Shown: positions 1-64,000 of the stretch, piece after piece
How the letters are laid out: every line of letters begins with the position of its first letter
Position numbering within the stretch: position 1 is the stretch's first letter
Source of the DNA: an uncultured Candidatus Saccharibacteria bacterium
GTDB lineage: Bacteria; Patescibacteriota; Minisyncoccia; Phycocordibacterales; SBAW01
Direction: 5' to 3'
Assembly (NCBI GenBank): GCA_964615415.1
Contig: CAZTNI010000001.1
Coordinates: 176,746-240,745, forward strand
Length of the DNA: 64,000 bases
Position numbers and translations under genes: made by a program
Notes under the pieces: model-generated
What the model saw: the letters and a program-made list of their open reading frames with translations, nothing else
Told to the model about the DNA's origin: nothing
Databases searched by the model: none

Positions 1-430
1 TGCTGTTACTGTGTGCGCAGGTGTAGGAGACAAAAATGCGAAGAAACTCCTTGCTGCAACGGAAGAAGCGCTGTATGCCGCTATTGCCGCTGCACGTCCA
101 GGTAAACATGTGGGCGACATTGGGGCAGCGGTTATGGAAGTTGCGCGGCGAAATAATTTTTCAGTAGTAGAAGACCTTGGCGGGCACGGTATTGGCCGCG
201 TGCTCCACGAGCCGCCCTACATTCCAAACGAAGGAAACCCGGGCGAAGGGGAAGAGCTTGTGGAGGGGCTCGTGCTCGCGATCGAGCCTATGCTTACAGA
301 AGGGTCGCCAAAAATTACGCTCGACAAAAATGATCAGTGGACGTATCGCATGAAAGACGGACTCCGCGCGGCTCACTTTGAACACACTGTTTTGATCACA
401 AAAAAAGGCGCAGAGGTGCTCACTAAGTAA
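1..430 (+). CDS. map: methionine aminopeptidase type I, C-terminal part (5' end lies outside the window)
   Basis: ORF 11..430 is open to position 1. Translation has the MetAP motifs GHGIGRVLHEPP, AIEPML and FEHTVLITK. Confidence 0.9.
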   Translation, partial: AVTVCAGVGDKNAKKLLAATEEALYAAIAAARPGKHVGDIGAAVMEVARRNNFSVVEDLGGHGIGRVLHEPPYIPNEGNPGEGEELVEGLVLAIEPMLTEGSPKITLDKNDQWTYRMKDGLRAAHFEHTVLITKKGAEVLTK

Positions 431-477
431 AGGAGCCGCATTGCTTCTTTTCCGCACCTGTTGTACAGTGCCCTTTA

Positions 478-1059
478 ATGCATCCCAAAGAGGAAAAAAC
501 ATTCGTGCTCATAAAGCCAGACGGCGTCCGCAAGGGCCTTATTGGCGAGGTTATTAAGCGTTTTGAACAGCGCGACCTCAAGGTGATCGCCCTCGATATG
601 TTCCAGGCAACGCGCGAAGAAATGGACAACCACTATCCAAAAGATGATAAGTGGATGATGCGCATTGGTGAAAAAACGACTGGCACATACAACAAGTATG
701 GCTACGACATCACGAAAGACTTCGGCACAACCGACCTTCTGACGATCGGTAAAGAAGTGCGCAACTGGCTCGTCGATTTTATGACCTCGGCACCTATGGT
801 TAAGATGGTGGTGCAAGGTGTGCATGCGGTGGACATGGTGCGCAAAATCGTTGGTCCAACCATGCCGTACTTGGCAGAAATGGGCACTATCCGCGGCGAC
901 TATTCTGCAGACTCAGCTATTTCTGCAAACATGGAACGTCGCGCGGTCTATAACCTGGTGCACGCAAGTGAAACTCCAGAAGAGGCAAAACACGAAATTG
1001 AGCACTGGTTCGGCGCTCAAAATGTCTTTCAATACAAACGTTTTGGTATAGACGAGTAG
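478..1059 (+). CDS. ndk: nucleoside diphosphate kinase carrying a roughly 50-aa internal insertion
   Basis: N-terminus KTFVLIKPDGVRKGLIGEVIKRFE. C-terminal motifs FMTSAPMVKMVVQG, TIRGDY and HASE. 193 aa versus about 140 aa for typical Ndk. Confidence 0.85.
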   Translation: MHPKEEKTFVLIKPDGVRKGLIGEVIKRFEQRDLKVIALDMFQATREEMDNHYPKDDKWMMRIGEKTTGTYNKYGYDITKDFGTTDLLTIGKEVRNWLVDFMTSAPMVKMVVQGVHAVDMVRKIVGPTMPYLAEMGTIRGDYSADSAISANMERRAVYNLVHASETPEEAKHEIEHWFGAQNVFQYKRFGIDE

Positions 1060-1063
1060 CTTT

Positions 1064-1137
1064 AAAAACACTAAATAAAGATAGGTCCTCGGTTCTCCTC
1101 GAAGACTCGGCCAGACCTCTCTTTCTTTAGTGTTTTT
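1064..1137 (+). repeat. palindromic repeat element, copy A (core GTCCTCGGTTCTCC ... GGCCAGAC)
   Basis: Outer inverted repeat AAAAACACTAAA (1064-1075) / TTTAGTGTTTTT (1126-1137). Core at 1085-1098. Begins 5 nt after the ndk stop. Same core at 27461 and 32518. Confidence 0.7.
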
Positions 1138-1144
1138 ACGCAAA

Positions 1145-1153
1145 TGGTATACT
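1145..1153 (+). promoter_or_regulatory. extended -10 box TGGTATACT
   Basis: Matches the TGnTAyACT box that recurs 7-25 nt upstream of many start codons in this window. Here it precedes a roughly 180-nt structured leader. Confidence 0.45.
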
Positions 1154-1334
1154 AGTAGAGGACTTCGGAAGTAAATGTCCTTAAGTGATCTACAGGGAGT
1201 TCGAGTTTTGGATTACACCGTGGTGTAGTCCATAGAACACCCACTTTACACAAAAGTAGACACTTACTTCCGGGGTTCATGGAGAGCCCCGCTCCGAAGG
1301 GAAGCGGGACTTTGCGTACTAGACTTACCCCACT
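1154..1334 (+). promoter_or_regulatory. structured, GC-rich 5' leader (candidate riboswitch or cis-regulatory RNA) upstream of a small membrane protein gene
   Basis: Long-range helix CGGAAGTAAATGTC (1166-1179) pairs with GACACTTACTTCCG (1259-1272). Internal hairpins GGATTACACC-GTG-GTGTAGTCC (1210-1231) and CCCGCT-CCGAAGGGA-AGCGGG (1287-1307). No ORF of note. Confidence 0.35.
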
Positions 1335-1727
1335 ATGGCTTTTCTTTTTTACACGTTAGCCATTCTTACTTCTGCATTTACTGCATGGCTCTACTCACTT
1401 GGTGTAGGGAACTCACTTTTTTGGATTTACTGGTGGTACGACATTTTGATTCATATTCTTGCCGGACTCATGTTGGGATTCTGGGCGGCGGGTGGCGCTG
1501 CAGAGCGTGATGCGCCGAGTGCACGTATGGTGCTGTATGTTGTGTTTGTGGTGCTTAGTGTTGCACTGCTCTGGGAAGGATTTGAAATAATTACTGATAT
1601 CGCCGACAAGGCAGGGGGTGCATACTATGTCGACACGTTTGCCGACATCTGTAATGCAATCTTAGGGAGCGCACCTGCAATGGTGCTCTACATACTACTG
1701 CGTCGTACTCGTACACACTATGTCTAA
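1335..1727 (+). CDS. small integral membrane protein (4 predicted TM), unknown function
   Basis: ORF 130 aa with hydrophobic segments. Overlaps the next gene by 8 nt. Confidence 0.6.
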   Translation: MAFLFYTLAILTSAFTAWLYSLGVGNSLFWIYWWYDILIHILAGLMLGFWAAGGAAERDAPSARMVLYVVFVVLSVALLWEGFEIITDIADKAGGAYYVDTFADICNAILGSAPAMVLYILLRRTRTHYV

Positions 1728-3084
1728 TACGAGCATACATTTTTACGGTGGTGCAGGGTCAGTCACGGGTGCGAATTTCTTGCTCGAAACAGGAAGCGTC
1801 CGCGCTTTAGTCGACTGCGGATTAACCCAAGGCACAGATACTGCCGAAGAGCGCAATTGGACACCCTTTGCGTACGATCCGTCATCCATTCCGTTTCTGT
1901 TTATTACGCATGCGCACATTGACCACATTGGACGTATTCCAAAATTAGTTAAAGATGGTTTTACAGGAAGAATTATTTCAACCGAAGCAACTCGTGCGCT
2001 CGCAGAGCCGCTTCTCTTGGATTGTATGGAGCTGCTTGCTCATACTGCAGAAAAACACGGTCGTGCAGAATTATTTTCAAAAGCTGACGTAGCAGCAGCG
2101 ATGCAGCTATGGGAAGGCGTGTCGTATGGGAAGCCTATTGATGTGGGAGAGGGGATTACCGCTACGTTTCTCGATGCGGGGCATATCTTGGGGTCGGGTA
2201 TGGTGCAATTTGAGCGTGAGGGTAAAAAACTTATCTTTACCGGTGACTTGGGGAGCGGTAACTCGCCCCTGCTTGCACCAGTTGCAGAGGTAACCACCGC
2301 AACATACTTGGTTATGGAAAGTGTTTATGGGGATCGAGTGCGAGAGGAAGATGGAGATAGGCGTGACCAGCTAGAAGACGTTATTGAGGACACTATAGGA
2401 AAAGGCGGGACACTACTTATCCCCGCATTTTCTACCGAGCGCACCCAAGATTTGTTGTTCGAAGTTCGGACCCTTATGACGGAAAAACGCATTCCGAGCT
2501 GTCCAGTCTTTATCGACTCTCCATTAGCGGAAAAAATAACCGCCGCCTATGTAGCACATCCAGCGTACTTTTCTGCAGACATGCAGGCCCGCATTGCAAA
2601 AGGGGAGCATATTTTCTCCTTTCCCGAGTTGCAACTCGTAGAAGATATAGAAGAGTCTCGTCGTGTTGCGCATCGTCCTGGTGCAAAAATTATTATCGCG
2701 GGGTCGGGCATGAGTAATGGCGGTCGAGTACAAATGCACGAAGAACAAGTATGTACTGATCCTAAATCAACTATTTTGATCGTGGGCTATCAAGCTGCGG
2801 GAAGCTTAGGGCGCCGACTCATCGACGGGGAAAAGACCATATTCCTTCGAGGACAAAAAGTGCGGGTGCAGTGTAAGGTGAAGGCAATCTATGGATATTC
2901 TGCGCACATGGACAGTGAGCAGCTCCTTGAGTTTGTAAATAAAACCGCCAAAAGTTTAAAGGAGGCATTTGTCGTCATGGGAGAGCCATCCTCGGCAGTA
3001 TTTTTAGCACAGCGCATCCGCGACTATCTTGGTACAAAAGCAACGACTCCTGAAGTGGGCGCAAAAGCTGAAATTGATTTCTAG
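1720..3084 (+). CDS. MBL-fold beta-CASP ribonuclease (CPSF/RNase J-like)
   Basis: HAHIDHIG metallo-beta-lactamase motif, DAGHILGS, and a C-terminal beta-CASP-like region. 454 aa. Confidence 0.8.
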   Translation: MSNTSIHFYGGAGSVTGANFLLETGSVRALVDCGLTQGTDTAEERNWTPFAYDPSSIPFLFITHAHIDHIGRIPKLVKDGFTGRIISTEATRALAEPLLLDCMELLAHTAEKHGRAELFSKADVAAAMQLWEGVSYGKPIDVGEGITATFLDAGHILGSGMVQFEREGKKLIFTGDLGSGNSPLLAPVAEVTTATYLVMESVYGDRVREEDGDRRDQLEDVIEDTIGKGGTLLIPAFSTERTQDLLFEVRTLMTEKRIPSCPVFIDSPLAEKITAAYVAHPAYFSADMQARIAKGEHIFSFPELQLVEDIEESRRVAHRPGAKIIIAGSGMSNGGRVQMHEEQVCTDPKSTILIVGYQAAGSLGRRLIDGEKTIFLRGQKVRVQCKVKAIYGYSAHMDSEQLLEFVNKTAKSLKEAFVVMGEPSSAVFLAQRIRDYLGTKATTPEVGAKAEIDF

Positions 3085-3099
3085 TGTACAATTAAGAAA

Positions 3100-3711
3100 A
3101 TGGATCCGAAGCATGAACATTTGCAGTTAAAGTTGTGTGTCTCAGGTGCAGCGGAAACAGGACATTGTGGCGTTGATGCATACGACAAAGGCATTGCACT
3201 TGGCAAAGAAATTGCACGCGCAGGCGCCATTTTAGTTGAAGGTGCAACAACGGGTTTTCCGCTCTGGTCAGCTATGGGCGCAAAAGAGGCTGGGGGATTT
3301 GTAATAGGATTTTCGCCTGCATCTACCGAGAAAGAACATATCGAAACGTACAACCTTCCCGTTGAATACCATGACCTTATTGTCTACACGGGCTTTGGCT
3401 ACCCAGGGCGCGACCTCATTTTGACCCGCTCGGCAGATGCTATCTTTTTTGGATGTGGACGTATTGGTACTATCCACGAATTTACTATTGCGTTCGAAGA
3501 TAAAAAGCCAATTGGCATTTTAGAGGCCGACTGGGAGACTGATGAGCTTATTAAAGATATTGTCGAAAAAGGTCACCGTGCCAACGACCGTATCGTGTTT
3601 GATAATGACCCGAAGGCGCTCGTAGAACGGGTGATAGCGCTCGTAAAGGCAGACAAAATAAACCGCGCCTCCTTCCGCTTTGAAGCCGCAGGCGAAATAC
3701 CCGGGAACTAA
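3100..3711 (+). CDS. LOG/SLOG-family Rossmann-fold protein (TIGR00725-like)
   Basis: GGFVIGFSP ... FGYPGRDLILTRSADAIFFGCGRIGT pattern typical of the LOG/DprA-like SLOG fold. Confidence 0.5.
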   Translation: MDPKHEHLQLKLCVSGAAETGHCGVDAYDKGIALGKEIARAGAILVEGATTGFPLWSAMGAKEAGGFVIGFSPASTEKEHIETYNLPVEYHDLIVYTGFGYPGRDLILTRSADAIFFGCGRIGTIHEFTIAFEDKKPIGILEADWETDELIKDIVEKGHRANDRIVFDNDPKALVERVIALVKADKINRASFRFEAAGEIPGN

Positions 3712-3738
3712 AAAAGCCCCTCTTGAGGGGCTTTTTTA
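3712..3738. terminator. bidirectional intrinsic terminator
   Basis: Hairpin AGCCCCTC-TTGA-GGGGCT (3715-3732) flanked by an A-run and a T-run, between convergent genes. Confidence 0.7.
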
Positions 3739-3739
3739 G

Positions 3740-4090
3740 TTAGGCAACCTTTTTTGCTACTCGGGCGAAGCTTGCAGGAGATTTTTCTGCCATCTCTGCG
3801 AGCATTTTGCGGTTAAGCTTGATGCCTGCCTTGTTGAGGGCGCCGATGAATTTGCTGTAAGAAAGGGTTTCTGAAACACCTTCGAGACCTGCGTTAATGC
3901 GGACGTTCCAGAGGCGGCGGAAGTCATTCTTCTTGTCGCGGCGGTGTGCAAACGCATACTTACCAGCGTGGAAGATAGCCTCCTTTGCTGCGCGCTCCTT
4001 CTTTGAACGTGCAAAGCGGTAGCCTTTTACCTGTTTAAGGACATTACGACGGCGCTTTGCTGATATTTTTCCTCCTTTTACGCGTGCCAT
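3740..4090 (-). CDS. rplT: 50S ribosomal protein L20
   Basis: MARVKGG...RRRNVLKQVKGYRFARSK...AFAHRRDKKNDFRRLW. Classic infC-rpmI-rplT order. Confidence 0.95.
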   Translation of the reverse strand: MARVKGGKISAKRRRNVLKQVKGYRFARSKKERAAKEAIFHAGKYAFAHRRDKKNDFRRLWNVRINAGLEGVSETLSYSKFIGALNKAGIKLNRKMLAEMAEKSPASFARVAKKVA

Positions 4091-4095
4091 ATATG

Positions 4096-4296
4096 TTAGT
4101 TACGAGATGGGGAAGCAGTATTAATAAATTGCTGCGTCACCTTCTTCGAAAAAGTAAGAGACTGAGAGCGGCGGCCGGTCATCTGAGTAGAGCGGCTCTC
4201 TTTTGCATTGAAATGGTTTTGACCAGGCTTACGTGCAATAACCTTACCGTTGCGGGTAATTTTAAGACGCTTTGTAAATGATTTGTTCGTTTTCAT
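4096..4296 (-). CDS. rpmI: 50S ribosomal protein L35
   Basis: 66-aa basic protein starting MKTNKSFTKRLKITRNGKV, lying between infC and rplT. Start chosen at an internal ATG. Confidence 0.75.
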   Translation of the reverse strand: MKTNKSFTKRLKITRNGKVIARKPGQNHFNAKESRSTQMTGRRSQSLTFSKKVTQQFINTASPSRN

Positions 4297-4306
4297 ACTA
4301 TTGAAA

Positions 4307-4822
4307 TTACTTCTTCGCACCACGCTCGATAACCGTACTTAGACCTTTGAGGCTCTTTGCGATAGGCTCGGCAACCTTGTAGTCGTAGGGGATCAGCTTG
4401 AGGAACCGCTCTAAACGCTCTTTGAGGAGTGCGAAATCCATATACTTATACCGGCCCCAGAGAAACAGGTCTACCTTGACCCGATGCCCTTCCTCGAGCC
4501 ACTCGGCCGCTTTTTTAGCCTTGAGGTTAAGGTCGTGCTCGCCAGTGCCAATCTTGACCTGGACGCTCTTGGTTTCCGTGGTATGTGATTTCGCCTTTAT
4601 TTCTCGGCGTTTTTTCTGCTGTTCGTACGTAAATTTACCATATTCCATTATTTTTGCAACTGGCGGGACGGCGCTCGGAGAGATCTCTATAAGGTCGAGT
4701 CCAGCCTCTTCAGCCTTTGCTAGAGCCTCAGAAAGGCTAATAACCCCAAAGTTTTCACCCTCGGGGCCTATAACGCGCAGCTGCGCAGAACGGATCTGGT
4801 GGTTAATACGAGTCGTATCCAA
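4307..4822 (-). CDS. infC: translation initiation factor IF-3
   Basis: INHQIRSAQLRVIGPEGENFGVISLSEALAKAEEAGLDLIEIS ... VQVKIGTGEHDLNLKAKKAAEWLEEGHRVKV. Confidence 0.95.
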   Translation of the reverse strand: MDTTRINHQIRSAQLRVIGPEGENFGVISLSEALAKAEEAGLDLIEISPSAVPPVAKIMEYGKFTYEQQKKRREIKAKSHTTETKSVQVKIGTGEHDLNLKAKKAAEWLEEGHRVKVDLFLWGRYKYMDFALLKERLERFLKLIPYDYKVAEPIAKSLKGLSTVIERGAKK

Positions 4823-4975
4823 AGCTGTAGTGTCAATACTATAGCAGGTGTGGGGGGTTAGGGCAATCTAATGAGCTGCTCCTCGCATAGAGAGTGTGGA
4901 CATTTATACAAAATATTGTAATATGTGTTCGGTTTTGGCGACGCACAGAGGCGTCAAAAACATAGGAGGAAGGCA

Positions 4976-5632
4976 GTGTCTCTTATACGAACGGCGCATT
5001 CTGGACAGGCAAAAAGTGCTCCGCGCAAGCGGCTGCGCCAGCAGCAGAAGAGAATACTAGAACTGCAGAAGTTGTGGCGTGCGAAAAATACGGCACAGGA
5101 CTTGCAGGATTTGCTGCCGGTAGAAATAGTTATTCGCGGATATGAACGATGGCAAGATGCGTACGCTTCTTTCCCTTTGCTTACGGCACGGGCAGACAAT
5201 CCTTATTTTGTTGCCGGCAAACCTATATCGTTCCTTGAAGCGGTCCGCGTGAATGCCGACTTAAACCGGGTGAGTTTCGAACGAGAGATCGTGAGCGACC
5301 TTCTTACAAGAGGGTATGTACTCGAAGAGCTTGAGTTTGAAATAGACCATCCGGCGCGTGGTCGCTGGGGTAAGTGTGTCTGGGATCGCGACAATCCTGT
5401 CTACGACAGGAAGTTGAAGTTCTTCCCTGAAGCTGACAGAACCGTGTGCAGCTTCCTTGTTGCCAGACACCGGACCGAGTTTGCTGGCGAACAGGAGTTT
5501 GGTCTGTATTCAACGCAGATGGTCGGAGCTGTGTTAATTACCGGGAAGGTACAAATACTGCTTCACAAAACAATACTCTTCCATAAGGTCGTGCTGTCGC
5601 CCCCGGCGCAGCAGCTTGCACAAGCGGCGTGA
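4976..5632 (+). CDS. hypothetical protein
   Basis: ORF 4925..5632. GTG at 4976 lies 6 nt after an AGGAGG ribosome-binding site. No recognisable motifs. Confidence 0.45.
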   Translation: MSLIRTAHSGQAKSAPRKRLRQQQKRILELQKLWRAKNTAQDLQDLLPVEIVIRGYERWQDAYASFPLLTARADNPYFVAGKPISFLEAVRVNADLNRVSFEREIVSDLLTRGYVLEELEFEIDHPARGRWGKCVWDRDNPVYDRKLKFFPEADRTVCSFLVARHRTEFAGEQEFGLYSTQMVGAVLITGKVQILLHKTILFHKVVLSPPAQQLAQAA

Positions 5633-5649
5633 GTCGCTTCGAAATCTAA

Positions 5650-5680
5650 GGTCACGCTCAAAGCGTGACCTTTTTCTTTT
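5650..5680 (+). terminator. intrinsic terminator
   Basis: Hairpin GGTCACGCT-CAAA-GCGTGACC followed by TTTTTCTTTT. Confidence 0.7.
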
Positions 5681-5685
5681 CGGAC

Positions 5686-5694
5686 TGCTATACT
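5686..5694 (+). promoter_or_regulatory. extended -10 box TGCTATACT, 6 nt upstream of the ATG (leaderless transcript likely)
   Basis: TGCTATACT-gccgat-ATG. Confidence 0.5.
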
Positions 5695-5700
5695 GCCGAT

Positions 5701-6825
5701 ATGCCGCAGCCGCGATACGAATACAGTCGCTCAGTGATACAAAAGACTATTGAGGAGTTGCTGGGACTTTCTGCGCCCTTTGGACTAACGGTGCGGTATG
5801 CGGTCAAAGCGAATCCATTCCCCGAAATATTAAAAATGATGCACGGGGCCGGCGTGCACTTTGACGCGAGTTCGAGTTACGAAGCTGCTATGTTGCTTGA
5901 ACAAGGTGTAGAAGGAAATAAAATCTCACTTTCGTCGCAGCAATCGCCACATAACCTTTCAGATTTATTGAATGAGGGTGTTCTTTTTGTTGCGACCTCG
6001 CTTAATCAATTAAAAATATTTCTTGATACTGTAAATCATCCAACCACTGTTGGTGTACGGATAAACGTAGGGATAGGAGAAGGGCATACGAAGCGCACGA
6101 GTACGGGTGGCGTAAACTCCAGCTTCGGCATTTGGCATGAGTATATAGATGACGTACTTGCTGTGGCGCAGGCTGCGAATGTAAAAATCGACCGACTGCA
6201 TATACATGTCGGTTCAGGAGCAGATCCAAAAATTTGGAAAGACGTAATGGAAAAATCTTTAGCTGTTGTAGAACAATTTCCTGACGTTACTTCTTTAGAT
6301 ATTGGTGGCGGCTATAAAATTCATCGCTATGCAGACGAAAAGGAGGCAAACATACCAGACATTGCAGCACTATTTGCAGAACAGTTACAATCTTTTTCTG
6401 AACGCACCGGAAGAAAACTCCATCTTGAAATAGAGCCAGGTACGTATTTTATTGCGCACGCAGGGACACTCGTTGCCTGCGTAGACGATATTGTCGACAC
6501 AGGGAAGGATGGCTACACATTCTTGCGACTCAATACCGGCATGAACGACTTTCTGCGTAGTACTCTCTACGGCGCACGCCACAACATTGAAGTTATAAAC
6601 GACAGCGTTACGACAAAAGAGTATGTAGTAGTGGGACACAACTGCGAGTCGGGCGACATACTTTCGCCGGTTGCGCATAACCCTGAAGAGATAGAAACTC
6701 GTACCCTTAAAGAAGCAAGAATAGGAGACGAAGTGCGGGTATATGACACTGGTGCATACTGTGCCAGTATGCGCGCAAAAGGCTACAACTCATTTCCTGA
6801 TGCAGTTGAGGTGATGGTCGAGTAG
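5701..6825 (+). CDS. PLP-dependent decarboxylase, Orn/DAP/Arg decarboxylase family 2 (diaminopimelate or carboxynorspermidine decarboxylase-like)
   Basis: YAVKANPF PLP-lysine motif, DIGGGY, GHNCESGDIL. Confidence 0.75.
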   Translation: MPQPRYEYSRSVIQKTIEELLGLSAPFGLTVRYAVKANPFPEILKMMHGAGVHFDASSSYEAAMLLEQGVEGNKISLSSQQSPHNLSDLLNEGVLFVATSLNQLKIFLDTVNHPTTVGVRINVGIGEGHTKRTSTGGVNSSFGIWHEYIDDVLAVAQAANVKIDRLHIHVGSGADPKIWKDVMEKSLAVVEQFPDVTSLDIGGGYKIHRYADEKEANIPDIAALFAEQLQSFSERTGRKLHLEIEPGTYFIAHAGTLVACVDDIVDTGKDGYTFLRLNTGMNDFLRSTLYGARHNIEVINDSVTTKEYVVVGHNCESGDILSPVAHNPEEIETRTLKEARIGDEVRVYDTGAYCASMRAKGYNSFPDAVEVMVE

Positions 6826-6975
6826 TGAAAAACCTCGTTTGACACAGTAAGGCTTGGGGAATATATTCAATCTATGCAGTCTATGCACAAGTGGTTCCGC
6901 GTCACCATTACTACCGACTTAGCCGGGGACACTTTTGCTGCGTAACTAATCTCAAGAAACCAAGCACCAAAACGA

Positions 6976-7005
6976 ATCCCCGGCGAAGCGCCGGGGATTT
7001 TTTGT
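6976..7005 (+). terminator. intrinsic terminator
   Basis: Hairpin ATCCCCGGCG-AAGC-GCCGGGGAT followed by TTTTTTG. Confidence 0.75.
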
Positions 7006-7103
7006 GGGGCTCTGATGCAAGAAACACTTTTTGCACCAGCGCCTGACAAGGGGAGAAGCTGGATGATCTTTTAAAACATCGCACAACCATAGGAGGATTC
7101 GCG

Positions 7104-7625
7104 ATGAATAGTGCATACGAAATGCCGCGGTTTTTCTACACCCACGCGTCCTGTGCGGGTGCAGTGTCTGTAATACAGAAGATGCAGGAGCTGCTCCGTA
7201 CTACGGAATATCTTGCCGAGCGGCCGTACCTTGCCGGAGTTACGTGCAAGGTGTTTGAAGAAGGGGAAGTAATTGAAGTCCCCGCCAACTCGGTAGCCCT
7301 CTTCGACACTCCGTCGTGGAACAGGACCTTCACCCCGTTTGTGACGGAGAACAGTCCTATTGTTGTTCCCGCATGGGCGAGGATCTCGAAGTGGAGTGTG
7401 CGGGTCGGACACCCATGCATGGAGAAGAACCGTTTCTTGCACTGTGCAACATCGATACTCGCACGCTTCGGCAACAATGGGAGCGACACGTTGCGCGACG
7501 GGTACTACCCGTGGGGAGCAAAGAAGGGGACCACAGAACCCGGGACGCAGAATGTGCCGCGGAAGCGCAGGCAGTATCGGCGGAGTGGCCCCGTGTACCT
7601 TGCGGATGTCGGTAGAGGTTGGTAG
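7104..7625 (+). CDS. hypothetical protein (GC-rich gene)
   Basis: ATAGGAGGattcgcgATG ribosome-binding site. Local GC about 58-60%, so several artefactual overlapping ORFs on both strands. Confidence 0.5.
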   Translation: MNSAYEMPRFFYTHASCAGAVSVIQKMQELLRTTEYLAERPYLAGVTCKVFEEGEVIEVPANSVALFDTPSWNRTFTPFVTENSPIVVPAWARISKWSVRVGHPCMEKNRFLHCATSILARFGNNGSDTLRDGYYPWGAKKGTTEPGTQNVPRKRRQYRRSGPVYLADVGRGW

Positions 7626-7661
7626 GGTACGGACGGAAGTCTTTCAACAAAGGAGAGAGAA

Positions 7662-8600
7662 ATGTCGGTAATCATACGCGCTGTTGTCAGGCTAGAGCCT
7701 GGTTGCAGGTTGTTCTACGAATGTCCTCCTGCGGGGATTTCTGATCTTCGGGAGACGAATGAATTCTACAGAAAGTACGGAGGCAAATACGCAACGTTTA
7801 TTGGCTATAGCGAAAAGCTGATAAGTATCCTTGATCGACAAGGTCTGCTGCCGGGGCGGTATGTCGACATTCGGCACATTCGCGTTCGATTCGACGACGA
7901 AGAAATGTATAAACTCAGAGCCGATCATTTTGTGGTTGTAGATCCTGCACATGCAACCCTGGTGCACGATGCTTCTGAGGATCAACGAATGGGCGACCTG
8001 CTACACCCGATCCTCTTTTATCCGGGCGACCAAGTACGGTTGACGGAAAAGCCGCAGCACGAACCAGACTCATTTGACCTCAGTCTTGTGCGCGAAGTGA
8101 GGGAGGTGTTTCTGGGTAAGGAGGAACTCGCTCCAGGTGGCATCCCGCGCTACCAAGTGTATGAGGCGGATGCGGAGTACGAAGCGCGCAAGCGCCTTGA
8201 GGAAAGTAAACCACGGCTCATGTTCTCTCGCAGAGTGGAGCGACGTGAGTGGAACAGGGCGGGCGAAAACCTGCAACTTGTCTCCCGCGGCAACGTGTGG
8301 GCACTCTACAACGACCCATCGAAGCTTTCGTTCGTCGACGACCAGCAGGAGTCTGAATTCTGGGCCACGCCCGGCATTAGCCGTATTGCGAAGAGTGGTA
8401 TTCAAACTCCTACTGAAGCGTACGCGCTGTTCGAGAAGGGAGTGGGCGATATCGTGGGTGTCCCCGACTATGCAAAGCATGCACCTACCGGTTCGTACAT
8501 TGTCTTTAAGTTGAACGACTGCTTCGGGCAGCATCGTGAGCGGGTGCGAGCACTCACGAAGCGGCTCTACGAGCCGCAGCTGGAGCAGGTGGTAGCATAA
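7662..8600 (+). CDS. hypothetical protein, 312 aa (GC-rich gene)
   Basis: Strong ribosome-binding site AAAGGAGAGAGAAATG. Followed by a terminator at 8608. Confidence 0.6.
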   Translation: MSVIIRAVVRLEPGCRLFYECPPAGISDLRETNEFYRKYGGKYATFIGYSEKLISILDRQGLLPGRYVDIRHIRVRFDDEEMYKLRADHFVVVDPAHATLVHDASEDQRMGDLLHPILFYPGDQVRLTEKPQHEPDSFDLSLVREVREVFLGKEELAPGGIPRYQVYEADAEYEARKRLEESKPRLMFSRRVERREWNRAGENLQLVSRGNVWALYNDPSKLSFVDDQQESEFWATPGISRIAKSGIQTPTEAYALFEKGVGDIVGVPDYAKHAPTGSYIVFKLNDCFGQHRERVRALTKRLYEPQLEQVVA

Positions 8601-8607
8601 AATAAAC

Positions 8608-8638
8608 GGCCGACGCGTAAGCGTCGGCCTTTTTCTTT
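8608..8638 (+). terminator. intrinsic terminator
   Basis: Hairpin GGCCGACGCG-TAAGC-GTCGGCC followed by a T-run. Confidence 0.75.
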
Positions 8639-8649
8639 GCAAAAAATTT

Positions 8650-8686
8650 ATGAAAAAGAAAAGCCCCGCGCTTGGTAGCGCGGGGC
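8650..8686 (-). terminator. intrinsic terminator for the minus-strand membrane protein gene
   Basis: Hairpin GCCCCGCGC-TTGGTA-GCGCGGGGC with a T-run on the minus strand. Confidence 0.7.
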
Positions 8687-8700
8687 GGGGTTGGAAAGAG

Positions 8701-9207
8701 CTAGTGCTCGCCGTAGCCGGAAGCATCGTCCTTGCTCGTGTAGTCGATCGTCTTCTTGAGGGTGCGAGCGTTGATCAGGAACGCGACGACGATCTGCAGG
8801 AACCAGAAGACGAGGAGTACGACGAATTCCGTCGTTCGGTACACGTTCAGAAAATCGAACCGTCCCGCCAGCATGAACAGGAAGAGGCAGAAGATCCAGA
8901 AGATCAGCATCGAGATGATCTCCCAGGTGTTGTCGATGCCGGGCTTCGAGACTCGCAGGAGTTCGAAGAGGGCCGTGCCGGCGCCAAGGACATAGATCAC
9001 TTCGACCCATGTGCCGGCGTAGGTGCCCTCCATGAATTCCGCCGTGAAGAGTATGGTCCGCATATCCGGGGCGGATACTTCGATGATGGTGTAGATGATG
9101 AGGACGACGAGTGCGTACGGAAGTCGCCGAAATAGCCTGCCTGCGACCTTGCGGAACTTGCTCGGTCGGCGCGGCCGGGTAACGGCTGCGACAGTAGCGT
9201 CAGTCAT
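8701..9207 (-). CDS. integral membrane protein (4-5 TM), unknown function
   Basis: ATG at 9205-9207 with ribosome-binding site AAGGAGAG. Hydrophobic segments such as IISMLIFWIFCLFLFMLAG. Confidence 0.6.
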   Translation of the reverse strand: MTDATVAAVTRPRRPSKFRKVAGRLFRRLPYALVVLIIYTIIEVSAPDMRTILFTAEFMEGTYAGTWVEVIYVLGAGTALFELLRVSKPGIDNTWEIISMLIFWIFCLFLFMLAGRFDFLNVYRTTEFVVLLVFWFLQIVVAFLINARTLKKTIDYTSKDDASGYGEH

Positions 9208-9287
9208 GTCTGAGCTCTCCTTGTGTGTGCGTTGCAGGCGGTATGCCTGCAGGACGTCCGTTAGGTACAGTACAGCACTAAGTGTAT

Positions 9288-9316
9288 TTGTCAAGCTCTA
9301 GCGAATCTGCTACACT
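9288..9316 (+). promoter_or_regulatory. sigma70-like promoter: TTGTCA, 17-nt spacer, extended -10 TGCTACACT
   Basis: -35 at 9288-9293, -10 TACACT at 9311-9316, 17-nt spacer. ATG at 9352 preceded by ribosome-binding site AACGGAGG. Confidence 0.6.
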
Positions 9317-9351
9317 CGTTGTCGGATTTGCTCTCAAACGGAGGTTCTTCT

Positions 9352-9756
9352 ATGTACGACTCGTGGACGTGCCTTGCTGTAGTGCGTGGGCCGGGGGTAT
9401 TGCCGGACAATGTTATCTTGGTGCTTAAGATGGCGGCGTGCGACTTGCAGCGCCGGCAGCAGGAGCGGATGACCATTTTGAACGATGTGTGCGAAGGGGT
9501 GATAGAGACCGAATGGAAGACATTTTCGGTCAACACCCGTTCGGGAGTGTTGTTCAAAACGGAGATCGAAAGCGACAAGGGCAAGTACTGGGTCAACTTC
9601 CTACTCAGCAAGAGTGACCTCGAGCGTGGTGCCGAGATACTGCGCGAGCGCTTTGACGAAGGTAGCGAAATTGGTATTAACCAGCCTGAACCCTTCCCGG
9701 TTGCTGAGCTGTATGAGTTTGCAGACATGCGTCCGCCCAAGCACAAACTAAACTAG
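9352..9756 (+). CDS. hypothetical protein
   Basis: Internal ATG of ORF 9319..9756 preceded by a ribosome-binding site and the promoter above. Confidence 0.5.
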   Translation: MYDSWTCLAVVRGPGVLPDNVILVLKMAACDLQRRQQERMTILNDVCEGVIETEWKTFSVNTRSGVLFKTEIESDKGKYWVNFLLSKSDLERGAEILRERFDEGSEIGINQPEPFPVAELYEFADMRPPKHKLN

Positions 9757-9764
9757 TGCGAATT

Positions 9765-9797
9765 AAAAAAGCCGCTCCAAGAGCGGCTTTTCTTTTT
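9765..9797. terminator. bidirectional intrinsic terminator
   Basis: A-run, hairpin AGCCGCTC-CAAG-AGCGGCT, T-run, between convergent genes. Confidence 0.75.
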
Positions 9798-10206
9798 ACT
9801 TATTCCAGATTCGTTTCCGGAGGAGTTTCAGAACAAAGCCTATAAGAAGGCCGGCACCAGCGGCTCCAAATAGTCCGAGATACATCTGAGGAGTTACGTT
9901 TTCTGCAGAAAAATACTCAAGTAACCCTAAAACAAAGATGGTTCCTATAAAAATGTAATCAACTTTTTTTCCAATTGCTCCATACATGATTCCGCTCCAA
10001 AATAGAATTGATAAAGTCCAAGCAAGAAATGAGTCGGTTAGAGAAAAACCAAAAAACCCCACAGGTCGCTGATAGTTGAATATTGAAAAATTAAGCTCTT
10101 GAAACACAGGAATAGTTAATATGCCAATGCAAATTGCTCCAACCAGAATGCCCGTTCTTGTTAAAACTTGCGTAAATATTCCTAAAGCTCGTGTTCTCTG
10201 AACCAT
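9796..10206 (-). CDS. integral membrane protein, unknown function
   Basis: 136 aa, mostly hydrophobic. Overlaps the start of the downstream LCAT-like gene by 25 nt. Confidence 0.55.
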   Translation of the reverse strand: MVQRTRALGIFTQVLTRTGILVGAICIGILTIPVFQELNFSIFNYQRPVGFFGFSLTDSFLAWTLSILFWSGIMYGAIGKKVDYIFIGTIFVLGLLEYFSAENVTPQMYLGLFGAAGAGLLIGFVLKLLRKRIWNK

Positions 10207-12317
10207 GTTGTGTATCTGTGGATTAATTCTACACCATCTTTTATGTTGCCTTTGTCTTTTGCTAGCACGTCCATGTGTGTCAAAAGTGCTCTAATTGCAA
10301 TATTTATAGGTAGCTGCAAGAGCTTACTTTTTACTTTTGTACGCGCTTCCAACAGGTTTCCTAGTGTTTTGCAATCGGCAACTAGGCCGGTATACACTGC
10401 CTTTTTTGTAATCCACTTATTTTCGTACGCTTTCTGGAGATCGATTAGGCATGTAGCCGGAGTGAGTTCTGTTTGCACTGGCGGAGGAACATTTTCTGTA
10501 ATAGATATTTGGGTAGAAGTTGAAGAAACGAAGAGATTGTATGAAGTGTCTTTGCCGAGTGTGGTGGTGCCAGATATTTCTGCGCTTGTGGTTGTTGCAG
10601 GGCCTGCATAATCTGCAACGATGGTGTATGTGCCGCTGCCAGTACCTACAGTCTCCACTTTGTATGTTCCAGGTAACGGGTTAAGGATTATCGCGTATTC
10701 GTCTTCTGTATTGAAGCCTGTGTAAAATGCGTCAGGGATTTCATCCAGCTCTGCTCCGGTGGTAAAGTCTTTCCCTAAACGTTTACCGTCGGGAGCGACA
10801 ATTTGCATATCAATAGGAGAGAAAAGATTTAGAAGTAAAAAACGAATGTCAGTCCCATATACTTTGCCAACCACAGTTCCTGCTTCCTTATTGTTTAGTT
10901 TCTTGAATAAGTAGGGTGCGCTAGTTGAAGCAATACCGTTGTGATTCGTTTCGTAATATGTAACCTCTGGTTCTGTAACAAGAGAGATGCTTGATGCTGG
11001 TACGGTACCATCCCCACCATCTAAATATGTTTCTATAGGTTTTCCATGTTCCCACTTTTGCGTACTGTCCCAAAGTGGTGGCGTGTACGTTTCCACCAAA
11101 AAACCACTTACAGTCATGTTGGGATAATTGTCAGCAGCTAACATTTCCGTTCTGGTGTCTCGGAATACTTTGGCGCTCTTGGAAATTAAAGTTTCGAGAA
11201 AATTGTTTACCGGATAGCCGGAAGGATATTCGAGCGTAGTTGTAGCTGTAGAGAGATAGTCATGGAACACGGGCAATAATTCCTGGATAGAAGATACTGG
11301 ACGACCGTGAATGTAGTTGTAGATGCTGCTAAAACCCACGCCGTAGCCGTTTTTACGAGCTTCATTTTTAAACATTGTGGTCAAAAATAGATTTTGAAAA
11401 GTGTCGCCAAACTCAAACTCTCCACCCTCCCAAGCTTTGTATGCCAAGGGCGCGCCTGAAAGCGGAGAGGCTACTAGAAAAAGTTGATCAACATCATTCG
11501 CGTAGTCGCTGCGCTCTATGTATTGCATCGCGACGAGGCCGCCCATCGAGTGACCAATCAGGTCGACTTGTTTGCAGTCGCAAATTTCTTTTACGTCTTC
11601 AATTTTCTGCTTTAGTTGATACGCAGTGTCGATGTTGGAGTTGCGCCACTCGTAGGGGAAGGTAAACAAAGTTTCATTTCGGATGTACCCATTTGCAAGA
11701 AAGGTGTCTATCAAGTTGTCGTAGGTGTGCAAAATAGGATCGATAACCCACTCTCCGTTTTTTTGCCACGATCCAAGAATGCCGGGGATGATAATAACAG
11801 GGTCAAATTCTTCTGCCGGCTTCGGACCCCACTTCCATGGAAGGATGTAAAAATTTTGATTTTGTATTGCCTCTGCGGGTAATGTGCCACCACTCGATAA
11901 GTAATCAGTAAATTCGCTTCCTAAACTACTGCCGTAGACGACTGCAAAAAAGTTCTCGTCATTCGCTGCATTTGTAGGAATATTATTCGGTGTTTGAGAA
12001 ATGAATGTTGCTGATGCAGCAAACCCACTTACTGAGTCTATTGCTATAGGAGTTGCATTGCCTACCGTGCCGCGATACAGAGCTACTGATTTTTGGCCTG
12101 AGATGGTTGCTGGAAGGGAATAAAAGCAGCGGTCTCCTGCTATGCCCATACGCGGCATGTAGTGTTTGCTGGCCTCGAACGGGTGCTTATAGAGGTCGCA
12201 GTAAAAGATAAAGGAGTCTGCGTAGGAAGGGCTACTGGAAACGCTAGTTACATTTGCTGAAGCAATAAAAGGAGTGGCAAGGAATAGAGGGAGCAGTAAA
12301 GCAAGTAAGTACCGCAT
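10182..12317 (-). CDS. large secreted alpha/beta-hydrolase, LCAT/PGAP1-like lipase-acyltransferase family (paralog A)
   Basis: Signal peptide MRYLLALLLPLFLATPFIASA. LCAT-like N-terminus PVIIIPGILGSW. Nucleophile elbow VDLIGHSMGG. Paralogous to 14942..17761. Confidence 0.75.
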   Translation of the reverse strand: MRYLLALLLPLFLATPFIASANVTSVSSSPSYADSFIFYCDLYKHPFEASKHYMPRMGIAGDRCFYSLPATISGQKSVALYRGTVGNATPIAIDSVSGFAASATFISQTPNNIPTNAANDENFFAVVYGSSLGSEFTDYLSSGGTLPAEAIQNQNFYILPWKWGPKPAEEFDPVIIIPGILGSWQKNGEWVIDPILHTYDNLIDTFLANGYIRNETLFTFPYEWRNSNIDTAYQLKQKIEDVKEICDCKQVDLIGHSMGGLVAMQYIERSDYANDVDQLFLVASPLSGAPLAYKAWEGGEFEFGDTFQNLFLTTMFKNEARKNGYGVGFSSIYNYIHGRPVSSIQELLPVFHDYLSTATTTLEYPSGYPVNNFLETLISKSAKVFRDTRTEMLAADNYPNMTVSGFLVETYTPPLWDSTQKWEHGKPIETYLDGGDGTVPASSISLVTEPEVTYYETNHNGIASTSAPYLFKKLNNKEAGTVVGKVYGTDIRFLLLNLFSPIDMQIVAPDGKRLGKDFTTGAELDEIPDAFYTGFNTEDEYAIILNPLPGTYKVETVGTGSGTYTIVADYAGPATTTSAEISGTTTLGKDTSYNLFVSSTSTQISITENVPPPVQTELTPATCLIDLQKAYENKWITKKAVYTGLVADCKTLGNLLEARTKVKSKLLQLPINIAIRALLTHMDVLAKDKGNIKDGVELIHRYTTWFREHEL

Positions 12318-12391
12318 ATGTAGTTGTGCCGGCACAATACCACAACCAATTTTTGATGCAAAAAGAGGACCCTTTTAGGGTCCTCTTGGTT

Positions 12392-12862
12392 TTAACGTGG
12401 CCAGGAGACTTTGCCATCATTTATGTTCACCGATGCTCCGGCGGCGAATAGGTTCATCAGGTTGTCGCTCGTAAACCACTCTTCAAACACTCTTCGTTTG
12501 CCTTGGCTGTTAAGTACGAGGCGAGTTTTGCTGGTGTAGCCCCAGCCTCGAACGCCTTCAAGTAAGTGTTCTGTTATAAGTGTTTGGACAACCTCTGGGG
12601 TAACAAAAATTCGCGCATAACTTCCGTCGCCAAAATCCTGGCGCCACTCAATTTCAATATGGGGCCATTCTCTGCCAGGCGACACATGCAATGTGCGACT
12701 GGTATTATCGTTCCACTGACAAAACAGCAGTCCGGCAGCAATACGATAGTCTGCGACTGGCAGTTGGGGGCCGATAGATGTTGGGGCCGGATGCGTGTAC
12801 ACCCAGAGCATGTTGAAAGTAAGGCGAGTATCGGCAGGAAGTGTTTCTACCGCGTCTTCCAT
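12392..12862 (-). CDS. hypothetical protein
   Basis: ORF 156 aa, no recognisable motif. Confidence 0.45.
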   Translation of the reverse strand: MEDAVETLPADTRLTFNMLWVYTHPAPTSIGPQLPVADYRIAAGLLFCQWNDNTSRTLHVSPGREWPHIEIEWRQDFGDGSYARIFVTPEVVQTLITEHLLEGVRGWGYTSKTRLVLNSQGKRRVFEEWFTSDNLMNLFAAGASVNINDGKVSWPR

Positions 12863-12929
12863 CTGTGTTCTCCGTGATTTTGTGCAACTAATTAGTAAGT
12901 TACCACAGCAAAATTTTGATGCAAAAGTT

Positions 12930-12938
12930 TGCTACACT
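12930..12938 (+). promoter_or_regulatory. extended -10 box TGCTACACT, 8 nt upstream of the ATG (leaderless)
   Basis: TGCTACACT-cagggcgt-ATG. Confidence 0.5.
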
Positions 12939-12946
12939 CAGGGCGT

Positions 12947-13249
12947 ATGGCAACTGCCTTCAAAGTAAAAGGGAAGATATGGCTCTGGCCGGGAGAGGCG
13001 GCTTGGCATTTTGTAAATGTAGACGAACAGACTTCTCTCAAAATAAAAGAGCTGGCGAGCAAGAAAAAACGAAAAGGCTTTGGGTCGGTGCCTGTTGAAG
13101 TAACGCTCGGCAAGACAAAATGGAAGACATCCATTTTCCCCGACAGCCGCTCGGGTACGTATCTTTTGCCACTCAAATTAAAAGTCCGCATGACTGAAGG
13201 TGTTGCGCATGGTGATGTTATTGTCTATACGTTGCGTGCGTTTGTGTAA
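12947..13249 (+). CDS. DUF1905-like small protein
   Basis: MATAFKVKGKIWLWPGEAAWHFVNV ... resembles the DUF1905 beta-barrel family. Start moved to 12947 because ATG 12929 overlaps the -10 box. Confidence 0.5.
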   Translation: MATAFKVKGKIWLWPGEAAWHFVNVDEQTSLKIKELASKKKRKGFGSVPVEVTLGKTKWKTSIFPDSRSGTYLLPLKLKVRMTEGVAHGDVIVYTLRAFV

Positions 13250-13278
13250 TGAGGCTATCCCTCAGTCGTCTTCATGTT

Positions 13279-13287
13279 TGCTACACT
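13279..13287 (+). promoter_or_regulatory. extended -10 box TGCTACACT upstream of the cytochrome b5-like gene
   Basis: 23 nt upstream of ATG 13311. Confidence 0.45.
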
Positions 13288-13310
13288 ATGTAGGCCTTGT
13301 TAACCCCCCC

Positions 13311-13904
13311 ATGATCAATCTTTTTCTCTACATAGTTATAGGTATTAGTATGCTCGTTGGTACAAGCTTTGCTGCTATTGGTGTGGATCGTGCGTTTTTT
13401 GCACCAGCGGCGCCGATTGCGGATGAAACAGGAGCGTTGGCGACCGGAGAAACTTCGCAGCCACAAAACGCCGCCACAACGCAAACAGGCACCTCTGTGG
13501 CGACAAATTCTACCAACTGTGTCACCACAACCCGCGGAGATGACGATGACGAAGACGACGATGATGACAAAGTGGTACAAGATTGCACGACAACCACTGC
13601 GCAGGCTACTCCTACTGTCTCTACTGCCGCGCCAAAACCAGCGACGCAACCGACGACTCAAGCTTCGGGTACCTACACCATGGCGCAAGTTGCTACGCAT
13701 AACTCTGCGACAAGCTGCTACACCGTCATTGGTGGTTCGGTCTACAACTTAACCTCGTTCGTGTCACAGCATCCGGGAGGTTCCGTGGCAATTAAGTCGC
13801 TCTGCGGTGTGGACGGAACTGCTGCGTACACTGCACAACACAGTGGTGCGCGTCGTCCGGCAAACGAACTCGCAGGACTAAAGATAGGTACACTCGCACA
13901 ATAA
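13311..13904 (+). CDS. membrane-anchored or secreted protein with a C-terminal cytochrome b5-like heme-binding domain
   Basis: N-terminal hydrophobic segment. Thr/Ala-rich, poly-acidic linker DDDDEDDDDDK. C-terminal YTMAQVATHNSATSCYTVIGGSVYNLTSFVSQHPGG (cytochrome b5 HPGG motif). Confidence 0.65.
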   Translation: MINLFLYIVIGISMLVGTSFAAIGVDRAFFAPAAPIADETGALATGETSQPQNAATTQTGTSVATNSTNCVTTTRGDDDDEDDDDDKVVQDCTTTTAQATPTVSTAAPKPATQPTTQASGTYTMAQVATHNSATSCYTVIGGSVYNLTSFVSQHPGGSVAIKSLCGVDGTAAYTAQHSGARRPANELAGLKIGTLAQ

Positions 13905-13905
13905 T

Positions 13906-14331
13906 ATGAGCTTACTCCCTTTTTTACATGTTTTTGCAGTAGGTTTTGCGGCTGCCCTCATACTCCTTGCAGACAAGGAAGCGGTTGCATGGTTCCGCGG
14001 CAAAAAGGAGGTGCTCGATAAAGACCATGTGCGGCAGTATCACGTCTTTACGTGGATTGCGCTCGGCGCGCTTGCGGCAACGGGCACGCTCTTGTTGTAT
14101 CCGACGCGTCTCTTTTTATTCTCCGAGCCGCTTTTTATTGCGAAGCTATGTTTCATTGCGGTTCTTTTTGTAAATGCAATTTTGATTGGTCGGATACAGT
14201 ATGTTGCGCTGACACGTCCATTTGCCTCGCTTTCGTCTAAAGAAAAATTACCACTATTTTTAAGTGGTATAGCGTCAACCTACTGTTGGATCATGGCGGG
14301 CGTCCTGGGGTACATTATTGCTAATTGGTAA
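13906..14331 (+). CDS. integral membrane protein, translationally coupled to the cytochrome b5-like gene
   Basis: ATG lies 1 nt after the upstream stop. 4 TM. Conserved His residues in the first segments. Confidence 0.55.
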   Translation: MSLLPFLHVFAVGFAAALILLADKEAVAWFRGKKEVLDKDHVRQYHVFTWIALGALAATGTLLLYPTRLFLFSEPLFIAKLCFIAVLFVNAILIGRIQYVALTRPFASLSSKEKLPLFLSGIASTYCWIMAGVLGYIIANW

Positions 14332-14344
14332 AAGGAGAAGTAAT

Positions 14345-14375
14345 AAAAAACGGCACGCTCTGCGTGCCGTTTTTA
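14345..14375. terminator. bidirectional intrinsic terminator
   Basis: A-run, hairpin CGGCACGC-TCT-GCGTGCCG, T-run. Confidence 0.75.
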
Positions 14376-14377
14376 GT

Positions 14378-14869
14378 TTACAGAAGGAGCGAGATGTGAT
14401 CCTCGGGCTCGATAATTTTTTGGAACCCACGCTCGATAGAGCAGAGGAGGCCGCGCCTACCTTCCACGAACTGGTATCCCTCAAGTCCGTAGGCGGCGCG
14501 CACATTTTTGCACGGCGCGTTTTGCTGGCTCACACGGAGTACGACTCCGTTGCCGACCATAATCCGCGTGCCGTCCGCAATCTGGGAGAGGTCGCCCATG
14601 CCGCGCGTCGTAATATTTTCTCCCAGTGCTCCCGGACCGAGTGTCTTGCCGAGAAGCTTTGCCATCTCCTCGATCACCTCGATCGCAACAAGTGAAATGT
14701 GGCGGTCGATATTCGGCTTAAAGGTGCCGCGGTTGCTGAAGCTCGGTCGCAGCTCGCGATTGTGATAGTCGTCCTCAAGTCCGTGGGTGCCGACCGTTAC
14801 ACGCGGTTGCGCATGTTTCGGCAGGTTTCCTACGTGACTAATACAGACTGCAACAACAGTGCCGTTCAT
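14378..14869 (-). CDS. MOSC domain protein (YiiM-like)
   Basis: GENITTRGMGDLS ... NAPCKNV pattern of the molybdenum cofactor sulfurase C-terminal domain. 163 aa. Confidence 0.65.
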   Translation of the reverse strand: MNGTVVAVCISHVGNLPKHAQPRVTVGTHGLEDDYHNRELRPSFSNRGTFKPNIDRHISLVAIEVIEEMAKLLGKTLGPGALGENITTRGMGDLSQIADGTRIMVGNGVVLRVSQQNAPCKNVRAAYGLEGYQFVEGRRGLLCSIERGFQKIIEPEDHISLLL

Positions 14870-14941
14870 TGCGTGCTCCTTGTGGCAAGATGTACAACCG
14901 ATCCTATCTTTCTCTTTTTTGCGAAGCTTGTAAAGCCGCGA

Positions 14942-17761
14942 CTATTTTTTGAGGTTGAGGGTTGCAGAACCTGCGAGGTCTATAGTGCTTGCAACAACAG
15001 TTGTGCTGGTAGTTGGTGCAACTTTTGCACTACCTACAAGACTGAGTTCTTGGCCTGGTGTGTAGACAATACCTGTCGCAGCGAGTGACGCAGAGCCAGC
15101 AAGCTTACTAGTTTCAAGCGGGAGGCCGCCCACTAAACTCGGGTCGACATACAGGGTGAAGCCTGCAAGCACTCCAGCGCTTGGCGCAACAAGTGTTACT
15201 TGTGCCGAGCCTGCGAAGTCAAACCCTGCATCTTTGCCGGTCATGAACATGGCAACGCCGCCGGTGCCGGTTACTTTGCCGCTTCCTTTTACTTCAAACG
15301 GACCGTCTTTAAGGATGTAGACACCGGGTGTAAGCGTAACTTTTGCAGATCCTGCAACGGTTATGCCGCCGCAGTACACGCCAGGGTTTAAGGTGACTGT
15401 CTGTGACTGTGCGATGTTGAGGTTGGTGTGCGTACAAGTGCCAACAGTTGGTTTCGGTTTTGTAGCGAAGGGATCGTTTTCAGGCGTGCAGGGTGTCGGG
15501 TCGGGAGTAATTTTCGGATTACCAGACTCTTTTACACCGCCGACAAAACAATTTTTAACTGTCTTGATAGTAGCTGACCCCGAGAGGGCGACTGCTTGTG
15601 CGCTGTTTGAGTTAACTTGCAGGTCGCAATTAGTGCCGAGCAGTTTAGAGCTGCCGACTAGTTTCAGTGCAGATGGAGCACTTGTGTTGAGTATTACGCC
15701 GCACGTGTCTGAGAGCGGTGGGCGCACGACAGTGAATTTACTTGTTGCAGACCCGGTGTGCCCGAAAGAGTCTGTTGCGGTTACTACCAAGGTCGACAGG
15801 CCGAGCGGCAAGGTTGCAAGGTTGAGCGGAGTTGCAGGGTTTATTGTATTGCCGTTAAGGAAGTACGACGTAGAGATAATCGGAGACTGCTCCGGGTCGG
15901 TGATGGTTGCGGTGACGGGGATAGTGTCGGTAGAAAGGTACGTGGTGCCGTCGAGCGGAGACTCGATACTAACCACAGGCGCTTCGGTGTCGAGCGGGTT
16001 AAGCGTCAGCGTTAGTTCATCGCCAGATGGGGTGAGGGTTAGTGTGTAGCCGACGACCTGTCCTCCTGCGGTAGCGTGGCTTGTGCTTGTTGCAACGACG
16101 CTCGAGCCGCACACCTCGGTTGCACTGATCGTAAAGGTGCCGCTACTTGCGCCTTGTGTCGAGACTTGATAGTCGCCCGCGATAGGATTTACTACTACGC
16201 CGTACTCGGTTGTTGTGGTGGCGCCTGAGTAGAATGCATTTGGAATTTCTTCAAACGTGCCAGGAGCAGTAAAGTTTTTTCCGAGACGGTCACCGTTCGG
16301 GTCGGTAATTTGAATATCGACAGGCTGCGTTGCGGAAAGGAAGAGTACACAGCTAACAGGGTAGGCAGTGTTTGTAGTGGCACTTGGTGCGCGGCCCGCA
16401 AGTGCTGTAAAGATGGTGCTGCGTGCGGCGGTAGGGAGGCCGCGATGCGTGGTGAGAAATTCCTGGTCGATACCGAACATGATGTCGATACTTGAGCGCG
16501 GGACCATGCCGTCGCCTAAGTCGGTATAGGTGTCGGTTGGTTCGCCGTCTGGCCACAGTGGCGGGTTAGTTGATGCGGTAGTCGAGAAGTAAATAGGAGT
16601 CGTAGCTAAACCGTCCTCCGCAGAGTAGACCTTCATCTGTATTTGCTGCAGTGCGGTCGCGCTTGCGACGAGTGCGTTCATGAATGGGTTTGCTGGTGGC
16701 GTGTCAGTGTAGTCCTGAGGAGGGAGAAGTTCTTTAAATGAGGCTACTGGTTTTGCCTGAATGTAGGCGTAGGCAGATGTGTGACCGGCATCTTTCGCTT
16801 GCTGCAAGAGTAGTGCTTGGATCAGCGAGTCGTTGATGCCATTGCCAGTGCGGATTTGCGCCCCTTCCCATGCAAGGTATGCGCTTGGGACGCCGTAAAA
16901 CGGTGTTGCAAGAAAGAGTGTCTGGTCCACATCTTTTGCGTACGTACCTCCTTGTATGTACTGCTGCGCGATAGTGCCGCCCATGCCGTGGCCGATCAAG
17001 TCAACGTAGCCGCAAGCACACTCTGTTTTTTTGTCAGCGATAAACTGTTTCAATTCGGCGGCAGATGTGACGTTTGACTGTTGCCAGTTGTACGGGAAGA
17101 CGAAGAGGTTTGCATTAAGTACGTACCCATTTTGTACCAATGTGTCGATAAGGTTTTGATACTGATGGAACACTGGGTCAACTTGCTTACCAGTCGAAGT
17201 CTCCCAGGTGGTGTAGATGTCGGGAACGATAATCACTGGTTCAAACTCTGCAGCAGGCTTCGGCCCCCACTTCCACGGCAAGATGTAATAGTTTTGATTC
17301 TCTACAGCTTCAGGTGGAATGGGGCTACCGTTTGTAAGGTGGTCGGTAAACGCACTGCCAAGGCTGCTGTCGTACACTACTGCAAAAAAGTATTCGTCGT
17401 TTACTGCGTTGGTGGGAATGTTGCTTGGTGTTTGACGTACTAACGTAGCGGCTGCTGCGGGGCCGGTAACAGTGTCTGCAGCTAAGACGGTCGAATTGGT
17501 TGGTGTGCCGCGACGCAGCTCTATGACTGGATTAGTGAGGGGAGCGGGGAGCGAGTAGTAACAGCCGTCGCCCGGTACTCCTGCGCGTGGCAGATAGTGG
17601 TAGTTAGAGGTGAATGGAAATTTATAGAGGTCGCAATAAAAAGAAAACCCCTGCTCATAGGTGGGGTCACTTGAAACGGCACTCACATTTGCGAACGCAG
17701 TCGGAACTGAAATGCTAAAGAAGCACAGCAATGCAGCTACCCAATAATGTATGTATTTCAT
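14942..17761 (-). CDS. very large secreted alpha/beta-hydrolase, LCAT/PGAP1-like family (paralog B) with a C-terminal beta-rich repeat region
   Basis: Signal peptide MKYIHYWVAALLCFFSISVPTAFA. N-terminus PVIIVPDIYTTW. Nucleophile elbow VDLIGHGMGG. About 55-60% identity to paralog A over the first 300 aa. C-terminal repeats containing GSAKVT, GSAQVT and GSATLN. Confidence 0.75.
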   Translation of the reverse strand: MKYIHYWVAALLCFFSISVPTAFANVSAVSSDPTYEQGFSFYCDLYKFPFTSNYHYLPRAGVPGDGCYYSLPAPLTNPVIELRRGTPTNSTVLAADTVTGPAAAATLVRQTPSNIPTNAVNDEYFFAVVYDSSLGSAFTDHLTNGSPIPPEAVENQNYYILPWKWGPKPAAEFEPVIIVPDIYTTWETSTGKQVDPVFHQYQNLIDTLVQNGYVLNANLFVFPYNWQQSNVTSAAELKQFIADKKTECACGYVDLIGHGMGGTIAQQYIQGGTYAKDVDQTLFLATPFYGVPSAYLAWEGAQIRTGNGINDSLIQALLLQQAKDAGHTSAYAYIQAKPVASFKELLPPQDYTDTPPANPFMNALVASATALQQIQMKVYSAEDGLATTPIYFSTTASTNPPLWPDGEPTDTYTDLGDGMVPRSSIDIMFGIDQEFLTTHRGLPTAARSTIFTALAGRAPSATTNTAYPVSCVLFLSATQPVDIQITDPNGDRLGKNFTAPGTFEEIPNAFYSGATTTTEYGVVVNPIAGDYQVSTQGASSGTFTISATEVCGSSVVATSTSHATAGGQVVGYTLTLTPSGDELTLTLNPLDTEAPVVSIESPLDGTTYLSTDTIPVTATITDPEQSPIISTSYFLNGNTINPATPLNLATLPLGLSTLVVTATDSFGHTGSATSKFTVVRPPLSDTCGVILNTSAPSALKLVGSSKLLGTNCDLQVNSNSAQAVALSGSATIKTVKNCFVGGVKESGNPKITPDPTPCTPENDPFATKPKPTVGTCTHTNLNIAQSQTVTLNPGVYCGGITVAGSAKVTLTPGVYILKDGPFEVKGSGKVTGTGGVAMFMTGKDAGFDFAGSAQVTLVAPSAGVLAGFTLYVDPSLVGGLPLETSKLAGSASLAATGIVYTPGQELSLVGSAKVAPTTSTTVVASTIDLAGSATLNLKK

Positions 17762-17834
17762 ATATATAAGAGTAGCATAGTGGGATAAAAAGAAATCCCC
17801 GCGGCGCACCTGGTGCGCTGCGGGGATGAATTGT

Positions 17835-18608
17835 TCAGGAGTGGGACAGAGTGCCGTGCATCAGCGACGAGCCGTTGTCGATCTCGAAGATGTGACCAGT
17901 GACGCCTGTGAGGGACATCATGGTAACGATGTTCTCGGCGATGATGTCCTTCGGCACAAGGTTTCCATTAACAGCAGTTGCTCGGGCGTAGGCACCGATA
18001 GCGTGATGGTTCGGCACCTGAGAGCCTGCAATAGTCTTAACCGGGTGGCAACGGATGATGTTCACGCGCCACGCTTCGGAGCCATATTCAACAGCAAGCT
18101 CTTTTGCAGTACGCTCGAGCGCTGCCTTTGCAACGCCCATGTTACCGTAGCCAGGTACTACACGTTCTGCGCCAATGAAGCTCATCGCGGCGAACGATAC
18201 GCCGCCTACTCGAGAACCAAATTCCCGTACAATCTCGCGGAAGGCGAAGTCGGACGAGCGCATAGTTTTGCTGTAGTTCTCCCAGCTCATGTGGCTAAAC
18301 GGCTGCTTCATTTCCGTTGGATCGGTGAAGGCGGGGCAGAACAGAATGTCAGTCGGTTCAGCCTTTTCGAAGTTGCGAATTATTTCGCTGGCAAGACGGG
18401 ATGCGTCATTGTCTTTCAGTGCGTCATATAAAGCGATGCTTGCGCCCGCTTTTTCAGCAAACTTCTGCACGCGTTCCAGCTTGTCTTCGCGACAAGTGAT
18501 GGTGACATGTGCGCCCCTTGCCATGAATGCTTGTGCGGCAGTCCAGCCGATACTGGTGGGTGATGACACGCCAATAATGAGCGCGTGCCGGTTCGGATGA
18601 AAAGACAT
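17835..18608 (-). CDS. fabI: enoyl-[acyl-carrier-protein] reductase (NADH), FabI-like SDR
   Basis: ALIIGVSSPTSIGWTAA ... YGNMGVAKAALE ... short-chain dehydrogenase with the FabI signature. Ribosome-binding site AAGGAGATCCAC before ATG 18606-18608. Confidence 0.75.
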   Translation of the reverse strand: MSFHPNRHALIIGVSSPTSIGWTAAQAFMARGAHVTITCREDKLERVQKFAEKAGASIALYDALKDNDASRLASEIIRNFEKAEPTDILFCPAFTDPTEMKQPFSHMSWENYSKTMRSSDFAFREIVREFGSRVGGVSFAAMSFIGAERVVPGYGNMGVAKAALERTAKELAVEYGSEAWRVNIIRCHPVKTIAGSQVPNHHAIGAYARATAVNGNLVPKDIIAENIVTMMSLTGVTGHIFEIDNGSSLMHGTLSHS

Positions 18609-18751
18609 GTGGATCTCCTTGGGTTGCAGTGAACAAGTCTGAAAGCAAAATACCACATTTTTGTGTAAAAGCAATATTACATCCTTCATCTACTGTTCAG
18701 TAAAGGAATCGTACAAGTAGAGTGTTCTATTTATATATAACGAACACATAT

Positions 18752-18973
18752 ATGGTTACGGTAGTTAATAACCCAGGCGGCGAGCGTGTGGTAGAAAAAA
18801 GCGACAGCAGCGGCTGGGCAGTGGCGGTTATTATTTTGATCGCGCTGGTGGCAGTAGGTGCATTCTTTGCATGGCGGTACTATCGCGCACCTGCGGCACC
18901 GGCACCAAGTGGTGCAAATATTAACGTCACGATTCCAACAGGAGGCGGGGAACAAGCAGGACCAAACGAATAG
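18752..18973 (+). CDS. small single-TM protein
   Basis: WAVAVIILIALVAVGAFFAWRYY. Weak translation-start signals. Confidence 0.3.
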   Translation: MVTVVNNPGGERVVEKSDSSGWAVAVIILIALVAVGAFFAWRYYRAPAAPAPSGANINVTIPTGGGEQAGPNE

Positions 18974-18977
18974 AAAA

Positions 18978-19019
18978 TAAAAAAACCGCGGACACGAGTG
19001 TCCGCGGCGTTTGTTTTTG
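18978..19019. terminator. bidirectional intrinsic terminator
   Basis: Hairpin CCGCGGACAC-GA-GTGTCCGCGG with A- and T-runs. Confidence 0.75.
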
Positions 19020-19030
19020 TGCTGCGCCGT

Positions 19031-19480
19031 TTAGAACGGCGATCGCTCGATAACGACGCGGCAGGCGCCGTACGGATTGCGATAGCCGGACTCGTATGCC
19101 TTCTGGAAAGCATTCTCGTTCGCCTGCCGCTGGCTCCACTGAGAGCCGGCCGTGAAGGTGCGGATCGCGTAGCCGTCGTTGCAGTAGAGGCCCGCGAGCC
19201 ACCAGTCGCGCTCGACCGATACACCATTCGCGCAGTTGTACGCATTGCGAATGTTGCACTGATAGAGCGCTTCCGTACGAGCATCTTCCTCGTAGTAGTA
19301 GCCCCATGCGTAGCCCCAGCCGTCGCCATCGCGATTCATCGAGATGGAATGCCACATCGTGGTATACCCGCCACGTTGCGCGTGTGCGGCCGGAATAATG
19401 GCCGCGAGAGAACCTACGGCCACAAGAGTCGCAATCAGAAACTTCCGCATTTCCAAGCCTCCTTTGGTTGTGGAGAACAA
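19031..19480 (-). CDS. small secreted Cys-containing protein (possibly DUF4189-like)
   Basis: Signal peptide MRKFLIATLVAVGSLAAIIPAAHA. Cys- and Trp-rich mature part. GC-rich gene. Confidence 0.5.
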   Translation of the reverse strand: MFSTTKGGLEMRKFLIATLVAVGSLAAIIPAAHAQRGGYTTMWHSISMNRDGDGWGYAWGYYYEEDARTEALYQCNIRNAYNCANGVSVERDWWLAGLYCNDGYAIRTFTAGSQWSQRQANENAFQKAYESGYRNPYGACRVVIERSPF

Positions 19481-19551
19481 GCCCTCCTACGGCAGGATCA
19501 TAGCAAGCTCAGCAGTAGCGTCAATGGGTGCAACGCACAACTCGCAAGGTT

Positions 19552-20340
19552 TTACTCTACGCTCGCCAACAAATTCAGCATCGCCGTTTGTTGTTCAAGG
19601 TGGCCATGCTGGGCTTCGACGTTGGTGTAGGGGATCCTTGCTTGCCCGGCATAGACCGAAAGCGACCCGTCATTTTTTGGCGAAGAACTCTGCTCGGCAA
19701 TGTTCATGCCTGCGGCAGCGAGCGCATCATAGACGGCTGCTTCCGTAGTAAAGAAGAAGTCGTCTTTGTCTCTGTCGGGATTTTGATTAATCCGACTCGC
19801 ATTACCTGCTTCGCTTCCTCCATCGTAATAACTTTCAATGGAGAAGTTGTTGTTTGTATTGTTGTGAAGCGCAACCAAGCGTCCTCGACGCGTTCGGAAA
19901 TTATCTATCACTCCTAGTAGGGTCTGCGCCACGCCTGCGACTGCTTGGCGTGCCTCGTCGGAATACGTCCCGCCTTGTTCTTGAAGTGTGTTCTGGATCC
20001 CTTCGTCCGTAAAGATGCGGTTCGGGTCGCACTCATAGCGGACACCGTTTAGTGTGAAGGTAATGTTCCGCGTGCCACCGTACTTTAGTTGTATCAGTGT
20101 GCCACCTCTTTCAGACAAGACCGTGTGTGCCGCTTCGACACAGGTGTTTTCCGAGTCGTGCGGCGCAAAGTAAGTGAGTCCTGGGCCATACAAAGAGACC
20201 CATACTGCAACTGCGGAGTCTCCCAGCGGTATAGCGTTTCCATACTGTGCCTGTGCGGACCCTGCTTTGGCAAACAGGCTTGCGCCTGCGAATGCTGCCG
20301 CACCGCGCAAGAAGCCGCGCTTTGTTATAAGGCCGTCCAT
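19552..20340 (-). CDS. secreted protein with a Tat-like signal peptide, unknown (hydrolase-like) function
   Basis: N-terminus TKRGFLRGAAAFAGASLFAKAGSAQA resembles a twin-arginine signal (KR variant). Confidence 0.5.
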   Translation of the reverse strand: MDGLITKRGFLRGAAAFAGASLFAKAGSAQAQYGNAIPLGDSAVAVWVSLYGPGLTYFAPHDSENTCVEAAHTVLSERGGTLIQLKYGGTRNITFTLNGVRYECDPNRIFTDEGIQNTLQEQGGTYSDEARQAVAGVAQTLLGVIDNFRTRRGRLVALHNNTNNNFSIESYYDGGSEAGNASRINQNPDRDKDDFFFTTEAAVYDALAAAGMNIAEQSSSPKNDGSLSVYAGQARIPYTNVEAQHGHLEQQTAMLNLLASVE

Positions 20341-20485
20341 GTGTTTCCCCGTGAAGATCTAAAGAAAGTCCTCGCGTAGTATACATAGATGCACACGATA
20401 TAAAAACGAGACAACACTTTACAAATTTTACAATGATGGTAATGTGTAAACAGATAAAGTAGCTACAGAACCAGAGGAGGCGTGT

Positions 20486-20860
20486 ATGAATGTGATACCG
20501 ACGAGCCTCGACGTTCTTCGGGCACAGATGTCGCAGCTTGATGCGACCATGATCCTAGTTATTTCCAGGGCGTTTGAAGGTAAGTCTGACGCAGCTATTG
20601 CAGAAACATTGTCCCCTGCGTGGGGCATAGGCGCAGGCTCTGTTGCTCGGGCATGGGAGGGAATGTTTAGGATTTTCGGACTCTCTGGAGCAACATACTC
20701 GGTAGAGCAGAAAAAGTCGCAAATCCTTGCACTGTTTGCGCGATATGCAGAGACGCTGCCACCGACGTTCCGTCCTACGCTGCTTCGCGTGAAGAAGAAA
20801 AAGAAGCAACCGCAGCAGAAAAAGTTTGCTCTCCGCGCTAGCAATAAAGTGCAGATATAA
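20486..20860 (+). CDS. hypothetical protein with a Lys-rich C-terminus
   Basis: Strong ribosome-binding site CAGAGGAGGcgtgtATG. Confidence 0.5.
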   Translation: MNVIPTSLDVLRAQMSQLDATMILVISRAFEGKSDAAIAETLSPAWGIGAGSVARAWEGMFRIFGLSGATYSVEQKKSQILALFARYAETLPPTFRPTLLRVKKKKKQPQQKKFALRASNKVQI

Positions 20861-20905
20861 AAAGCCCCGCATCCGTCAGTCGACGGAGGCGGGGTTTCTT
20901 TTTGT
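20861..20905. terminator. bidirectional intrinsic terminator
   Basis: Nested hairpin CCCCGC ... GCGGGG with T-run, between convergent genes. Confidence 0.7.
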
Positions 20906-20910
20906 GTGTG

Positions 20911-21402
20911 CTATACGGAAGTGGGAACAGATTCGCCTGCCATGATGTCACGGATTACCTTAAGCTGGTCTGCATGTAGCGTCCGTTCGTTAAATCCGCG
21001 AGCGTAGTTGCGACCCCAGAGGGGATCGTGAACTTTTAAACCAAGCGGTTCAAAAGGCCATGATGTTTTATAGCGAGGAATAAAATGTACGTGTATGTGG
21101 TGGTTGTGGCCTTCCTCATTTCCAAATTGTGCATCGTTGAGGCGAAAGTTCACATCGTATAGGACGTTGTACCCGAGCTTCCTGCAGTCCGCGATCACGT
21201 CGCTCACGATTACTTTGTAGCACTCGAGGATTGCCTTGCTGGGAAGGTTGGCTATGCTGGCCCCCTCTCCTTCGTGTGGGACGCGGTCCTTCCACCAGGC
21301 GTAGCAGCGGCCCAAGTAGGGTATCTGCTTTTCGTGTAATACGAGCGTCCAATATTTGTAGTCGCGGATGATCAGTGGCTGGTACCGTTCGCCAAGTAGC
21401 AT
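20911..21402 (-). CDS. HIT-family (histidine triad) hydrolase
   Basis: HNHHIHVHFIPR histidine-triad motif. Start chosen at the internal ATG (MLLGERYQP). Confidence 0.6.
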   Translation of the reverse strand: MLLGERYQPLIIRDYKYWTLVLHEKQIPYLGRCYAWWKDRVPHEGEGASIANLPSKAILECYKVIVSDVIADCRKLGYNVLYDVNFRLNDAQFGNEEGHNHHIHVHFIPRYKTSWPFEPLGLKVHDPLWGRNYARGFNERTLHADQLKVIRDIMAGESVPTSV

Positions 21403-21461
21403 AGTACTTTTCCTCTCTTGAGTTGCGTCTGGCTCGACTCTATATCGCTCTTGTATATATG

Positions 21462-21501
21462 TAAAGCAAAAGAAAAGCGCAGCGTTTTTAATACGCTGCG
21501 C
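21462..21501 (-). terminator. intrinsic terminator, copy 1 of a duplicated terminator sequence
   Basis: GTAAAG ... AAAAGCGCAGCGT-TTTTAAT-ACGCTGCGC. Nearly identical to 23455-23489. Confidence 0.65.
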
Positions 21502-21509
21502 TTTAGAGC

Positions 21510-21926
21510 TTATGGCTTCCAGTATTTTGGTCCATAGGTTCCGTCGGGTTTTGTCTCGAGTTGCATGATGGGGTTGCGGATGTGTGCCCAGGCGACCACC
21601 ACCGCGCAAAGGCCAACGAGGCCGCCGGGAGTAAGTAGCCAATACCTCCACGGCTCGGAGAGAAAGTGTCCCACCAATAACGCAACAATGAGATACGAGA
21701 GACACCACAGGATCACGAAGTCGCACCGCCGGCGGATCAGAGTGTTGCGCTCCTCGGCCTTGATAGCAGCGTGCAAGTAGTGGCGCGACCATGTGCGGTA
21801 TCTGCGATCACGCGCGTCGACTAAGCCTCTGATCTCTTCGTCGCGGCGTGTCACTAGTCGTTCCACCTCCTCGTCAGTCACGTTTGGAGTGAAGACAAAG
21901 TCTGGCTGTGGCTTGCGGCCGAACAT
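21510..21926 (-). CDS. membrane protein, unknown function
   Basis: 138 aa with two hydrophobic segments. Confidence 0.5.
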   Translation of the reverse strand: MFGRKPQPDFVFTPNVTDEEVERLVTRRDEEIRGLVDARDRRYRTWSRHYLHAAIKAEERNTLIRRRCDFVILWCLSYLIVALLVGHFLSEPWRYWLLTPGGLVGLCAVVVAWAHIRNPIMQLETKPDGTYGPKYWKP

Positions 21927-22000
21927 GGATGTACTCCTTTCTATATAAGAGGGCAGTTCTAAGCTTGTTATAGCAGATCTGTCAGAAAAATCACTGATGC

Positions 22001-22035
22001 GTTTGAAAAAGAAAAAGCCCCGCCAATGGCGGGGC
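22001..22035 (-). terminator. intrinsic terminator
   Basis: Hairpin GCCCCGCC-AAT-GGCGGGGC with a T-run on the minus strand. Confidence 0.7.
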
Positions 22036-22060
22036 TTGATGAATGGGGAAGATAAGGTGC

Positions 22061-22627
22061 CTAGGCGGCGACGCTTATCTTTGGCTTGGTGTGCAGCTGC
22101 AGCGCCGCGGCAAGCGCAGTGATGGCAACATGCATCTCCAGGATCTTCCAGGCGGGGAGGGTGACGAGAACATCGGAGCGACCCTCGCTCGCGTCGGCCG
22201 CGACGGTCGTGAGGCCGTCGAGTGCAACATGCGCCGCTTCGCCGTTGTAGAAGGTGTTGTCGCGACTGAGGGTCGTGTCCTTCACGTGGTTGAACAGAGC
22301 GCCCCAGTCGGTTGGCAGCGAAGCCGAGAAGACCCCCTGGCCGGCGTAGCGCTGGAAGGCGTCCACGACGATCTCATGGATGCCTCCATGCTGCCGCGAA
22401 GGCTTCCATGGCTCGGCTGATTCGACCCGGAGGTCGAACGCTGCGAGCGCCTCGGGTTCCGTCATGAAGTGCTCGGACCCCATGGCATTGAAGTTGCCAT
22501 TGTCGAGCTCGGCGTACACGACAGAATAGACCGTGAGGCCCATAAGGCCGTAGTAGCTGTCCACGGCCTCGACGTGCAGCAGGTCCCCATTGGGGAACGC
22601 GTGCTTCTTGATTTCGCGACTGGTCAC
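22061..22627 (-). CDS. hypothetical protein (GC-rich, about 62% GC)
   Basis: GTG start 6 nt after ribosome-binding site AGGAGA. Canonical promoter at 22681-22709. Confidence 0.5.
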   Translation of the reverse strand: MTSREIKKHAFPNGDLLHVEAVDSYYGLMGLTVYSVVYAELDNGNFNAMGSEHFMTEPEALAAFDLRVESAEPWKPSRQHGGIHEIVVDAFQRYAGQGVFSASLPTDWGALFNHVKDTTLSRDNTFYNGEAAHVALDGLTTVAADASEGRSDVLVTLPAWKILEMHVAITALAAALQLHTKPKISVAA

Positions 22628-22680
22628 TGCGAGTCTCCTGTTGTTGTGCGCACGGAATGTGCGCGAATCGTCCAATGTGT

Positions 22681-22709
22681 ATTATATACCATTTAAAGTG
22701 TTTTGTCAA
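22681..22709 (-). promoter_or_regulatory. canonical sigma70 promoter TTGACA - 17 nt - TATAAT (TG-extended)
   Basis: Minus strand reads TTGACAaaacactttaaaTGGTATATAAT. Confidence 0.65.
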
Positions 22710-22730
22710 GCCAAATAATGGCTTTAAATA

Positions 22731-22764
22731 TAAAAGAAAAAGCCTCGCGCTGTGTGCGCGAGGC
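22731..22764 (-). terminator. intrinsic terminator
   Basis: Hairpin GCCTCGCGC-TGTGT-GCGCGAGGC with a minus-strand T-run. Confidence 0.65.
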
Positions 22765-22771
22765 TCAATTG

Positions 22772-22972
22772 CTAGATCCGAATGCCGTTGCGGTGGCTGC
22801 GCAAGGTCTTGCGCTTGCTGTTGTAAGCGTCACGGTAGCGCCACCACTTGCGGCTCCAACTCCAAGAGTTGGGGTGGGGGAAAAAGTTCACGTCATCGAT
22901 CCGGTTCCGATAATTCTGGTTCCGGTAACGATACTGAAGATTCACCACATTCGGACTGGACTGCATGCTCAT
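22772..22972 (-). CDS. small basic W/R/N/Y-rich protein (66 aa)
   Basis: Ribosome-binding site AAGGTGA 4 nt before the ATG. Terminator immediately downstream. Confidence 0.4.
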   Translation of the reverse strand: MSMQSSPNVVNLQYRYRNQNYRNRIDDVNFFPHPNSWSWSRKWWRYRDAYNSKRKTLRSHRNGIRI

Positions 22973-23044
22973 GCATCACCTTTTGGTTGTTAAGGTATAT
23001 GCATGTGTACCTCCGTTGGTTAGAGGAAGGGAACGAACGCTCTG

Positions 23045-23392
23045 TTAACGCAGTGGTCCGACGAACGCTTTGATCTCAGAAACTTTTTCCTCGAGTCTGT
23101 CTGCTACCCATTCCAACATTTTTTCTCGAACTAGTGCGGTGGGCAAATCTTTCCCGTGGCGCCAATCGAAAAGAAAGTTGGTTACAGTTATGCCCTCGGG
23201 CAATTCTGTATTTACTGGGTTAAAGCCGCCATGGTCGATCGCTGTGGCGAGGATCACAGCAAACTCCTCGTCACTCAATGGTTGGTCCAGATGGCCTTGT
23301 AATATTGAGCGGATGACGTTTGCCTGATTCTCTAGGTACGAGAGTGTGTATACGGCGGTTAGCCATCCGTGGGATCCGTTCCGAAGAGTCAT
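23045..23392 (-). CDS. hypothetical protein
   Basis: ATG 23390-23392 preceded by ribosome-binding site AAGGA. Promoter TTGACA...TATAAT just upstream. Confidence 0.5.
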   Translation of the reverse strand: MTLRNGSHGWLTAVYTLSYLENQANVIRSILQGHLDQPLSDEEFAVILATAIDHGGFNPVNTELPEGITVTNFLFDWRHGKDLPTALVREKMLEWVADRLEEKVSEIKAFVGPLR

Positions 23393-23428
23393 GTGCAAAT
23401 CCTTGTTCGTGATAACGTCTGCGAATAG

Positions 23429-23454
23429 ATTATAACAAATAATATTTTTGTCAA
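23429..23454 (-). promoter_or_regulatory. sigma70-like promoter TTGACA - 14 nt - TATAAT
   Basis: Minus strand reads TTGACAaaaatattatttgtTATAAT. Confidence 0.45.
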
Positions 23455-23489
23455 GTAAAGAAAAAGCGCAGCGTCTTAAAACGCTGCGC
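23455..23489 (-). terminator. intrinsic terminator, copy 2 of a duplicated terminator sequence
   Basis: GTAAAGAAAAAGCGCAGCGT-CTTAAA-ACGCTGCGC. Matches 21462-21501. Confidence 0.65.
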
Positions 23490-23498
23490 ACGGGTTAT

Positions 23499-23900
23499 CT
23501 AATCTTCGGCATCTGGAATTTCACCGAAGGGTTTTCCAAAGAAGCGCTCGGTGTCCTCGATGAGTTGTTGAAATTCTCTGCTACTGCGTTGCTCGCGTGC
23601 CAAGTTTTGGTAATGGTTACCGACGGGCGGGGCACCAACACCATCTCGTAACCATTCCTCACTGCACTTCAGATGTGCGGCGCACATCTTGATGAGTGTA
23701 GGTTGAATATGAATCGGGGCTACGATAAAACCCTTTTCTTCCCATCTTGTCCATACAGATGGTAAGAAGCCTAAAGCAGCTGCGCAGCCTGCTACACGTT
23801 CCTCGCGTTGTTCGCGAGCGTAGCGCAACCGACCTTGCACGGTAGTGAGGTCAAGTCCGGGCGTCACAGTAACAATAGTTGTTAAGGGGGTGTCACTCAC
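23499..23900 (-). CDS. hypothetical protein
   Basis: GTG start 6 nt after AGGAG. The longer ORF up to 24056 is rejected because it runs into the tmRNA and its terminator. Confidence 0.45.
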   Translation of the reverse strand: MSDTPLTTIVTVTPGLDLTTVQGRLRYAREQREERVAGCAAALGFLPSVWTRWEEKGFIVAPIHIQPTLIKMCAAHLKCSEEWLRDGVGAPPVGNHYQNLAREQRSSREFQQLIEDTERFFGKPFGEIPDAED

Positions 23901-23968
23901 TGCAAGCTCCTGTGGTGTTTCGTCTGCATGTACCTTATCGAGAGGAAGATTTTTTGTAAAGCAATCAA

Positions 23969-24006
23969 AAAGAAAAAACCGCCAAATGGCGGCTTTTCTT
24001 TTTATG
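23969..24006 (-). terminator. intrinsic terminator of ssrA
   Basis: Hairpin CCGCCAAATGGCGG followed by a T-run on the minus strand, directly after the tmRNA 3' end. Confidence 0.75.
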
Positions 24007-24380
24007 TGGAAGTGGGCGGAGTTGAACCGCCGTGCAACACAAGTCCTCGTACACATCTACAGAAGATAGACTATCTTATTTTCTTGGACTCAATCGTAAG
24101 AGATAGACAGAATAAAATTGAGCTGCAGCTTCATAGTTTCAATTACTGAGCGAAGCGGTTCTCAGTAACTAGAGCCTGAAATATAACACTCGGTCTCCAT
24201 ACTCAGACACTCTGGAGCGAATGTGATTATGCGCGCGCTGTTGCGAACGATAGATCATTCACCGAGAAATACGGTGATTTAACTGATTTTGCAGTTATGG
24301 TTTGGCACATTTTTAAGAAGGTATGCCACTTCTCTCCTGCATGTAGGAAGATAATTGTATTGTCTAAGCCTGTCACTCCC
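24007..24380 (-). ncRNA. ssrA: transfer-messenger RNA (tmRNA, SsrA)
   Basis: Minus strand 5' GGGAGUG ... GUGUACGAGGACUUGUGUUGCACGGCGGUUCAACUCCGCCCACUUCCA 3'. T-arm GGCGG-UUCAACU-CCGCC identical to the E. coli tmRNA T-loop. Acceptor pairing GGGAGUG/CACUUCC with a G3:U70 wobble (Ala identity). CCA not encoded. Lies downstream of smpB on the same strand. Candidate tag ORF GCA (nt 89) ... ends FATARA-TAA at 24227-24229. Confidence 0.8.
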
Positions 24381-24559
24381 CGAAGTAGCACAAAAGATTT
24401 CCGGGCACTAAGTCGAGCGCGACGGCGCGAGACAGAGAAATTTCTTAGCAAAGAAATTTCGGTGACCGAGAATCTTTTGTGCTACATCGGGAAGGGCCTA
24501 GAGAATAAGTGTTCAAATGTGGCGGGGAACATATACGCGTTCCCCGCAGTATGGAAAGG

Positions 24560-24937
24560 TTAGTCGTCGGGATGGAAGATGTAGTCCTCGGACCCGAGAC
24601 AGTACTCCTCGAGGTCGTCCTCCGGAGCTTCCGCTTCCGGATTGGTCGAGTCGAGAAGGCCTGCGGCGATACGGTCGAGCGGATCGAGTACTTCGTCCTC
24701 GACGAGATCGTCGTCCGGGCAGTCGTCGCACTCGTGGTGAACGCGAGCGTGCGCACCGTGGCCGTCGAAGTGCATCTCGAAGCGAGCCTCGTGGTCGTCG
24801 ATGCGAGACTCCTGCTCCGCGTGTCTCCGGAGCGTTGCCGCATGACGTTGCGCCTTGCGACGCTCCTTCTCCGCCCAGGAGAGTCTCCTGTGCGAGCGGG
24901 GTTGGTCGTCTTCTTGCGTTCCGTACTGTCCGTACAA
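24560..24937 (-). CDS. acidic Cys/His-containing small protein between smpB and ssrA (GC-rich gene)
   Basis: TTG start 5 nt after ribosome-binding site AAAGGAGGA. HHECDDCPDDD motif. About 62% GC, so several artefactual ORFs in other frames. Confidence 0.45.
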   Translation of the reverse strand: MYGQYGTQEDDQPRSHRRLSWAEKERRKAQRHAATLRRHAEQESRIDDHEARFEMHFDGHGAHARVHHECDDCPDDDLVEDEVLDPLDRIAAGLLDSTNPEAEAPEDDLEEYCLGSEDYIFHPDD

Positions 24938-24992
24938 CTTTTCCTCCTTTGGTTCTTTTCCAAATTGTGGCGCACACGCCACATTTGAACAC

Positions 24993-25436
24993 TTATTCGT
25001 TTTTCAATGTCCTGCGCATTTCGCGCTCCGTGTCCCGCTTCTTTAAGACGGCACGTTTGTCGAATGCTTTCCGACCGCGCGCGGCTGCCACGCGCAGCTT
25101 TAATACATCTCCTTTATTATACACCGAAAGTGGCACTACTGTCAAGCCTTTTTGACCCTCATATTCGGCCAGTTTTTCTATCTCCTCCTTGGTGAGGAGT
25201 AGTTTGCGGCTGCGCTCTGGGTCGTAGTCGGTTGGCGTGTTTGCTGCCTGGTAGGGTGGCACCGACATGCCTACTATATATGCTTCGCCGCCGCGTACTA
25301 TTATATGCGCGCCGTCTAATTTTCCGTTCCCTCCACGCAGCGACTTTACTTCGAAGCCAAGGAGCTCTAAGCCCGCCTCGAATTCCTCGAGGACCTCGTA
25401 GTTAAGTCGCGCTTTTTTGTTCTCTATAAGAGACAT
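24993..25436 (-). CDS. smpB: SsrA-binding protein SmpB
   Basis: MSLIENKKARLNYEVLEEFEAGLELLGFEVKSLR ... typical SmpB N-terminus. Confidence 0.95.
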   Translation of the reverse strand: MSLIENKKARLNYEVLEEFEAGLELLGFEVKSLRGGNGKLDGAHIIVRGGEAYIVGMSVPPYQAANTPTDYDPERSRKLLLTKEEIEKLAEYEGQKGLTVVPLSVYNKGDVLKLRVAAARGRKAFDKRAVLKKRDTEREMRRTLKNE

Positions 25437-25464
25437 GCGCTCAGTATACCGCTATAGCACAAAA

Positions 25465-25473
25465 TGCTATACT
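25465..25473 (+). promoter_or_regulatory. extended -10 box TGCTATACT, 9 nt upstream of the ftsH ATG
   Basis: TGCTATACT-gcccctaca-ATG. Confidence 0.5.
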
Positions 25474-25482
25474 GCCCCTACA

Positions 25483-27435
25483 ATGCCAGAACAAAAAGAT
25501 ACCCAGGGTGGACCGGGGAACAAGCGCGGTCCTCGTAAACTGCCTCCTGTACCGAAGATGCCGCGTGGCGATTCCTTTTGGATTAACTTCGCTATGAGCG
25601 TCGTGCTCTTCTTGCTGCTTGCAGGGGCGTATACGTACTTTGTAGGTGCAGGGAAAGATACGCCGGAAGACATTCCTGTTTCGCAGCTTGCGACCGACAT
25701 TGTCGCAGGAAAGGTGACCACTATCGTTGTGGATGGCGACAACCTCGACATTACCTACGCGGACAAGACAGAAAAAACATCTAAAAAGGAGCCTGACACC
25801 GCGCTTACCGAAACACTCACTAACTATGGCGTATCGACACAAGCGCTCGGCAAAGTTGCCATCGACATTAAACGCCAAAGTTCGTGGCAGTTTTGGTTGA
25901 CCGCACTCGCTCCGTTTTTAGCACCGCTTCTCTTGATCGGATTCTTTATCTGGTACCTCTCGCGACAAGTGCGCGGCGCAGGCGTACAGGCATTCTCTTT
26001 CGGCCAGAGTAAGCCACGCTTAATCGACCCGAACGATGCGGGGCAGCGTGTCACGTTTAAAGATGTTGCAGGTGCAAAGGAAGCAAAAGTAGAATTGCTC
26101 GAAATCGTCGACTTCCTGCGTAATCCAAAGAAATTCCTCGACATTGGCGCGCGTATTCCGAAAGGTATTCTGTTGATGGGTGCGCCAGGTACGGGCAAGA
26201 CTTTGCTTGCGCGCGCAGTTGCGGGCGAGGCAGGTGTGCCGTTTTTCTCTATCTCAGGATCAGAATTCGTTGAGATGTTTGTGGGCGTTGGTGCATCCCG
26301 CGTGCGCGACCTCTTTTTAACTGCAAAGAAGGCGGCGCCAGCGATTATCTTCGTCGACGAAATTGATGCCGTTGGCCGCGTGCGTGGTACGGGTGTGGGC
26401 GGTGGTAACGATGAACGCGAACAAACTTTGAACCAGATTCTTGTCGAGATGGACGGCTTTGAGCCGAATGAAAAAGTTATCGTTATGGCGGCGACGAACC
26501 GTCCTGATGTCCTGGACCCCGCACTCCTTCGTCCGGGCCGCTTCGACCGTCGCGTGTTTATTGACCTTCCGGACCGTACGGACCGCCTTGAAATCCTTAC
26601 TATCCATGCACGCAAGAAGCCACTTGCAGAAGACGTTAACCTTGAGGTGATTGCAGAGCGCACGCCAGGTTTCTCTGGTGCCGACCTCTACTCCTTGATG
26701 AACGAAGGTGCGATTCTTGCGGCGCGCGAAAACCGCAAAACCGTTGCGCAGTTCGACCTCATCCGCTCTATTGAAAAAGTGATGCTCGGTCCGGAACGCC
26801 GCTCGCATGTCTTAAATAAAAAAGAGAAGGAAATTACTGCCTATCACGAAGCTGGCCACGCGCTTGTCGCGTCGGTGCTTCCATACGCAGATCCGGTACA
26901 TAAAATTTCTATCATCAGTCGTGGTCGCGCTGGCGGCTACACGCTAAAGCTTCCATTCGATGACCGTAAGCTCCAAAGTAAGCGTGAGTTCCTCGACGAT
27001 ATTGCAATGTCACTTGGTGGATACGTTGCAGAGCGTGAAGTCTTTGGCGATGTTACGACTGGACCATCAAACGACTTGCAAGTGTTGACCGCGCTTGCGC
27101 GTGACATGGTGACTCGTTACGGCATGTCGGAAAAAATGGGCACGGTAGCACTTACGGGTGATGGTGGTCGCGCCATGTTTGGTAGTGGTGTCGAAGGTAA
27201 AGAACACTCGGACAAAGTATCTGCAGAAATTGATAGTGAGGTAAAGCGCATTGTTGACGAGGCGTACGACAAAGCGACAAAGATTGTAAAAGACTACCGT
27301 CACGTGCTTGATGCTATCGCGAAGCGACTTGTTGAAGTAGAAAATATTGAACGCGAAGAATTTGAAACTATTCTTGTTGCGCACGGGATCCAGCCGAAAC
27401 GCAAACAAGACATAGAGCATCAGCCGATCGTATAG
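25483..27435 (+). CDS. ftsH: ATP-dependent zinc metalloprotease FtsH
   Basis: Two N-terminal TM segments. AAA Walker [24 protein letters not shown]. Second-region-of-homology motif. HEAGHALV zinc site. Confidence 0.95.
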
Positions 27436-27440
27436 ACTAC

Positions 27441-27525
27441 ATAAAACTCCTCCTGAAAAAGTCCTCGGTTCTCCCGTATCGGCTCGGAGCCTCTCGGGCC
27501 AGACTATTTTCATGAGGAGTTTTAT
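27441..27525 (+). repeat. palindromic repeat element, copy B
   Basis: Outer inverted repeat ATAAAACTCCTCCTGAAAAA / TTTTCATGAGGAGTTTTAT. Core GTCCTCGGTTCTCC at 27461-27474. GGCCAGAC at 27497-27504. Begins 6 nt after the ftsH stop. Confidence 0.7.
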
Positions 27526-27544
27526 TCTGTCTGTGAAATAGAAA

Positions 27545-27572
27545 GATCCCCCGGCCAAAAGGTCGGGGGATC
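27545..27572. terminator. intrinsic terminator
   Basis: Hairpin GATCCCCCGGCC-AAAAG-GTCGGGGGATC. Confidence 0.7.
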
Positions 27573-27576
27573 AGTG

Positions 27577-28251
27577 TTAACGAAGAGCGAGTTGGACAGC
27601 GTCCAGGTCGTGGAGGTTGCGCGGAGGATTCTCCGCGATCTCCAGGTAGAGGTAGCTTCCGGGGATTCCCGGGCCACTCCCTGGGTCGCCGATGGGGTCG
27701 CCGCGAACGACGACCACCAGGCGGCAGCCGGTGTCGGTGCTGGCGATCGCTGCGGGCGAACGGCCGGCGTTGTAGACGACGACCGGCAGCTCGAACTCCG
27801 CCGCAACAACCGATGCCATCTGGCCGCCACCGCTGTGGGCAGTCAGGAAGACATGGTAGCCGGGGTAGGTGTCAAGCACCTCCGCAACGAAGTCTGTTGC
27901 GTGTGGCGATGCACCTCCGTGCACGAGCCGTCGGACACCTGCCACAAGCAGGTCGCCCGCGCTGAGGTTGTCGATCGCCACGACCACGGTACGGGTCGTG
28001 CTGTTGACGAACGCTGCGGCATGGAAGGCCGAGCGGTCCACCTCGAGCGTCCGCTCGAAGCCGCTCGGGGAACCCGAAGGGCCGTCGACGGCGAGAACAA
28101 ACGGCAGGAACGACCTCGCGGTCGTCAGTCGAGCGTTCTCGCTCGTGAGCGAGAAGTAGGGGCCTGCGGACGTAACTCCGCAGGTGGTGCTGGCGAGCGC
28201 CGGAGTCGCGAGTGCGACCACGGCAATAAAAGCATAGAAAAGCTTGCGCAT
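27577..28251 (-). CDS. secreted alpha/beta-hydrolase (class 3 lipase-like), very GC-rich gene
   Basis: Signal peptide MRKLFYAFIAVVALATPALA. Nucleophile-elbow-like FLTAHSGGGQMAS. About 65% GC versus about 48% background. The overlapping plus-strand ORF is regarded as an artefact. Confidence 0.55.
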   Translation of the reverse strand: MRKLFYAFIAVVALATPALASTTCGVTSAGPYFSLTSENARLTTARSFLPFVLAVDGPSGSPSGFERTLEVDRSAFHAAAFVNSTTRTVVVAIDNLSAGDLLVAGVRRLVHGGASPHATDFVAEVLDTYPGYHVFLTAHSGGGQMASVVAAEFELPVVVYNAGRSPAAIASTDTGCRLVVVVRGDPIGDPGSGPGIPGSYLYLEIAENPPRNLHDLDAVQLALR

Positions 28252-28379
28252 TCGCGCCTCCTTGTTGGATTGATTGAAAAGGTCCTAGCGAACCGCACAG
28301 GAACCTACTTTTTAGACTACACTATTTTGTATAAAAAGTCAAGCCCCTCTCGCCACTAAGGACGGAGGGGCTTGTAAGC

Positions 28380-29300
28380 TTACGCAGCAAGCAGTTGAAT
28401 GCCGCGGTCGATGTCTTCAAATACAGCCGGGTCCTTGTGGTCGTAGTACGCGGTTGCGACTCCGACACCTCGGCAGCCTCGTGCAAAGAAGGGTTCGGCT
28501 GTAGACCAGCCTCGAATGCCGCCGAGACCCACAACACCGTAGCGTCCTTCGGAAAACTGTACGAAGTCTGCTGCGTTTTCGAGTGCGAGCTCATGGAGCG
28601 CGGTGCCACCGACCCCGCCCCAGCCATTGTTGACTCCAAGTGCAGGCGTTCCATCTGGTTTCAGTAACCGGCCCCGCTTGGTGTTGCTGGTACTGAGTAG
28701 CCGCACTTGCGGACACCTCAATACGACAGATGCGATTTCCTTGCGCAACTGGCGGTCAGTGTATGGTGGAAGTTTTAGCGACAGTTCGACATGCGGTGCA
28801 GCGGCATATGTTTCGTGCAAGATGGCGTCGACCTTGTCGGGATTTTCTCCCGGAGGTGTCGCTAATTCGCCTGGTCGAGCGGCGCTGTTAAAGCACCCTA
28901 GGTCGAATTCGATAAGCATCTGCACATCAATGCCGACGCGGCGTGCTCCGTTCGCTGCACTGTGTGCTGCATCCGCCATCATCGCAAATTCTTCAGGTGT
29001 GTCTGCATACACACTGGCGACAAACACTTTTTTTACGTGTGCAACTATTGCTGCCATGTAAGAAATAGTGGCTGTCATGGCGTGCATGCCGCGGTTGCCG
29101 AGGTTCTTCCCGTTGATCGACGTGCCATCAGGTAAGACAACAAAGTCCGTCCCGGTAGCGTTGTGTGGTCGGGGCTCGGGTGTGTGCGTCTTCAAGACGA
29201 CGTGGGTAAGAGAAGGAATTGCGAGAAGCTTTCGCAGCTCTCCAACATCTTCGGCTGGACCGGCGCCGTTCATGAGGAAGTAACGAGGCAGTTCGAACAT
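28380..29300 (-). CDS. dihydroorotate dehydrogenase-like TIM-barrel flavoenzyme
   Basis: N-terminal MNGAGP and C-terminal VGLGGIRGWSTAEPFFARGCRGVGVATAYY match the DHOD/DHPD family pattern. Confidence 0.55.
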   Translation of the reverse strand: MFELPRYFLMNGAGPAEDVGELRKLLAIPSLTHVVLKTHTPEPRPHNATGTDFVVLPDGTSINGKNLGNRGMHAMTATISYMAAIVAHVKKVFVASVYADTPEEFAMMADAAHSAANGARRVGIDVQMLIEFDLGCFNSAARPGELATPPGENPDKVDAILHETYAAAPHVELSLKLPPYTDRQLRKEIASVVLRCPQVRLLSTSNTKRGRLLKPDGTPALGVNNGWGGVGGTALHELALENAADFVQFSEGRYGVVGLGGIRGWSTAEPFFARGCRGVGVATAYYDHKDPAVFEDIDRGIQLLAA

Positions 29301-29364
29301 CTGTACGCTCCTTCGAGTTAAGAACAGTTTCTAACAAAAGATCATACTTGCATACAGATAAAAA

Positions 29365-29373
29365 TGCTACACT
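29365..29373 (+). promoter_or_regulatory. extended -10 box TGCTACACT
   Basis: 23 nt upstream of ATG 29397. Confidence 0.45.
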
Positions 29374-29396
29374 AAGGCTTTAGAAGCTCTCGTTAC

Positions 29397-29687
29397 ATGA
29401 GCTCCGATCAGCAACAGAAAGGAGTCTTGCTAATGCATACGATTACGCTGCGTCCAGAAAAAGCTGACGCAATCGTGCCGCGCTTGGTGCGGATCACCGA
29501 CCGACACTCTATCAGAGTGAAGGTCGAAGGAGGGCTCTCGCCCCAGAGTGCTTACGCACAATGCTTGCTCCAAGGGTCGTTGCGCAAACTCGGCTCCGAA
29601 GGGAAAGCAATTCATGGTCGAGGACCAGATATCCTCGAAAAAAAGATGCATGAATGGCAGCCGGGTGGATTCCTGGTGACGCAATAA
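29397..29687 (+). CDS. hypothetical protein
   Basis: 96-aa ORF followed by a terminator at 29710. Confidence 0.45.
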   Translation: MSSDQQQKGVLLMHTITLRPEKADAIVPRLVRITDRHSIRVKVEGGLSPQSAYAQCLLQGSLRKLGSEGKAIHGRGPDILEKKMHEWQPGGFLVTQ

Positions 29688-29709
29688 ATAAAGCCCTCTT
29701 CGTTTTCTT

Positions 29710-29740
29710 GGCCGCACACTCGCGGCCTTCTCTTTTTGTT
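29710..29740 (+). terminator. intrinsic terminator
   Basis: Hairpin GGCCGCACACTCGCGGCC followed by TTCTCTTTTTGTTG. Confidence 0.7.
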
Positions 29741-29819
29741 GTCAAAATTTACAGGCATGTTAAAGTTTGTTTTTGGAAGATCTACATTGAAACCGGCTAT
29801 AACAAAGGAGATGTAGCCA

Positions 29820-30002
29820 GTGGTCACTGCTTGGGGCGAAGAACTATCAGAGAAGCAAGTCGACACGCTCCTTTCCAAGGAGTACAGGAGGGAACACAAG
29901 AGCGATCCTCCATCTACGCTTAATCTCCGTCGACACTTTGCTAGGGTTACGGGTCTGGAAATTCCAATACTCGTATCAGCCCTCATAGGGATAGCTTCCT
30001 AG
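29820..30002 (+). CDS. small hypothetical protein (60 aa)
   Basis: GTG start 9 nt after ribosome-binding site AAAGGAG. Terminator immediately downstream. Confidence 0.35.
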   Translation: MVTAWGEELSEKQVDTLLSKEYRREHKSDPPSTLNLRRHFARVTGLEIPILVSALIGIAS

Positions 30003-30014
30003 TACGTGTGCGTT

Positions 30015-30050
30015 AGCGCCCTCCAATCCTGGAGGGCGCTTTGATTTTTA
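30015..30050 (+). terminator. intrinsic terminator
   Basis: Hairpin AGCGCCCTCC-AATCCT-GGAGGGCGCT followed by TTGATTTTTA. Confidence 0.7.
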
Positions 30051-30106
30051 TGGCGAGGCTTGATAGGCTGCGGGCAGATTCCATAGGGTTCAAAAAGAGG
30101 TGTGCT

Positions 30107-30586
30107 ATGAAAGCTGAAGACCGCCTAAAGATCGCTTTTGCAATTTCGGGTTGGCCCGAGAGTTCGGGTGTGCGAATCAAAACAACTGCTCCCACAGGAG
30201 TGTATATATCCAGTAAAAATAGGGAAGCTGCACAGTGGCACTTTCCGCGAGTAGTAGTTTCGTTTGTAAGAATGCTCGAGTTGCTGAAACCGGAAGACGG
30301 CGGAGGCCTCACCTACTCGCAGGTGAATTGGGACAAAGCTCTTGTCGATGGGGTGGGAGAGTTGGAGATACGCGTAACGAGCGCAAATGAAATGTCAGAG
30401 ATAATGCGAACAGGTACTCCTCAAATTATAGCTCCCGTCGAAAAACTTAGGATAGAGGAATGGAATGGTCCTCAGGGCGGAGTGTTCTTTATGGGGTGGG
30501 ACCTGCCTGGAGATAAGATGGATAAATGGTTGGTGGAATCAGTGACCCAAGACCTTGGACTCCCTAAGCCTCCGCAGACTCCTTAG
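30107..30586 (+). CDS. hypothetical protein
   Basis: Ribosome-binding site AGAGGTG 4 nt before ATG 30107. Confidence 0.5.
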   Translation: MKAEDRLKIAFAISGWPESSGVRIKTTAPTGVYISSKNREAAQWHFPRVVVSFVRMLELLKPEDGGGLTYSQVNWDKALVDGVGELEIRVTSANEMSEIMRTGTPQIIAPVEKLRIEEWNGPQGGVFFMGWDLPGDKMDKWLVESVTQDLGLPKPPQTP

Positions 30587-30602
30587 TTTTTGTTTTTACT
30601 CT

Positions 30603-30630
30603 CCGGCCAGAAATGGCCGGAATTTTTTTG
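30603..30630 (+). terminator. intrinsic terminator
   Basis: Hairpin CCGGCC-AGAAAT-GGCCGG followed by AATTTTTTT. Confidence 0.7.
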
Positions 30631-30702
30631 TGGGCGCGGCAGGGATCGAACCTGCGACCAGTCGTGTATAAGACGACGGCTCTACCACTGAGCTACGCGC
30701 CC
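30631..30702 (-). tRNA. tRNA-Ile with anticodon UAU (reads AUA)
   Basis: Minus strand GGGCGCG-UA-GCUC-AGUGGUA-GAGC-C-GUCGU-CUUAUAC-ACGAC-UGGUC-GCAGG-UUCGAUC-CCUGC-CGCGCCC-A. All four stems are perfect. CCA not encoded. Confidence 0.85.
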
Positions 30703-30797
30703 GAGTGAGGAACAAAGAATACAAGCTAGCTTGTATTCTTGCCGAACGAGGGCATGTATCGAAGATACGCGCCCATTCGCATCACTATATCGTACCG

Positions 30798-33005
30798 TTA
30801 CTCAAAATGCATGGCTTCTCTGCGAGAGGAGACTGCTTCTTTTAAGAGAGGGTGTTTCGTAAGCGTTTCGTCGGACTTTATTAAGGCGAGCGCCTCGGTA
30901 CGCGCAGCTTCTACAAGTTTGAGGTTTTTAATCGCTTCCATGCCGATGTCCGAGATGCCCCACTGACTTCTGCCGGAAAGTTCTCCGGGGCCGCGCTGCT
31001 GTAGGTCCATCTCGGCGAGTTCGAATCCATTTTTTGCTTTTGTAAGTGCTTTGAGGCGTGCAATCGTTTTTTCTCCCTGTGTTTCCGGACAGACAAAACA
31101 ATACGCTTGGTGAGTGGAGCGTACGACGCGTCCGCGTAACTGGTGGAGTTGCGATAGGCCGAAGCGTTCGGCGCCTTCAATAAAAATCATCGTCGCGTTC
31201 GGCACGTTAACGCCGACTTCGACTACCGACGTTGCAACAAGAATATCTATCTCGTGGTTTGAAAAGCGCTCCATCACCGCGTCTTTTTCCGCAGGCTTCA
31301 TCTTGCTGTGAAGTATATCTATTTCGTAGTCTTGAAATACTTCTTTTTTAAGACGTTTAGCTTCAGCGGTAACAGACTTTGCCATCAGTGCAAACATCTT
31401 GTCTTTATCTGGCTCATCGATGCGCGGACAAATAACGTATGCTTGGCGGCCGGCCGCAAGCTCCTCGTGCATTTTTTTATACGCTTCCGTACGATCTTTC
31501 GTCTCGACAATCTCGGTAATGATCGGCTTTCTGCCCGGAGGCATCTGGTCAAGGAGTGTCAGGTCGAGGTCGCCGTAAAGGGTGAGCGCAAGTGTGCGCG
31601 GGATCGGTGTTGCGGTCATGGAAAGGAGGTGCGGCAGTTGCTCGTCTTTGCGCGCGAGCTTGCGACGTTGGTTAATACCGAAGCGGTGCTGTTCGTCTAT
31701 AACCACAAGTGCTAAATGTTTAAACTGCACCGACTTTTCGATAAGTGAATGCGTACCTATTACGACCGGAATCTCGCCATTCGCCACCCATTTTAAAAGT
31801 TGAGTGCGGGAAATATTAGTCGCTTCGTCCTTGCTGACTTTGGAAGGGAATTTAAAACAACCGCTTCCAGTAATAAGGCCTATATTAATTGGGAACTGTT
31901 CGAAGTATTTTATAAACGACTCGAAGTGCTGCTTCGCTAAAATTTCTGTCGGTGCCATGTATGCAACTTGTAAATTGCCAAAACTTTGGCCGCTCGGGCG
32001 GGTACGCACCGCAGCGTACGCAGCCGTGGCTGCGACGGCAGTCTTGCCTGAGCCTACGTCGCCTTCAAGGAGGCGCGACATAGGGTGACCGCTCCTCATG
32101 TCTTTAAGGATCGCGTTAATCGCTTTCATTTGCGCTGGTGTTGCAGTAAAGGGGAACTGCGAGATAAATTCCTCTACTATTTCTTGTGGTGCGTCGACAA
32201 CAAAACTTTTTTCATGCGCTTGCTCGGCGCGTTCTTTGCCGCGCGCAAGTTGGATATAAAATACCTCTTCAAATGCGAAACGCTTCCGCGCCGCTTCCGC
32301 ATCTTTTAGGTCTTGTGGAGTATGGATCCACACAAGTGCTGTTTTTAATGTGGGTAGGTTATATTTTTTTAAAATATCTGCAGGAATAGGATCTTCTGCG
32401 CTTTCAAGCACGCCCGCACCAAGTACACGCTCTATCGCGTGACGGAACCATAGTGAAGTAATCCCTCGTGTTTCTGGATATTGAGCGAAGATCCTCCCCG
32501 CAAGCTCCTCTGTAGAAGTCCTCGGTTCTCCGTCCTGTGGACGGCCAGACTTCTCCATAGAATCTTGCAGGGAGGATCTAAAGAGTCCGACATCAGTAGC
32601 AGAAATTTTTTCTAAGCGTGGGTTGGCGAGATACATTTTCTCGCCTTGGCCCGTCACTTTGCCCGTTGCTTTTACGAGTGTGCCATCTTGATACATCTTG
32701 GCGATGTATGGTTGGTTAAACCACATCAGTTTTATCCGACCGTTTTGGTCGCGTAGGAAGCCGGTCGTCGCAGGCACGCGGCTTTTCCATAACTTCTTAG
32801 CCTCAAGTTTTTCAAGCGTGCCGACAATAGACACTTCCGCTCCGGGTGTTAGTTCCGCGGTACTTTTTTCCTCGCCCGCCATCTCGTAGCGAAAGGGGAA
32901 GTGGTAGAGCAAATCCTGCGCAGTGGTAATCCCTAAATGCGAAAGCGCCGCCTTGTGTACCTCGCTCAGGCGGAAGAAAGCTGAAAGATTGCTTGACAAA
33001 TTCAT
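30798..33005 (-). CDS. recG: ATP-dependent DNA helicase RecG
   Basis: Walker A GDVGSGKT. DEQHRFG. MTATPIPRTLALTLYGDLD. Wedge and helicase domains. Confidence 0.95.
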   Translation of the reverse strand: MNLSSNLSAFFRLSEVHKAALSHLGITTAQDLLYHFPFRYEMAGEEKSTAELTPGAEVSIVGTLEKLEAKKLWKSRVPATTGFLRDQNGRIKLMWFNQPYIAKMYQDGTLVKATGKVTGQGEKMYLANPRLEKISATDVGLFRSSLQDSMEKSGRPQDGEPRTSTEELAGRIFAQYPETRGITSLWFRHAIERVLGAGVLESAEDPIPADILKKYNLPTLKTALVWIHTPQDLKDAEAARKRFAFEEVFYIQLARGKERAEQAHEKSFVVDAPQEIVEEFISQFPFTATPAQMKAINAILKDMRSGHPMSRLLEGDVGSGKTAVAATAAYAAVRTRPSGQSFGNLQVAYMAPTEILAKQHFESFIKYFEQFPINIGLITGSGCFKFPSKVSKDEATNISRTQLLKWVANGEIPVVIGTHSLIEKSVQFKHLALVVIDEQHRFGINQRRKLARKDEQLPHLLSMTATPIPRTLALTLYGDLDLTLLDQMPPGRKPIITEIVETKDRTEAYKKMHEELAAGRQAYVICPRIDEPDKDKMFALMAKSVTAEAKRLKKEVFQDYEIDILHSKMKPAEKDAVMERFSNHEIDILVATSVVEVGVNVPNATMIFIEGAERFGLSQLHQLRGRVVRSTHQAYCFVCPETQGEKTIARLKALTKAKNGFELAEMDLQQRGPGELSGRSQWGISDIGMEAIKNLKLVEAARTEALALIKSDETLTKHPLLKEAVSSRREAMHFE
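32489..32579 (+). repeat. palindromic repeat element, copy C, lying inside the recG coding sequence and translated in frame
   Basis: Outer inverted repeat AGATCCTCCCCGCAAG / CTTGCAGGGAGGATCT. Core GTCCTCGGTTCTCC at 32518-32531. GGCCAGAC at 32543-32550. On the recG strand it encodes RSSLQDSMEKSGRPQDGEPRTSTEELAGRIF. Confidence 0.7.
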
Positions 33006-33055
33006 AAAATTACTGTATTTTCCTTTCGGATCAGATCAACACAGGAGGGCAGCAA

Positions 33056-33675
33056 TGCTCAGTTTTTTGCTGAGAGTGTTCGAGTGGTTTTGGGCAAAGA
33101 GGGAAATTCTTCCCTATAACCCAGACGTTATCGTACCTCTTGATTATGCTATGGGCCAGGATCGGCACATCAGCAGTATGACCGTCGCCGGTCTGTATGA
33201 GGCGGCTACGTACAGTGTTCAGTTTAAAGATGCTACTGTGGCGTATGCAAACTCGAGTCACTGCTTCCCGGGTTCCGAGGAAGTCATCGCTCAGGAGAAG
33301 TGGGAGTATCTTTCTGCGATTCCGTGGGGCTACCACCCCAAGGAAACAATCGACGCGGGCGGGATCGTCAACTCCGTTACGGAAGCGTTTGCTGTGCGAG
33401 ATGCACTAGAAGAAAAAGGCATTCAGCCTAAAGAAATTCTGGTGATCACCGGCAAGCAGCACTCCCGCAGTGCGCTCTATATATGGCGGAAGGTGTTTCC
33501 TCTGGCGGAAATCTCGCTCGTCTACTTCAGAGGGCTTGAATGGCACCCTACTCATATGTTCCCGTCGCAGCGTGGTGGGTGGGTGTGGGCCAAGGCGAAT
33601 ATTCTTCGGCAAGCAGCACTGCGGATCATGGGACTCAAGTGGGTCGCCAAGCAGCAGCACAAACCTTCTCAGTAA
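33056..33675 (+). CDS. hypothetical protein
   Basis: Internal ATG of ORF 32923..33675 chosen so as not to overlap the recG 3' end. Confidence 0.45.
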
Positions 33676-33686
33676 TTCTCTCTCCA

Positions 33687-33720
33687 AGCAGTCCGGTACG
33701 CCGGGCTGCTTTTCTTTTTC
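33687..33720 (+). terminator. intrinsic terminator
   Basis: Hairpin AGCAGTCCGG-TACG-CCGGGCTGCT followed by TTTCTTTTTC. Confidence 0.65.
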
Positions 33721-33729
33721 TGCTATACT
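33721..33729 (+). promoter_or_regulatory. extended -10 box TGCTATACT, 7 nt upstream of the malic enzyme ATG (leaderless)
   Basis: TGCTATACT-cactccc-ATG. Confidence 0.55.
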
Positions 33730-33736
33730 CACTCCC

Positions 33737-34879
33737 ATGAGTAAGAAAGACCTCGGAAAGGAAGCGCTGGAATTACACAAGAAGTACAAGGGGAAGCTGT
33801 TTACGGGGCTCAATAAAAAGATTAAGAATCGCGAGGATCTTTCCTTAATGTACACGCCCGGTGTCGGTGCTGTATCTTCATTTGTTGCAAAGCATCCAGA
33901 AAAAGTTCGCGACTATACTATTAAAAATAATACTGTTGCCGTTATCTCCGATGGCTCGGCTGTGCTTGGTCTCGGCAACATTGGCCCGTACGGTGCACTG
34001 CCGGTTATGGAAGGAAAGGCTGCGTTGTTTAAAACATTTGCAAACATAGACGCATTTCCTATTGTGCTCGACACGCAAAACGTCGATGAGATTGTGGAAA
34101 CGATTGTGCGCATCGCTCCGGTCTTTGGAGGCATTAACTTGGAAGACTTTGCTGCGCCAAACTGTTTTGAAATAGAGGAGCGTGTGAAGGCGGCGCTTGA
34201 TATTCCGGTCATGCATGACGACCAACACGGTACGGCTATTGTTGTTGCTGCAGCGCTTATGAATGCAGCAAAAGTAGTAAAGAAAGATTTTAAAAAGTTG
34301 CGCGTCGTTGTCTCGGGCGCAGGCGCTGCGGGGACTGCGGTGACCAAGCTCCTGCTTTTAGCGGGCGTGAAAGATATCATTGTCCTCGACACGAAGGGAA
34401 TTATTGTCGAAGGGCGCGACAATTTAACGCCACACAAGGTAGAGCTTTCTCAGCTTACGAACCCGCATAAAGTTTCAGGTGGATTTAACGAGGCTCTCTC
34501 TGGTGCGGATGTGCTTATTGGTCTGTGCGGCCCAGGCATCATCAACAAAAACCATATTGCGTTGATGGCTAAGAATGCGATCGTCTTCGCGATGGCAAAT
34601 CCGGTGCCGGAAATTATGCCGGACGAAGCGCGTGCAGGTGGAGCGGTAGTTGTTGCAACGGGGCGCTCGGACTTTCCAAACCAGGTTAACAACTCGCTCG
34701 TATTTCCTGGAGTGTTTCGCGGTGCGCTCGACAACAAGGTTAAAAAAATTACCGACACGATGAAGTTGAAGGCGGCTAAAAATCTTGCAGCACTGGTAAA
34801 GAAACCTTCTGCAGAAAAAGTTATTCCAACACCGTTTGAAAAAGGAATTGTGGAAGCTGTGGCAAAAGCCATTAAGTAA
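33737..34879 (+). CDS. NAD(P)-dependent malic enzyme
   Basis: MYTPGVGAVSSF ... MEGKAALFK ... FGGINLEDFAAPNCFEIE ... VVSGAGAAGTAV. Classic malic-enzyme motifs. Confidence 0.9.
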   Translation: MSKKDLGKEALELHKKYKGKLFTGLNKKIKNREDLSLMYTPGVGAVSSFVAKHPEKVRDYTIKNNTVAVISDGSAVLGLGNIGPYGALPVMEGKAALFKTFANIDAFPIVLDTQNVDEIVETIVRIAPVFGGINLEDFAAPNCFEIEERVKAALDIPVMHDDQHGTAIVVAAALMNAAKVVKKDFKKLRVVVSGAGAAGTAVTKLLLLAGVKDIIVLDTKGIIVEGRDNLTPHKVELSQLTNPHKVSGGFNEALSGADVLIGLCGPGIINKNHIALMAKNAIVFAMANPVPEIMPDEARAGGAVVVATGRSDFPNQVNNSLVFPGVFRGALDNKVKKITDTMKLKAAKNLAALVKKPSAEKVIPTPFEKGIVEAVAKAIK

Positions 34880-34880
34880 A

Positions 34881-34902
34881 AGGCCGCCCGTAGGGCGGCC
34901 TG
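34881..34902. terminator. terminator hairpin between convergent genes
   Basis: AGGCCGCCC-GTAG-GGCGGCCT. Confidence 0.6.
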
Positions 34903-34912
34903 TTCGTATTAG

Positions 34913-35371
34913 CTAATTGAGCCAATACCAGTTAAGAAACTCAAGCATCTTTGCCTCGATGGTTGGGATGCTGTGCTGCGTCCACTTGTGGTTCATGGGA
35001 CGCGTGTGAGTTTCTAAATATGTTGCGAGTCTGCGCACTACTTCTTGTTCGGACTTATCGAACTGAAGCGTTTTTCCTGCCACTACTCGCACTGATGTAG
35101 CGGTATGAATAGCGACCGCTAACGCAGTTGCGAAAGCACCAAACCCGGTGCCACACATGCCCGCGAGGCGCAAAGCGAGTATGGCTGCGTATCCTTTGCG
35201 TAAGGTGTCACGCAAGGTTGTAAGGGTGGCACGATCGTCGTTGTCGGTGCTAAAGAGATCTAGGATCTCTTTAGCGGTGGTACCCCACCAGTCTTCCTCT
35301 GTCCTAAGGCGAAGCTTCCTCTTTCGAGAATGCGACGGCTCAGGAGAAGACGCTTCCACTGTCATCTGCAC
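34913..35371 (-). CDS. hypothetical protein
   Basis: 152-aa ORF. Confidence 0.45.
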   Translation of the reverse strand: MQMTVEASSPEPSHSRKRKLRLRTEEDWWGTTAKEILDLFSTDNDDRATLTTLRDTLRKGYAAILALRLAGMCGTGFGAFATALAVAIHTATSVRVVAGKTLQFDKSEQEVVRRLATYLETHTRPMNHKWTQHSIPTIEAKMLEFLNWYWLN

Positions 35372-35509
35372 GAATGTCTCCTTTGTAGTCTTCTATAACG
35401 CCCAAAAGAACGCTAAAACCTTTATACGCACCATGTCTATATATGTCAAGAAAATGGGCATAGAAACGCTTCTCCTGGGGCCACAAAATAGGTACACTAC
35501 AAGTATGGG

Positions 35510-36082
35510 ATGAAAGGGGAAGCCCTTTCGTTCGTCTTAGATATGAGAGATGAAGTACAGCAAGCATTCCAGGCTGCGTATGAACGTTATAATGACGAGC
35601 TTTTTCGCCATTGTGCGCTCCGGCTTTCTGACCGAGAGCGAGCTCTGGAACTTACTCAGGAAGCCTTTCTTCGCACCTGGAAGTATCTCTCCGGGGGACA
35701 GGAAATTCAGGAGCTTCGGCCGTTTCTGTACCGCACGTTGAAGAACCTCATCATCGACGAATATCGCAAAATGAAGACGTACTCACTTGAAGCAATGATA
35801 GACCAGGAAGAAGGAGAGACTGTAGAGTCTTTGTTGCCTCAAGATGATTCGAACACGCTCGAAGCGGCAATTGATCGTTTTGAAGGGAAGCGGGCACTCG
35901 ATATGCTTTCGAAATTACCGATTGCATATAAAGAAGTGCTTGTGATGCGGTACGTTGACGGGCTGTCCCCGAAAGAAATTGCAGAAGAGTTGAGTGAGAG
36001 TGAAAATACAATATCCGTACGTTTGCATCGGGCGCTCAAGAAGCTGCGCGACTTGTTTGAAGTAGAAGAAACACGACTATGA
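35510..36082 (+). CDS. ECF-type RNA polymerase sigma factor (sigma-70 family)
   Basis: Region 2 QEAFLRTWKYL. Region 4 EVLVMRYVDGLSPKEIAEELSESENTISVRLHRALKKLR. Confidence 0.85.
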   Translation: MKGEALSFVLDMRDEVQQAFQAAYERYNDELFRHCALRLSDRERALELTQEAFLRTWKYLSGGQEIQELRPFLYRTLKNLIIDEYRKMKTYSLEAMIDQEEGETVESLLPQDDSNTLEAAIDRFEGKRALDMLSKLPIAYKEVLVMRYVDGLSPKEIAEELSESENTISVRLHRALKKLRDLFEVEETRL

Positions 36083-37374
36083 AAACTCCATTAGAAAAAC
36101 TCAAAAAAGAGGCTGACGCTATTCGCTTGTCACAAGCGGAGAAGGCGGCTATGTGGGCACGCATCGAAGCAGAGATGCGGGGAGCCTCGCGCCCGGCCGC
36201 ACGTCCTGTGAAGAGTACGTACTTTGTGTATTCATGGCGGATGGTCGGCAGTTTTGCGATGTTGGTACTTATTGTGCTTGGTACCGGTACTACCTACGCA
36301 GCAGGAGGTGCACTTCCAGGGAGCCCGCTCTATCCTCTTAAGGTAGGAGTTGCGGAGCCTATTAAAGGCGCGCTCGCATTTTCAAACGAAGCTAAAGCAG
36401 AATTTCATACTGAAGTAGCACAAACTCGTCTTGAGGAAGCTGAGGCGCTTGCCGCACAAGGAAGACTTACAGATGAAGTAAGCGCAACACTTGCGGCGCG
36501 CATTACGCAGCATGTCGAAGAAGTGCAGACTATTGTAAAAAAGATTGAAGAAGTAGACCCTGTGGCTGCGTTAGAAGTAACGGTGCAAGTTGACTCCTCT
36601 CTTGCTGCACACAGCGAGGTGCTTGCGCACCTGGGTGGTGAAAGTAGCGACGAAGCAACGCGTGCAAACGCAGTCGTAATTGCATTTAATACTTCCTCAC
36701 AAAATGCTGCTATGGGCGGGAGCGGCGATGCAAGCGACGCAGTTGCTATGAAGATGGCTGCACCATCAGCAAACACGGAAGTGTCTACTTTCGGTGTGTC
36801 AGTGGCTACTAACTCTGCGCCTGCAGAACAGGCTTCTACTACCGCTTCAGCTACTATGGAAATGCGCCTTGCTCCTGCACGTACCGCATCCTTTACTTCG
36901 GCAGAAGAAACCATGCTACGTCAACTTGAACGTCGTGTAGAGAGTCGCCTTCAAACAGTACGTAGTCAGTACAACAGTATTAAGAAATCTCTTTCTGCTA
37001 CAACTACCGGAGCGGTTGAGGCACGCATCAACTTTTTTGAAGAGCGTATTGATGCAGCTGCAGAAGCTCGTCAAAGTGGCGACTACGAATTATCGAAAGC
37101 CGAATACAATTCGGTGTTGAGCGGTGTTGTCGAACTTTCCACCTTCCTCTCTGCAAGCAAGAAATTTAATAAGGGTATTCTCGACTCGCTCCTTAGTAAG
37201 TACGGTCTTACCGTCGGGGAAGTTAAAGGAGATATGGATATACGGTTTGAAGTAGGGGCGCATAAAGGAGAACAAACAGAACCGGCGCAGCCAAAGCAGG
37301 AGATCGAAATAGAAAAACCAGAAATAGAAAAACCCGAAGCCCCACGAGGTATTAAACTCGATATCTCGCTGTAG
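36079..37374 (+). CDS. putative membrane-anchored anti-sigma factor (DUF5667-like)
   Basis: Start overlaps the sigma-gene stop (ATGA). One TM segment after about 60 aa. Long Ala/Glu-rich extracytoplasmic region. Confidence 0.5.
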   Translation: MKTPLEKLKKEADAIRLSQAEKAAMWARIEAEMRGASRPAARPVKSTYFVYSWRMVGSFAMLVLIVLGTGTTYAAGGALPGSPLYPLKVGVAEPIKGALAFSNEAKAEFHTEVAQTRLEEAEALAAQGRLTDEVSATLAARITQHVEEVQTIVKKIEEVDPVAALEVTVQVDSSLAAHSEVLAHLGGESSDEATRANAVVIAFNTSSQNAAMGGSGDASDAVAMKMAAPSANTEVSTFGVSVATNSAPAEQASTTASATMEMRLAPARTASFTSAEETMLRQLERRVESRLQTVRSQYNSIKKSLSATTTGAVEARINFFEERIDAAAEARQSGDYELSKAEYNSVLSGVVELSTFLSASKKFNKGILDSLLSKYGLTVGEVKGDMDIRFEVGAHKGEQTEPAQPKQEIEIEKPEIEKPEAPRGIKLDISL

Positions 37375-37403
37375 ATTGCGCTTTTATAAGCATATGCTAA
37401 TAT

Positions 37404-37706
37404 TTGCATATGTCTGATTTGTGCGCGGAGATTGCAAAGATGGGCAAAGGCATTGGTAACGAAAATCGCTACCGTGTTTTACAAGCGCTTGCAAGCGGTC
37501 CACGTACGGTTGGAGAAATAGTGAAAGTGGTTAAGCTCTCGCAGCCTGCCGTCTCTCAGCATTTAAAAGTGCTCAAGGAAGCGGAGTTGGTACTCGATGA
37601 ACGCAAGGGCCAGGAAGTGTACTACTCGACCAATGTGTCTTACATGGCGGCATTGCTACAAAAGTTAGCTATGGATGTGCAAAAGGGAAAGAAAGTTACT
37701 AAATAA
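37404..37706 (+). CDS. ArsR/SmtB-family transcriptional regulator
   Basis: Winged-helix motif RYRVLQALASGPRTVGEIVKVVKLSQPAVSQHLKVLKEAELV. Confidence 0.8.
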   Translation: MHMSDLCAEIAKMGKGIGNENRYRVLQALASGPRTVGEIVKVVKLSQPAVSQHLKVLKEAELVLDERKGQEVYYSTNVSYMAALLQKLAMDVQKGKKVTK

Positions 37707-37717
37707 TTTATTTTTTT

Positions 37718-38335
37718 ATGGCATACGATACACTCGCTTCAAACGAGGCTCTTGAAAAGGTTGTGACAGGGTTACGTGAACGCAATGTGGAGCCAATTAT
37801 TGTGGCAAACAAGGAGGAAGCAATGCAGAAAATAAAGGAGCTCATTCCGGCAGGGGCGAGTGTTATGAATGGTGCCTCAACTACGCTCGAGCAGCTTGGC
37901 TTCATTGAATATTTAAAGTCAGGAGAACATGGGTGGAATAACCTCCATGGCGAAATTGTTACCGAGAAAGACCCGGTCCAGCAGCAACTTCTTCGCCGCC
38001 AAGCACTTATTTCTGATTTTTATTTAGGTAGTGTGCACGCGCTCGCGGAAACAGGAGAGTTTGTTATTGCGTCGAATACGGGGAGTCAGTTGCCACATGT
38101 GGTATTTAGTTCTCCCAACGTTATCTTTGTTGTAAGTACAAAAAAGATTGTGCCAACACTCGAGGATGCGCAAAAGCGTCTTGAGGAACATGTGGTGCCG
38201 CTTGAGGACGTTCGCTTGATGAAGGCATACAACGCGCATACGCGACTCTCGAAAGAAGTTATCTTTCATTTTGAAAGTCCGTTTACCGGCCGCAAACTCT
38301 ACATGATCCTCGTAGAAGAAGACCTCGGATTTTAA
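37718..38335 (+). CDS. LUD-domain (DUF162, LutC/YkgG-like) protein
   Basis: ASNTGSQLPHVVFSSPNVIFVVSTKKIVPTLEDA resembles the LUD domain. Confidence 0.4.
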   Translation: MAYDTLASNEALEKVVTGLRERNVEPIIVANKEEAMQKIKELIPAGASVMNGASTTLEQLGFIEYLKSGEHGWNNLHGEIVTEKDPVQQQLLRRQALISDFYLGSVHALAETGEFVIASNTGSQLPHVVFSSPNVIFVVSTKKIVPTLEDAQKRLEEHVVPLEDVRLMKAYNAHTRLSKEVIFHFESPFTGRKLYMILVEEDLGF

Positions 38336-38336
38336 T

Positions 38337-38366
38337 TGGCGGGGACGATTGCCGGAACTTTGAACC
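38337..38366 (+). repeat. possible degenerate att-like repeat of the tRNA-Ser 3' end
   Basis: TGGCGGGGACGATTGCCGGAACTTTGAACC versus the tRNA 3' end TGGCGGAGAGGGAGGGATTCGAACC (41337-41361). Brackets the RM/Vsr cassette. Confidence 0.25.
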
Positions 38367-38489
38367 AAAATACGGCCTAACATTCAGCTATCTCGATAAA
38401 ATCATACCGAAATTGCGAGCTATGCACAAAGAGCATCCGGAGTGGTTTGAGGTACCGAAACAAAAAACAATTCAAAAGAACGCGATAGA

Positions 38490-38897
38490 TTATTCGGTCA
38501 AATAATTCAACTTTTGACTTATAGATGAAGAATTCTTTTTTATCTCGTGTTCCCATATCCTAATCACTTTCCATCCTTGCTTCTTTAGAAGTCTATTTAC
38601 TTTCCGATCTCTCAATTTATTATTACTTATTTTTTCTCTCCAAAATATCCTGTTGGAAGCAGGAATCAGGTTACACTTAGAGCATCCGTGCCAAAAGCAA
38701 CCATCAGTAAATATAGCAATCTTTTGTTTTGTAAATACAAAATCAGGTTTACCTATAACTGAGGAGTGTCTTTTCCAACCTTTTATCTTATTTGCTCTAA
38801 ATAATTTTATTAATGCTTCTTCTGTACTCTTGTTGCCATGTCCTTTGATGGCAGACATATTACGTGATCTTTGCAGGGGTGTGTGAACATCGGACAT
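38490..38897 (-). CDS. vsr: very-short-patch repair endonuclease Vsr
   Basis: FTDGCFWHGC motif and Vsr N-terminal region. Confidence 0.85.
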   Translation of the reverse strand: MSDVHTPLQRSRNMSAIKGHGNKSTEEALIKLFRANKIKGWKRHSSVIGKPDFVFTKQKIAIFTDGCFWHGCSKCNLIPASNRIFWREKISNNKLRDRKVNRLLKKQGWKVIRIWEHEIKKNSSSISQKLNYLTE

Positions 38898-38910
38898 TGT
38901 CTGTTAAAGA

Positions 38911-40074
38911 TTAGGCAACTATTTCTTTTGCTTTTTCAATAAAGTCCTCAACTGTAAGGATAGTGAGAGGATGATTTTTCGGATACTCGTCTTGGAGTTT
39001 GCGAGGCACTACCAGTGTCACTCCTGCCTCGTGCATCTCCGTGAGTTGGTTTGACGAAATGCCAGGCTGCAGCGTGAGAATGTGTTTATTTTTTACCCGT
39101 TTGCCCTCATTCAACACCTGTCGCCATCGGTCTTTGCACGTGGTCTTTACGCCCATCACAATCAGATTTTCAGTCGGATATGATGTATCCAAATACGCTT
39201 CTTTACTTGGAAAAACAATGTCTGGTTTTCCATCAACACGCGGCTGCATCTCGTGAGGCAGATTTGCTTCGGTGAGAATACTGTCTACGTGGTTCTCAAG
39301 CGAGTGACCCGCTCTTGATTTGCGGCGGTTCATAATGCTTGCTGCCGTGTGGAGGAAGTCATCAACATCTTTGAAAAGACGACCTATTTCTGACTGGCAA
39401 ATTTGTCGCTCAACCACTTGGAATAGTCGGTATTCGGTTAAATAGTATTCAAGAAGCTTGGTATCCGCAGGTTGTTTAGCCAGCTCACTGAAACAGTGAG
39501 CGAGCATATCACGTGTTGAGTTTGAAAAGACATCTGTGCGAGGAAAGGTCTCAAGTGACTTTGCGAACTCTTGAAACTGCTTCTCCAAACACGCATCGGT
39601 ATCCTCAACTTCTGCCGCACCGTTTTTGTAAATAGCCCAGTGCTCAAAGGGCTGTACGCCCAAAGAAGCCATTATTTCCTCAATGTCATCCTCTTGGTCA
39701 AAAACATACGCGTTGAAGTGTTTGGCACTCGTAGGAACAAGCATCAGCAGATCTCCAACGGTGTCAGGTATGAGGAATGGAAAATCGCGTCCGAAGCGGG
39801 TCAGTCGGTACTCTGAACGCGTGCCCTGACCGTACCAAGTGACAACGGAGTTCGTGGTTCTTCCATCGTGCCATTCAATGTCTACATCGTGCTTTGTATT
39901 TTGCCCTTTGGTAGGAGCATTTGGGGTGTAAATCTCCCACGCAGATTTTGGTAGATAAAACCCTGCCTGATGCGCTCCTGTCGCACCTGTGTCATTCGGC
40001 GAGATGAACTTCAATAGCGCGTTTCCGTGCTGTACTGCCTCACTGATTGCTTTTTCGATAAGTGGTGACGCCAT
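38911..40074 (-). CDS. EcoRII-family type IIE restriction endonuclease
   Basis: N-terminal effector domain KFISPNDTGATGAHQAGFYLP and RFGRDFPFLIPDTVGDLLMLV align closely with EcoRII KRLSANDTGATGGHQVGLYIP / RWGRGSPLQDPENTGALTLLAF. Confidence 0.8.
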   Translation of the reverse strand: MASPLIEKAISEAVQHGNALLKFISPNDTGATGAHQAGFYLPKSAWEIYTPNAPTKGQNTKHDVDIEWHDGRTTNSVVTWYGQGTRSEYRLTRFGRDFPFLIPDTVGDLLMLVPTSAKHFNAYVFDQEDDIEEIMASLGVQPFEHWAIYKNGAAEVEDTDACLEKQFQEFAKSLETFPRTDVFSNSTRDMLAHCFSELAKQPADTKLLEYYLTEYRLFQVVERQICQSEIGRLFKDVDDFLHTAASIMNRRKSRAGHSLENHVDSILTEANLPHEMQPRVDGKPDIVFPSKEAYLDTSYPTENLIVMGVKTTCKDRWRQVLNEGKRVKNKHILTLQPGISSNQLTEMHEAGVTLVVPRKLQDEYPKNHPLTILTVEDFIEKAKEIVA

Positions 40075-40080
40075 TGTAGT

Positions 40081-41244
40081 TTATTTTGCTTTGCGTTTTG
40101 CCTTCTTTGCGAGGAAAGTTTTGACCATCTGCGCTGCCGTTGCCTCAACTGCTGGCACGACAACCGCGTTGCCAAACTGCCTGTACGCCTGTGTATCAGA
40201 TACTACTACCTTGCACTCCTTCGGGAAACCCATTAGTTTGGCGCACTCCTGTGGTGTCAGACGGCGTGGAGATTTCCTGTCTTTCTGCTCAATAAGGATT
40301 TCAGAACCGTCCTTGTAGTAACGGGCGCTCAACGTTCTGGTGATGCCGTTAGGGTCAGCGATGCCGAAGCCAAAACCGTTTCCCTTTTCCCGATGACGCT
40401 GTGCGTAGTTCTGCAAATACTGCCACAGATGGTCAGTGAGGGTATATTTTGCATCAGGTTTCTTCTCCAAAATGTCTTTGAGTTTTGCTTTGAGTGGCGG
40501 TGGTTCTGGGAACATGAAGTCAGGGTTCTCTCCAAACACCGACTTCTTGAAAGCGATGATGAAAATGCGCTCGCGGTGCTGCGGAACCCAGTGTGCAGCA
40601 TCATATACCCGCGTGAACGTCACGTAGCCGAGGTCTTTCAGCGTGTTCATTATCACGGTCCACGTCTTGCCTCCATCGTGTGACTGTAGGTTTTTTACGT
40701 TCTCCAAGAAAAGTACCGATGGCTTTTTTGCCTGAATAATCGTGGCAAGGTAGAAGAAAAGATTACCTTGATTTTTATCCTTAAAACCGTGCTCCAAACC
40801 CAAACTCTTTTTCTTTGAAACCCCTGCGAGAGAGAAGGGCTGGCAAGGAAAACCAGCAGCCAACACATCGTGATTGGGAATGTCTGCGGGCTTTACCTTT
40901 CGGATGTCACCTGCGGGCATCTCACCAAACCACGCCTTATAGGTTTTCTGGGAATACTTGTCCCATTCTGAAGTATAAACACACTCACCGCCAAGTTTCT
41001 CAAGAGCTATCCTGAATCCGCCAATCCCGGCAAAGAGGTCGATAAACGTAAAAGTAGTTGGAACATTTGGTTTGGGGAAAAGACGTTCACTTGGGAAAAG
41101 CTCTCGTTGTTGTACCTCTTTAGAGAGCTTGTTAAGCACAGTTAGTACGAACTCTTGTTGAGTCATGTTCTGTTGCTGCCGTTCTTTTTCAATCCATTTT
41201 TCAGTAGCAGTCGGTATATTCCTTACTAAAAGTTGCTTGCTCAT
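40081..41244 (-). CDS. DNA (cytosine-5) methyltransferase with an N-terminal ribbon-helix-helix-like extension
   Basis: Motif I FIDLFAGIGGF. Motif IV GFPCQPFSLAG. ENV motif. N-terminal QLLVRNIPTATEKWIEKERQQQNMTQQEFVLTVLNK matches the RHH (CopG/Arc) pattern. The only ATG is at 41242-41244. Confidence 0.85.
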   Translation of the reverse strand: MSKQLLVRNIPTATEKWIEKERQQQNMTQQEFVLTVLNKLSKEVQQRELFPSERLFPKPNVPTTFTFIDLFAGIGGFRIALEKLGGECVYTSEWDKYSQKTYKAWFGEMPAGDIRKVKPADIPNHDVLAAGFPCQPFSLAGVSKKKSLGLEHGFKDKNQGNLFFYLATIIQAKKPSVLFLENVKNLQSHDGGKTWTVIMNTLKDLGYVTFTRVYDAAHWVPQHRERIFIIAFKKSVFGENPDFMFPEPPPLKAKLKDILEKKPDAKYTLTDHLWQYLQNYAQRHREKGNGFGFGIADPNGITRTLSARYYKDGSEILIEQKDRKSPRRLTPQECAKLMGFPKECKVVVSDTQAYRQFGNAVVVPAVEATAAQMVKTFLAKKAKRKAK

Positions 41245-41336
41245 GTCTCTGTGAATATATGATAGCAAATATACCCAGCTCTGGTATAACTAGTTTTCCA
41301 CAGAACATCAAACTTAGAGGTTCAAAGTTGCCAATC

Positions 41337-41426
41337 TGGCGGAGAGGGAGGGATTCGAACCCTCGGAACCCTTTCGGGCTCAACAACTTAGCAGGTTGCT
41401 CCATTCGGCCGCTCTGGCACCTCTCC
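41337..41426 (-). tRNA. tRNA-Ser(GCU), type II
   Basis: Minus strand GGAGAGG-UG-CCA-...-GCAAC-CUGCUAA-GUUGU-(long variable arm)-GAGGG-UUCGAAU-CCCUC-CCUCUCC-G-CCA. G73 discriminator. CCA encoded. Confidence 0.85.
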
Positions 41427-41498
41427 AATGCAGTCATTTATAGCTTTTTTATGGCTTTTCCGCTACTTGTCTGTTCGGCGCAGCCCTAGATTTGTAGT

Positions 41499-42095
41499 AT
41501 GATCCAGGGTATGGAAAATACACTCACGCAAAAAAAGCGCTTTCCGAGCCTGCTTATTATTTTGATTGTTCTTGCAGTGCTTGTCGTTGCGTACGGAGGA
41601 ATAAAGTATAACGGTCTTGTGAAGAGTAGCGAGTCTATTAGTGCACAGTGGGCACAGGTCGAGTCGCAATATCAGCGTCGCTTTGACCTCATTCCTAACC
41701 TGGTTAATTCAGTAAAAGGAATTATGACGCAGGAGCAGGAAATATTTACTGCGATTGCAGATGCGCGTTCTCGATACGCGGGTGCGACAACACCTGATGC
41801 ACAAGCGGCGGCTGCAGGCGAGGTGGAATCATCACTCGCACGGTTGCTTGTGGTCATGGAAAACTATCCGCAGCTGCGTTCTGTTGAGACAGTACAAAGC
41901 CTGATGGCAGAACTTGCAGGCACAGAAAACCGCATTGCGGTAGAGCGTATGCGCTACAACGAGTTAGTGCGCGACTACAACGTGAGTGTAAAGACGTTCC
42001 CTGGGTCGCTTATTGCAGGTGTGTTTGGATTTGATCCACGCACGCTGTTTGAAGCACAGACGGATGCAGACACTGCTCCGGAAGTAAACTTCTAG
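41499..42095 (+). CDS. lemA: LemA family protein
   Basis: N-terminal TM, then the conserved LemA pattern ... AQWAQVESQYQRRFDLIPNLV ... NYPQLRS ... RYNE. Confidence 0.85.
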   Translation: MIQGMENTLTQKKRFPSLLIILIVLAVLVVAYGGIKYNGLVKSSESISAQWAQVESQYQRRFDLIPNLVNSVKGIMTQEQEIFTAIADARSRYAGATTPDAQAAAAGEVESSLARLLVVMENYPQLRSVETVQSLMAELAGTENRIAVERMRYNELVRDYNVSVKTFPGSLIAGVFGFDPRTLFEAQTDADTAPEVNF

Positions 42096-42097
42096 CC

Positions 42098-42985
42098 ATG
42101 AGAAAAGTGCTCGGTGCAATAAGTGTGCTGTGTGCAGCGCTGATGTTGCCCGTAGCGGCTTTTGCCTACACATCACCGGGAGAGCCGACGGGGTATGTAA
42201 ATGACTTTGCAGGCGTTTTGCGTGCTGAAACTATCAGTACGCTGAATACCGAACTTAACTTGTTTGAAGCATCTACTTCGAATCAAATCGCTGTCGTGAC
42301 AGTAAGAAATCTCGGAGGCGATTATATTGAACACTATGCCGCGGAGTTATTTAAGGACTGGGGTATAGGAAAAGAAAAAGAAGATAATGGAGTCTTGTTG
42401 CTGTTGGCTATTGATGACCGGGAATTGCGCATCGAAGTTGGGTATGGATTGGAAGGCGCTCTGCCGGACTCTCTTGCACAGCGCATCATCAACAATGACA
42501 TAGTGCCGCTCCTTAAAGAGGAGGAGTATGATGCTGCGGTGCAAGTGGGGGTAGAAAAAATTGCAGTTGCGATACGAGGTGAGTATGTGAGTGGAGGTGT
42601 TGTGGGTATGGAAGGCAACTTTGACCTCATCATTACGTTCCTTATAGGAAGTCTACTTGTCTTGCCCTGGGGTGCGGCGATATTTGCTCGGAGTAAGTCA
42701 TGGTGGGCAGGAGGTGTTGTTGGAGTGCTTTTGGGAGTTGGGGCGGGATTCTTTTTTGGACTAGCGCTCTGGTTAGCTGCTATTGTGGCAGCCGCACTCG
42801 GACTATTCGGTTTAATTTTAGACTTTATAGTCTCAAACGCCTACAAACATGCATGGAGTATGGGAAGCGGTACGTCTATTCCGTGGTGGGCTGGAGGCGG
42901 CCACACAAGCGGCAGCTCTTCCGGAAGTTGGGGCGGATTCGGTGGCGGTTCGTCTGGCGGCGGCGGCGCGTCAGGAAGTTGGTAG
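42098..42985 (+). CDS. TPM-domain (YgcG-like) protein with a Gly/Ser-rich C-terminus
   Basis: Signal peptide. TPM-like domain. C-terminal TM followed by GGGHTSGSSSGSWGGFGGGSSGGGGASGSW. Classic LemA-TPM pair. Confidence 0.75.
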   Translation: MRKVLGAISVLCAALMLPVAAFAYTSPGEPTGYVNDFAGVLRAETISTLNTELNLFEASTSNQIAVVTVRNLGGDYIEHYAAELFKDWGIGKEKEDNGVLLLLAIDDRELRIEVGYGLEGALPDSLAQRIINNDIVPLLKEEEYDAAVQVGVEKIAVAIRGEYVSGGVVGMEGNFDLIITFLIGSLLVLPWGAAIFARSKSWWAGGVVGVLLGVGAGFFFGLALWLAAIVAAALGLFGLILDFIVSNAYKHAWSMGSGTSIPWWAGGGHTSGSSSGSWGGFGGGSSGGGGASGSW

Positions 42986-43085
42986 ATTAATAGTGTTCTA
43001 AAACTTCGACCCTAAGGGTTCATAGATTCGTCTGTAGTTAAGAATTTCTTCCCCTTGTGTTATAGTCAGGCTTTGGAAGTACTCT

Positions 43086-43487
43086 TTGCTCAAACCGGAG
43101 GTTTACATGAGCACCGCGACATCTGCATACGCCCAATTTGTAGGGCAGATACCGCGCTTTAAACCGCGCGTGTTGTATCTCAAGCTTTCCGATTGGTTGA
43201 TGTATTGGGCACGTGACTGCTCGTACGTTGCTACGCCCACTACGCATCCACAGATCGAACTTCTTGTCTGCGATAAAGAAGTAGTCGGGGTAAAAATCCT
43301 CAGCTTCTCGCTGTTGCCGCGCAGCGTGCGCGATCGCCTACTTGAAGCAACTCGCCTCGACTTGGACGCAATTACTGGTATTGAAGAGCTGTGGAAATTG
43401 AATCTCAAAGAAATGTCGCCCGAACTCAGTGCCTCTGAGATGATCTTTTTCCAAGAACTGCGCAGAGTTGGTACGGCGTTTGTATAG
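43086..43487 (+). CDS. hypothetical protein
   Basis: 133-aa ORF. Confidence 0.45.
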   Translation: MLKPEVYMSTATSAYAQFVGQIPRFKPRVLYLKLSDWLMYWARDCSYVATPTTHPQIELLVCDKEVVGVKILSFSLLPRSVRDRLLEATRLDLDAITGIEELWKLNLKEMSPELSASEMIFFQELRRVGTAFV

Positions 43488-43534
43488 TGCCTTCGCCCCG
43501 TGATTCGTCACGGGGCGTTTTGTATACTGTATCT

Positions 43535-43960
43535 ATGAACAGAGTTGCACATTTCGAAATTCATGCGGACGACCCGGATCGTGCGCAAAAATTTTATGAG
43601 TCAGTGTTTGGGTGGAAGTTTATTGCCATGGGCGAAGAATATGGTGGGTATCGTGTTGTGGTGACTGGTCCAGGTCCTGATGATATTGCTGCTGGTAAAG
43701 TACCCATGGAAAACATCGGTATTAATGGTGGTATGTTGCAGCGCAATGCGCCAAAACCAGCTGCGGGCATGTCGCCAATGTCGTTTGTGTGTTTGGTAAG
43801 TGTCGATAATATTGATACCTATATTGAGAAGGCTAGAGCTGCGGGTGGCGTAGAACATATGCCGAGAACAGATATACCAAAGGTGGGTATTGTTGCTTAC
43901 TATGCTGACACAGAAGGAAATCTATTTGGTATGATCCAGCCTGAGATGCCGACTGCGTAG
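43535..43960 (+). CDS. VOC/glyoxalase-family protein
   Basis: MNRVAHFEIHADDPDRAQKFYESVFGWKF. Internal ATG preceded by TTGTATACT. Confidence 0.75.
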   Translation: MNRVAHFEIHADDPDRAQKFYESVFGWKFIAMGEEYGGYRVVVTGPGPDDIAAGKVPMENIGINGGMLQRNAPKPAAGMSPMSFVCLVSVDNIDTYIEKARAAGGVEHMPRTDIPKVGIVAYYADTEGNLFGMIQPEMPTA

Positions 43961-43973
43961 TCGGGGTCTCTCA

Positions 43974-44058
43974 GGAGAGATGGATGAGTGGTTTAAATCA
44001 ACAGTTTACTAAACTGTCGATCCGCAAGGATCCGTGGGTTCGAATCCCACTCTCTCCG
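43974..44058 (+). tRNA. Ser-like type II tRNA with an unusual anticodon loop UUACUAA (anticodon ACU)
   Basis: GGAGAGA-UG-GAU-GAGUGGUUUAA-AUC-A-ACAGU-UUACUAA-ACUGU-(16-nt variable arm GAUCC-GCAA-GGAUC)-GUGGG-UUCGAAU-CCCAC-UCUCUCC-G. All stems pair. G73 discriminator and 3-bp D-stem as in tRNA-Ser. Confidence 0.55.
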
Positions 44059-44104
44059 CATAAAGAAAGATATACGTGCCTCATCCGTCAGGTACTATAC
44101 AAAC

Positions 44105-44641
44105 ATGAAAAAAGTATTTATTGCGCTTGTTTTTCTGCTTATTCTTGGCGGGACTAGCCTTGCTTTTGCCTATACTCAAGGATGGGTAAAGATCCCTACT
44201 TCTTCACCCGTAGCAACTACAACTCCAGAGTCGTGGGAGTGTGATGGGGATGCGTATATCTGTCCTGATGGCTCGAGCGTTGGTCGCACTGGCCCGCGTT
44301 GCGAGTTTGCTGCGTGTCCTGCGCCTAATGCAACCTCAAGTATCCTTACCACCTATGTAGGCGGGACGGTTACTGGTCTTGCTGTCTCAGTAAATCCTAA
44401 AGAAGTAATCTCTGATAGCCGCTGTCCAGTCAATGTGCAATGCGTGTGGGCGGGTACAGTAGAAGTGCGTACGGTTATATCGACACAAGTGGCCCACGGT
44501 GAACATATTTTGAAGTTAGGCGAGCCGCAGACGTTCGGTGACTTTTTCGTGACCCTGGTAGCAGTAACTCCTGCGGCTGTAGCGGGCGAGGAAATTCCTG
44601 ATAGTTCGTACCGTTTTACCTTTGAAGTAAAGAAGAAATAG
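44105..44641 (+). CDS. secreted Cys-containing protein, unknown function
   Basis: Signal peptide MKKVFIALVFLLILGGTSLAFA. Confidence 0.5.
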   Translation: MKKVFIALVFLLILGGTSLAFAYTQGWVKIPTSSPVATTTPESWECDGDAYICPDGSSVGRTGPRCEFAACPAPNATSSILTTYVGGTVTGLAVSVNPKEVISDSRCPVNVQCVWAGTVEVRTVISTQVAHGEHILKLGEPQTFGDFFVTLVAVTPAAVAGEEIPDSSYRFTFEVKKK

Positions 44642-44670
44642 CTTTTCAAAAACTGCTGCTGTACCATAGG

Positions 44671-46254
44671 GTGCGCATGACCCAGGCAGAAGCACTGACT
44701 ATTTTAAAAACAGGGGCGAATGTTTTTTTAACCGGAGAACCGGGGAGCGGTAAGTCGCACACGGTTAATCAGTATGTTGCGTGGCTGCGTGCGCATGGGC
44801 TGCAACCCGCAATCACTGCTTCAACGGGTATCGCAGCAACGCATGTTGGCGGGTACACCATACACTCCTGGAGCGGCATCGGTATAAAAAAGAAGCTTAC
44901 CAACTATGACCTCGACCAAATAACGCAGAATAAGCGTATCTACGAACAAGTTGGTCGAGCAAAAATTTTAATTATCGACGAAGTCTCGATGCTCTCTGCA
45001 CAGACGCTCGATATGGTCGAGGCGGTGTGTCGAGCAGTTCGTCGCAAGGATGAGCCATTTGGCGGGCTGCAAGTTATCTTGGTTGGAGATTTTTTCCAAC
45101 TGCCGCCCGTTGTGAAGCGAGAAGAGAATGATGAGCAAGATTCGTTATCGCTCGAACCAGTGTCGCCGCAGTTCGCATTCGAGTCTGCTGCGTGGAGAAA
45201 ACTCTCTCCGCTCGTGTGCTATTTGTCGGAACAGCATCGCCAGGAAGACGCAACGTTTTTGGAATTTCTGACTGCTATCCGGCGTGGAAGTGTCGTTGAG
45301 GGTCATAAAGATTTGTTGCGTAAGCGGTATAGTCCGCGACCGAAAGGTGACATTACTCAGCTGTATTCGCACAATGCGGACGTGGATGCGCTCAATGATC
45401 GCGAGCTTGCTAAATTGTCGGACGCTTCTCGGGTCTTTCATATGGTGAGCCATGGGTCAGAAAAGTTAGTTGATGCTCTTAAGCGCGGCTGCCTCTCGCC
45501 GGAATCTCTGGTGCTTAAAGTTGGCGCGCGCGTCATGTTTACGAAAAATGATGTGCAAACGCATCGGTACGCAAACGGCACGCTTGGGGTTGTGGCCGAT
45601 TTCGTAAAAGAAACCGGACTACCTGTTGTTAAAACGAAGTCGGGAAAGAGTTTGATGGTTGAACCAGTAGAGTGGAGTTTAATCGACAACGGCAAAATTC
45701 TTGCGCGGATTACACAGCTACCGCTCCGACTTGCGTGGGCGATGACGGTGCATAAAAGCCAAGGCATGTCGCTCGATGCAGCGCATATGGACCTCTCGCA
45801 AACATTTGAATATGGGCAAGGGTATGTCGCTCTTTCGCGTGTGCGCACGTTAGAGGGACTTTCCATTGCGGGGCTTAATGACCGCGCGCTTCAAGTACAT
45901 CCAACTATTTTAGAAAAAGATGAACTATTTCGGGAACAGTCAGACGCTGCAGGCGAGGCATTTTCAAAATTATCTCCTGCCGATATAGAAAAAATGCAGA
46001 ATAATTTTATCGATGCTATGGGCGGAAGTAGAGAAGCAAAAGAGGTTGCGGTAGTAGAAACAAAGTCTAAGTTGGAAACCATGCGCGAGACGCATCAAAA
46101 TGCCTACCGCAAATGGAGCAAGGACGAGGAGGGTGACCTGATCCGCCGTTTTGAAGGCGGAGAGAAGCAGTCTGCTATTGCTAAGGCACTTGGACGGAAA
46201 CCGGGCGCTATCCGCTCTCGGCTCATCAAGCTCGGTTTGATTGAAGAGGACTAA
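44671..46254 (+). CDS. PIF1/RecD-family (AAA_30) DNA helicase with a C-terminal HTH
   Basis: Walker A TGEPGSGKSH. Walker B ILIIDEVSM. VLVGDFFQLPPV. C-terminal KQSAIAKALGRKPGAIRSRLIKLG. Confidence 0.8.
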   Translation: MRMTQAEALTILKTGANVFLTGEPGSGKSHTVNQYVAWLRAHGLQPAITASTGIAATHVGGYTIHSWSGIGIKKKLTNYDLDQITQNKRIYEQVGRAKILIIDEVSMLSAQTLDMVEAVCRAVRRKDEPFGGLQVILVGDFFQLPPVVKREENDEQDSLSLEPVSPQFAFESAAWRKLSPLVCYLSEQHRQEDATFLEFLTAIRRGSVVEGHKDLLRKRYSPRPKGDITQLYSHNADVDALNDRELAKLSDASRVFHMVSHGSEKLVDALKRGCLSPESLVLKVGARVMFTKNDVQTHRYANGTLGVVADFVKETGLPVVKTKSGKSLMVEPVEWSLIDNGKILARITQLPLRLAWAMTVHKSQGMSLDAAHMDLSQTFEYGQGYVALSRVRTLEGLSIAGLNDRALQVHPTILEKDELFREQSDAAGEAFSKLSPADIEKMQNNFIDAMGGSREAKEVAVVETKSKLETMRETHQNAYRKWSKDEEGDLIRRFEGGEKQSAIAKALGRKPGAIRSRLIKLGLIEED

Positions 46255-46286
46255 TCTGTAAAGACAGAGGTATACTACTAGTACCT

Positions 46287-46622
46287 ATGCGGAAAAAAGC
46301 TCCTCAACAGCCAGACCACTCGTGGCATGCACACGCAGATCCTGCGCATAAGCATTTTTCAGAATTAGAAACGCAACACGAAGAGAAGCAAGCAAAATTT
46401 TCTCAAAAGTTTAACACTGAGAACCATCGTCCTGCGGCAGGGGTCAATACGTACAATATTGCAGAATCATTCACTCTTGGGGTATTGGCGTTTGTGGGTG
46501 TGGTAGCGGCAGGTTGGATGACATATCGCATGGTCCAGATGTTTCCTGCTGATGTGCATACGGCAGCAACATTTTTGTTTGGCGAATCAGAATCTAATTC
46601 GACGGTACAGGTAGAAATATAG
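46287..46622 (+). CDS. hypothetical small membrane protein
   Basis: AGGTATACT box 10 nt upstream. One TM. Confidence 0.45.
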   Translation: MRKKAPQQPDHSWHAHADPAHKHFSELETQHEEKQAKFSQKFNTENHRPAAGVNTYNIAESFTLGVLAFVGVVAAGWMTYRMVQMFPADVHTAATFLFGESESNSTVQVEI

Positions 46623-46676
46623 TTTCTAGTAGGCCTTCCCGAAAAACTCATCTATATTCGGGACAATAGAGTGCGT

Positions 46677-47705
46677 ATGAAAATTGCACAAATTGCTCCG
46701 ATGGTTGAGCGCGTGCCACCAAAAAAATACGGTGGTACCGAGCGCGTGGTGCATGCCCTGGTGGAAGAGCTGGTTCGTCGTGGACATGATGTAACACTTT
46801 TTGCGAGTGGGGACTCTCACACATCTGCAAAATTAATACCTGTGTTCCCTCGCAATTTACGCGAAGCCCGGGTGAAAGACTTGTATGGTGTAAATCATAT
46901 AACTCTATTAAACATAGGGTTAGCGTATGACATGCAAGACGACTTTGATGTTATGCATGACCACCTAGCGCCCATAAGTCTTCCTGCTGCAAATTTAACG
47001 ACAACCCCAACGGTTATGACCATGCATGGCGCATTTAATGCAGAAAATAGAAAATTGTTCCAAACATTACAGAAACCGCATATTGTTACTATTTCCGAAG
47101 CGCAGAGTTACGCCGTGCCAAACCTTAATCATATTGCTACGGTCCATAACGGTCTGGTTATGGATGACTACCCGTTTGTTGAGGGTGCATCAGATGATTA
47201 TCTGCTGTTCGTTGGACGCATTTCGATGGAGAAGGGAACCCATATTGCTATTGAAGCGGCACAGCAGCTCGATAAACGACTTATTATTGCCGCAAAGCTC
47301 GATAAGCAAGATCAGCCATACTTTAAAGAATATGTAGAACCCGCGTTGTCGGAACGTATTGTGTGGATTGGAGAGGTTGATGAGGCGGAGCGCAACAAAC
47401 TGATGAGTCGAGCGCTCTGTTTTTTGCATCCTGTTACATGGCGCGAGCCATTCGGGCTGACCCTTATTGAAGCTATGGCATCGGGCTGTCCGGTAATAGC
47501 GTTTAATAAGGGTTCGATTCCTGAAATCATTAAAAATGGCGAAACTGGGTACGTGGTTGAGGATGTGGAAGGCATGATAGAGGCGATTCAAAATATTTCT
47601 TCTATCAGTAGAGCAGAGTGCCGAGCTCATGCACTCACGAACTTTAGCGCAAAGCGCATGGCTGAGCGATACGAAGAGGTCTATAAGCAGGTGGTAGGGG
47701 TGTGA
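46677..47705 (+). CDS. family 4 glycosyltransferase
   Basis: EPFGLTLIEAMASGCPVIA and the EX7E-like region. Confidence 0.85.
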   Translation: MKIAQIAPMVERVPPKKYGGTERVVHALVEELVRRGHDVTLFASGDSHTSAKLIPVFPRNLREARVKDLYGVNHITLLNIGLAYDMQDDFDVMHDHLAPISLPAANLTTTPTVMTMHGAFNAENRKLFQTLQKPHIVTISEAQSYAVPNLNHIATVHNGLVMDDYPFVEGASDDYLLFVGRISMEKGTHIAIEAAQQLDKRLIIAAKLDKQDQPYFKEYVEPALSERIVWIGEVDEAERNKLMSRALCFLHPVTWREPFGLTLIEAMASGCPVIAFNKGSIPEIIKNGETGYVVEDVEGMIEAIQNISSISRAECRAHALTNFSAKRMAERYEEVYKQVVGV

Positions 47706-47737
47706 TCTTCATAGAAACCCTTTGCACGTAAGGTTTT

Positions 47738-49081
47738 TTGAGTACAATCGTTATAGGTACTATGACGATCAAGATGCCGCGCGTGCAAGACAGCCGCACT
47801 CAAGATAAATTATGGGAGCTTGGCCTCACGAGTCTTCAAGCGCTCGAAACTGAGCGTGGTATTTTGGCGTCAGGTCGCGAAGAAGTATATGGCTGTATCT
47901 TCGGTCGCGATTCTTTGATCACGAGTCTGACGCTCTTGCGTGTATACGAAAAAACCAAAGACCCGTATTTTCTGTCTCTGGTAAAAAAAGTTCTCATTCA
48001 TTTGGCTGAACTTCAGGGTACTCAGATAAATATAGAAAGTGGAGAAGAGCCGGGAAAATGTATACACGAGTATCGTACTCAGGGGTACGAACACTTAGTG
48101 AGTCATCCGACCAACCGATGGTACCTGTATCCTGATCAGATTATGCGCAACTACGACTCAGTAGATGCGACCCCGCTGTTTCTTATGGCGGTGCATGCCT
48201 ATTATCGCGCGAGCGGGGATCGTGAGCTGGTAGAAACGTTACTCCCAAACGTCCGCCTAGCTCTTAATTGGCTGTTTGAATATGGAGATACAAATAACGA
48301 CGGGTTTATAGACTACCGGTTTCATCCGGATCGCACGTATGGTGGCCTTAAGACACAAAGTTGGATGGATAGTTCGGAATCGCTGTTCCATGAAGATGGG
48401 TCTCCAGTGCCGTATCCGATCGCTCCGGTTGAGGTGCAAGCGTATACCTATGTAGCGCTGCGTGCGTGGAGTGATTTCTTTGCGATACGCGAACCGCTCT
48501 TTTCAGCAGAACTAAAAGAGCGTGCTCGTGCTTTGAAAGTGCTCTTTAATACAAAATTTGTATTGCGTAAACACGGAGGTGGCGTCAGTCTCGCATTCGC
48601 GCTCGACGGGAATGGACGCCCGTTGCGTAGCCCTCGCTCAAGTATGGGTCATACACTCTGGGCAGTATGGAAAGAAGATAGTGGCGCCCTAGAGAGTATT
48701 TTGGATCATCAGTACATTACACGAGTTGCTGAGCGGCTCTTGGCTAAAGATCTGTATGTGCAACGCGCAGGTATTCGCACTCTTTCAAGTCGGTCGCGCT
48801 TCTTTGACCCTACGAGTTATCACAACGGTTCTATTTGGCCGCACGATACCGCGATGCTCGCTGAAGGGCTCGAAAACTTTGGTTTTGATGTGGAAGCGAA
48901 ACGTGTGCGCGATGCTCTTTTGCGAGCGTATCTTCACTTCTCGACTCCTATAGAACTGTTTGTGTACGTGCGCCGATCATATAAAGAGTTTGTTCGTGGT
49001 GATGGAATGGGTGGTGCGTGCCGTAATCAAGCCTGGAGTGCTGCAGCCCTGCTTGCCTTAGTGCGCGCATACCAAGACTAG
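47738..49081 (+). CDS. (alpha/alpha)6-barrel glycoside hydrolase, amylo-alpha-1,6-glucosidase / GDE C-terminal domain-like
   Basis: TTG start. DSLITSLTLL ... DATPLFLMAVHAYYRASGD ... NDGFIDY ... GLKTQSWMDS. Confidence 0.55.
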   Translation: MSTIVIGTMTIKMPRVQDSRTQDKLWELGLTSLQALETERGILASGREEVYGCIFGRDSLITSLTLLRVYEKTKDPYFLSLVKKVLIHLAELQGTQINIESGEEPGKCIHEYRTQGYEHLVSHPTNRWYLYPDQIMRNYDSVDATPLFLMAVHAYYRASGDRELVETLLPNVRLALNWLFEYGDTNNDGFIDYRFHPDRTYGGLKTQSWMDSSESLFHEDGSPVPYPIAPVEVQAYTYVALRAWSDFFAIREPLFSAELKERARALKVLFNTKFVLRKHGGGVSLAFALDGNGRPLRSPRSSMGHTLWAVWKEDSGALESILDHQYITRVAERLLAKDLYVQRAGIRTLSSRSRFFDPTSYHNGSIWPHDTAMLAEGLENFGFDVEAKRVRDALLRAYLHFSTPIELFVYVRRSYKEFVRGDGMGGACRNQAWSAAALLALVRAYQD

Positions 49082-49710
49082 TCATAGAGCGCGGCGGCGA
49101 GCGTAACACAGAGTACTTTTTGGGCGCCCGCTTCCAAAAGTGCTCGTTTCGCTTCATGTAACGTGGCGCCGGTAGTGCAGACGTCGTCTAAGACGACACA
49201 GGTGCGACCTCTGATGAGTTGAGGGTCGGTTACTCGCATCGACAGTGCCACGTTTGTAAGTCTTTTTTCTCGCGGTAGGCCTTGTTGTGAAGGGGTGTGT
49301 CGAGTACGAACAAGCGCTGTTGGGGCGTAGGTGTACGCATGCCCTAACCCTCGAAGCGCTTCTTGTGCCAACGTCTCTGTTTGATTGTGGCCCCGAGTAC
49401 GACGACGCGTTTTGTGCATAGGAATTGGTATAAGAATGGGGACACCAATCTCTTCTGCAGCAACGGAAACAAGCTCTTCTTGTACAGATACAGCCGCGAG
49501 TCGTGTAGCTGTCTTGGTTTTGTAGTATTTAAGCTCCCACACAAGAGCGGTTACTTCTTGGTCGTGGTAGGGCAATGTGCCTCCGTGCGTGTGGGGAGAG
49601 GGAACCTTCTTGCGCAGTACTTTTTCTGGGGTTAGTGCTGCCACACAGCGTTCCGTGGAACGCGGCGGAATAATGAGATCATAGATATGAGAAAAAATAC
49701 GGCGCCACAT
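49078..49710 (-). CDS. comF: ComF-family phosphoribosyltransferase-domain protein
   Basis: C-terminal PRTase motif VVLDDVCTTGATLHEAKRALLEAGA. Confidence 0.65.
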   Translation of the reverse strand: MWRRIFSHIYDLIIPPRSTERCVAALTPEKVLRKKVPSPHTHGGTLPYHDQEVTALVWELKYYKTKTATRLAAVSVQEELVSVAAEEIGVPILIPIPMHKTRRRTRGHNQTETLAQEALRGLGHAYTYAPTALVRTRHTPSQQGLPREKRLTNVALSMRVTDPQLIRGRTCVVLDDVCTTGATLHEAKRALLEAGAQKVLCVTLAAALYD

Positions 49711-49739
49711 GATTTTGTGTGGATGATATACTACTACAG

Positions 49740-50810
49740 ATGGCGCTTTCTTTCTCGTCACTCTTTTCGAAGGGTACCAAAAGTGTGTTGGGAGTAGATA
49801 TTGGAACCTCCTCTATTAAGGTCGTGCAACTCCGACGTGAGCACGGTCGTGTGGTGTTGGAAACGTATGGCGCGATTGCGCTTGGACCTTATGCAGGCCT
49901 TGAAATAGGCCGTGCAACCGCGCTCCCTGCAGAAAAAATAATCGAAGCGCTCAAAGATGTTATCCGAGAGGCGAACGTCACTACAAACGACGCAGGTATA
50001 GCAATTCCGTATGCCTCGAGCCTTATTTCGCTGGTAAAATTGCCTGCGACTGCTGAAAAACAACTTGCGCAAGTTGTGCCTATAGAGGCGCGTAAGTATA
50101 TACCCGTACCTATTAGTGAAGTACTGCTCGATTGGTTTGTAGTATCTAATTCAGGCAAAACCGCAGCAGACAAAGTTGAAGTGTTGCTTGTTGCTATCCA
50201 TAACGACACTATCGCTAAGTTTAAAAATATTGCAGCAGAGGTTGCGTTGAATGTCGCCTTCTTTGAGATAGAAGTTTTTAGTGCTGTGCGTGCTTCGCTG
50301 GACCACGGACTTGCGCCAGTTGCAGTTGTTGACCTTGGAGCTGCAACCACCAAGGTGTACATAGTGGAGCGCGGCATTATGCATGAAAGCCACATTATTA
50401 ATCGAGGTAGCCAGGACATGACCCTCGCTGCATCACGAGCGCTTAACATACCAGTGGCGCAAGCAGAAGAGAAAAAGCGACGATTTGGTTTAACCGGTAC
50501 GGACCAAAATCTTACCACTTCGCTTTCCATATCGCTCACCCCACTGCTTTCCGAATTGTCGCGCACTATTACTAATTATGAGCAGCGCACAAATCAGACT
50601 ATCGACAGTATGGTGTTGACCGGAGGAGGAGCGGGCCTCAAAGGACTGAAGGAGTTTGCGCAAGGCAAATTGCCGACCGAAGTGCGCACTGCTGACCCGT
50701 TTGCAAAGGCTCAAGCCCCGGCGTTTCTTGAAGCTATTCTTAAAGAAGCAGGACCGGAGTTTTCTGTGGCGGTAGGGTTAGCACTCCGACGTTTACAAGA
50801 ACTCGGCTAA
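49740..50810 (+). CDS. pilM: type IV pilus assembly protein PilM
   Basis: Actin-like ATPase fold. LGVDIGTSSIKVVQL. Confidence 0.85.
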   Translation: MALSFSSLFSKGTKSVLGVDIGTSSIKVVQLRREHGRVVLETYGAIALGPYAGLEIGRATALPAEKIIEALKDVIREANVTTNDAGIAIPYASSLISLVKLPATAEKQLAQVVPIEARKYIPVPISEVLLDWFVVSNSGKTAADKVEVLLVAIHNDTIAKFKNIAAEVALNVAFFEIEVFSAVRASLDHGLAPVAVVDLGAATTKVYIVERGIMHESHIINRGSQDMTLAASRALNIPVAQAEEKKRRFGLTGTDQNLTTSLSISLTPLLSELSRTITNYEQRTNQTIDSMVLTGGGAGLKGLKEFAQGKLPTEVRTADPFAKAQAPAFLEAILKEAGPEFSVAVGLALRRLQELG

Positions 50811-50883
50811 TCGGTGCACTCGCGCACAGGTGTGTTGATAGGTCGAGGAGACAAAATAATCGCGAGGTATACTACATATTGAC

Positions 50884-51543
50884 ATGGATCCTCAGGTCTC
50901 GAATTCTTTCATACCTAAAAAACCACTTGTCCCAACTCGCAGCAGCGGCAGTCTGAGCGGGCTCCTACTCCTCGTGTCAATCCTTATGTTTATGGTGTCG
51001 TTAGCCGGAGCAGGAGGTGCGTTCCTATACGAACGGTATCTTATCGGCGCTATTGCTGCGAAAGATCTGTCTTTGGAGCGCGCTCAGGCTGCATACGAGC
51101 CCGAGACTGTGCAAGCGCTTATTCGGCTCGATTCCCGCATTAACGAATCCAAATCTTTGTTAAATAAACATATTGCACCTTCGGCAATTTTTAACTTTCT
51201 CGCACTTAAAACGTTAGAAAAAGTCCAGTTAACCAGTTTTGACTATCAAGTTGATGATGGAGGGACAGCATCTCTGCAGTTGGTGGGCATTGCAGACTCT
51301 TTTTCAACACTCGCGCTGCAATCCGACGAGTTTGGTTCTACTGACGTGCTTCGTAATGTCATCTTTTCAGACATTGTGATTCAGCCTGAAAACGGAAAAG
51401 TAAGTTTTTCTGTATATGCCGATATCGACCCTGCGTCAATCGTGTACTCAAAAAATATGGAATCCCGAAGTGTGATGCCGCTGCCGGAAGAGACAGACCA
51501 AGGAACAACGACTACGCCAGTGAGTGCTCCAAATACCCAATAA
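50884..51543 (+). CDS. pilN: type IV pilus assembly protein PilN-like
   Basis: N-terminal TM then periplasmic domain. Position after pilM. AGGTATACT box 10 nt upstream. Confidence 0.65.
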   Translation: MDPQVSNSFIPKKPLVPTRSSGSLSGLLLLVSILMFMVSLAGAGGAFLYERYLIGAIAAKDLSLERAQAAYEPETVQALIRLDSRINESKSLLNKHIAPSAIFNFLALKTLEKVQLTSFDYQVDDGGTASLQLVGIADSFSTLALQSDEFGSTDVLRNVIFSDIVIQPENGKVSFSVYADIDPASIVYSKNMESRSVMPLPEETDQGTTTTPVSAPNTQ

Positions 51544-52102
51544 TATGACACGTTTTCTTTTACCACTATTGTTTCTGGGCGGTGCCGTAGCACTATTTAT
51601 GCTCTTTACTAATCCGCGGTATCAAGCGGTGCAGGTGCTCCAGAGCGAGGCTTCGGTATATGATGATGCGCTTAATAAATCACAAGAATTAAAGCGTAAG
51701 CGCGACGAATTGAATGCACGTCGCAACACGTTTGCTGCTACAGATGTGCAAAAGCTTGAAAAAATTCTTCCTGACAATGTCGACAATATTCGCCTGGTTA
51801 TCGATATTAACAATGTTGCCGCACGGCATGGACTTACGTTGAGCGACGTAACCCTGGGGAGTTTGCAAGGCGGAGCAGAAGGCCGAAGTGCAACAGCTGT
51901 GGGAGCATCTGAAGGGCGGGTAGGGTCAGTAGAGCTTGGATTTACCCTGACCGCGTCGTATGAGTCTATGGTTGGATTTTTGATCGACCTGGAGCACAGC
52001 TTGCGTCTCATTGACGTCGAGCAGCTTGGGTTTGCTGTAGAAGACCAGGGAGGATCAAACAGTGAATATACCTTTAAAATCAGAACCTATTGGCTTCACT
52101 AA
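51524..52102 (+). CDS. pilO: type IV pilus assembly protein PilO-like
   Basis: TM followed by a coiled-coil and C-terminal domain. Gene order. Confidence 0.6.
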   Translation: MLQIPNNMTRFLLPLLFLGGAVALFMLFTNPRYQAVQVLQSEASVYDDALNKSQELKRKRDELNARRNTFAATDVQKLEKILPDNVDNIRLVIDINNVAARHGLTLSDVTLGSLQGGAEGRSATAVGASEGRVGSVELGFTLTASYESMVGFLIDLEHSLRLIDVEQLGFAVEDQGGSNSEYTFKIRTYWLH

Positions 52103-52104
52103 CT

Positions 52105-52395
52105 ATGAAATTTTTTAAGATTAACAGAACATCGATCCTTGCTGGTGTACTCGTGGTCCTCGCGGTGTACGCATACTTCAACTTTTTTGGAGGAAAGGCG
52201 GGAAGCGCTCCGACAACAACGCCATCACCGGTGTCACAAGATTTACTTCTGTCGCTTACCACACTGAGTATGATTCAACTCAATCCTGATATCTTTACTG
52301 ACCCGGTATTTCTTTCTTTGTCTGACTTTGGAGTGCAAATTCCGCCCGAGGTGGTTGGTCGTCGCAACCCATTTGCTCCTGTAGGGAGACAATAA
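52105..52395 (+). CDS. small single-TM protein in the pilus operon (PilP-like position)
   Basis: MKFFKINRTSILAGVLVVLAVYAYF. Confidence 0.4.
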   Translation: MKFFKINRTSILAGVLVVLAVYAYFNFFGGKAGSAPTTTPSPVSQDLLLSLTTLSMIQLNPDIFTDPVFLSLSDFGVQIPPEVVGRRNPFAPVGRQ

Positions 52396-52404
52396 CCATG
52401 AACT

Positions 52405-54291
52405 ATGGATCTACTCAAACTTTTAAGCGATCAACGCCTTATCGACAAAACTGCGCTTGAAGCGCTGCGCAAAGAAGCCGCAAAGCCAGGTGCCTCAGTT
52501 GAAAAAGTCCTTATACAAGCAGGGGTTTCTCTTCCTGACATTCTGAAAATAAAAGGAGAGTTTTACGGCATCCCTACCCGTATTTTAGGTGATAAAAATG
52601 TTCCTTTTGATATTTTGCAATTCGTTCCGGAAGAATCGGCTCGCCATTACCGTCTTGCGCCACTTGGTGTAGTGGACGGCGCTCTCGACGTGGGAGTTAC
52701 CGACCCAGATAATCTTGAGGCGCGTGATGCGCTCGCGTTTATTTCTGCGAAGGTGGGTATGCCGTATCGACTCTATCTAATTTCCGATACAGATTTTGAA
52801 AAACTTCTGACCCAGTATAAAGGTCTATCAGGTGAAGTAGGTAAAGCCTTGACCGAGTTGGATACTGAAATTGCGATCGAGACTGAAAAAACAGAGAAGG
52901 ATGGAGAAAAACATAAGCAGTTGTTCGAGGATGAAATGGTTGCAGAGACTGGCGCAGAAAAACTTACCGAAGACGCGCCGGTTACTAAGATCGTTGCAAC
53001 GATATTGCGTCATGCGGCAGAGCAGCGCGCGTCCGACATTCACATCGAACCGATGGTGGATCAAACGCGTGTGCGTTTCAGAATCGACGGTGTCTTGGTG
53101 ACAAATATTACGTTGCCGGTAAAAGTGCATAGTTCGGTGGTTGCGCGTATTAAAGTGCTTTCTAATATGCGGCTCGATGAAAAACGCAAACCGCAAGACG
53201 GTCGCTTTTCTGCCCGTGTACAAGACAACAAAGTAGACTTCCGTGTATCTACATTTCCTACCTACTATGGCGAGAAGGTGGTGATGCGTCTTTTGGGTGC
53301 GGCTGCAAAAGTACTGCAGCTCGATAAATATGGTCTTTCGGAACGTAACTTAAAACTGGTGCGTGAAGCGATTAAGAAACCATACGGACTTATTTTGATC
53401 TCTGGTCCGACCGGTTCGGGTAAGTCAACAACGCTCTATGGTATTTTGAATGAGGTTGATCGCGAACGGTACAACGTGCTTTCTCTTGAAGACCCGGTCG
53501 AATACAACATCCCCGGTGTGTCCCAGTCCCAAGTGCGCCCAGAAATTGGCTATACGTTTGCAAATGGGTTGCGCACAACGCTCCGTCAGGACCCAAACAT
53601 CATCATGGTGGGCGAGATCCGCGATGCTGAAACTGCCAACCTTGCAGTGCAAGCCGCGCTTACCGGTCACCTCGTGCTTTCGACCATTCACACCAATAAT
53701 GCAGTTGGTATTGTGCCGCGCCTCCTCGACATGGGTGTGGAGCCGTACCTTATTCCGCCGGTGCTTATTTTGGGTATGGCGCAGCGCTTGGTAAAGACGC
53801 TCTGTCCTGGTGGCGGCAAAAAAATGAAAGTTGATGCCAGTATGAAAAAAATGTTCGAAGATGAGTTTGCTGACCTGCCTGCAGAATATAAAAAAGATCT
53901 TCCTTCTCTTGATGAAGTCTACCGACTTAATCCAAGTCCTGATTGTCCGTCAGGAACGCGCGGCCGTCTTGGTGTATTTGAAATGTTTGAAATGGATACA
54001 GAACTCGAGCGGGCAATCCTTGCGGGTAAAGGCGAAGATGAATTGTTCTCTATTGTACGCAAAAAAGGAATGTTAACGATAAAGGAGGATGCTATCATTA
54101 AATCTGCTCAAGGCGTCGTGCCATTTGAAGAAGTAAATACCTTGGGTGGCGAATTTGAGCTCGACGATATTGCGCCAGAAATTCCAGCTGCGCCTGCGGC
54201 GGCTGTGTCTGAAGAAGAGTTGGCAGGAACGACAGAAAAAGCGCTTAAAGAAAAAGAGGCAAAAAGTAAAGTAGCAGCCCCAGAAAAATAA
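52405..54291 (+). CDS. pilB: type IV pilus assembly ATPase PilB (GspE family)
   Basis: N-terminal T2SSE_N-like domain. Walker A GPTGSGKSTTLY. Asp/His boxes. Confidence 0.9.
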   Translation: MDLLKLLSDQRLIDKTALEALRKEAAKPGASVEKVLIQAGVSLPDILKIKGEFYGIPTRILGDKNVPFDILQFVPEESARHYRLAPLGVVDGALDVGVTDPDNLEARDALAFISAKVGMPYRLYLISDTDFEKLLTQYKGLSGEVGKALTELDTEIAIETEKTEKDGEKHKQLFEDEMVAETGAEKLTEDAPVTKIVATILRHAAEQRASDIHIEPMVDQTRVRFRIDGVLVTNITLPVKVHSSVVARIKVLSNMRLDEKRKPQDGRFSARVQDNKVDFRVSTFPTYYGEKVVMRLLGAAAKVLQLDKYGLSERNLKLVREAIKKPYGLILISGPTGSGKSTTLYGILNEVDRERYNVLSLEDPVEYNIPGVSQSQVRPEIGYTFANGLRTTLRQDPNIIMVGEIRDAETANLAVQAALTGHLVLSTIHTNNAVGIVPRLLDMGVEPYLIPPVLILGMAQRLVKTLCPGGGKKMKVDASMKKMFEDEFADLPAEYKKDLPSLDEVYRLNPSPDCPSGTRGRLGVFEMFEMDTELERAILAGKGEDELFSIVRKKGMLTIKEDAIIKSAQGVVPFEEVNTLGGEFELDDIAPEIPAAPAAAVSEEELAGTTEKALKEKEAKSKVAAPEK

Positions 54292-54292
54292 T

Positions 54293-55354
54293 ATGGACTA
54301 TCAACAAAAATTAGGAGGATACATAGAGCAATTGATAGCTCAAGGCGGGTCAGACCTGCATCTTGGTGCGGGTGTTGAGCCTATTATTCGCGTGTCTGGT
54401 GTGCTTACGCCGCTAATTGCAGAACAAAAGCTTACGGCAGAGGATATGCGCGGCCTTATGTCGGTACTTTTAACCGAAGCCAATTTGCAGCGATTTTTAG
54501 AAAAACAAGAAGTAGACTTTTCGTTTGCCTACGGGGAAAAGGCCCGGTTCCGCGGCAACGGATTTTTTGAGCGCGGCAATATTGGCGTTGCGCTACGTCT
54601 TATCCCTCGCACGATCCGCCCAATTAGCGAACTCAATCTTCCACCGTCTATCGAGCAGTTTGCCCTCCGAGAACAGGGATTCTTTTTGGTGGTAGGACCG
54701 GTTGGGCAAGGAAAAACCACCACGCTTGCAGCATTGATAGAAAAAATTAACCAAGAACGCACTGAGCATATTGTTACCATCGAGGATCCTATCGAATATC
54801 TTTTTGAAAATAAACGTTCGCTCGTAGACCAGCGCGAAGTGCGCATTGACACTGCCGACTTTCAAACAGCACTGCAATCAGTTTTCCGCCAAGACGTTGA
54901 CGTTGTGATGATTGGTGAAATGCGAACGCCGGAAACCATGGCAACGGCCGTTACTGCTGCAGAAACTGGCCACCTTGTTTTCTCTACGTTGCACACCAAC
55001 AATGCGGCACAAACGATCGACCGTATTATCGACTCGTTTCCTGCAGCACAGCAGGATCAAATACGTATTCAACTTGCAGGTTCTTTGGCGGGTATATTCT
55101 CCCAGCGTCTCGTGCCTCGTATTTCAGGAGGGTTGGTGCCGGCGTACGAACTTCTGGTAAACAATAATGCAATTGAAAACCTGATTCGTGAAAAGCGTAC
55201 GCACGAAATACAAACCGTCATCGAAACCGGAGCGGAAGAAGGCATGATCGATATGAACCGCTCGCTCGCAGAGTTGGTGCGAGCCGGAGAAATTACCCCG
55301 GAAAGTGCCTATTCACGCTCGTGGAATCCTAAAACGCTCGAGCGTCTCCTTTAA
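54293..55354 (+). CDS. pilT: twitching-motility retraction ATPase PilT
   Basis: VGPVGQGKTTTLAALI. AIRNLIREKRTHEI-type PilT motif. Confidence 0.9.
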   Translation: MDYQQKLGGYIEQLIAQGGSDLHLGAGVEPIIRVSGVLTPLIAEQKLTAEDMRGLMSVLLTEANLQRFLEKQEVDFSFAYGEKARFRGNGFFERGNIGVALRLIPRTIRPISELNLPPSIEQFALREQGFFLVVGPVGQGKTTTLAALIEKINQERTEHIVTIEDPIEYLFENKRSLVDQREVRIDTADFQTALQSVFRQDVDVVMIGEMRTPETMATAVTAAETGHLVFSTLHTNNAAQTIDRIIDSFPAAQQDQIRIQLAGSLAGIFSQRLVPRISGGLVPAYELLVNNNAIENLIREKRTHEIQTVIETGAEEGMIDMNRSLAELVRAGEITPESAYSRSWNPKTLERLL

Positions 55355-55359
55355 CATGT

Positions 55360-56571
55360 ATGGATTTTAAGTACGAAGCATTAGATCAAAACGGTAAGGC
55401 ACAAACAGGTACTATTAGTGCTGCTAGTGAAGACGCTGCAATTGATATATTGCAGCGCAAAGGTCTTACTATTACCTCTTTTTCTGCACAGAGTGGAAGT
55501 GTATTGGGAAAATTAGGCAGCATTTCGCTGTTTAATGGTGTCTCAAGTCGCGACCTGGTACTCCTGTCGCGTCAGATTGCGACGCTCTTTGAGGCGCAGG
55601 TGTCCGCCTTGCGTGTATTCCGTTTGTTGGCTGAACAGACAACTAAGCCGGTGTTGCGCTCGGTGTTGGTGGAAATCAGTGATGACCTCCAGGCCGGGAG
55701 TGGTATTTCCAAAGCACTTTCAAAACATCCGAAAGTATTTTCAGATTTCTACATCAATATGGTGCGCGCGGGCGAAGAGTCAGGAAAATTGGACGAGACG
55801 TTCATGTACTTGGCGGATTATATTGACCGTTCGTACGAACTTCTTTCGAAGGCTCGCAACGCACTCATCTATCCAGGCTTCATTATGCTGACGTTTATTG
55901 CGGTGATGGTGCTCATGCTTACGGTAGTTATCCCAAAAATCGGTGCTATCCTCACGGACTCGGGCCAAGAGTTGCCGACCGTGACGGCGATCGTGCTTGG
56001 TATGAGTAATTTCTTGATCGACTACGGCTTCTTTCTGCTTATTGCAATACTCGTCGGCCTTTTCTTCCTCTATCGGTATGCGCAAACACCGCCTGGCCGC
56101 GTCATGGTTGGCCACTTGCAAATCTCAGTCCCTATTATCGGTAAGTTGTACCAGAAGCTCTACCTTTCGCGCGTTGCAGATAACATGCACGTGATGCTCA
56201 CCTCGGGTATCTCTGCTGTCCGCTCGCTTGAAATTACTGCGGTGGTGGTGGGGAACAGTGTGTACGAAGACATTTTGCACGAAGCGGTTGAGGGAGTAAA
56301 AGCAGGTACACCCATTTCTCAGGTATTTGCACGGTACCCAGACGAGGTGCCGGCTATTATGGTGCAAATGTTGCAGATTGGTGAAGAAACAGGAGAGTTG
56401 GGGAATATTCTGAGTCGCTTGGCGAAGTTCTATAATCGCGAAGTAAACGCTGCTGTTGACACGTTGGTGTCTCTTATCGAGCCGGCAATGATCGTGTCGC
56501 TCGCACTTGGTGTTGGTTTCTTGCTCGCAGCCGTACTTATGCCTATCTACAACACGGCAGGTAGTATTTAG
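55360..56571 (+). CDS. pilC: type IV pilus platform protein PilC (GspF family)
   Basis: Two GspF repeats. Polytopic membrane protein. Confidence 0.9.
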   Translation: MDFKYEALDQNGKAQTGTISAASEDAAIDILQRKGLTITSFSAQSGSVLGKLGSISLFNGVSSRDLVLLSRQIATLFEAQVSALRVFRLLAEQTTKPVLRSVLVEISDDLQAGSGISKALSKHPKVFSDFYINMVRAGEESGKLDETFMYLADYIDRSYELLSKARNALIYPGFIMLTFIAVMVLMLTVVIPKIGAILTDSGQELPTVTAIVLGMSNFLIDYGFFLLIAILVGLFFLYRYAQTPPGRVMVGHLQISVPIIGKLYQKLYLSRVADNMHVMLTSGISAVRSLEITAVVVGNSVYEDILHEAVEGVKAGTPISQVFARYPDEVPAIMVQMLQIGEETGELGNILSRLAKFYNREVNAAVDTLVSLIEPAMIVSLALGVGFLLAAVLMPIYNTAGSI

Positions 56572-56684
56572 TCTCTGGTGCCGTTGTCCACAGCGGTCTC
56601 TTATGGCTTGAGTGGAAGTCTGTATACTTTGAGTAGCTACGAATTTTATTAATTAGTATTTAGTAGCACAAATAACGGTATATT

Positions 56685-57140
56685 ATGCAGAAAATTATTA
56701 AGCGAGGTTTCACCCTCATCGAACTCCTGGTTGTTATCGCTATCATCGGCATTTTGGCCGGCGTTGTGCTCGCATCTCTTGGTAGTGCGCGCTCAGGTGC
56801 AAACGACTCGAAGATCAAAGGTCAGCTCTCAAGCCTCCGTACTGCTATGGAACAATACTACGCAGGTCCTGGCGCAGGTACGTATGGTGCAACAGCAACT
56901 GCAGATGGCTGTACAACTGCTCCGTCAGTAGCTCCATGGAACCACACGCTCATCTCAGCGTTGGCAACTGAAGGCAATTACCCAAGCGGCGCTACATTGG
57001 TTTGCTACACAAGTGGCAGCGCATGGGCAGCACAGGCAACGCTTAGCGACAGCACCTTCTGGTGTGTTGATAGTACTGGCGCAGCAAAGAGTGGCGCATC
57101 AACCATGCTCGGTGGTACTGCTCCAGACGTAACCTGCTAA
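56685..57140 (+). CDS. type IV major pilin (prepilin with N-terminal cleavage/methylation motif)
   Basis: MQKIIKRGFTLIELLVVIAIIGILAG. Followed by a strong terminator. Confidence 0.9.
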   Translation: MQKIIKRGFTLIELLVVIAIIGILAGVVLASLGSARSGANDSKIKGQLSSLRTAMEQYYAGPGAGTYGATATADGCTTAPSVAPWNHTLISALATEGNYPSGATLVCYTSGSAWAAQATLSDSTFWCVDSTGAAKSGASTMLGGTAPDVTC

Positions 57141-57165
57141 TCTTTTTCTCTAGCAGTGGTCCTAG

Positions 57166-57196
57166 AAATCCCCAGCAAATGCTGGGGATTTCTTTT
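57166..57196 (+). terminator. intrinsic terminator after the major pilin gene
   Basis: Hairpin AAATCCCCAGC-AAAT-GCTGGGGATTT followed by CTTTTG. Confidence 0.75.
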
Positions 57197-57215
57197 GTGA
57201 GGTATACTGAGCACT

Positions 57216-57737
57216 ATGATACGAAAGGGATTCACCCTCATAGAACTGCTTGTGGTTATTGCGATTATTGGCATTCTTACCACTATTGTTACCGTTAATC
57301 TTGCGAATGCACGCCAAAGTGCAAACGACGTCCGTCGCCTGACGGATATTAAAAATATCCAGTTTAGTCTCGCTTTGTACTATAACGACAACCTAAAATA
57401 TCCTTGCGATATTTACACAAATCCGAGTGGTACCGCATGTCAGCCAGGATTCTTGGGAACATACATGGCAACTGTGCCGACTGACCCGGCTGGAGGGAAC
57501 TACAAATACGCAGCAATTAACCCTGCGGGCGCGACACTTACGTGTGCAAACGCAACTCGCTACCACTTAGGCGCAGTGATGCAGGTATCCGGCTCCTCGC
57601 TCCTTAATGATGATGCTGATAGTGCGTACTTTGGTGAATGTAGTTCCTCGGGCGGTGACTTTGCAGGTTCTTCCGCGGCGTGTTCAGGCACCACTGCTGG
57701 AACGGACCAGTGCTACGACGTAATTCAGAATAACTAA
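57216..57737 (+). CDS. type IV pilin (second pilin gene)
   Basis: MIRKGFTLIELLVVIAIIGIL. AGGTATACT box 7 nt upstream (leaderless). Confidence 0.85.
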   Translation: MIRKGFTLIELLVVIAIIGILTTIVTVNLANARQSANDVRRLTDIKNIQFSLALYYNDNLKYPCDIYTNPSGTACQPGFLGTYMATVPTDPAGGNYKYAAINPAGATLTCANATRYHLGAVMQVSGSSLLNDDADSAYFGECSSSGGDFAGSSAACSGTTAGTDQCYDVIQNN

Positions 57738-58541
57738 ATGGACTACTGGATGTTTCTTGCGGCAGGACTTTTTGGTGCAATCCTGGGAAGTTTTATAAAT
57801 GCATTATCATTTCGGTTTAATACCGGCACATCAATACTGACCGGCCGCTCTCGCTGTATGAGTTGTAACCACCAGCTTGCGGCGTGGGACCTTATTCCTG
57901 TTGTGTCGTATGTGTTGTTGCGGGGGCGGTGTCGGTATTGTGGGGCAAAAATCTCGCCGCAATATCCGCTCGTTGAAGTAACTGGAGCGGGATTGTCGGT
58001 CGGAGTTGCTGCACTGCATCCTGTAGCTGCTGCGTATGCATTCTGGCTTCTGGTTGCAATGACACTTTTGTTTATTGTCGTATATGACATGCGTCATACG
58101 ATTATTCCTACGAGCGCATCGGTGTTTTTAGGTGTTCTCGCACTCCTGTCTCTGTTTGTGCAGTTTGGAGAAACGTTTAGTGTTGGGGTTCCAACACTGT
58201 CGCAAATACTTGCGGGCCCTCTGTTGGCGTTACCGTTGTTCCTGCTCTCGTTTGTCTCCGGCGGGCGATGGATGGGGTGGGCAGACAGCGGTTTGGAGCT
58301 TTCGTTGGGATGGCTACTGGGCTTGTCGCTTGGCGCAACAGCGCTCATGGTTAGTTTTTGGATCGGTGCTGCTGTGGGGGTTGCTCTTATGTTGTCCTCT
58401 CGCCTAGTGTGGCGGCGGGGTAAAAAGCGCCTTACAATGAAAAGCGAGCTGCCCTTCGCGCCATTTTTGGTGTTGGGTGCAGTGTTCGTCCACTTTTTTC
58501 ATGTCGATTTTTTCTCATCGCTCACGATCTTTTTCTATTAA
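57738..58541 (+). CDS. pilD: prepilin peptidase PilD (A24 family)
   Basis: Cys-X-X-Cys pairs CMSCN ... CRYCG and the DxxxxIP membrane core. Confidence 0.85.
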   Translation: MDYWMFLAAGLFGAILGSFINALSFRFNTGTSILTGRSRCMSCNHQLAAWDLIPVVSYVLLRGRCRYCGAKISPQYPLVEVTGAGLSVGVAALHPVAAAYAFWLLVAMTLLFIVVYDMRHTIIPTSASVFLGVLALLSLFVQFGETFSVGVPTLSQILAGPLLALPLFLLSFVSGGRWMGWADSGLELSLGWLLGLSLGATALMVSFWIGAAVGVALMLSSRLVWRRGKKRLTMKSELPFAPFLVLGAVFVHFFHVDFFSSLTIFFY

Positions 58542-59154
58542 AAGGGGATTTACTCTGGTTGAGCTCCTGGTCGTGGTCGGCATTATGACCGTGCTTTCGA
58601 CAATTCTTTTGATACGTCATCAGCAGTTTGATAGTACATCGCTCTTGCGTACCGTTGCCTACAGTATTGCGCTTTCTGCGCGACAAACGCAGGTCTATGG
58701 CACCTCGGTGCGCGCGGTCGACTCTTTGGTGTCTAACCCAACCTTTGCGCCAGCGTATGGACTATATTTTGCCGGCACAGGCGCTACTACCTACACGCTC
58801 TTTGCAGATATAAATAACAATGGACAGTACGAGTCTGCGAATGAAACCATTCAAATTTTCACTCTTACTCGAGGGTTTACTATTACGGGAGCGTGCGCGG
58901 TGCTTGCAAACGACATTCGTCGCTGTACCGCAGCCTCGCTCGATTCAAGTGGCGGCGCAACGATCACTCACGTGCACATACTTTTTAAGCGTCCCAACCC
59001 CGAAGCGGTATTTACTGCTTATAACGGCGCATCCACTATTGCAGGCGACACGTACACGAAAGGATACGTGCAGGTTACCAGTAGTGGTGGCAACACGCGC
59101 AGTATGACTGTCACGAATACCGGTCAAATTAGTGTAGGGGCGATCGGAAGTTAA
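58501..59154 (+). CDS. minor pilin / pseudopilin
   Basis: Leader ... SIKRGFTLVELLVVVGIMTVL. Start ambiguous (overlaps the pilD 3' end). Confidence 0.65.
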   Translation: MSIFSHRSRSFSIKRGFTLVELLVVVGIMTVLSTILLIRHQQFDSTSLLRTVAYSIALSARQTQVYGTSVRAVDSLVSNPTFAPAYGLYFAGTGATTYTLFADINNNGQYESANETIQIFTLTRGFTITGACAVLANDIRRCTAASLDSSGGATITHVHILFKRPNPEAVFTAYNGASTIAGDTYTKGYVQVTSSGGNTRSMTVTNTGQISVGAIGS

Positions 59155-59157
59155 TAT

Positions 59158-59697
59158 ATGAATCGAGGATTTACACTCATTGAACTCATGGTTTCAGTAG
59201 CGATCTTTGCGGTCATCATGACCATTTCGCTTGGTGCCATGCTTTCAATCACGACAGCGCAGCGTAAGGCAGAGACACTGAAGTCTGTTATAGACAATCT
59301 GCACTTTGCGCTCGACGGCATGTCTCGCTCCATTCGTACTGGGTATAATTACAACTGCGGCAGTGCGTCAGGAGGAGACTGTACGAGTGGCGGCACAGCA
59401 TTTTATTTTACGGACGCACAAGGTCGTAGCGTAATCTATTGTCGCGGTAGCGGCACAACCTGTAGCGCTAGCGGTACCGAAATATTGCAATCCATTGATG
59501 GGAGCGCTTTTTCACCCCTTACTGCTTCAGAAGCAAAAATAGGAAACCTCTCATTTTACTTAGTAGGCTCAGCTCGAGGGAACGCGGTGCAGCCTCGGGT
59601 AACCATTACTGCAAGCAGTACCGTACAGGTAAGTTCAACACAGACAAGCTCATTTAATATGCAAACAACAGTAACGCAACGCCTGTATGACTTATAA
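59158..59697 (+). CDS. minor pilin / pseudopilin
   Basis: MNRGFTLIELMVSVAIFAVIMT. Confidence 0.8.
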   Translation: MNRGFTLIELMVSVAIFAVIMTISLGAMLSITTAQRKAETLKSVIDNLHFALDGMSRSIRTGYNYNCGSASGGDCTSGGTAFYFTDAQGRSVIYCRGSGTTCSASGTEILQSIDGSAFSPLTASEAKIGNLSFYLVGSARGNAVQPRVTITASSTVQVSSTQTSSFNMQTTVTQRLYDL

Positions 59698-60276
59698 AAA
59701 ATCACATAGGGGATTTACACTCATTGAAACACTTGTTGCGGTGTTGTTGCTTGCGACAGCTGTAGCGGGGCCACTGACGATCGCGTCTGCAGGGCTTTCT
59801 GCGGCGCTCGTGGCAAAGGACCAGATAGTGGCGACATATTTAGCGCAAGATGCGATCGAATACATACGCTACAAGCGTGATAGTGCGTGCCTGGCTGCGG
59901 GAGGAACAGCGTGTGCTTCTGGTACCTGGCTCTCAACGCTCTCTGCTTGTACAGGTGCGACAGGGTGTTACCTGGATTCAACTGAAAATGCTCCTGCATC
60001 ACCTACTGTGTGTCCCACAGGAGGATGTGTAAAATCAGGGTCTCAGTTCAGTACAAGTCGCTTTCTCTGTTATAGTCCGACCACTAACCGTTACCTCAAT
60101 GGTCCTACTCCTACAACGTGCTCCTCGGGCACGGTTAAGTCGCTCTTTGCTCGTGCGGTCGCTATTACGACGCCAGTATCAGGGAGTGCGAACGAGGCGC
60201 TTGTTGTGGTCACGGTATCGTGGACGGATGTAGGTGGTGTTATTCGTAGTGTAACCGCGAAAGAATCTCTTCTTAA

Positions 60277-60286
<10 letters not shown>
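59687..60286 (+). CDS. minor pilin / pseudopilin
   Basis: MTYKKSHRGFTLIETLVAVLLLATAV. Confidence 0.8.
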
Positions 60287-62837
<2,551 letters not shown>

Positions 62838-62846
62838 GATGGCTCT

Positions 62847-63143
62847 ATGATCTCGAAAGAAGAGGTGCAAAACCTGGCCCAACTTGCACGGTTAGGACTG
62901 AATGACGCTGAAACCGAGGCTCTGCAGAAAGATATATCCAAAATCCTCGACTATGTGGGGCAGGTTGCTGCTGCAGGAGAAGCGACGTACATTCGCCCCG
63001 AGCATCGTAACGCGCTGCGTACCGACACTCCTCGTACGGGCGGCGACCTTATGGCAGAGAAGCGCGATGCTATCCTTGCACAGCTTCCAAAGCGCGAAGG
63101 CGACTATAACGTAGTGCGCAAGATAATCCAAAAAGATGAGTAA
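62847..63143 (+). CDS. gatC: Asp-tRNA(Asn)/Glu-tRNA(Gln) amidotransferase subunit C
   Basis: MISKEEVQNLAQLARLGLNDAETEALQKDISKILDYV. Confidence 0.9.
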   Translation: MISKEEVQNLAQLARLGLNDAETEALQKDISKILDYVGQVAAAGEATYIRPEHRNALRTDTPRTGGDLMAEKRDAILAQLPKREGDYNVVRKIIQKDE

Positions 63144-64000
63144 CGAGGAATTGGCACAACTTTCTATAACAGAGGCATCCAAGAAACTCGCAGCAAAAGA
63201 AATTACTGCGGTCGATTTGGTGCGCGCCATTAAAGCAGAGATAGAAAAAAAAGAGGGCGACATCCATGCCTACTTGGAAGTGTTTGTTGATATGGAGAAG
63301 CAAGCAGAAGAGGCTGATAAACGTCGAGCTGCAGGAGAGAATCATCCGCTCCTTGGTATTCCGCTTGCAATGAAGGATAATATTTTAATTGAAGGGCGTG
63401 TTGCGTCTGCAGCGTCAAAGATGCTCGAGCAGTATGTTGCAACGTATGACGCAACGGTCACAAAAAAACTAAAAGACGCAGGGGCTGTATTTGTTGGTCG
63501 TACCAACATGGACGAGTTTGCACACGGAAGTTCTACAGAAAATTCTGCATTTGGTATTACAAAAAATCCTCATGACCTTTCGCGAGTGCCGGGTGGATCG
63601 TCCGGAGGGTCGGCAGCGGCAGTTGCGGCTCATATGGCACTTGGGGCGCTGGGAACAGACACCGGTGGGTCTATTCGCGAGCCTGCAAGCTTCTGCGGTT
63701 TGGTGGGACTAAAGCCGACGTACGGCGCAGTGTCGCGTTCAGGTCTTATTGCTATGGGGTCGTCGCTTGACCAGGCAGGACCGCTGACACGCTCTGTCGA
63801 GGATGCGGAAATTATTTTTAATGCAATTAAAGGAAAAGATACTCTTGATAGTACAACAATCGATCTAACTCCTGCTCCTGCTGTTCCAACAAAAATGAAA
63901 ATTGGTGTGCCGCGTTCTCTCCTGGCGCAAGGTGTAGACAAGGACGTACTTGAAGCTTTCGAACACACTCTCAGTCAGTTGCAAACAGAAGGGCATGAAG
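63136..64000 (+). CDS. gatA: Asp-tRNA(Asn)/Glu-tRNA(Gln) amidotransferase subunit A (3' end lies outside the window)
   Basis: Amidase signature GGSSGGSAAAVAA ... GTDTGGSIREPA. Overlaps the gatC stop. Runs off the window end. Confidence 0.9.
   Translation, partial: MSNEELAQLSITEASKKLAAKEITAVDLVRAIKAEIEKKEGDIHAYLEVFVDMEKQAEEADKRRAAGENHPLLGIPLAMKDNILIEGRVASAASKMLEQYVATYDATVTKKLKDAGAVFVGRTNMDEFAHGSSTENSAFGITKNPHDLSRVPGGSSGGSAAAVAAHMALGALGTDTGGSIREPASFCGLVGLKPTYGAVSRSGLIAMGSSLDQAGPLTRSVEDAEIIFNAIKGKDTLDSTTIDLTPAPAVPTKMKIGVPRSLLAQGVDKDVLEAFEHTLSQLQTEGHE

Follow-up and report, generated by a model that had tools for sequence, protein, structure and literature searches.

The window analyzed here, a stretch of 64,000 nucleotides of DNA, contains three copies of a short palindromic element, designated A, B, and C, which have the arrangement GTCCTCGGTTCTCC-(hairpin)-GGCCAGAC in common and are each enclosed by a stem of their own of 17–30 bp. 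Copy A (1064–1137, + strand), which is located between genes, begins 5 nt past the stop codon of ndk (478–1059, + strand; stop ending at 1059); its center (1085–1116) reads GTCCTCGGTTCTCC, then TCGAAGACTC, then GGCCAGAC. Copy B (27441–27525, + strand), likewise intergenic, starts 6 nt after the stop codon of ftsH (25417–27435, + strand, start codon uncertain), and in its center (27461–27504) a variable hairpin of 22 nt separates the left core from the right core. Copy C (32489–32579, + strand; center 32518–32550, with a hairpin of 11 nt) lies within recG (30798–33005, − strand), a 735-amino acid ORF, with its core antisense to the gene. The first-pass annotation of this DNA had described three copies with shared blocks, outer inverted repeats that are complementary within each copy but differ between copies, and the placement of A and B 5–6 nt past the ndk and ftsH stops. 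All of this was borne out at the same coordinates; the location of copy C inside recG had been missed.

The block GTCCTCGGTTCTCC was found as an exact match three times in the window, on the + strand each time (1085–1098, 27461–27474, and 32518–32531), and the composite pattern GGTTCTCC-N(4–34)-GGCCAG occurred three times compared with 0.01 occurrences expected from shuffled sequences. The outer inverted repeat of copy A comprises 12 bp plus 5 bp with no mismatch, and those of copies B and C contain one mismatch per copy. Fold z scores relative to shuffles lay between −4.8 and −7.9 for the three copies on either strand. A covariance model (R1) built from 118 copies matched the window only at copies A (58.9 bits, E = 4e-13), B (72.4 bits, E = 8.5e-17), and C (58.0 bits), all with E ≤ 4e-13, and the next match had E = 0.13. 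A core match with two mismatches at 44734–44747, within P-loop coding sequence, was rejected as a chance occurrence.

Several other features were recorded in the window. Downstream of copy B lies a GC-rich hairpin at 27545–27572 (GATCCCCCGGCC-AAAA-GGTCGGGGGATC), followed on the minus strand by a T-rich tail. It resembles a terminator serving the convergent ORF at 27577–28251, and copy B is thus situated between the ftsH stop and this hairpin. Approximately 195 nt of non-coding DNA (1140–1334) extend from copy A to the next ORF; this segment had no Rfam match and contains local hairpins (GGATTACACC-GTG-GTGTAGTCC; GGGACTT…) and a TGgTATACT box. The ndk product (478–1059) is 193 amino acids long and matched the Pfam NDK model in two stretches, which implies that ~40–45 residues are inserted internally compared with canonical NDK; the element itself is not present there. 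Ordinary hairpins with A-tract and T-tract flanks but no core, resembling bidirectional terminators, were seen at 3706–3741, 6963–7011, and 18975–19018. At the Rfam gathering score, a tmRNA gene (24004–24380, − strand) and tRNA genes (30631–30702, − strand; 41340–41426, − strand; 43974–44058, + strand) were identified.

Anatomy of the element

In the consensus of the collected copies, the outermost layer is formed by copy-specific arms with a median of 22–26 Watson–Crick pairs. Next inward lies a semi-conserved internal loop, whose commonest subtype is TTTTC-TCA-G ... C-ATTC-GAAAA. The core follows, with a helix of gGUC/GACc, a CUC bulge facing a single A, a GG/CC helix, and a UUCU bulge; innermost, a CC/GG helix closes a variable apical hairpin of 10–34 nt. 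Total palindrome length ranges from ~74 to 125 nt, with medians of 91–99 nt. In the alignment of 118 copies, the invariant columns are 22 core positions and the arms have no consensus. These copies were gathered by means of the exact core, so that core invariance in this alignment is a matter of ascertainment, and the orthologous copies among them are non-independent. A less biased sample was provided by 13 further copies located within the collected loci, six of which carried only 1–2 core changes. Such changes fell mostly in the UUCU bulge, and in two copies the paired positions C48–G83 had changed jointly to G–C, a compensatory swap. A mini subfamily with the form GTCCTCGG-(8–9 nt)-CCAGAC (L045:4743–4834, L026:504–595, L018:3042–3133, and L018:1121–1209) was also found; it has neither the UUCU bulge nor the CC/GG helix and apical hairpin, and keeps the long arms. 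A K-turn reading of the core bulges was rejected, as there are no tandem G·A pairs.

The covariation that the first-pass annotation had suspected from three copies, and proposed to test with a covariance model, was clearly present in the collected copies: all 20 arm pairs (20/20) vary on both sides, and the arms scored 0.625 compared with 0.139 in shuffles and at most 0.19 when partners were slid relative to each other. Overall, 85.7% of arm cells were paired, and the median arm score was 33 for true pairs versus 4 for re-paired arms. G·U accounted for only ~1.6% of arm cells. Among distal-arm mismatches read on the core strand, 72 were A·C and 39 G·T (counts that ignore shared ancestry), with the same trend in sense and antisense hosts, which hints that it is the anti-core strand that folds. 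On the mRNA strand, 29 G·U and 40 A·C mismatches were counted, i.e. there was no wobble enrichment, and an mRNA-structure reading was rejected on this basis.

Distribution among genomes and host genes

A search for the core in relatives, as the first-pass annotation had suggested, uncovered a large and real family. The exact core with its spacing was recovered from at least 113 loci in at least 83 assemblies, nearly all of which are labelled Parcubacteria-group or Patescibacteria; lineage labels among the matches listed include Nomurabacteria, Adlerbacteria, Kaiserbacteria, Ryanbacteria, Vogelbacteria, Paceibacterota, and Minisyncoccia. Up to six loci were recovered from one assembly, compared with three copies in the 64-kb window. 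Host genes in records labelled "uncultured Saccharibacteria" align closely with Nomurabacteria genes, and this label is therefore unreliable. One locus labelled Burkholderiales (L053) is probably mis-binned, judging from its UvrD sequence, which aligns closely with the Parcubacteria copies, and a match labelled Sedimentisphaerales (L014), which has no arms, is probably due to chance. An exact-pattern scan of viral contigs returned no matches. Searches of Rfam, with the window at gathering score and each copy up to E = 10, returned nothing relevant, only generic miRNA-like hairpins. A literature search found no description of the sequence or of palindromic elements, MITEs, or RPEs in CPR/Patescibacteria.

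Between 65 and 80% of copies are located inside long ORFs. For 97 of 120 copies, a frame without stops runs through the whole copy over at least 450 nt, and in many cases over more than 2 kb; under a stricter test, in which the ORF had to be at least 600 nt long and reach at least 90 nt beyond the copy on each side, 77 of 118 copies still lay in ORFs, 54 in sense and 23 in antisense orientation and in all three phases. The hosts are unrelated housekeeping genes, including recG, ligA (in the zinc-finger loop), uvrD (at two sites), uvrB, tgt, mnmA, lepA, recJ, argS, and tsaD, among others. For RecG, LigA, Tgt, MnmA, and LepA, both orientations were observed at the same protein site, and several frames as well. 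Out of 6 frames, the core plus hairpin has 5.6 without a stop codon in genic copies and 5.25 in intergenic ones; through whole genic copies, 3.58 of 6 frames are open, compared with 1.71 in shuffles. As far as reading frames can tell, this argues for translation rather than excision or bypass of the element, and detection of peptides such as SMEKSGRPQDGEPRTSTEE would establish that it is translated. Like copies A and B, 19 of 36 intergenic copies are situated no more than 25 nt from a gene stop codon. The GC content of the distal arms was 0.49 in genic and 0.29 in intergenic copies, whereas that of the loci was similar.

Two contigs bear on how the element behaves in assemblies. In a 519-nt contig (L105), a left arm of the LigA type and a right arm of the intergenic type meet across the core, which reflects either recombination or a chimeric assembly; a second contig, which encodes an identical NDK, ends within the core of copy A (L119, 1183–1235). 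The repeat thus breaks or mis-joins assemblies. No near-identical pair of filled and empty strains was obtained, and the sole other ndk contig stops inside the element.

Presence and absence in RecG and LepA

Copy C is in frame in recG and adds ~19–30 residues to a disordered loop, with the translation RSSLQDSMEKSGRPQDGEPRTSTEELAGRI at RecG residues about 143–172. In the AlphaFold model of the window RecG, residues 135–169 are coil with pLDDT below 50, just past the strands of the wedge domain. The closest RecG relative, P0002 (83% identity), is empty at this site. The arm on the recG-downstream side of copy C (32489–32517, − strand; …GAGGAGCTTGCGGGGAGGATCTTC, encoding EELAGRIF) belongs to the native coding sequence of recG (STEELAGRI) and aligns collinearly with GGEEIEPGKL in P0002 and with its native EEIEPGKLF. 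The arm on the recG-upstream side (32551–32579, − strand), encoding RSSLQDSME, repeats the native arm in reverse complement and is missing from the empty orthologue. The net gain is 54–57 nt, corresponding to the upstream arm and the center, compared with 91 nt for the whole palindrome.

Across RecG orthologues at 69–83% identity, one and the same linker is empty, filled in sense, filled in antisense (in three frames), or decayed. In a census of this linker, ~32 sequences were empty, ~28 carried an intact element (8 sense and 20 antisense), and the rest had longer inserts, apparently decayed elements. In P0007, P0081, P0013, and P0010, the conserved native D/N-L-F-A codons are covered by the downstream arm or form its end, and its reverse complement makes up the upstream arm (GCAAAAAGATC and similar; "EQK" in translation). 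Among RecG linkers, 18 of the 28 filled ones contained "xQK", the reverse complement of the LFA codons, compared with none of 32 empty ones. In P0009, one arm duplicates the native DLFA codons directly, in diverged form. The linker of this protein (locus L120) reads DSFV-K-DLFA, with an inverted copy, the core, a direct copy, and the native sequence in that order, and resembles the product of an inverted triplication. By length accounting, the window copy is more consistent with duplication, and P0007 and P0081 with a loss of native linker.

LepA shows a presence/absence pattern like that of RecG, in a linker of variable length. In three genomes whose LepA is 78% identical to the query, elements occupy differing linker positions and have unrelated distal arms. 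One arm of the L118 LepA copy encodes AEKSL, equivalent to the native STEKSL of empty orthologues; in some other LepA copies, both arms look foreign. Within a single genome, the contrast between center and arms was seen in an Adlerbacteria assembly, whose six copies share a near-identical, genome-specific 34-nt apical hairpin and have unrelated arms of ~22–28 bp that are perfect or near-perfect.

A scenario that the first-pass annotation had itself raised against a functional family, namely that the stems are gene-specific terminators abutting a shared oligomer, is excluded, because the same architecture occurs inside coding sequence and because the empty orthologue has no hairpin. One arm is nonetheless derived from flanking sequence that was already present.

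A second element with the same architecture

A second element was identified at 24376–24494 (+ strand), in the intergenic gap beside the 5′ end of the tmRNA gene. Its 33-nt arms are 85% complementary, its fold has a z score of −8.2, and its center consists of two conserved hairpins (…GACAGAGAAATTTC…GAAATTTCGGTGACCGAGAAT). Homologous centers, each with arms of its own, were found in frame in UvrD linkers, twice in L095 and in L035. With this second family of the same architecture, the phenomenon is one of a class rather than of a single family.

At UvrD site 2 of L023 (2407–2586), an in-frame hairpin of a third kind was noted, whose center differs and whose arms are AAAAAGGGGTTGGTAGT / ACTACCAACCCCTTTTT. 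The same UvrD contains an insertion of ~360 residues (alignment columns about 330–690) that is missing from the other six aligned UvrD sequences; from its termini, beginning with CLIKGTKITMAD and ending with VTHNC, it may be an intein.

Discussion

The family is real and widespread and has apparently not been described before. We consider it probable, at about 0.7, that copies A, B, and C belong to a dispersed, non-autonomous selfish DNA element of Parcubacteria whose stem is templated by the flanking sequence. The "MITE- or RPE-like selfish palindrome" that the first-pass annotation offered as an alternative fits this reading; the covariation on which its structured-RNA reading was based stood up, and the RNA reading itself was not supported. 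Since one arm is native gene sequence, the covariation is better explained by DNA-level copying of one arm from the other. Selection for pairing could in principle yield the same pattern in the arms.

In the mechanism that we propose, the mobile unit would be a short asymmetric hairpin core of roughly 35–60 nt, comprising the GUC/GAC and GG/CC helices, the invariant CUC/UUCU/A bulges, the variable apical hairpin, and a few semi-conserved flanking bases. It would insert anywhere in a gene-dense genome and survive where it is tolerated, i.e. in frame and in either orientation within housekeeping-protein loops that are disordered, at the extreme 3′ ends of genes, and in intergenic DNA. Its stop-free reading in nearly all frames would help survival inside genes. 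The long copy-specific stem would not be carried by the element. One arm would be local host sequence. At insertion or shortly thereafter, DNA synthesis by fold-back or template switching, with the core hairpin as its pivot, would produce the reverse complement of that sequence as the second arm, and the same process would later maintain complementarity. The inverted arm may be added at insertion, as lengths suggest for the window copy, or overwrite the flank, as they suggest for P0007 and P0081. Inversion of the core by recombination or by a hairpin "flip-flop" between the arms, or else independent hits, would give rise to both orientations, and repeated hits followed by decay would turn permissive loops into graveyards of elements. 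The invariant core would serve as the recognition site of a putative trans-acting protein or as the trigger of fold-back. Template switching is known to create and maintain perfect hairpins (PMC8794818, PMC5453318), and quasi-palindrome correction has been described (PMC3820800). Such events resemble what is proposed here in that a single step turns local sequence into perfect inverted repeats and in that compensatory substitution is mimicked without selection on RNA; they differ in being sporadic and at arbitrary sites, whereas here they would be tied to a conserved mobile core in every copy.

That the 22-nt core is nearly invariant over many lineages would not be expected of simple "junk" and points to a possible function, and we argue from the conservation of an asymmetric core that something reads it. 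One alternative is that the element is a DNA site used by the host, in which the folded single-stranded core is recognized by a conserved Parcubacteria protein (candidates would be a recombinase, an HUH nuclease, or a replication or DNA-uptake factor) and the copies are domesticated and kept by selection. The near-invariant core with its fixed bulges in at least 83 assemblies, the joint C48–G83 change, and the preference for G·T on the anti-core strand whatever the direction of the host gene, as if one DNA strand folds, are all in keeping with it. The positions of the copies, on the other hand, follow no logic: the protein loops that they occupy are arbitrary, and close relatives often have a decayed copy or none. 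Density is low, at three copies per 64 kb, and no gene emerged as a partner. This reading is compatible with that of selfish DNA, since recognition of the core is required of a mobile element too; we regard host use as unlikely. A DNA-uptake sequence was considered separately and is likewise unlikely, with its low density and with long arms that such a sequence does not need.

A structured RNA, such as a 3′-UTR element, terminator, mRNA stabilizer, ribozyme, or small RNA shaped by RNA-level compensatory evolution, is suggested by the start of A and B just past stop codons, by the intergenic copies that likewise lie close to stops, and by the very stable predicted folds with strong covariation. 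It is made quite improbable, however, by the location of most copies in ORFs and in both orientations at the same protein site, the rarity of G·U in the arms and its lack of enrichment on the mRNA strand, the absence of any Rfam match up to E = 10, and the finding that one arm is native coding sequence; a terminator scan made no call of the whole element. Hammerhead, twister, pistol, and HDV-like ribozymes were rejected by eye and with Rfam.

Small size, dispersal, palindromic form, and the lack of coding capacity of its own would also suit a conventional MITE, that is, a deletion derivative of an insertion sequence that the transposase of that sequence mobilizes by way of shared terminal inverted repeats and that leaves target-site duplications, and 5–7-nt direct repeats flanked 11 copies, compared with about 2 expected. 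Most copies, however, have direct repeats of 0–3 nt, as in controls, with no consistent target-site duplication, and it is the center alone that is conserved, while the terminal arms differ between copies and one of them is host-derived. Neither a transposase, nor a longer parent element, nor an orphan half-site was found in 0.89 Mb of loci, and a conventional MITE is highly improbable. Unrelated hairpins that share an oligomer by chance, or an assembly artefact as the contigs broken or joined at the core (L119, L105) might suggest, can be dismissed as negligible given the 0.01 window matches expected, the independent loci from many studies and assemblers, and the presence of the element within intact long ORFs.

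The selfish element with a flank-templated stem is best compared with the protein-coding palindromic repeats RPE-1 to RPE-10 of Rickettsia and their analogues in Wolbachia and Methanocaldococcus jannaschii, as described by Ogata 2000/2002/2005 and Suyama 2005 (cited in PMC2996958) and in the review PMC10969869. Like RPEs, the copies described here are dispersed palindromes of ~100 bp, present many times in small reduced genomes, both in intergenic DNA and in frame in unrelated housekeeping genes; the ORF is preserved, the site is a non-structured protein segment (as in the RecG model and the RecG and LepA linkers), and the element has no transposase of its own. RPE copies align to a family consensus over their full length and have a conserved peptide in each family. 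Here, by contrast, the split 22-nt core alone is conserved, with neither a full-length consensus nor a conserved peptide; the element is read in all six frames, and its arms are specific to the locus and consist at least in part of host flank. The host lineage is also a different one, with no sequence relation known. The element thus works like a selfish coding palindrome of the RPE type, yet lacks the full-length or terminal conservation by which RPEs and MITEs are defined, and what distinguishes it from both is an invariant center combined with flank-templated arms.

Other systems share single features. MITEs, REPs, and BIMEs are short, non-autonomous palindromic repeats as well, and in REPs the folded single strand is recognized by an HUH Y1 transposase (RAYT). 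MITEs, however, have shared terminal repeats and target-site duplications, neither of which is seen here, and REPs are extragenic, 20–40 nt long, clustered, and marked by a conserved GTAG, whereas the present element is mostly intragenic and has no GTAG head. By analogy only, integron attC sites combine a conserved structure, extrahelical bases, and a variable stem with recognition of one strand; they conserve the outer core sites rather than the center and mark cassette boundaries, and no integrase is linked to the present element. Parvovirus and AAV termini, again by analogy only, have an asymmetric flip/flop hairpin tip that occurs in two orientations between identical arms; these inverted terminal repeats are genome ends, and no Rep protein is linked to the element here. 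PARCELs, too, are coding palindromic repeats that have spread among reduced-genome microbes, but they are tandem repeats of 25 residues with a conserved amphipathic peptide in surface proteins, compared with single insertions, a non-conserved peptide, and housekeeping-enzyme hosts in the present case.

More tentatively, and with the odds somewhat against it, the elements may represent a new class of mobile element, in which a core of ~35–60 nt integrates, fold-back turns ~25 nt of flank into a stem, there are no fixed ends, and the core is read by a putative CPR-specific protein; with at least two families, such a class would add loops of 20–35 residues to essential enzymes. The invariant asymmetric core offers a handle for finding a putative DNA-hairpin-recognizing enzyme or a transposase-free, copy-choice mode of spread. 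In practical terms, the elements account for recurrent odd insertions in the annotation of Parcubacteria housekeeping proteins and for contig breaks and chimeric joins in metagenome assemblies, and they provide natural presence/absence markers for strain tracking. That textbook-like compensatory covariation can come from DNA-level templating bears on every covariation-based RNA screen. For the biology of these organisms, selfish DNA within coding genes, a rare occurrence known from Rickettsia, Wolbachia, and M. jannaschii, is extended to a bacterial radiation that is among the largest uncultivated ones, and even ultra-small genomes are not free of selfish DNA.

Follow-up and report, generated by a model that had tools for sequence, protein, structure and literature searches.

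The proteins described here, termed A and B, resemble several lipases of the alpha/beta-hydrolase fold. LCAT/LPLA2 (PF02450; PDB 4x96, 4x90) scores highest among the Pfam families in both, the Bacillus LipA type (PF01674; PDB 1i6w, 6nkc) has a near-identical nucleophile box, VD(I/L)VAHSMGG, and BlEst2 of B. licheniformis and the Archaeoglobus fulgidus lipase (PDB 6wpx, 2zyh) are the top Foldseek matches of A and B alike. BlEst2 and the A. fulgidus lipase are built, like A and B, as a hydrolase core followed by a C-terminal beta-sandwich, and for the C-terminal sandwiches of BlEst2-type lipases an influence on the use of long-chain substrates, or inhibition of the enzyme, has been reported (PMC10816834). 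LipA, unlike A with its insertion and four other modules, is a minimal hydrolase of 181 aa that lacks a lid and any further domain. The hydrolase fold is also found in proteins that have dispensed with the catalytic serine. ABHD5 (CGI-58) is a pseudoenzyme in which Ser is changed to Asn and which acts as a co-activator of ATGL, and the neuroligins are adhesion proteins with Ser changed to Gly at the nucleophile.

Genes A and B are found in the window, the whole stretch of 64,000 nucleotides that was analysed. A first-pass annotation had placed both reading frames correctly, on the same (minus) strand, although its description of the products as giant hardly suits proteins of 711 and 939 aa. 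The ATG-start forms of these lengths are identical to two public gene calls, P0001 and P0056, from a single contig of 316,078 bp. The locus is interpreted here, with a probability of about 0.6, as a disrupted copy of a secreted or surface lipolytic cassette made up of an enzyme, a pseudoenzyme and a small membrane protein. The organism is patescibacterial: a 'Candidatus Paceibacterota' genome runs collinear with the window, and members of the family come overwhelmingly from Patescibacteria. Gene A is organised as follows.

10182..12317, minus strand: gene A, Ser-type secreted alpha/beta-hydrolase (predicted), 711 aa; Pfam, AlphaFold and Foldseek
12255..12317, minus strand: A residues 1-21, signal-peptide-like N-terminus (…FIASA followed by N); hydrophobic segment 1-19 and AxA site, low pLDDT, helical in the model
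11814..12254, minus strand: A residues 22-168, N-terminal Cys domain (C40, C64), common to B; no Pfam or PDB sequence match
10878..11813, minus strand: A residues 169-480, alpha/beta-hydrolase core with helical insertion; PGILGS loop (G179), PYEWR, CxC (C246, C248), S257, D436, H459
11547-11549, 11010-11012 and 10941-10943, minus strand: A catalytic codons for the nucleophile S257, for D436 and for H459, respectively
10482..10877, minus strand: A residues 481-612, beta-sandwich domain, from the secondary structure of the model
10185..10481, minus strand: A residues 613-711, C-terminal helical bundle (C623, C649); four helices, 620-709, in the model

Protein A passes the Pfam thresholds for LCAT (66.1 bits, cut-off 21), PGAP1 (PF07819; 35.2, cut-off 24.3) and Lipase_2 (26.2, cut-off 20.3), with the LCAT match spanning profile positions 68-177 of 392 and the PGAP1 match about 48 residues around the nucleophile. 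Its AlphaFold model (pLDDT 92.5, pTM 0.83) was compared with the PDB using Foldseek, which returned BlEst2 at 3.5e-11 and, as third and fourth matches, LPLA2 at 1.5e-9 and LCAT at 3.4e-9; triacylglycerol lipases, family I lipases and the PHB depolymerase PhaZ7 are among the others. The nucleophile box is encoded by GGT CAC TCG ATG GGC GGC (GHSMGG), and S257 aligns with the nucleophile Ser in the LIGHSLG of LCAT. The strand-nucleophile-helix element is present in the model, where Asp and His come after strands 427-433 and 452-455, an arrangement that fits the canonical fold, and D436 and H459 are invariant in 244 of 244 aligned family members. The Ser257-Asp436-His459 set of A is complete, and A is predicted to be catalytically competent. 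The insertion in the core amounts to about 100 residues (helices 291-387 in the model), and a role in long-chain acyl substrate use has been reported for a beta-sandwich of the kind that follows it (PMC10816834). An HMM of the terminal helical bundle has matches in 81 of 250 family proteins; at the loci examined, each of the 12 Ser-type proteins that carry an N-domain has the bundle at its C-terminus, and Gly-type proteins give only partial, weak matches.

The term LCAT-like, as used in the first-pass annotation, reflects a real Pfam match but is loosely specific, since the family profile fits the Bacillus LipA type at least as well and has Bacillus LipA as its best sequence match in the PDB (8.8e-9, spanning 57 residues). 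This match, through the shared A-H-S-M-G-G box, would suit a reading in which the substrate is something other than membrane phospholipid, A being a PhaZ7-like polyester/PHA depolymerase, a triacylglycerol lipase or a cell-envelope esterase and B a substrate-binding paralog. The presence of PhaZ7 and family I lipases among the Foldseek matches points in the same direction, as do weak NCBIfam matches to PHA depolymerases (1.3e-5 and 5.7e-4), but the corresponding scores of 24.5 and 19.1 bits lie far under their cut-offs of 300 and 450. The best Pfam model is moreover LCAT, in a match that includes PY(D/E)WR, and LPLA2 and LCAT rank third and fourth by fold for A. A different substrate is considered unlikely, if still worth bearing in mind. 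The PhaZ7-type extracellular PHA depolymerase model (NF050060), to which the score of 19.1 bits against 450 belongs, was rejected as an identity, its fold matches also ranking lower.

Protein B is clearly a paralog of A, with 42% identity over 618 aa in BLASTP (E = 7e-166). An identity of 55-60% over 300 aa had been proposed, and the first 300 residues give 55.2%; the motif FYCDLYK.PF....HY.PR.G..GD.C.YSLPA is likewise found in both proteins. By domain, identity is 61.6% in the N-domain and 35% in the beta-sandwich. Gene B has the following features.

14942..17761, minus strand: gene B, Gly-type paralog, predicted pseudoenzyme, 939 aa; Pfam, AlphaFold and clade membership
17690..17761, minus strand: B residues 1-24, signal-peptide-like N-terminus (…PTAFA followed by N); hydrophobic core and AxA, helical in the model
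17252..17689, minus strand: B residues 25-170, N-terminal Cys domain with C43 and C67; homolog of the one in A
16382..17251, minus strand: B residues 171-460, hydrolase-like core without nucleophile; DNA read directly and alignment column states
16985-16987 and 17219-17221, minus strand: B core changes, G259 for Ser and D181 for the oxyanion-loop Gly
16511-16513 and 16445-16447, minus strand: residues kept in B, D417 and H439, both invariant among Gly-type proteins
15992..16381, minus strand: B residues 461-590, beta-sandwich domain, from the model
15707..15991, minus strand: B residues 591-685, Ig-like domain (Big_7); beta strands 596-679 in the model
14945..15706, minus strand: B residues 686-939, beta-helix-like DUF7305, Thr/Ser/Gly-rich with six Cys; all-beta, with short regular strands, in the model

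The Pfam thresholds for LCAT (37.2 bits, cut-off 21; profile positions 63-171 of 392) and Lipase_2 (21.5, cut-off 20.3) are passed by B, and that for PGAP1 is missed (19.9, cut-off 24.3). The best Foldseek match of the B model (pLDDT 89.0, pTM 0.66) is of the BlEst2/Archaeoglobus fulgidus lipase type at 3.4e-9, and neither LCAT nor LPLA2 is among its top 50 fold matches. A Thr/Ser-rich beta C-terminus had been noted in the larger paralog and is borne out by the composition (T 14.3%, S 9.7%) and by the predicted all-beta structure. Within it, Pfam DUF7305 scores 32.3 bits (cut-off 27) and, in a scan restricted to the C-terminus, Big_7 scores 24.2 bits (cut-off 24.1); residues 686-939 have no sequence match in the PDB.

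The nucleophile box of B reads GGC CAC GGC ATG GGC GGC, or GHGMGG, and the change between TCG in A and GGC in B requires at least two substitutions. In addition, PG of the oxyanion loop has become PD, and PYNWQ stands where A has PYEWR. Both strings that had been put forward as nucleophile elbows are therefore present, but GHGMGG is no elbow because its serine is missing, and the catalytic triad, invariant in A, is incomplete in B, which therefore falls to the refuting condition that the first-pass annotation had set itself, the lack of such a triad. On this sequence B cannot be a hydrolase or acyltransferase of the LCAT/PGAP1 type and is predicted to have lost activity.

The change in B is not peculiar to this window, as the nucleophile column holds Ser in 225 proteins of the family and Gly in 20. 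The phylogeny of the copies, which had been suggested as a check, groups the 13 Gly-type proteins tested (of the 20) to the exclusion of the A-like Ser-type proteins, in the hydrolase domain and the sandwich domain alike. They share G179D, D223N and further type-specific residues, and 80 columns are invariant among the 13. Compared between genomes, proteins of the Gly type are 43-58% identical and those of the Ser type 46-53%, and all of the Gly-type reading frames examined are intact, at 750-1150 aa; synonymous sites are saturated. Alignment and tree together indicate that B is no one-off mutant and is an ancient paralog of A belonging to the Gly-type clade, and it is classed as a putative pseudoenzyme because the catalytic residue has been lost clade-wide while conservation is comparable to that of the active paralog.

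Asp and His are nevertheless kept in every Gly-type protein, and as a pure scaffold would not need them, residual or different chemistry may remain in these proteins. A rival reading, that of the first-pass annotation, is that A and B are independent secreted enzymes, both active and of the LCAT/PGAP1 type, which were retained after duplication for different substrates; B would then work by another nucleophile or an Asp-His-activated water. Such a scheme would sit well with the LCAT threshold being passed by both proteins, with the retained Asp and His and with purifying selection on B. It is at odds, however, with Gly occupying the nucleophile column in 20 of 20 Gly-type proteins, in which the neighbouring position varies (M, T, A, S, L, Q, E) and no Ser, Cys or Thr stands out as a conserved replacement, as well as with replacement of the oxyanion-loop Gly. 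We know of no esterase of the alpha/beta-hydrolase fold with Gly at the elbow, and two active lipases are held to be very unlikely.

Both N-termini, MRYLLALLLPLFLATPFIASA followed by N in A and MKYIHYWVAALLCFFSISVPTAFA followed by N in B, have a hydrophobic core and an AxA motif and look like Sec signals when assessed by eye, in line with the signal peptides proposed earlier. The '...ASAN' pattern is kept in homologs, and export of A and B is probable on these grounds. The Cys domain that follows has no family match even at E<=10 and no meaningful PDB match. Its identity is 58-79% within a genome against 38-54% between genomes, and conversion tracts can be recognised in it: codons 105-134 in L003 have 98% nucleotide identity (93% at third positions), and tracts in L004 have 83-93% (73-83% at third positions). 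By these comparisons the N-domain evolves in concert within each genome via gene conversion, and the other domains do not. Gene conversion can also result passively from tandem arrangement alone.

In six other genomes (L001, L003, L004, L005, L012 and L014) the Gly-type gene is directly upstream of the Ser-type gene, and in P0006 and P0026 a Gly module and then a Ser module are fused into one chain, the same order as in the adjacent pairs. Here the two genes are separated by five others.

12392..14869, no strand assigned: insertion between the paralogs, five genes, Pfam matches for three
12392-12862, minus strand: 156-aa protein, no Pfam match
12929-13249, plus strand: DUF1905 (Pfam)
13200-13904, plus strand: cytochrome b5 (Pfam)
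13906-14331, plus strand: 141-aa membrane protein
14378-14869, minus strand: MOSC (Pfam)
12363..12387, minus strand: terminator-like hairpin and UUUUU between the 156-aa gene and A; dG -18.3 kcal/mol, z = -4.7
17795..17827, minus strand: terminator-like hairpin and U-tract between B and the SDR gene that precedes it; dG -26.9 kcal/mol, z = -6.4
12338..12363, minus strand: promoter-like element upstream of A, TTGCAT, 16 nt and TGGTATTGT, from sequence reading

The DUF1905, cytochrome b5 and MOSC genes had been named correctly, but the idea that they form a retained accessory cluster is contradicted by the adjacency in the six genomes, where the insertion genes are absent between the paralogs. 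With tblastn only a MOSC homolog recurs, in L007, at 58% identity. As the paralogs are adjacent or fused elsewhere, the 2.5-kb stretch looks like a lineage-specific local insertion that is outside the system. With A and B about 2.6 kb apart and a terminator-like hairpin before each, co-transcription is not expected here; for the hairpin before A, none of 200 shuffles folds as well. A 26-nt copy of the putative promoter, direct repeat D2 (88% identity), precedes the 156-aa gene at 12901-12926, and the TTGCATCAAAA core occurs exactly in the window at these two sites only.

Pairing is not universal, since Gly-type genes without an adjacent Ser-type gene are found in L007, L008, L009 and L016, a Ser-type gene without a Gly-type neighbour in L011, and in some genomes the slot holds a Gly-type gene only; an obligate A-B heterocomplex is therefore unlikely. 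The possession by some genomes of just one of the two genes, and the splitting of the pair in this window, could also be taken to mean that B is a functionless relic of tandem duplication whose tie to A is only historical. This is hard to credit given the intact Gly-type frames, their invariant columns and a conservation between genomes equal to that of the active type, and the Gly-type C-terminal domains have been elaborated rather than lost, with some genomes keeping the Gly type alone.

The gene that accompanies the Ser-type gene most constantly is a third one.

9796..10206, minus strand: small membrane-protein gene, 136 aa, open reading frame that begins within the 3' end of gene A (25-nt overlap)

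Two hydrophobic segments of this protein pass a strict threshold, the sequence suggests about four, and there is no Pfam or NCBIfam match. Homologs directly follow the Ser-type gene in L001, L003, L005, L010, L011, L012, L014 and L017; in 9 loci the gene comes after the Ser-type gene, and the two frames often overlap, and a homolog lies near the Gly-type gene in L007. From the overlap, A and the small protein are probably co-expressed. Such tight genetic coupling would suit an effector-helper-immunity set, in which A is an antibacterial or host-attacking lipase toxin, B a steric chaperone or inhibitor until delivery and the small protein a guard of the cell's own membrane. The Gly-Ser module fusions could be accommodated too, and precedents exist in lipase-specific foldases and in the C-terminal domains by which BlEst2 is inhibited (PMC10816834). 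Yet B is a paralog of the enzyme and unrelated to Lif-type foldases, it has its own predicted signal peptide and adhesin-like domains, and the small protein is absent from L004, all of which make a toxin set quite improbable.

Under the preferred interpretation of a disrupted lipolytic cassette, the normal order in one Paceibacteria (Patescibacteria) lineage would be Gly-type pseudo-hydrolase, Ser-type hydrolase and small membrane protein. A would be a Sec-exported lipase-type alpha/beta-hydrolase with intact triad, insertion, sandwich and C-terminal bundle, and B would have kept the fold, Asp and His, lost the nucleophile and changed the oxyanion loop, and would carry adhesin-like Ig and beta-helix C-terminal domains. 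The shared N-domain of about 145 residues, apparently kept alike within a genome by gene conversion while diverging between genomes, may send both proteins to one site outside the cell, where they would be displayed and where B could contribute binding or targeting without catalysis, or have a regulatory role. If the two cooperate physically, A may cleave ester-linked acyl chains from lipids of the host or of cell debris, and the released fatty acids or lysolipids would be usable by a lipid-auxotrophic cell. Lysolipids are enriched in CPR cells, and phospholipase A may be their source (PMC7242380). A bolder and rather doubtful version is that the three proteins form a surface machine taking acyl lipids from host membranes, in which the dead pocket and adhesin domains of B bind the target membrane or lipid, A cleaves the lipid and the fast-evolving N-domain, as a docking module specific to the lineage, holds A and B to a common anchor or host receptor. 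If true, Patescibacteria would for the first time have a concrete apparatus proposed for lipid acquisition. The A/B pair is a testable candidate for lipid supply in lipid-dependent ultrasmall bacteria.

With LCAT/LPLA2, A shares G-Y…PY(D/E)WR…(G/A)HSxG, the position of S257 on the LCAT nucleophile and the canonical order of an Asp in G-D-G-T-V with a His downstream. In contrast, sequence homology to A and B is confined to about 100 residues around the nucleophile (profile 63-177 of 392), and the TM-score to LPLA2 or LCAT is about 0.5 normalised to the target, too low to establish the cap and membrane-binding subdomains specific to LCAT. The pair also has modules of its own, namely the N-terminal Cys domain, the beta-sandwich and the other domains at the C-terminus, and B lacks the nucleophile. 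The LipA-type resemblance takes both proteins above the Lipase_2 threshold, the box of B being without Ser. For BlEst2 and the A. fulgidus lipase, sequence similarity is marginal (E = 2.2e-3; identity 11-13%), and these enzymes are without the N-terminal Cys domain and have no described pseudoenzyme partner. In the predicted fate of its active site B resembles ABHD5 and the neuroligins, in which the fold is kept, the nucleophile replaced and purifying selection retained alongside non-catalytic roles in binding or activation, and it has the same Gly as the neuroligins at the nucleophile position. Those proteins are eukaryotic and unrelated in sequence, whereas B is bacterial, predicted to be secreted, a tandem paralog of its presumed partner, sometimes fused to it, and joined to it by a shared, gene-converted N-domain type.

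Two minus-strand open reading frames, 10182-12335 and 14942-17809, encode a pair of paralogous proteins which, from their ATG starts, are A (711 amino acids, 10182-12317) and B (939 amino acids, 14942-17761). The corresponding public gene calls, P0001 for A and P0056 for B, are identical to these and lie together on one 316,078-bp contig. By BLASTP the two proteins are 42% identical over 618 residues (E = 7e-166). Their N-terminal domains are the most alike (61.6% identity), ahead of the hydrolase domains (40.5%) and the beta-sandwiches (35%), and the initial 300 residues taken together reach 55.2%; the first-pass annotation had given both the identities and the motifs of the pair correctly. 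Each N-terminus has a basic residue, a hydrophobic core and an AxA site (FIASA-N and TAFA-N), a pattern kept in homologs, and both proteins are probably exported via Sec. The AlphaFold models are confident (pLDDT 92.5 and pTM 0.83 for A; pLDDT 89.0 and pTM 0.66 for B), and the architecture, in residue numbers, is as follows:

Signal peptide (predicted): A 1-21; B 1-24
N-terminal domain (AlphaFold model): A 23-165; B 26-167
Alpha/beta-hydrolase (AlphaFold model): A 170-475, with a helical insertion; B 172-455, hydrolase-like
Beta-sandwich (AlphaFold model): A 493-608; B 471-586
C-terminal module of A (AlphaFold model): four-helix bundle, 620-709
First C-terminal module of B: Ig-like domain, 596-679 (Big_7, 24.2 bits against 24.1)
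Second C-terminal module of B: beta-helix-like domain, 688-938 (DUF7305, 32.3 bits against 27)

For the helical module of A an HMM was made with the C-terminal 98 residues of its near orthologs. The shared N-terminal domain (N-domain), which contains cysteines, gave no Pfam match at E<=10 and no meaningful match among PDB sequences, and the C-terminus of B likewise matched no PDB sequence. The N-domain HMM also matches A a second time, in part only (model positions 22-77), within the beta-sandwich (10553-10723, residues ~532-588), which may point to a distant relationship between this sandwich and a portion of the N-domain.

Both proteins exceed the Pfam LCAT cut-off of 21 bits (66.1 bits for A, 37.2 bits for B), and A is also above the Pfam thresholds for PGAP1 and Lipase_2. 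The LCAT match covers positions of about 63-177 of the 392 in the profile, from G-Y…PY(D/E)WR through the nucleophile elbow, and S257 of A aligns with the nucleophile serine of human LCAT (LIGHSLG) in PDB sequences. A profile of 65 family sequences finds Bacillus LipA-type lipases at 8.8e-9 across 57 residues over the elbow, where the VDlvaHSmGG box is nearly identical, and LCAT/LPLA2 more weakly over a longer stretch (2.9e-5, 92-100 residues). For both proteins the top Foldseek matches in the PDB are lipases with a C-terminal beta-sandwich, led by BlEst2 (6wpx; 3.5e-11 for A, 3.4e-9 for B), with the A. fulgidus lipase also high. The next matches of A are LPLA2 (1.5e-9) and LCAT (3.4e-9), followed by family I lipases and PhaZ7, whereas LCAT and LPLA2 are not among the top 50 matches of B. 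The earlier description of the pair as LCAT-like holds for the Pfam profile, and any LCAT-specific subdomains in A would be putative; the accurate label for A is therefore 'LCAT/lipase-class-2-like alpha/beta-hydrolase'. The resemblance in fold and box to LipA and PhaZ7 would allow PHB, triacylglycerol or an envelope ester as the substrate instead of the membrane lipids proposed below, whereas NCBIfam PHA-depolymerase scores fall far under their cut-offs.

A belongs to a known kind of protein, some of its relatives being already annotated publicly as 'Lecithin:cholesterol acyltransferase' or 'alpha/beta hydrolase', and the family is large, with 9,467 representative clusters found at E<=1e-3 in a profile search. 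Of 250 family members, 227 share a C-x-C motif placed seven to nine residues ahead of the nucleophile strand (A C246 and C248, 11574-11582; B C248 and C250, 17012-17020), among them proteins with Ser and proteins with Gly at the nucleophile position. Several family-bearing contigs, including L022, L026, L029 and L033, are labelled uncultured Gammaproteobacteria, Bdellovibrionales or Candidatus Saccharibacteria in co-assembly MAG sets, and weak family matches are also seen in Acidobacteriaceae, Nitrospirales, Syntrophales and Nitrosopumilaceae MAGs; these may be genuine members beyond Patescibacteria or the result of wrongly labelled bins.

A key distinction between the two proteins lies in the nucleophile box, which reads G-H-S-M-G-G in A (Ser codon TCG) and G-H-G-M-G-G in B (Gly codon GGC). 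The catalytic triad of A is intact, whereas B has lost the nucleophile and has an altered oxyanion loop; the previous view of B as a second lipase/acyltransferase with a nucleophile elbow consequently fails at its central residue. A sequencing slip is excluded because the codons differ at two positions or more and because an independent Logan assembly contains the same B protein; with the substitution also conserved across a clade, a recent mutation was rejected too. When the 120 best homologs of A were aligned, 113 had Ser at this column and 6 had Gly, and these 6 also carry Asp for Gly in the oxyanion-loop motif IIIPGILGSW. Further searches, one with B as the query and one an exhaustive profile search, brought the numbers to 20 Gly-type and 225 Ser-type proteins among those examined. 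The 13 Gly-type proteins found first form an exclusive clade in the tree of the hydrolase core and again in that of the sandwich domain, with specific residues that include G179D, S257G, D223N (PYDW to PYNW), D200Q, K186T and F316L, and they share 80 invariant columns. Over the shared region Gly-type orthologs of different genomes are 43-58% identical and Ser-type orthologs 46-53%. Because of this clade, of a conservation equal to that of the Ser-type and of the retained Asp (mostly GDGMVP) and His, B is placed in an old, maintained subfamily lacking the catalytic nucleophile, and is by sequence criteria a pseudoenzyme. That Asp and His are retained without exception in the Gly-type proteins keeps alive an alternative in which B is still an enzyme, working through an Asp-His-activated water or another nucleophile, although no conserved substitute nucleophile lies beside the Gly.

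The pair sits in a conserved setting. Five further patescibacterial contigs are collinear with the window for tens of kilobases, and the common genes include ndk, RNase J, rplT-rpmI-infC, smpB, ftsH and recG. At four loci in other genomes (L001, L003, L004 and L005) a Gly-type gene immediately precedes a Ser-type gene of the same strand, with 57-177 bp between the two, and a scan of GTDB species representatives found the same arrangement at L012 and L014. In the window, five genes lie between B and A, encoding:

a 156-aa protein without a family match
a DUF1905 protein
a cytochrome b5
a 141-aa membrane protein
a MOSC protein

All five are absent from the six tandem loci, and therefore this 2.5-kb stretch is most plausibly a lineage-specific insertion that split a tandem pair; the proposal that it formed a functional 'accessory cluster' with A and B was rejected on synteny. 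Only the MOSC gene has a homolog at another locus, L007. There (9834-10832) a MOSC gene, whose product is about 57% identical to that of the window (14378-14869), comes directly after a gene homologous to that of the small membrane protein encoded next to A, so MOSC recurs near the cassette in at least two genomes. No terminator-like structure was seen between B and MOSC in the window. The following elements lie upstream of the genes:

12363-12387, strong hairpin and U-tract upstream of A (-18.3 kcal/mol, z = -4.7)
17795-17827, hairpin and U-tract upstream of B (-26.9 kcal/mol, z = -6.4)
12338-12363 and 12901-12926, minus strand, 26-nt direct repeat (88% identity) upstream of A and of the 156-aa gene

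A and B are predicted to be separate transcription units in this genome. The direct repeat reads like a promoter, with TTGCAT as the -35 element, a spacer of 16 nt and an extended -10 element (TGGTATTGT or TGGTAACTT). Within the window its core TTGCATCAAAA has exact matches at these two sites only, and the repeat could represent a promoter that was duplicated or a regulatory site common to both genes. Elsewhere in the window a tmRNA gene (24004-24380, tag peptide AKSVKSPYFSVNDLSFATARA) lies near smpB (24996-25451), which ftsH adjoins in an ordinary arrangement. ARAGORN predicts the unusual anticodon TAT for a tRNA-Ile at 30630-30702 and the unusual ACT for a tRNA-Ser at 43974-44059, and it also reports a tRNA-Ser with GCT at 41337-41426; Rfam confirms these as tRNAs.

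Two lines of evidence suggest that the paralogs act together. The first is given by two single-chain proteins, P0006 (966 aa) and P0026 (945 aa), in which a Gly-type module precedes a Ser-type module, matching the gene order. The nucleophile-less and active-type modules occupy residues 27-318 and 441-737 of P0006, and 36-316 and 430-733 of P0026; in the former the box is HGQGG and the loop PT or PM, in the latter they are GHSMGG and PGILGS. The second is a domain mosaic. Orthologs from different genomes (41-63% identical) are closer in their hydrolase and sandwich domains than the paralogs of one genome (32-48%). The N-domain behaves in the opposite way, with 58-79% identity between Ser-type and Gly-type within a genome against 41-54% (Ser-Ser) and 38-49% (Gly-Gly) between genomes, and in its tree the Gly-type proteins are not monophyletic. 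The N-domain evolves in concert within genomes, and tracts of DNA conversion are clear: codons 105-134 of the L003 pair have 98% nucleotide identity and 93% identity at third positions of identical codons, and codons 100-160 of the L004 pair 83-93% and 73-83%, respectively, against a background of roughly 25-50%. In the window pair N-domain identity is at its lowest (58%) and the trace of conversion is weak, which fits reduced conversion after the two genes were separated.

The partnership is not universal. At L007, L008, L009 and L016 the slot holds a Gly-type gene that has no Ser-type gene next to it, and L011 has a Ser-type gene without a Gly-type neighbour. That B is a decaying relic is contradicted by genomes that retain B-type genes only, as well as by the conservation, intact frames and elaborated C-terminal domains of this type. 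At L010 (6528-7946) and L042 (5661-6968) the upstream neighbour of the Ser-type gene has a signal peptide, an N-domain and Ig-like repeats but neither hydrolase nor sandwich, so that the N-domain need not be joined to the enzyme fold. The upstream partner is thus facultative and variable, always with an N-domain and adhesin-like modules, which makes an obligate A-B heterocomplex unlikely. Docking or targeting by the shared N-domain would be the simplest common denominator.

The most constant core consists of the Ser-type gene and the gene of a small membrane protein. In the window the latter (136 aa, 9796-10206, minus strand) overlaps the stop of A by 25 nt; the first-pass annotation located A and B, but this third component fell outside its coordinates. 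Homologs follow the Ser-type gene at L001, L003, L005, L010, L011, L012, L014 and L017, usually with overlapping frames, whilst the protein has no family annotation and its homolog search returned two proteins only. It is probably co-expressed with A, and may anchor A or protect against it. The tight coupling would also fit an arrangement of toxin, helper and immunity protein. A and the overlapping gene (9796-12317) have a G+C content clearly below that of B, the neighbouring genes and the whole window (0.44 for A and 0.38 for the small gene, with 0.53 for B and 0.50 for the window; GC3 0.43 for A and 0.31 for the small gene), but horizontal replacement of the two genes was set aside because they occupy a conserved syntenic slot. 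A further membrane protein of 140-143 aa, without a Pfam match, is encoded in several genomes by a gene that lies upstream of the Gly-type gene in divergent orientation; no homolog was found in the window by tblastn. The genes at this position are:

L001 9444-9866, L003 6712-7134 and L005 9496-9927, minus strand, products 73-83% identical to one another
L008 5508-5930, minus strand, a gene of this size in the same position

Taken as a description, an enzyme and a conserved nucleophile-less paralog in a conserved cassette, the picture is held with a probability of about 0.9. A would be an active acyl-ester hydrolase, possibly an acyltransferase, acting on lipids, and B a non-catalytic paralog for binding, targeting or regulation, with the shared N-domain directing both to the same place; that they are functionally linked in this manner is rather probable. 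Patescibacteria have no lipid synthesis, and no mechanism of lipid uptake or breakdown is known for them (PMC11665869). CPR cells show an enrichment of lysolipids, a possible product of phospholipase A acting on the lipids of other cells (PMC7242380). The role favoured from this context would be to obtain acyl lipids from the membranes of a host or of cell debris; a host membrane lipid, taken for scavenging, is a tentative and somewhat doubtful assignment of the substrate.

Searches of open-access literature found nothing specific on LCAT-like or lipase proteins in Patescibacteria/Parcubacteria, nor any description of the Gly-type clade, its position upstream of an active paralog, the fusions, the small membrane protein with its predicted co-expression or the concerted evolution restricted to the N-domain. 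As a lipase-type, predicted-exported family that is very large in Patescibacteria, these proteins are therefore an obvious place to seek lipid acquisition, for which the cassette offers a concrete, testable handle. With B predicted to be inactive, the pair also provides a clean bacterial case of an enzyme and a pseudoenzyme with domain-restricted concerted evolution. Among eukaryotes, ABHD5/CGI-58 is a pseudoenzyme of the alpha/beta-hydrolase fold that acts as a co-activator of ATGL, and the neuroligins are likewise pseudoenzymes. The likeness of the A/B pair to these systems is conceptual, the sequences being unrelated.

Follow-up and report, generated by a model that had tools for sequence, protein, structure and literature searches.

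A one-piece tmRNA gene with a long, lineage-typical tag downstream of smpB in a Paceibacteria bacterium

Does the minus strand of this DNA hold a working tmRNA gene (ssrA) downstream of smpB, and is the long peptide that can be read from it, with its Ala-Arg-Ala end, the true tag? A preliminary description of the window (i.e., the whole stretch of 64,000 nt that was analysed) had found such a gene by hand and had left both the length of the tag and its ARA ending to be confirmed. ARAGORN called a tmRNA at 24006-24380 on the minus strand with the tag AKSVKSPYFSVNDLSFATARA*, and the Rfam tmRNA model RF00023 was matched over positions 1-374 of 374, not truncated, with 100.8 bits (gathering score, 47) and an E-value of 3.2e-38, a match far above what chance would give. 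According to both searches, this was the single tmRNA in the window. The two programs also agreed on GCA as the resume codon, which was aligned to the consensus GCA of RF00023 with the top posterior probability. The identity of the gene, which had been proposed from the letters, was thus borne out by strong scores with ARAGORN and with the Infernal tmRNA model, the two checks that had been suggested for it.

The ends of the gene, as they had been given, and its acceptor helix with the G3:U70 pair agreed base for base with the raw sequence. The minus strand begins with GGGAGTGACAGGCTTAGAC at 24380 and finishes with ...GGCGGTTCAACTCCGCCCACTTCCA at 24007, which is the discriminator A of the 3' end ...GTGTACGAGGACTTGTGTTGCACGGCGGTTCAACTCCGCCCACTTCCA. 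The terminal CCA is not encoded in ssrA, and the genomic sequence at that point reads ...CCA followed by CAU. The two strands of the 7-bp acceptor stem, GGGAGUG and CACUUCC, form the alanine identity pair G3:U70. Among 12 close relatives, G3:U was invariant, acceptor pairs 4 and 5 covaried (A-U/G-C vs. G-C/A-U), and three pairs of the T stem showed compensatory changes. RNAalifold predicted 81 pairs for the same relatives, 48 of which keep pairing despite two-sided changes; such pairs occur at acceptor positions 4 and 5, along the T stem and the long connecting helix, and in stem 1 of pseudoknot PK1 (columns 49-53/62-66) and helix 5. Stem 2 of PK1 covaried as GG/CC, CC/GG, and UC/GA, as read by eye from the alignment. 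Covarying helices were also predicted by RNAalifold at columns 163-202, 219-248, and 268-300, where the putative pseudoknots PK2-PK4 would lie, and several non-canonical pairs were marked in the middle of the molecule in the Rfam alignment. The terminator that had been noted after the gene was found as a hairpin of 11 pairs with a T run. Taken together, the locus almost certainly holds a functional tmRNA gene of the standard one-piece form, which belongs to an Adlerbacteria-like member of the Paceibacteria (CPR/Patescibacteria), and no observation spoke against its identity as tmRNA. It is an already known kind of gene that standard tools detect, and a curated tmRNA database holds 97,179 sequences (PMC11915505). 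The coordinates of the gene and of the features around it are collected in Table 1.

Table 1. Features of the ssrA locus, with positions in the window.
Feature	Positions	Strand	Basis and remarks
Terminator-like hairpin with T run	23963..23998	-	Hairpin 23998-23973, 11 pairs; begins 9 nt past the tmRNA 3' end
ssrA, standard one-piece tmRNA	24007..24380	-	374 nt to discriminator A; ARAGORN, RF00023, nhmmer profile of relatives
T-arm, acceptor 3' strand, and discriminator	24007..24031	-	GGCGG-UUCAACU-CCGCC (24031-24015), CACUUCC (24014-24008), A (24007)
Tag frame	24227..24292	-	GCA 24292-24290 (nt 89), 21 codons (AKSVKSPYFSVNDLSFATARA), stop TAA 24229-24227
Hairpin within the tag frame	24259..24277	-	UCACCG-UAUUUCU-CGGUGA, codons of S-P-Y-F-S-V; RNAalifold columns 106-111/119-124, compensatory
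Pseudoknot PK1	24303..24334	-	5' of the resume codon; stem 1 GAGAAG/CUUCUU, stem 2 UGGCA/UGCCA
Acceptor stem, 5' strand	24374..24380	-	GGGAGUG (24380-24374), holds G3 of G3:U70; sequence
Y-shaped structured element	24376..24494	-	33-nt arms and 64-nt core, just 5' of the tmRNA; RNAfold z-score -8.3
Lineage-specific insert	24503..24998	-	125-aa acidic ORF (24560-24936); perfect 22-nt inverted repeat 24998-24977 / 24524-24503
smpB	24993..25436	-	147 aa, PF01668, tmRNA partner; upstream of ssrA, same strand
Candidate ssrA promoter	25116..25145	-	TTGACA-18 nt-TATAAT in the 3' part of smpB; 12/12 consensus match (promoter scan)
ftsH, AAA+ membrane protease	25483..27435	+	Divergent from smpB; FtsH_ext, AAA, Peptidase_M41

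The SmpB protein was 72-88% identical to annotated SmpB of MAGs assigned to Paceibacterota, Adlerbacteria, or "Patescibacteria group", and the best 80 genome loci by smpB fell into the same group. Wherever the sequence of a related locus extended far enough past smpB, a tmRNA was found downstream of it. In the window, ssrA likewise lies downstream of smpB and on the same strand, as had been stated, but not "directly" so, as a spacer of 612 nt separates the two genes. The arrangement of ftsH and smpB was also found in the related locus L083. A tRNA-Ile with the anticodon UAU is located at 30630-30702 on the minus strand. The usual tRNA-Ile of this type is the CAU/lysidine form. In about 40 related genomes, the UAU gene lay no more than a few kb away from smpB, and it can therefore be regarded as a member of the conserved neighborhood.

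The tag was compared with those of the best 80 species-level genome loci around smpB and of three closer metagenome contigs, from which an alignment of 79 full-length tmRNAs found beside smpB in related Paceibacteria was obtained. The reading of the tag frame from GCA at nt 89 to TAA was confirmed by the sequence and by ARAGORN, giving the tag peptide AKSVKSPYFSVNDLSFATARA. For 78 of the 79 tmRNAs, the tag ORF starts at the alignment column of the window's GCA and encodes a homologous peptide. These 78 tags are 16-30 aa long (median 23), with SP[YF] in 65 and SPI in nine of them, and follow a pattern of SPYF...F.F..A, the aromatic residues of which are Y, F, and F in the window tag. The last three residues are ALA in 16 tags, ARA in 11 (the window included), AFA in 11, AKA in six, ALV in six, and others in the rest; an A-x-A end occurs in 55 of the 78, a Val end in 12, and an Ala-Ala end in one. 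The ending ...FATARA is common to L007 (tag, AKSVTSPYFSVNDLSFATARA), L041, L058, and L084, and L009 ends in ...LATARA; in the metagenome relatives, which are closer, the tag end reads FATARA, FAFARA (L083), or FAYARA (L085). On the aligned sequences, a long tag with the SPYF motif and an A-x-A end is the class-wide tag form. Since homologous tags occur in the relatives, the tag that had appeared unusual is typical of its lineage, and the comparison with related lineages that had been proposed confirmed both its length and its ARA end.

At the codon level, the FATARA end varied synonymously among the relatives (e.g., CGC/CGA, GCA/GCC/GCG, and ACA/ACT/ACC), and the codons for Ser-Pro-Tyr/Phe-Phe showed free variation at the third position. 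Between the window tag and that of L007, five codon differences were synonymous and one was non-synonymous; the corresponding numbers for L009 were six and two. The shared start column, the homologous peptides, and the mostly synonymous substitutions indicate that selection acts at the peptide level on the reading frame, on the tag length, and on the ARA end. The part of the frame that encodes SPYFSV also forms a hairpin. Its 21-nt segment folded at -3 kcal/mol or below in 52 of 56 relatives, in comparison with 7.1 expected from shuffles. The hairpin is compensatory in the close group and folds in most relatives; this stretch is thus under a double constraint, as an RNA and as a peptide.

By the established mechanism of trans-translation, the tmRNA would be charged with alanine by alanyl-tRNA synthetase, and SmpB would bring the charged molecule to ribosomes that have stalled on a broken mRNA. 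The carried alanine would then join the nascent chain, AKSVKSPYFSVNDLSFATARA would be translated off the tmRNA, and the ribosome would be freed at TAA, so that the addition would amount to 22 residues (the alanine brought by the tmRNA and 21 encoded ones). What supports these steps here, from charging to release, is the presence of all the needed sequence features and of smpB. The fate of the tagged proteins is a separate question. A terminal Ala-Ala is critical for the ssrA-like degrons that ClpXP recognizes in E. coli (PMC10862746), and this canonical feature (..LAA-COOH) is absent from the window tag, which ends in ...A-R-A. The tag of M. pneumoniae, an organism without ClpXP, comprises 27 aa, is rich in hydrophobic and aromatic residues, and is degraded mainly by Lon (PMC8403727). 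The window tag looks more similar to these Lon-degraded, long, aromatic tags of Mollicutes than to the LAA degron of ClpXP. Because it lacks a terminal Ala-Ala, tagged proteins may well, like those of Mollicutes, be handed to Lon or FtsH and not to the canonical ClpX "LAA" route, a reading whose chances are judged to be about even. The product of the neighboring ftsH gene is one candidate for degrading them.

On the other hand, the tag may still be a ClpXP degron, with a ClpX that has co-evolved to accept A-x-A ends and an SPYF motif that binds an SspB-like adaptor. A C-terminal Ala together with an Ala at position -3, as found in 55 of the 78 tags, would fit this reading, and the conserved upstream motif plus C-terminus would fit the layout of the E. 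coli tag, in which one part serves SspB and the other ClpX (PMC8403727). However, the Ala-Ala that is critical in E. coli (PMC10862746) occurred in a single tag of 78, 12 tags end in Val, and the tags are long and aromatic, similar to those targeted by Lon in Mollicutes. Furthermore, no clpX or clpP was seen within the 64 kb. A search of ORFs and Pfam families, which covered the 64-kb window alone, also detected no lon, and a literature search on the protease inventory returned nothing relevant. By analogy with Mollicutes, Lon or FtsH is favored over a co-evolved ClpXP, which is regarded as possible but doubtful. In this respect, the class-wide tag, which is long, contains SPYF, and almost never ends in Ala-Ala, leads to a hypothesis on which protease clears rescued proteins in bacteria with reduced genomes.

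A different concern is that the tmRNA is real and its true tag is another one, read from another resume codon or in another frame. ARAGORN indeed picked other starts or frames in six relatives (L004, L025, L029, L031, L071, and L080), and tag calls in this lineage are thus prone to error. However, these divergent calls vanish on alignment, in which nearly all tmRNAs yield the homologous peptide from the same column. The resume context, AUAACU immediately before GCA, is kept in the close group, the Rfam alignment sets this GCA on the consensus resume codon, and the substitutions within the frame are mostly synonymous in the nearest relatives. A tag other than AKSVKSPYFSVNDLSFATARA is consequently very improbable. 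In all, ARAGORN missed 26 of the 79 tmRNAs of the class and mis-framed about six, and an nhmmer profile built from the tmRNAs of the relatives recovered all of those that had been missed. Catalogues of CPR tags that are built with ARAGORN would therefore be incomplete. No paper on CPR tmRNA tags was found in the literature searched.

The promoter of ssrA probably lies within smpB, as judged from the consensus match of TTGACA-18-TATAAT and from codon choice. The two hexamers are parts of the codons of conserved SmpB residues (G-L-T...V-Y-N-K). Of 56 relatives, 50 had TTGACA and 39 had TATAAT, always 18 nt apart, whereas another Leu-Thr pair of smpB, taken as a control, was encoded by 12 different codon pairs, none of which was TTGACA. 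When codon fixation was compared across about 45-56 related smpB genes, only Leu98 (TTG, 98%), Thr99 (ACA, 87%), and Tyr106 (TAT, 91%) were codon-fixed among 47 conserved degenerate codons, and the remaining ones ranged from 27 to 76%. The spacer between smpB and ssrA is only 2-23 nt long in 15 relatives, too short to accommodate a separate promoter. In L058, the internal hexamers are missing, and the tmRNA is preceded by a TTGCAA-16-TATAAT of its own. Transcription from the putative sigma-70-type promoter embedded in smpB would yield a long precursor, from which an extended 5' leader would have to be removed, presumably by RNase P and possibly by other nucleases.

The combined proposal that Paceibacteria use a sigma-70 ssrA promoter within smpB together with a degron of their own kind (an SP[YF]F motif and an A-x-A end), recognized by some protease that is not ClpXP, is considered evenly balanced between true and false. 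If true, the same DNA would be under constraint as protein and as promoter throughout the class. The codon-fixed TTGACA/TATAAT in smpB offers a clean and testable case of a probable promoter within a coding sequence. No paper on an ssrA promoter inside smpB was found in the literature searched.

The 612-nt spacer contains an ORF of 125 aa and a structured element of 119 nt, which is Y-shaped. The core of the latter (GGTCACCGAAATTTC...TTAGTGCCC / GGTCACCGAAATTTC...CTCGACTTAGTGCCC) is an invariant stretch of 64 nt, and the arms are variable but complementary. Identical or nearly identical cores were found in L083, L085, and L013, and 18 of 43 pairs were compensatory in five copies, all of them in the basal stem. 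No Rfam family was matched by the element. Its role as a tmRNA-specific leader was considered and rejected, as the core also occurs with new complementary arms in L087/L091, where there is no tmRNA; a metagenome scan located that copy between convergent genes near dnaA. From these sequences, the element resembles a structured repeat that is dispersed among intergenic regions. The spacers of the relatives were, in general, more stable than shuffles (median z, -4.2; 31 of 49 below -3). A spacer hairpin that sequesters the 5' end of the tmRNA was also considered. Minimum-free-energy folds of 39 of 49 loci paired nt 1-4 of the tmRNA with the spacer. The same pairing arose with 78% of shuffled spacers, and for this reason it does not count as evidence.

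The 125-aa ORF is part of a lineage-specific insert and matched neither a Pfam family nor a protein in the database. Inverted repeats of the same type (AGTGnnnAAATGTGG / CCACATTTnnnCACT), with compensatory changes, flank other cargo ORFs in L084 and L003; the ORF of L084 showed a weak match of 34% to that of the window, and the ORF of L003 was unrelated. The insert may be mobile, or it may represent a long-range stem in RNA. A small GIY-YIG-like ORF occupies the smpB-ssrA spacer in L023 (about 4441-4839) and L082 (about 4438-4903), the two copies being 64% identical to each other. A conserved partner, such as an adaptor, encoded by the spacer ORF was rejected on the lack of Pfam and database matches and on the differing ORFs found at the same place in L003 and L023/L082. 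The variety of these ORFs suggests that the smpB-ssrA spacer is an insertion hot spot.

That this ssrA copy is decayed, or is borne by a mobile element as a prophage or island remnant and is not the working ssrA of the cell, is extremely improbable: tmRNA genes are common integration sites (PMC9580842), seven ORFs without a Pfam family follow downstream, and an inverted-repeat-flanked ORF is inserted in the spacer, but the gene is full length with its stems intact, is the sole tmRNA in the window, and sits in the conserved ftsH-smpB-ssrA arrangement, and neither an integrase among the downstream ORFs nor, in the window, a second copy of its last 25 nt at 3 or fewer mismatches (and hence no att-like repeat) was found. 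A genomic island at the tmRNA 3' end was dropped as a candidate on the last two of these results.

The seven consecutive ORFs past ssrA extend over 19552-24056 on the minus strand, and intergenic repeats of 32-38 nt occur among them (21454-21491 with 23443-23480 and 22712-22743 with 23436-23467). Elsewhere in the window, an EcoRII-type restriction endonuclease gene adjoins a C-5 cytosine methyltransferase gene (38911-41268, minus strand), which amounts to a complete type II restriction-modification system. Two serine tRNA genes were also observed, namely a tRNA-Ser(GCU) at 41337-41426 on the minus strand and a tRNA-Ser at 43974-44059 on the plus strand (Rfam tRNA, 58 bits), the anticodon of which was read as ACU (A34) by ARAGORN. 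A serine tRNA with A34 is unusual for bacteria.

In comparison with known systems, the gene resembles E. coli SsrA and RF00023 in its tRNA-Ala-like domain with G3:U70 and the T-loop GGUUCAACUCC, in PK1 just before the GCA resume codon, in the UAA of the tag frame beside helix 5, and in its length of 374 nt, with the partner smpB upstream and a terminator downstream. It differs from E. coli SsrA in that it encodes 21 tag residues where E. coli has 10, in that the tag ends in Arg-Ala and not in Ala-Ala, in the extra hairpin within the tag frame, in the CCA, which is not encoded here, and in the probable promoter, which lies within smpB and not in the intergenic region. Similar to the Lon-degraded tags of Mollicutes (M. 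pneumoniae and Mesoplasma florum), the tag is long and hydrophobic/aromatic, lacks an LAA end, and occurs with a reduced genome (PMC8403727); however, the sequences are unrelated, and the SP[YF]F motif of the tag here is specific to the class. A further likeness is to the tmRNAs of other Paceibacteria/Parcubacteria MAGs (L003-L085), with which the window has in common the resume column, the homologous tags, the smpB-internal TTGACA/TATAAT hexamers, and the order ftsH-smpB-ssrA, often with a tRNA-Ile(UAU) nearby. Within this group, the C-terminal residues of the tag depend on the clade (ARA, AKA, ALA, AFA, ALV, and others), and an inverted-repeat-flanked ORF lies between smpB and ssrA in the window genome, L084, and L003.

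Follow-up and report, generated by a model that had tools for sequence, protein, structure and literature searches.

The window (the whole 64-kb stretch of DNA that was analysed, from an Adlerbacteria-like CPR bacterium) carries on its minus strand smpB followed by ssrA, the tmRNA gene. Both were called where the sequence-only reading had placed them, with smpB ending at 24993, ssrA starting at 24380 and a spacer, put there at ~600 bp, of 612 nt. As proposed in that reading, we compared spacings in relatives: over 85 related loci the median is 75 nt, with 54–78 nt in the closest comparators. The features of the locus, in the direction of reading, are the following.

25116..25145, minus strand: predicted sigma-70-type promoter, TTGACA-18-TATAAT, a perfect match to consensus (12/12)
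24993..25436, minus strand: smpB coding sequence (Pfam SmpB, E=7.7e-47)
24503..24998, minus strand: whole cassette, both arms included, 496 bp, lacking in most relatives
24977..24998, minus strand: 5′ arm of an inverted repeat, GAATAAGTGTTCAAATGTGGCG
24942..24950, minus strand: ribosome-binding site AAAGGAGGA, read directly, 4 nt ahead of the TTG start
24560..24937, minus strand: cassette gene, 125 aa, TTG start at 24937-24935
24522..24547, minus strand: GC-rich hairpin, GCGGGGAAC-GCGTATAT-GTTCCCCGC, read directly and recovered in both MFE and centroid structures
24503..24524, minus strand: 3′ arm of the inverted repeat, CGCCACATTTGAACACTTATTC
24381..24502, minus strand: native pre-tmRNA leader with a long hairpin, outside the insert
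24004 (or 24006)..24380, minus strand: ssrA (tmRNA), from ARAGORN and Rfam RF00023 (100.8 bits, full length)

The window SmpB is 66–77% identical to SmpB of Adlerbacteria/Parcubacteria MAGs, and the tmRNA tag given by ARAGORN is AKSVKSPYFSVNDLSFATARA. The native leader folds into a hairpin with arms at 24462-24494 and 24376-24408 (leader inverted repeat I1, 33 nt, 85% complementary), whose 3′ strand takes in the first tmRNA bases. Equivalent hairpins occur in almost all relatives, and the leader core is homologous to the L009/L053 spacer. Searches with Rfam (gathering threshold; E<=10) returned tmRNA only, plus a spurious mir-172 match on the leader hairpin. The region is unchanged in contigs assembled from three further sequencing runs, so the smpB–cassette–ssrA arrangement is no assembly artefact.

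The cassette was bounded by comparison with an empty site, L038, which reads AAAAACGAATAG followed at once by TTTAGGCCGTCCCGATG; the window has AAAAACGAATAA and, after the insert, TCTAGGCCCTTCCCGATG, and its empty allele would read AAAAACGAATAA joined directly to TCTAGGCCC. The arms are complementary at 22/22 positions, forming a perfect 22-nt inverted repeat around a 452-bp segment, and the arm has no second copy in the 64-kb window (0 expected by chance). The 5′ arm takes in the last codon and stop of smpB (GAA TAA) and is homologous to ACGAGTGCCnAAAnGTGGCA of other cassettes. The terminal hairpin begins 13 nt past the stop codon of the cassette open reading frame (ORF), has no U-tract and abuts the 3′ arm with a 3-nt overlap. 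Neither these inverted-repeat bounds nor the abutting hairpin figured in the sequence-only reading.

The cassette gene and its product

The cassette ORF is 63% GC (0.75/0.38/0.75 by codon position), and GC peaks at 64.5–67% in 200-nt windows over 24600-24899. The ~62% originally read for the insert describes the ORF well and the whole spacer less well: the spacer is 57% GC, since ordinary tmRNA-leader DNA makes up its final ~120 nt. The ~48% given for both neighbours needs a small correction, to 52% for smpB and 42–47% for the tmRNA region. Windowed GC and codon usage, which the same reading had proposed to compute, gave a peak over the insert and a third-position GC (GC3) of 0.75, atypical for the genome, against 0.40–0.57 in most window genes; about 7 other ORFs of the window are equally GC3-rich. 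Owing to the high GC, five of the six frames are open over the ORF in the window itself; the called frame is the only one open in all homologues of the window protein.

The TTG start behind a ribosome-binding site, the very acidic 125-aa ORF and its HHECDDCPDDD motif were all found as previously described, at 24950-24560. GGAGG plus TTG is kept in L118 and L119, and L121 has GTG. In the window protein the N-half is basic and helical and the C-half very acidic, and there is a His/Cys motif (DDHxARFxxxFDGHG..H..CxxCPDD); the protein's pI is 4.6 (4.05 for the C-half), with 35 D+E vs 14 K+R. A search of 1.84 billion representatives gave three homologues (P0007, P0008 and P0009; E 7e-16 to 7.5e-5), whose genes all lie in the smpB–ssrA slot. 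All three have the features seen in the family alignment, namely an LYGxY N-terminus, a basic helix, DDHxARF..DGHG..H..C(x1-2)CPDDE and an acidic tail. Values of dN/dS are 0.14–0.28 for cassette ORFs and 0.28 for window vs L118 (first 47 codons), by which measure the ORFs are under purifying selection. The window cargo is a real, fast-evolving small-protein gene. Its His/Cys knuckle probably binds metal, and the acidic tail is predicted to be disordered, as cassette proteins mostly are; the AlphaFold model has pLDDT 55.7 and is confident only for helix 21–42.

In keeping with the sequence-only reading, which a hit to a housekeeping family would have contradicted, searches of Pfam, NCBIfam, PHROGs, PADLOC and PDB sequences matched neither the window protein nor any other class-1 cargo to a known protein family. 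Several more specific identities were tried and rejected. For an HNH or zinc-finger protein there was a sub-threshold Pfam match only (zf-BED, E=0.11, to the L117 protein), and the PDB-sequence profile search was empty. A defence or anti-defence identity of the window protein found no PADLOC match. For phage origin, PHROGs gave nothing and an end-motif scan of viral contigs gave two matches in unrelated CDSs, judged to be chance. A diversity-generating retroelement was considered for the 3′ two-thirds of the ORF, hypervariable between window and L118; the divergence is total, not adenine-specific, and template repeat and reverse transcriptase are both absent. The cargo proteins are candidates for modulators of host interaction, anti-defence or translation quality control.

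A cassette family in one slot

At least 14 cassettes with a common layout were found in about 11 related lineages (loci L004, L017, L040, L042, L047, L070, L110, L117, L118, L119, L120-124 and L127-129). Each has a 5′ arm of ~20 nt, a short spacer, a ribosome-binding site, a small ORF, a GC-rich hairpin and a complementary 3′ arm; over the family the arms lie 188–719 nt apart. Outside the window they measure 18–24 nt, and the hairpin holds the equivalent position with a different sequence. Total size ranges over 230–760 bp. The position is constant, directly past the smpB stop and upstream of the native tmRNA leader, and the strand is always that of the operon, in the window, L001-3, L118-124, L127-129 and all other cassettes. 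The one tandem array, on the 1.8-kb contig L110, is three cassettes long; their cargoes are unrelated, and two are 43–45-aa membrane peptides. Among 126 loci the end motif ACGAGYG-N7-GTGG is confined to the smpB–ssrA slot, and no copy was found outside the slot in 713 kb of related DNA. The insert is one copy of a small-gene cassette family with conserved, mutually pairing ends, found only in this slot and in a minority of related genomes. The family is previously undescribed; our literature search found nothing on such an arrangement of tmRNA-leader cassettes.

The ends have a conserved outer box, ACGAG, and inner box, GTGGCA, around a variable centre in which the two arms change in concert. 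Over 11 cassettes, 93% of cells pair, and both sides have changed in 16/20 pairs; no shuffle reached this pairing (0/500), and slid controls gave 36–47%. In L040/L117 the ends are nearly identical though synonymous sites are near saturation (dS 0.74). Behind homologous ends the cargo varies: the DDH/Cys family, a CxxC..H..H protein, proteins ending in PLDKIF and membrane peptides. The window and L118 share ~75 nt at 100% identity (last 3 codons, 3′ UTR, hairpin, 3′ arm and 6 further nt) while their tmRNAs are only ~88% identical, and from these alignments the two cassettes are mosaic. The nearest relatives are empty (L041, 60-nt spacer, and L039, 54-nt spacer; SmpB 87% identical), and end remnants in 63 empty spacers do not exceed chance. 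The slot can also hold class-2 inserts, ~87-aa GIY-YIG nuclease ORFs, in L018, L064, L093, L095 and L108 (E 1e-13 to 1e-16).

The earlier suggestion of captured foreign DNA stands in part. The insert is accessory, absent from most relatives and atypical in codon usage; it is not one-off anonymous DNA, being instead a bounded, recurrent cassette. No donor of the DNA was found. The same gene at the same place with matching composition in relatives, which that reading had said would tell against capture, was seen by halves: L118, L119 and L120-124 carry a GC3-rich homologue, and most relatives nothing.

Predicted promoter and proposed closing stem

The predicted promoter sits inside smpB codons (G-L-T...V-Y-N), with its start near 25109. 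Among 95 related smpB genes TTGACA is exact in 83 and TATAAT in 67; elsewhere in those genes Leu is encoded by TTG in ~23% of cases and Thr by ACA in ~22%. By these counts the predicted promoter is conserved at synonymous sites. It would drive ssrA and everything between, and no other good promoter match lies on the way to ssrA. Because this conserved promoter lies upstream in smpB, transcription probably yields the cassette as a piece of the pre-tmRNA leader. The most plausible route of expression is the one raised as a possibility from the sequence, namely co-transcription with smpB and ssrA.

Our preferred reading, to which we give a probability of about one half, is that the insert belongs to a family of promoterless small-gene cassettes occupying a single slot after the smpB stop in some Parcubacteria. 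Read-through from the smpB promoter, together with the strong conserved smpB-internal promoter that otherwise serves ssrA, would make the cassette part of the pre-tmRNA leader. In the transcript the arms would pair to a 20–22-bp stem stacked on the terminal hairpin, closing the cassette off as a separate domain and holding the smpB 3′ end beside the native leader. The stem would probably be the site for a double-strand-specific RNase of the RNase III type, freeing a stem-protected cassette mRNA, while the tmRNA would be matured by RNase P. At the DNA level, lineages would acquire, lose and stack cassettes and in part swap them with one another, probably through recombination at the conserved ends and at the smpB and ssrA flanks, which are conserved too.

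Folding supports an RNA-level stem: in the predicted 734-nt leader the arm–arm stem, the hairpin and the native leader hairpin appear in both MFE and centroid folds (z = -9.2). Where the arms mismatch internally, most cells read G.U on the sense side (11 vs 4), which also favours an RNA-level stem; this bias is weak, and the sequences are not independent. The covariation of the arms is equally expected for transposase-bound terminal inverted repeats or a single-stranded-DNA stem. A search for an RNase III signature or gene gave none and is uninformative, the DNA searched being smpB neighbourhoods, a small part of any genome. We rejected a tRNA-like mimic (for RNase P) made of the stem and abutting hairpin; the hairpin stems vary over 9–18 bp and have no T-loop motif.

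Known RNase III stems, those of the 16S/23S rRNA flanks and the intergenic hairpins of the phage T7 early region, are likewise duplexes of at least 20 bp made from flanking sequences in a stable-RNA precursor. The cassette stem resembles them in its presence in MFE and centroid folds, its maintenance by compensatory changes and the single transcript predicted from the promoter. It differs in enclosing the mRNA of an accessory protein within pre-tmRNA, and its cleavage is our proposal.

If this is confirmed, the precursor of an essential stable RNA, tmRNA, doubles as an expression platform for exchangeable accessory genes, and it may be a simple closing stem that renders such insertion tolerable. 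The synonymously conserved promoter within smpB would be a clean, testable case of a regulatory signal constraining codon choice.

Origin of the cassettes and known systems

We further propose, tentatively and as possible rather than probable, that tmRNA-leader cassettes are a new structure-defined, locus-specific class of the CPR: integron-like without a linked integrase, with small genes captured, stacked and exchanged, expressed from the smpB-internal promoter and excised by the stem, and with ends recognised in folded form (RNA or single-stranded DNA) by some enzyme. Integron cassettes are likewise promoterless, stackable small ORFs, mostly of unknown function, that lie in one orientation behind a fixed upstream promoter (Pc), and their boundary elements are conserved in structure and short terminal boxes with variable sequence between. 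The differences are several. An attC is a compact imperfect palindrome 3′ of its ORF, whereas here pairing arms enclose the ORF; an attC-like parse, joining the 3′ arm of one cassette to the 5′ arm of the next, fails because no second 5′ arm follows single cassettes. The integron cores RYYYAAC/GTTRRRY are lacking, the ends reading ACGAG...GTGG / CCAC...CTCGT; no intI or attI is present near the cassettes (loci flanks and 30 window ORFs); and the cassettes occupy a stable RNA gene's leader. Genomic islands at ssrA differ again, integrating at its 3′ end where the cassettes lie upstream. Such a class would add a cassette system with structure-conserved ends and no linked recombinase to the routes of bacterial small-gene shuffling. 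The setting is the genome-reduced CPR/Patescibacteria, in which accessory gene flow is poorly understood, and the cargo proteins, which are small and evolve fast, are partly mosaic and under selection.

The strongest rival, which we consider unlikely yet well worth weighing, is a non-autonomous DNA transposon, its arms being terminal inverted repeats for a transposase or recombinase encoded elsewhere that targets DNA just past smpB, with RNA pairing incidental. The conserved boxes with a centre changing in both arms together would suit this, as would the patchy distribution with empty sister lineages, the same ends around unrelated cargo, the tandem array, the empty sites free of end remnants, and the 3′ end identical in window and L118 while the tmRNAs differ by ~12%. 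Against it, Pfam detected no recombinase, integrase or transposase in the 30 window ORFs or the flanks of any locus, and no copy lies beyond the slot in the 713 kb. No consistent direct repeat, of the kind a target-site duplication would leave, adjoins the arms, although the flanks are A-rich and short duplications cannot be judged there. The strict same-strand orientation fits operon-driven expression, as do the cassette's own ribosome-binding site and its missing promoter. MITEs and other non-autonomous elements with terminal inverted repeats are also short and without transposase; they are dispersed, whereas the cassette is single-copy at one locus (64-kb window; 126 loci), and each cassette has a selected ORF, probably expressed, with no evident target duplication. 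Tn7-like elements (attTn7 after glmS) similarly insert a few bases past the stop of a conserved essential gene and leave it undisrupted, but the present elements, at 230–760 bp, have no transposition genes, no TGT/ACA ends and no evident 5-bp duplication. The transposon account is compatible with our preferred reading, the two not being exclusive.

We think it rather improbable that the cassette gene has long been a third member of the smpB–ssrA operon, inherited vertically, very fast-evolving and deleted in most lineages, with the arms as an RNA-processing stem. DNA between inverted repeats is deletion-prone; position, strand and layout are invariant; and most cargoes are linked by weak common motifs, LSxxEKxRR with DDHxxR(F/V) occurring in window, L118-L121, L004/L042 and L047, and L017, L040/L117 and L070 sharing a PLDKIF-like C-terminus. 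Yet the cassette lineages are scattered over the SmpB tree and the nearest relative of each is empty, so that vertical descent needs many independent clean losses, and these would have left no end remnants in 63 empty spacers. The unrelated cargo of the three L110 cassettes (two membrane peptides), a GC3 above that of the host smpB in 10/12 cassettes, and the mosaic of window and L118 also speak against it.

Very unlikely is a degenerate free-standing homing-endonuclease gene, selfish and spreading by cutting cassette-free smpB–ssrA alleles. The small CPR GIY-YIG ORFs in the same slot of five other lineages bring it to mind, patchiness between two highly conserved genes fits a homing cycle, and the His/Cys motifs (CxxCDH..P..GG in L040; DH...GHG...H..CxxC in the window) bear a loose resemblance to sites of the HNH type. 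In the five databases searched, however, neither the window protein nor other class-1 cargo matched an HNH or any other nuclease; some cargoes are 43–45-aa membrane peptides; the proteins are under purifying selection but mostly predicted disordered; and conserved paired ends are no feature of homing genes, which to our knowledge do not need conserved inverted-repeat ends.

A one-off chance capture of GC-rich foreign DNA, or an inverton bounded by the repeat, would account for the compositional jump and for a perfect inverted repeat flanking a 452-bp segment of inverton-like size, and is scarcely credible given a family recurring at one site with conserved ends, a single orientation in 14+ cassettes and independent assemblies (window, L001-3, L120-124, L127-129), and the absence of an invertase from the 30 window ORFs and the locus flanks.

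A supposed fossil smpB end in L047, considered as evidence of transfer, is better explained as a small insertion making a premature smpB stop. Lastly, small ribosome-rescue factors of the ArfA/BrfA type have several traits in common with the cassette protein: they are confined to particular lineages, evolve fast, have a link to trans-translation and come from genes whose mRNA forms a hairpin close to the 3′ end. The cassette protein has no sequence similarity to them and an acidic rather than basic C-terminus, and its hairpin lies past the stop codon, so that no non-stop mRNA is made.

The smpB–ssrA spacer and the cassette within it

The spacer between smpB and ssrA, the tmRNA gene, measures 612 nt, close to the ∼600 bp claimed by the sequence-only reading, and the TTG-started 125-aa ORF behind a ribosome-binding site that it proposed is present. 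The features of this locus are as follows; the 496-bp unit at 24503-24998 is termed the cassette, and the two halves of the inverted repeat closing it are its arms.

24993-25436, minus strand: smpB (Pfam SmpB, E=7.7e-47)
24950-24942, minus strand: ribosome-binding site AAAGGAGGA, in the spacer
24937 (TTG) to 24560 (end), minus strand: cassette ORF, 125 aa, in the spacer
24522-24547, minus strand: GC-rich hairpin without a U-tract, directly adjoining the 3′ arm
24381-24502, minus strand: native pre-tmRNA leader, a long hairpin whose 3′ strand takes in the first tmRNA bases
24004/6-24380, minus strand: ssrA (ARAGORN; Rfam, 100.8 bits)

The compositional jump had been put at ∼62% GC against ∼48% for both neighbours. 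This holds for the ORF (63%; 200-nt windows over 24600-24899 reach a maximum of 64.5–67%), but the ∼120 nt of ordinary leader DNA at its end bring the full spacer down to 57%, and the neighbours differ, with 52% for smpB and 42–47% for the tmRNA region. The suggested codon-usage check gave strongly periodic GC by codon position in the ORF (0.75/0.38/0.75). Its GC3 of 0.75 is well over the 0.40–0.57 of most window genes, and ∼7 other window ORFs are comparable. Four GC3-rich ORFs (0.73–0.81), all on the minus strand, lie near the locus (22061-22675, 27577-28251, 19031-19480 and 8701-9294); two have no Pfam match, and of the other two, one belongs to DUF4189 and one matches Lipase_3 below threshold (E=0.0016). 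Such scattered ORFs suggest that this genome has several accessory genes of atypical composition. Over the smpB–ssrA region, three other runs gave contigs that match the window at every base, and SmpB identities of 66–77% place the organism in Candidatus Adlerbacteria/Parcubacteria of the CPR.

The bounds of the insert were missed by the sequence-only reading: it is a unit closed by an inverted repeat of 22 nt without mismatch (24977-24998 and 24503-24524; GAATAAGTGTTCAAATGTGGCG), with no further copy of the repeat in the 64-kb window, where 0 were expected by chance. smpB ends within the 5′ arm, which contains its final codon and stop. The empty site is provided by locus L038, with a tag peptide almost the same as the window's, and reads AAAAACGAATAG|TTTAGGCCGTCCCGATG, against which the occupied site reads AAAAACGAATAA[496 bp]TCTAGGCCCTTCCCGATG.

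Cassettes in related loci

The comparison set, chosen by SmpB similarity, comprised 33 genome loci and 80 metagenome loci (L numbers denote related smpB loci). For the 85 Parcubacteria loci with both genes visible, the median distance from smpB stop to tmRNA is 75 nt (quartiles 40–129); no spacer measures 201–359 nt, and nine lie beyond this gap. Two classes of long spacer can be distinguished. Class 1 shares the window's layout of 5′ arm, ribosome-binding site, ORF, hairpin and 3′ arm, starting 0–12 nt past the smpB stop. It includes the window, L004, L017, L040 and L070, with L042 and L047 (both at contig ends), and protein searches added L117, L118, L119, L120-124 and L127-129. Class 2, from five other Parcubacteria lineages, carries a GIY-YIG nuclease ORF of ∼87 aa (L018:4451-4714, L095:2975-3235, L108:696-959, L064:3552-3716, and L093 just past smpB), with a Pfam match at E 1e-13 to 1e-16 in four of the five loci. 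In L108 and L093 this ORF apparently occupies the native leader hairpin's loop, and the L018 ORF has a 24/28 inverted repeat around it.

Locus L110 (940-1791) has three tandem cassettes after smpB, each with its own arm pair (950-968/1169-1190, 1240-1259/1448-1467 and 1483-1502/1756-1774). Their cargoes are unrelated: two membrane peptides (45 and ∼43 aa) and a basic 65-aa protein. A ∼45-nt diverged duplicate of the smpB 3′ end, spacer and 5′ arm sits between the first and second cassettes.

Aligned class-1 arms read ACGAG(T/C)G-N7-GTGG(CA) at the 5′ end and (C)CCAC-N7-C(A/G)CTCGT at the 3′ end; both boxes, outer and inner, are conserved, and the centre varies jointly in the two arms. Over 11 cassettes, standard pairs occupy 93% of cells, with two-sided changes in 16 of 20 pairs; none of 500 shuffles attained the observed values, and slid controls gave 36–47%. 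Between L040 and L117 the ends are almost unaltered at a synonymous divergence of 0.74. Across 126 loci the generic end motif is present only in the smpB–ssrA slot; it is found nowhere else in the window, and its two matches in viral contigs are both within unrelated coding sequence.

In a neighbour-joining tree of SmpB the cassette-bearing loci are scattered, each with an empty nearest relative; at 87% SmpB identity, L041 is the empty partner of L004 (spacer 60 nt) and L039 that of L040 (54 nt). End-like remnants in 63 empty spacers are not above shuffled sequence. The scatter and the lack of excess remnants favour, without proving, recurrent gain at one fixed site rather than numerous clean losses, and vertical descent with rampant loss is less consistent with the data.

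The cassette gene and its transcriptional setting

The window protein matched only itself in a word-indexed search of 5.8 billion proteins, and had no match in Pfam, NCBIfam, PHROGs, PADLOC or PDB sequences. Exhaustive phmmer search of 1.84 billion representatives gave three homologues (E 7e-16 to 7.5e-5): P0007 (57% identity), P0008 (46%) and P0009 (43%), the genes of all three lying within the same cassette slot. All share an LYGxY start, a basic helix (LSxxEKxRR...), the motif DDHxARFxxxxDGHGxxA(R/K)xH...C(x1-2)CPDDE and an acidic tail; the C-half of the window protein has a pI of 4.05, with the same polarity in the homologues. Its AlphaFold model is poor except for helix 21-42. The L004/L042 and L047 cargoes have weaker forms of these motifs, and a C-terminal P(L/I)DK(I/L)F peptide is common to L017, L040/L117 and L070.

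The called frame is the only one open in all homologues, and dN/dS is 0.28 for window versus L118 (first 47 codons), 0.14 for L040 versus L117 and 0.27 for L070 versus L127; hence this is a real gene, and one under selection. Its evolution is fast and its sequence mosaic. Window 24560-24937 and L118:62-431 share ∼90% identity in the opening ∼150 nt of the ORF and ∼45% in the remaining two-thirds; a ∼75-nt stretch comprising the last three codons and everything up to the end of the 3′ arm is 100% identical, with tmRNAs ∼12% different. By eye, the window His/Cys region is much nearer that of L119 than that of L118.

A 12/12 sigma-70 promoter match (TTGACA-18-TATAAT) lies within smpB at 25145-25116 (minus strand), its hexamers being the Leu-Thr and Tyr-Asn codons of the conserved SmpB motif GLT(I/V)VPLSVYNKG. 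Related smpB genes keep the exact hexamers in 83/95 (TTGACA) and 67/95 (TATAAT) cases, and elsewhere in smpB TTG and ACA make up only ∼22–23% of their respective codon families. This is probably the ssrA promoter, and it acts as a constraint on synonymous sites. All cassettes lie between it and ssrA on the same strand, with their own ribosome-binding site and no promoter of their own. The predicted 734-nt leader RNA has a fold z of -9.2, and its MFE and centroid folds both show the arm–arm stem, the adjoining hairpin and the native leader hairpin.

Pairing of the leader hairpin with the first tmRNA bases is found in almost all relatives. Its sequence can be wholly different (window 24381-24502 versus L118:490-615; L070:1286-1342 versus L127/L129) in relatives whose cassettes and tmRNAs are 88–100% identical, where only the hairpin shape and the pairing with the tmRNA 5′ GGGG are kept. 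In the window (24395-24480) the loop of this hairpin has a ∼65-nt core of two GAAATTTC palindromes plus CTCGCGCCGTCGCGC, closely matched in the same orientation in L009/L053 (L009:4485-4570), with ∼45 nt of it reversed at L040:3815-3905. This core may be a small element of invertible or palindrome-borne type.

Explanations and neighbouring features

The best-supported reading is a promoterless accessory-gene unit within the pre-tmRNA leader. Pairing of the ends would close it off in the transcript, where the arm–arm stem may serve as an RNase III-type processing or insulating stem; at the DNA level cassettes would be gained, stacked and partly exchanged. A conceivable route is DNA uptake and then recombination at the conserved ends and flanks, since the window encodes type IV pilus genes (49719-60286: PilM, PilO-like, T2SSE ATPase, T2SSF, prepilin peptidase and N-methyl pilin).

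The main rival, compatible with the cassette-in-leader reading, is a TIR element that would work at the DNA level alone and depend on a site-specific enzyme encoded at a distance. Neither the window nor the flanks of the loci yielded a recombinase, integrase or transposase. Internal arm mismatches on the sense strand comprise G·U in 11 cells and non-pairs in 4, an excess only suggestive of pairing in RNA. A degenerate homing endonuclease is less consistent, the nuclease domain that defines homing genes not being found in the cassette protein; so is an inverton, whose defining two orientations and invertase were not found for the cassettes. Chance capture is likewise less consistent.

Closest in working are safe-harbour insertions (Tn7 at glmS) and integron cassettes, likewise promoterless ORFs in a single orientation behind a fixed upstream promoter, in arrays and with structure-conserved ends. 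However, the attC cores and intI that define integrons were not found in the window's system, and the dispersed copies that define MITEs were not found for its cassette family. Literature searches found no description of the smpB–ssrA arrangement. We class these units as cassettes of accessory genes that use a conserved gene as a safe harbour, and consider a distinct, dedicated cassette system rather unlikely.

Downstream of ssrA, 18700-23900 holds a run of ∼9 ORFs without Pfam match, possibly an island integrated at the classic ssrA site; the equivalent region in L127-129 has Fic and HTH_17 genes. An EcoRII-type restriction endonuclease/C-5 cytosine methyltransferase pair (38911-41268 and 38490-38897) lies beside a 34% GC ORF. 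ARAGORN also calls a tRNA-Ser with the unusual anticodon ACT (43974-44059) and a tRNA-Ile with anticodon TAT (30630-30702), the latter near smpB in many relatives too.
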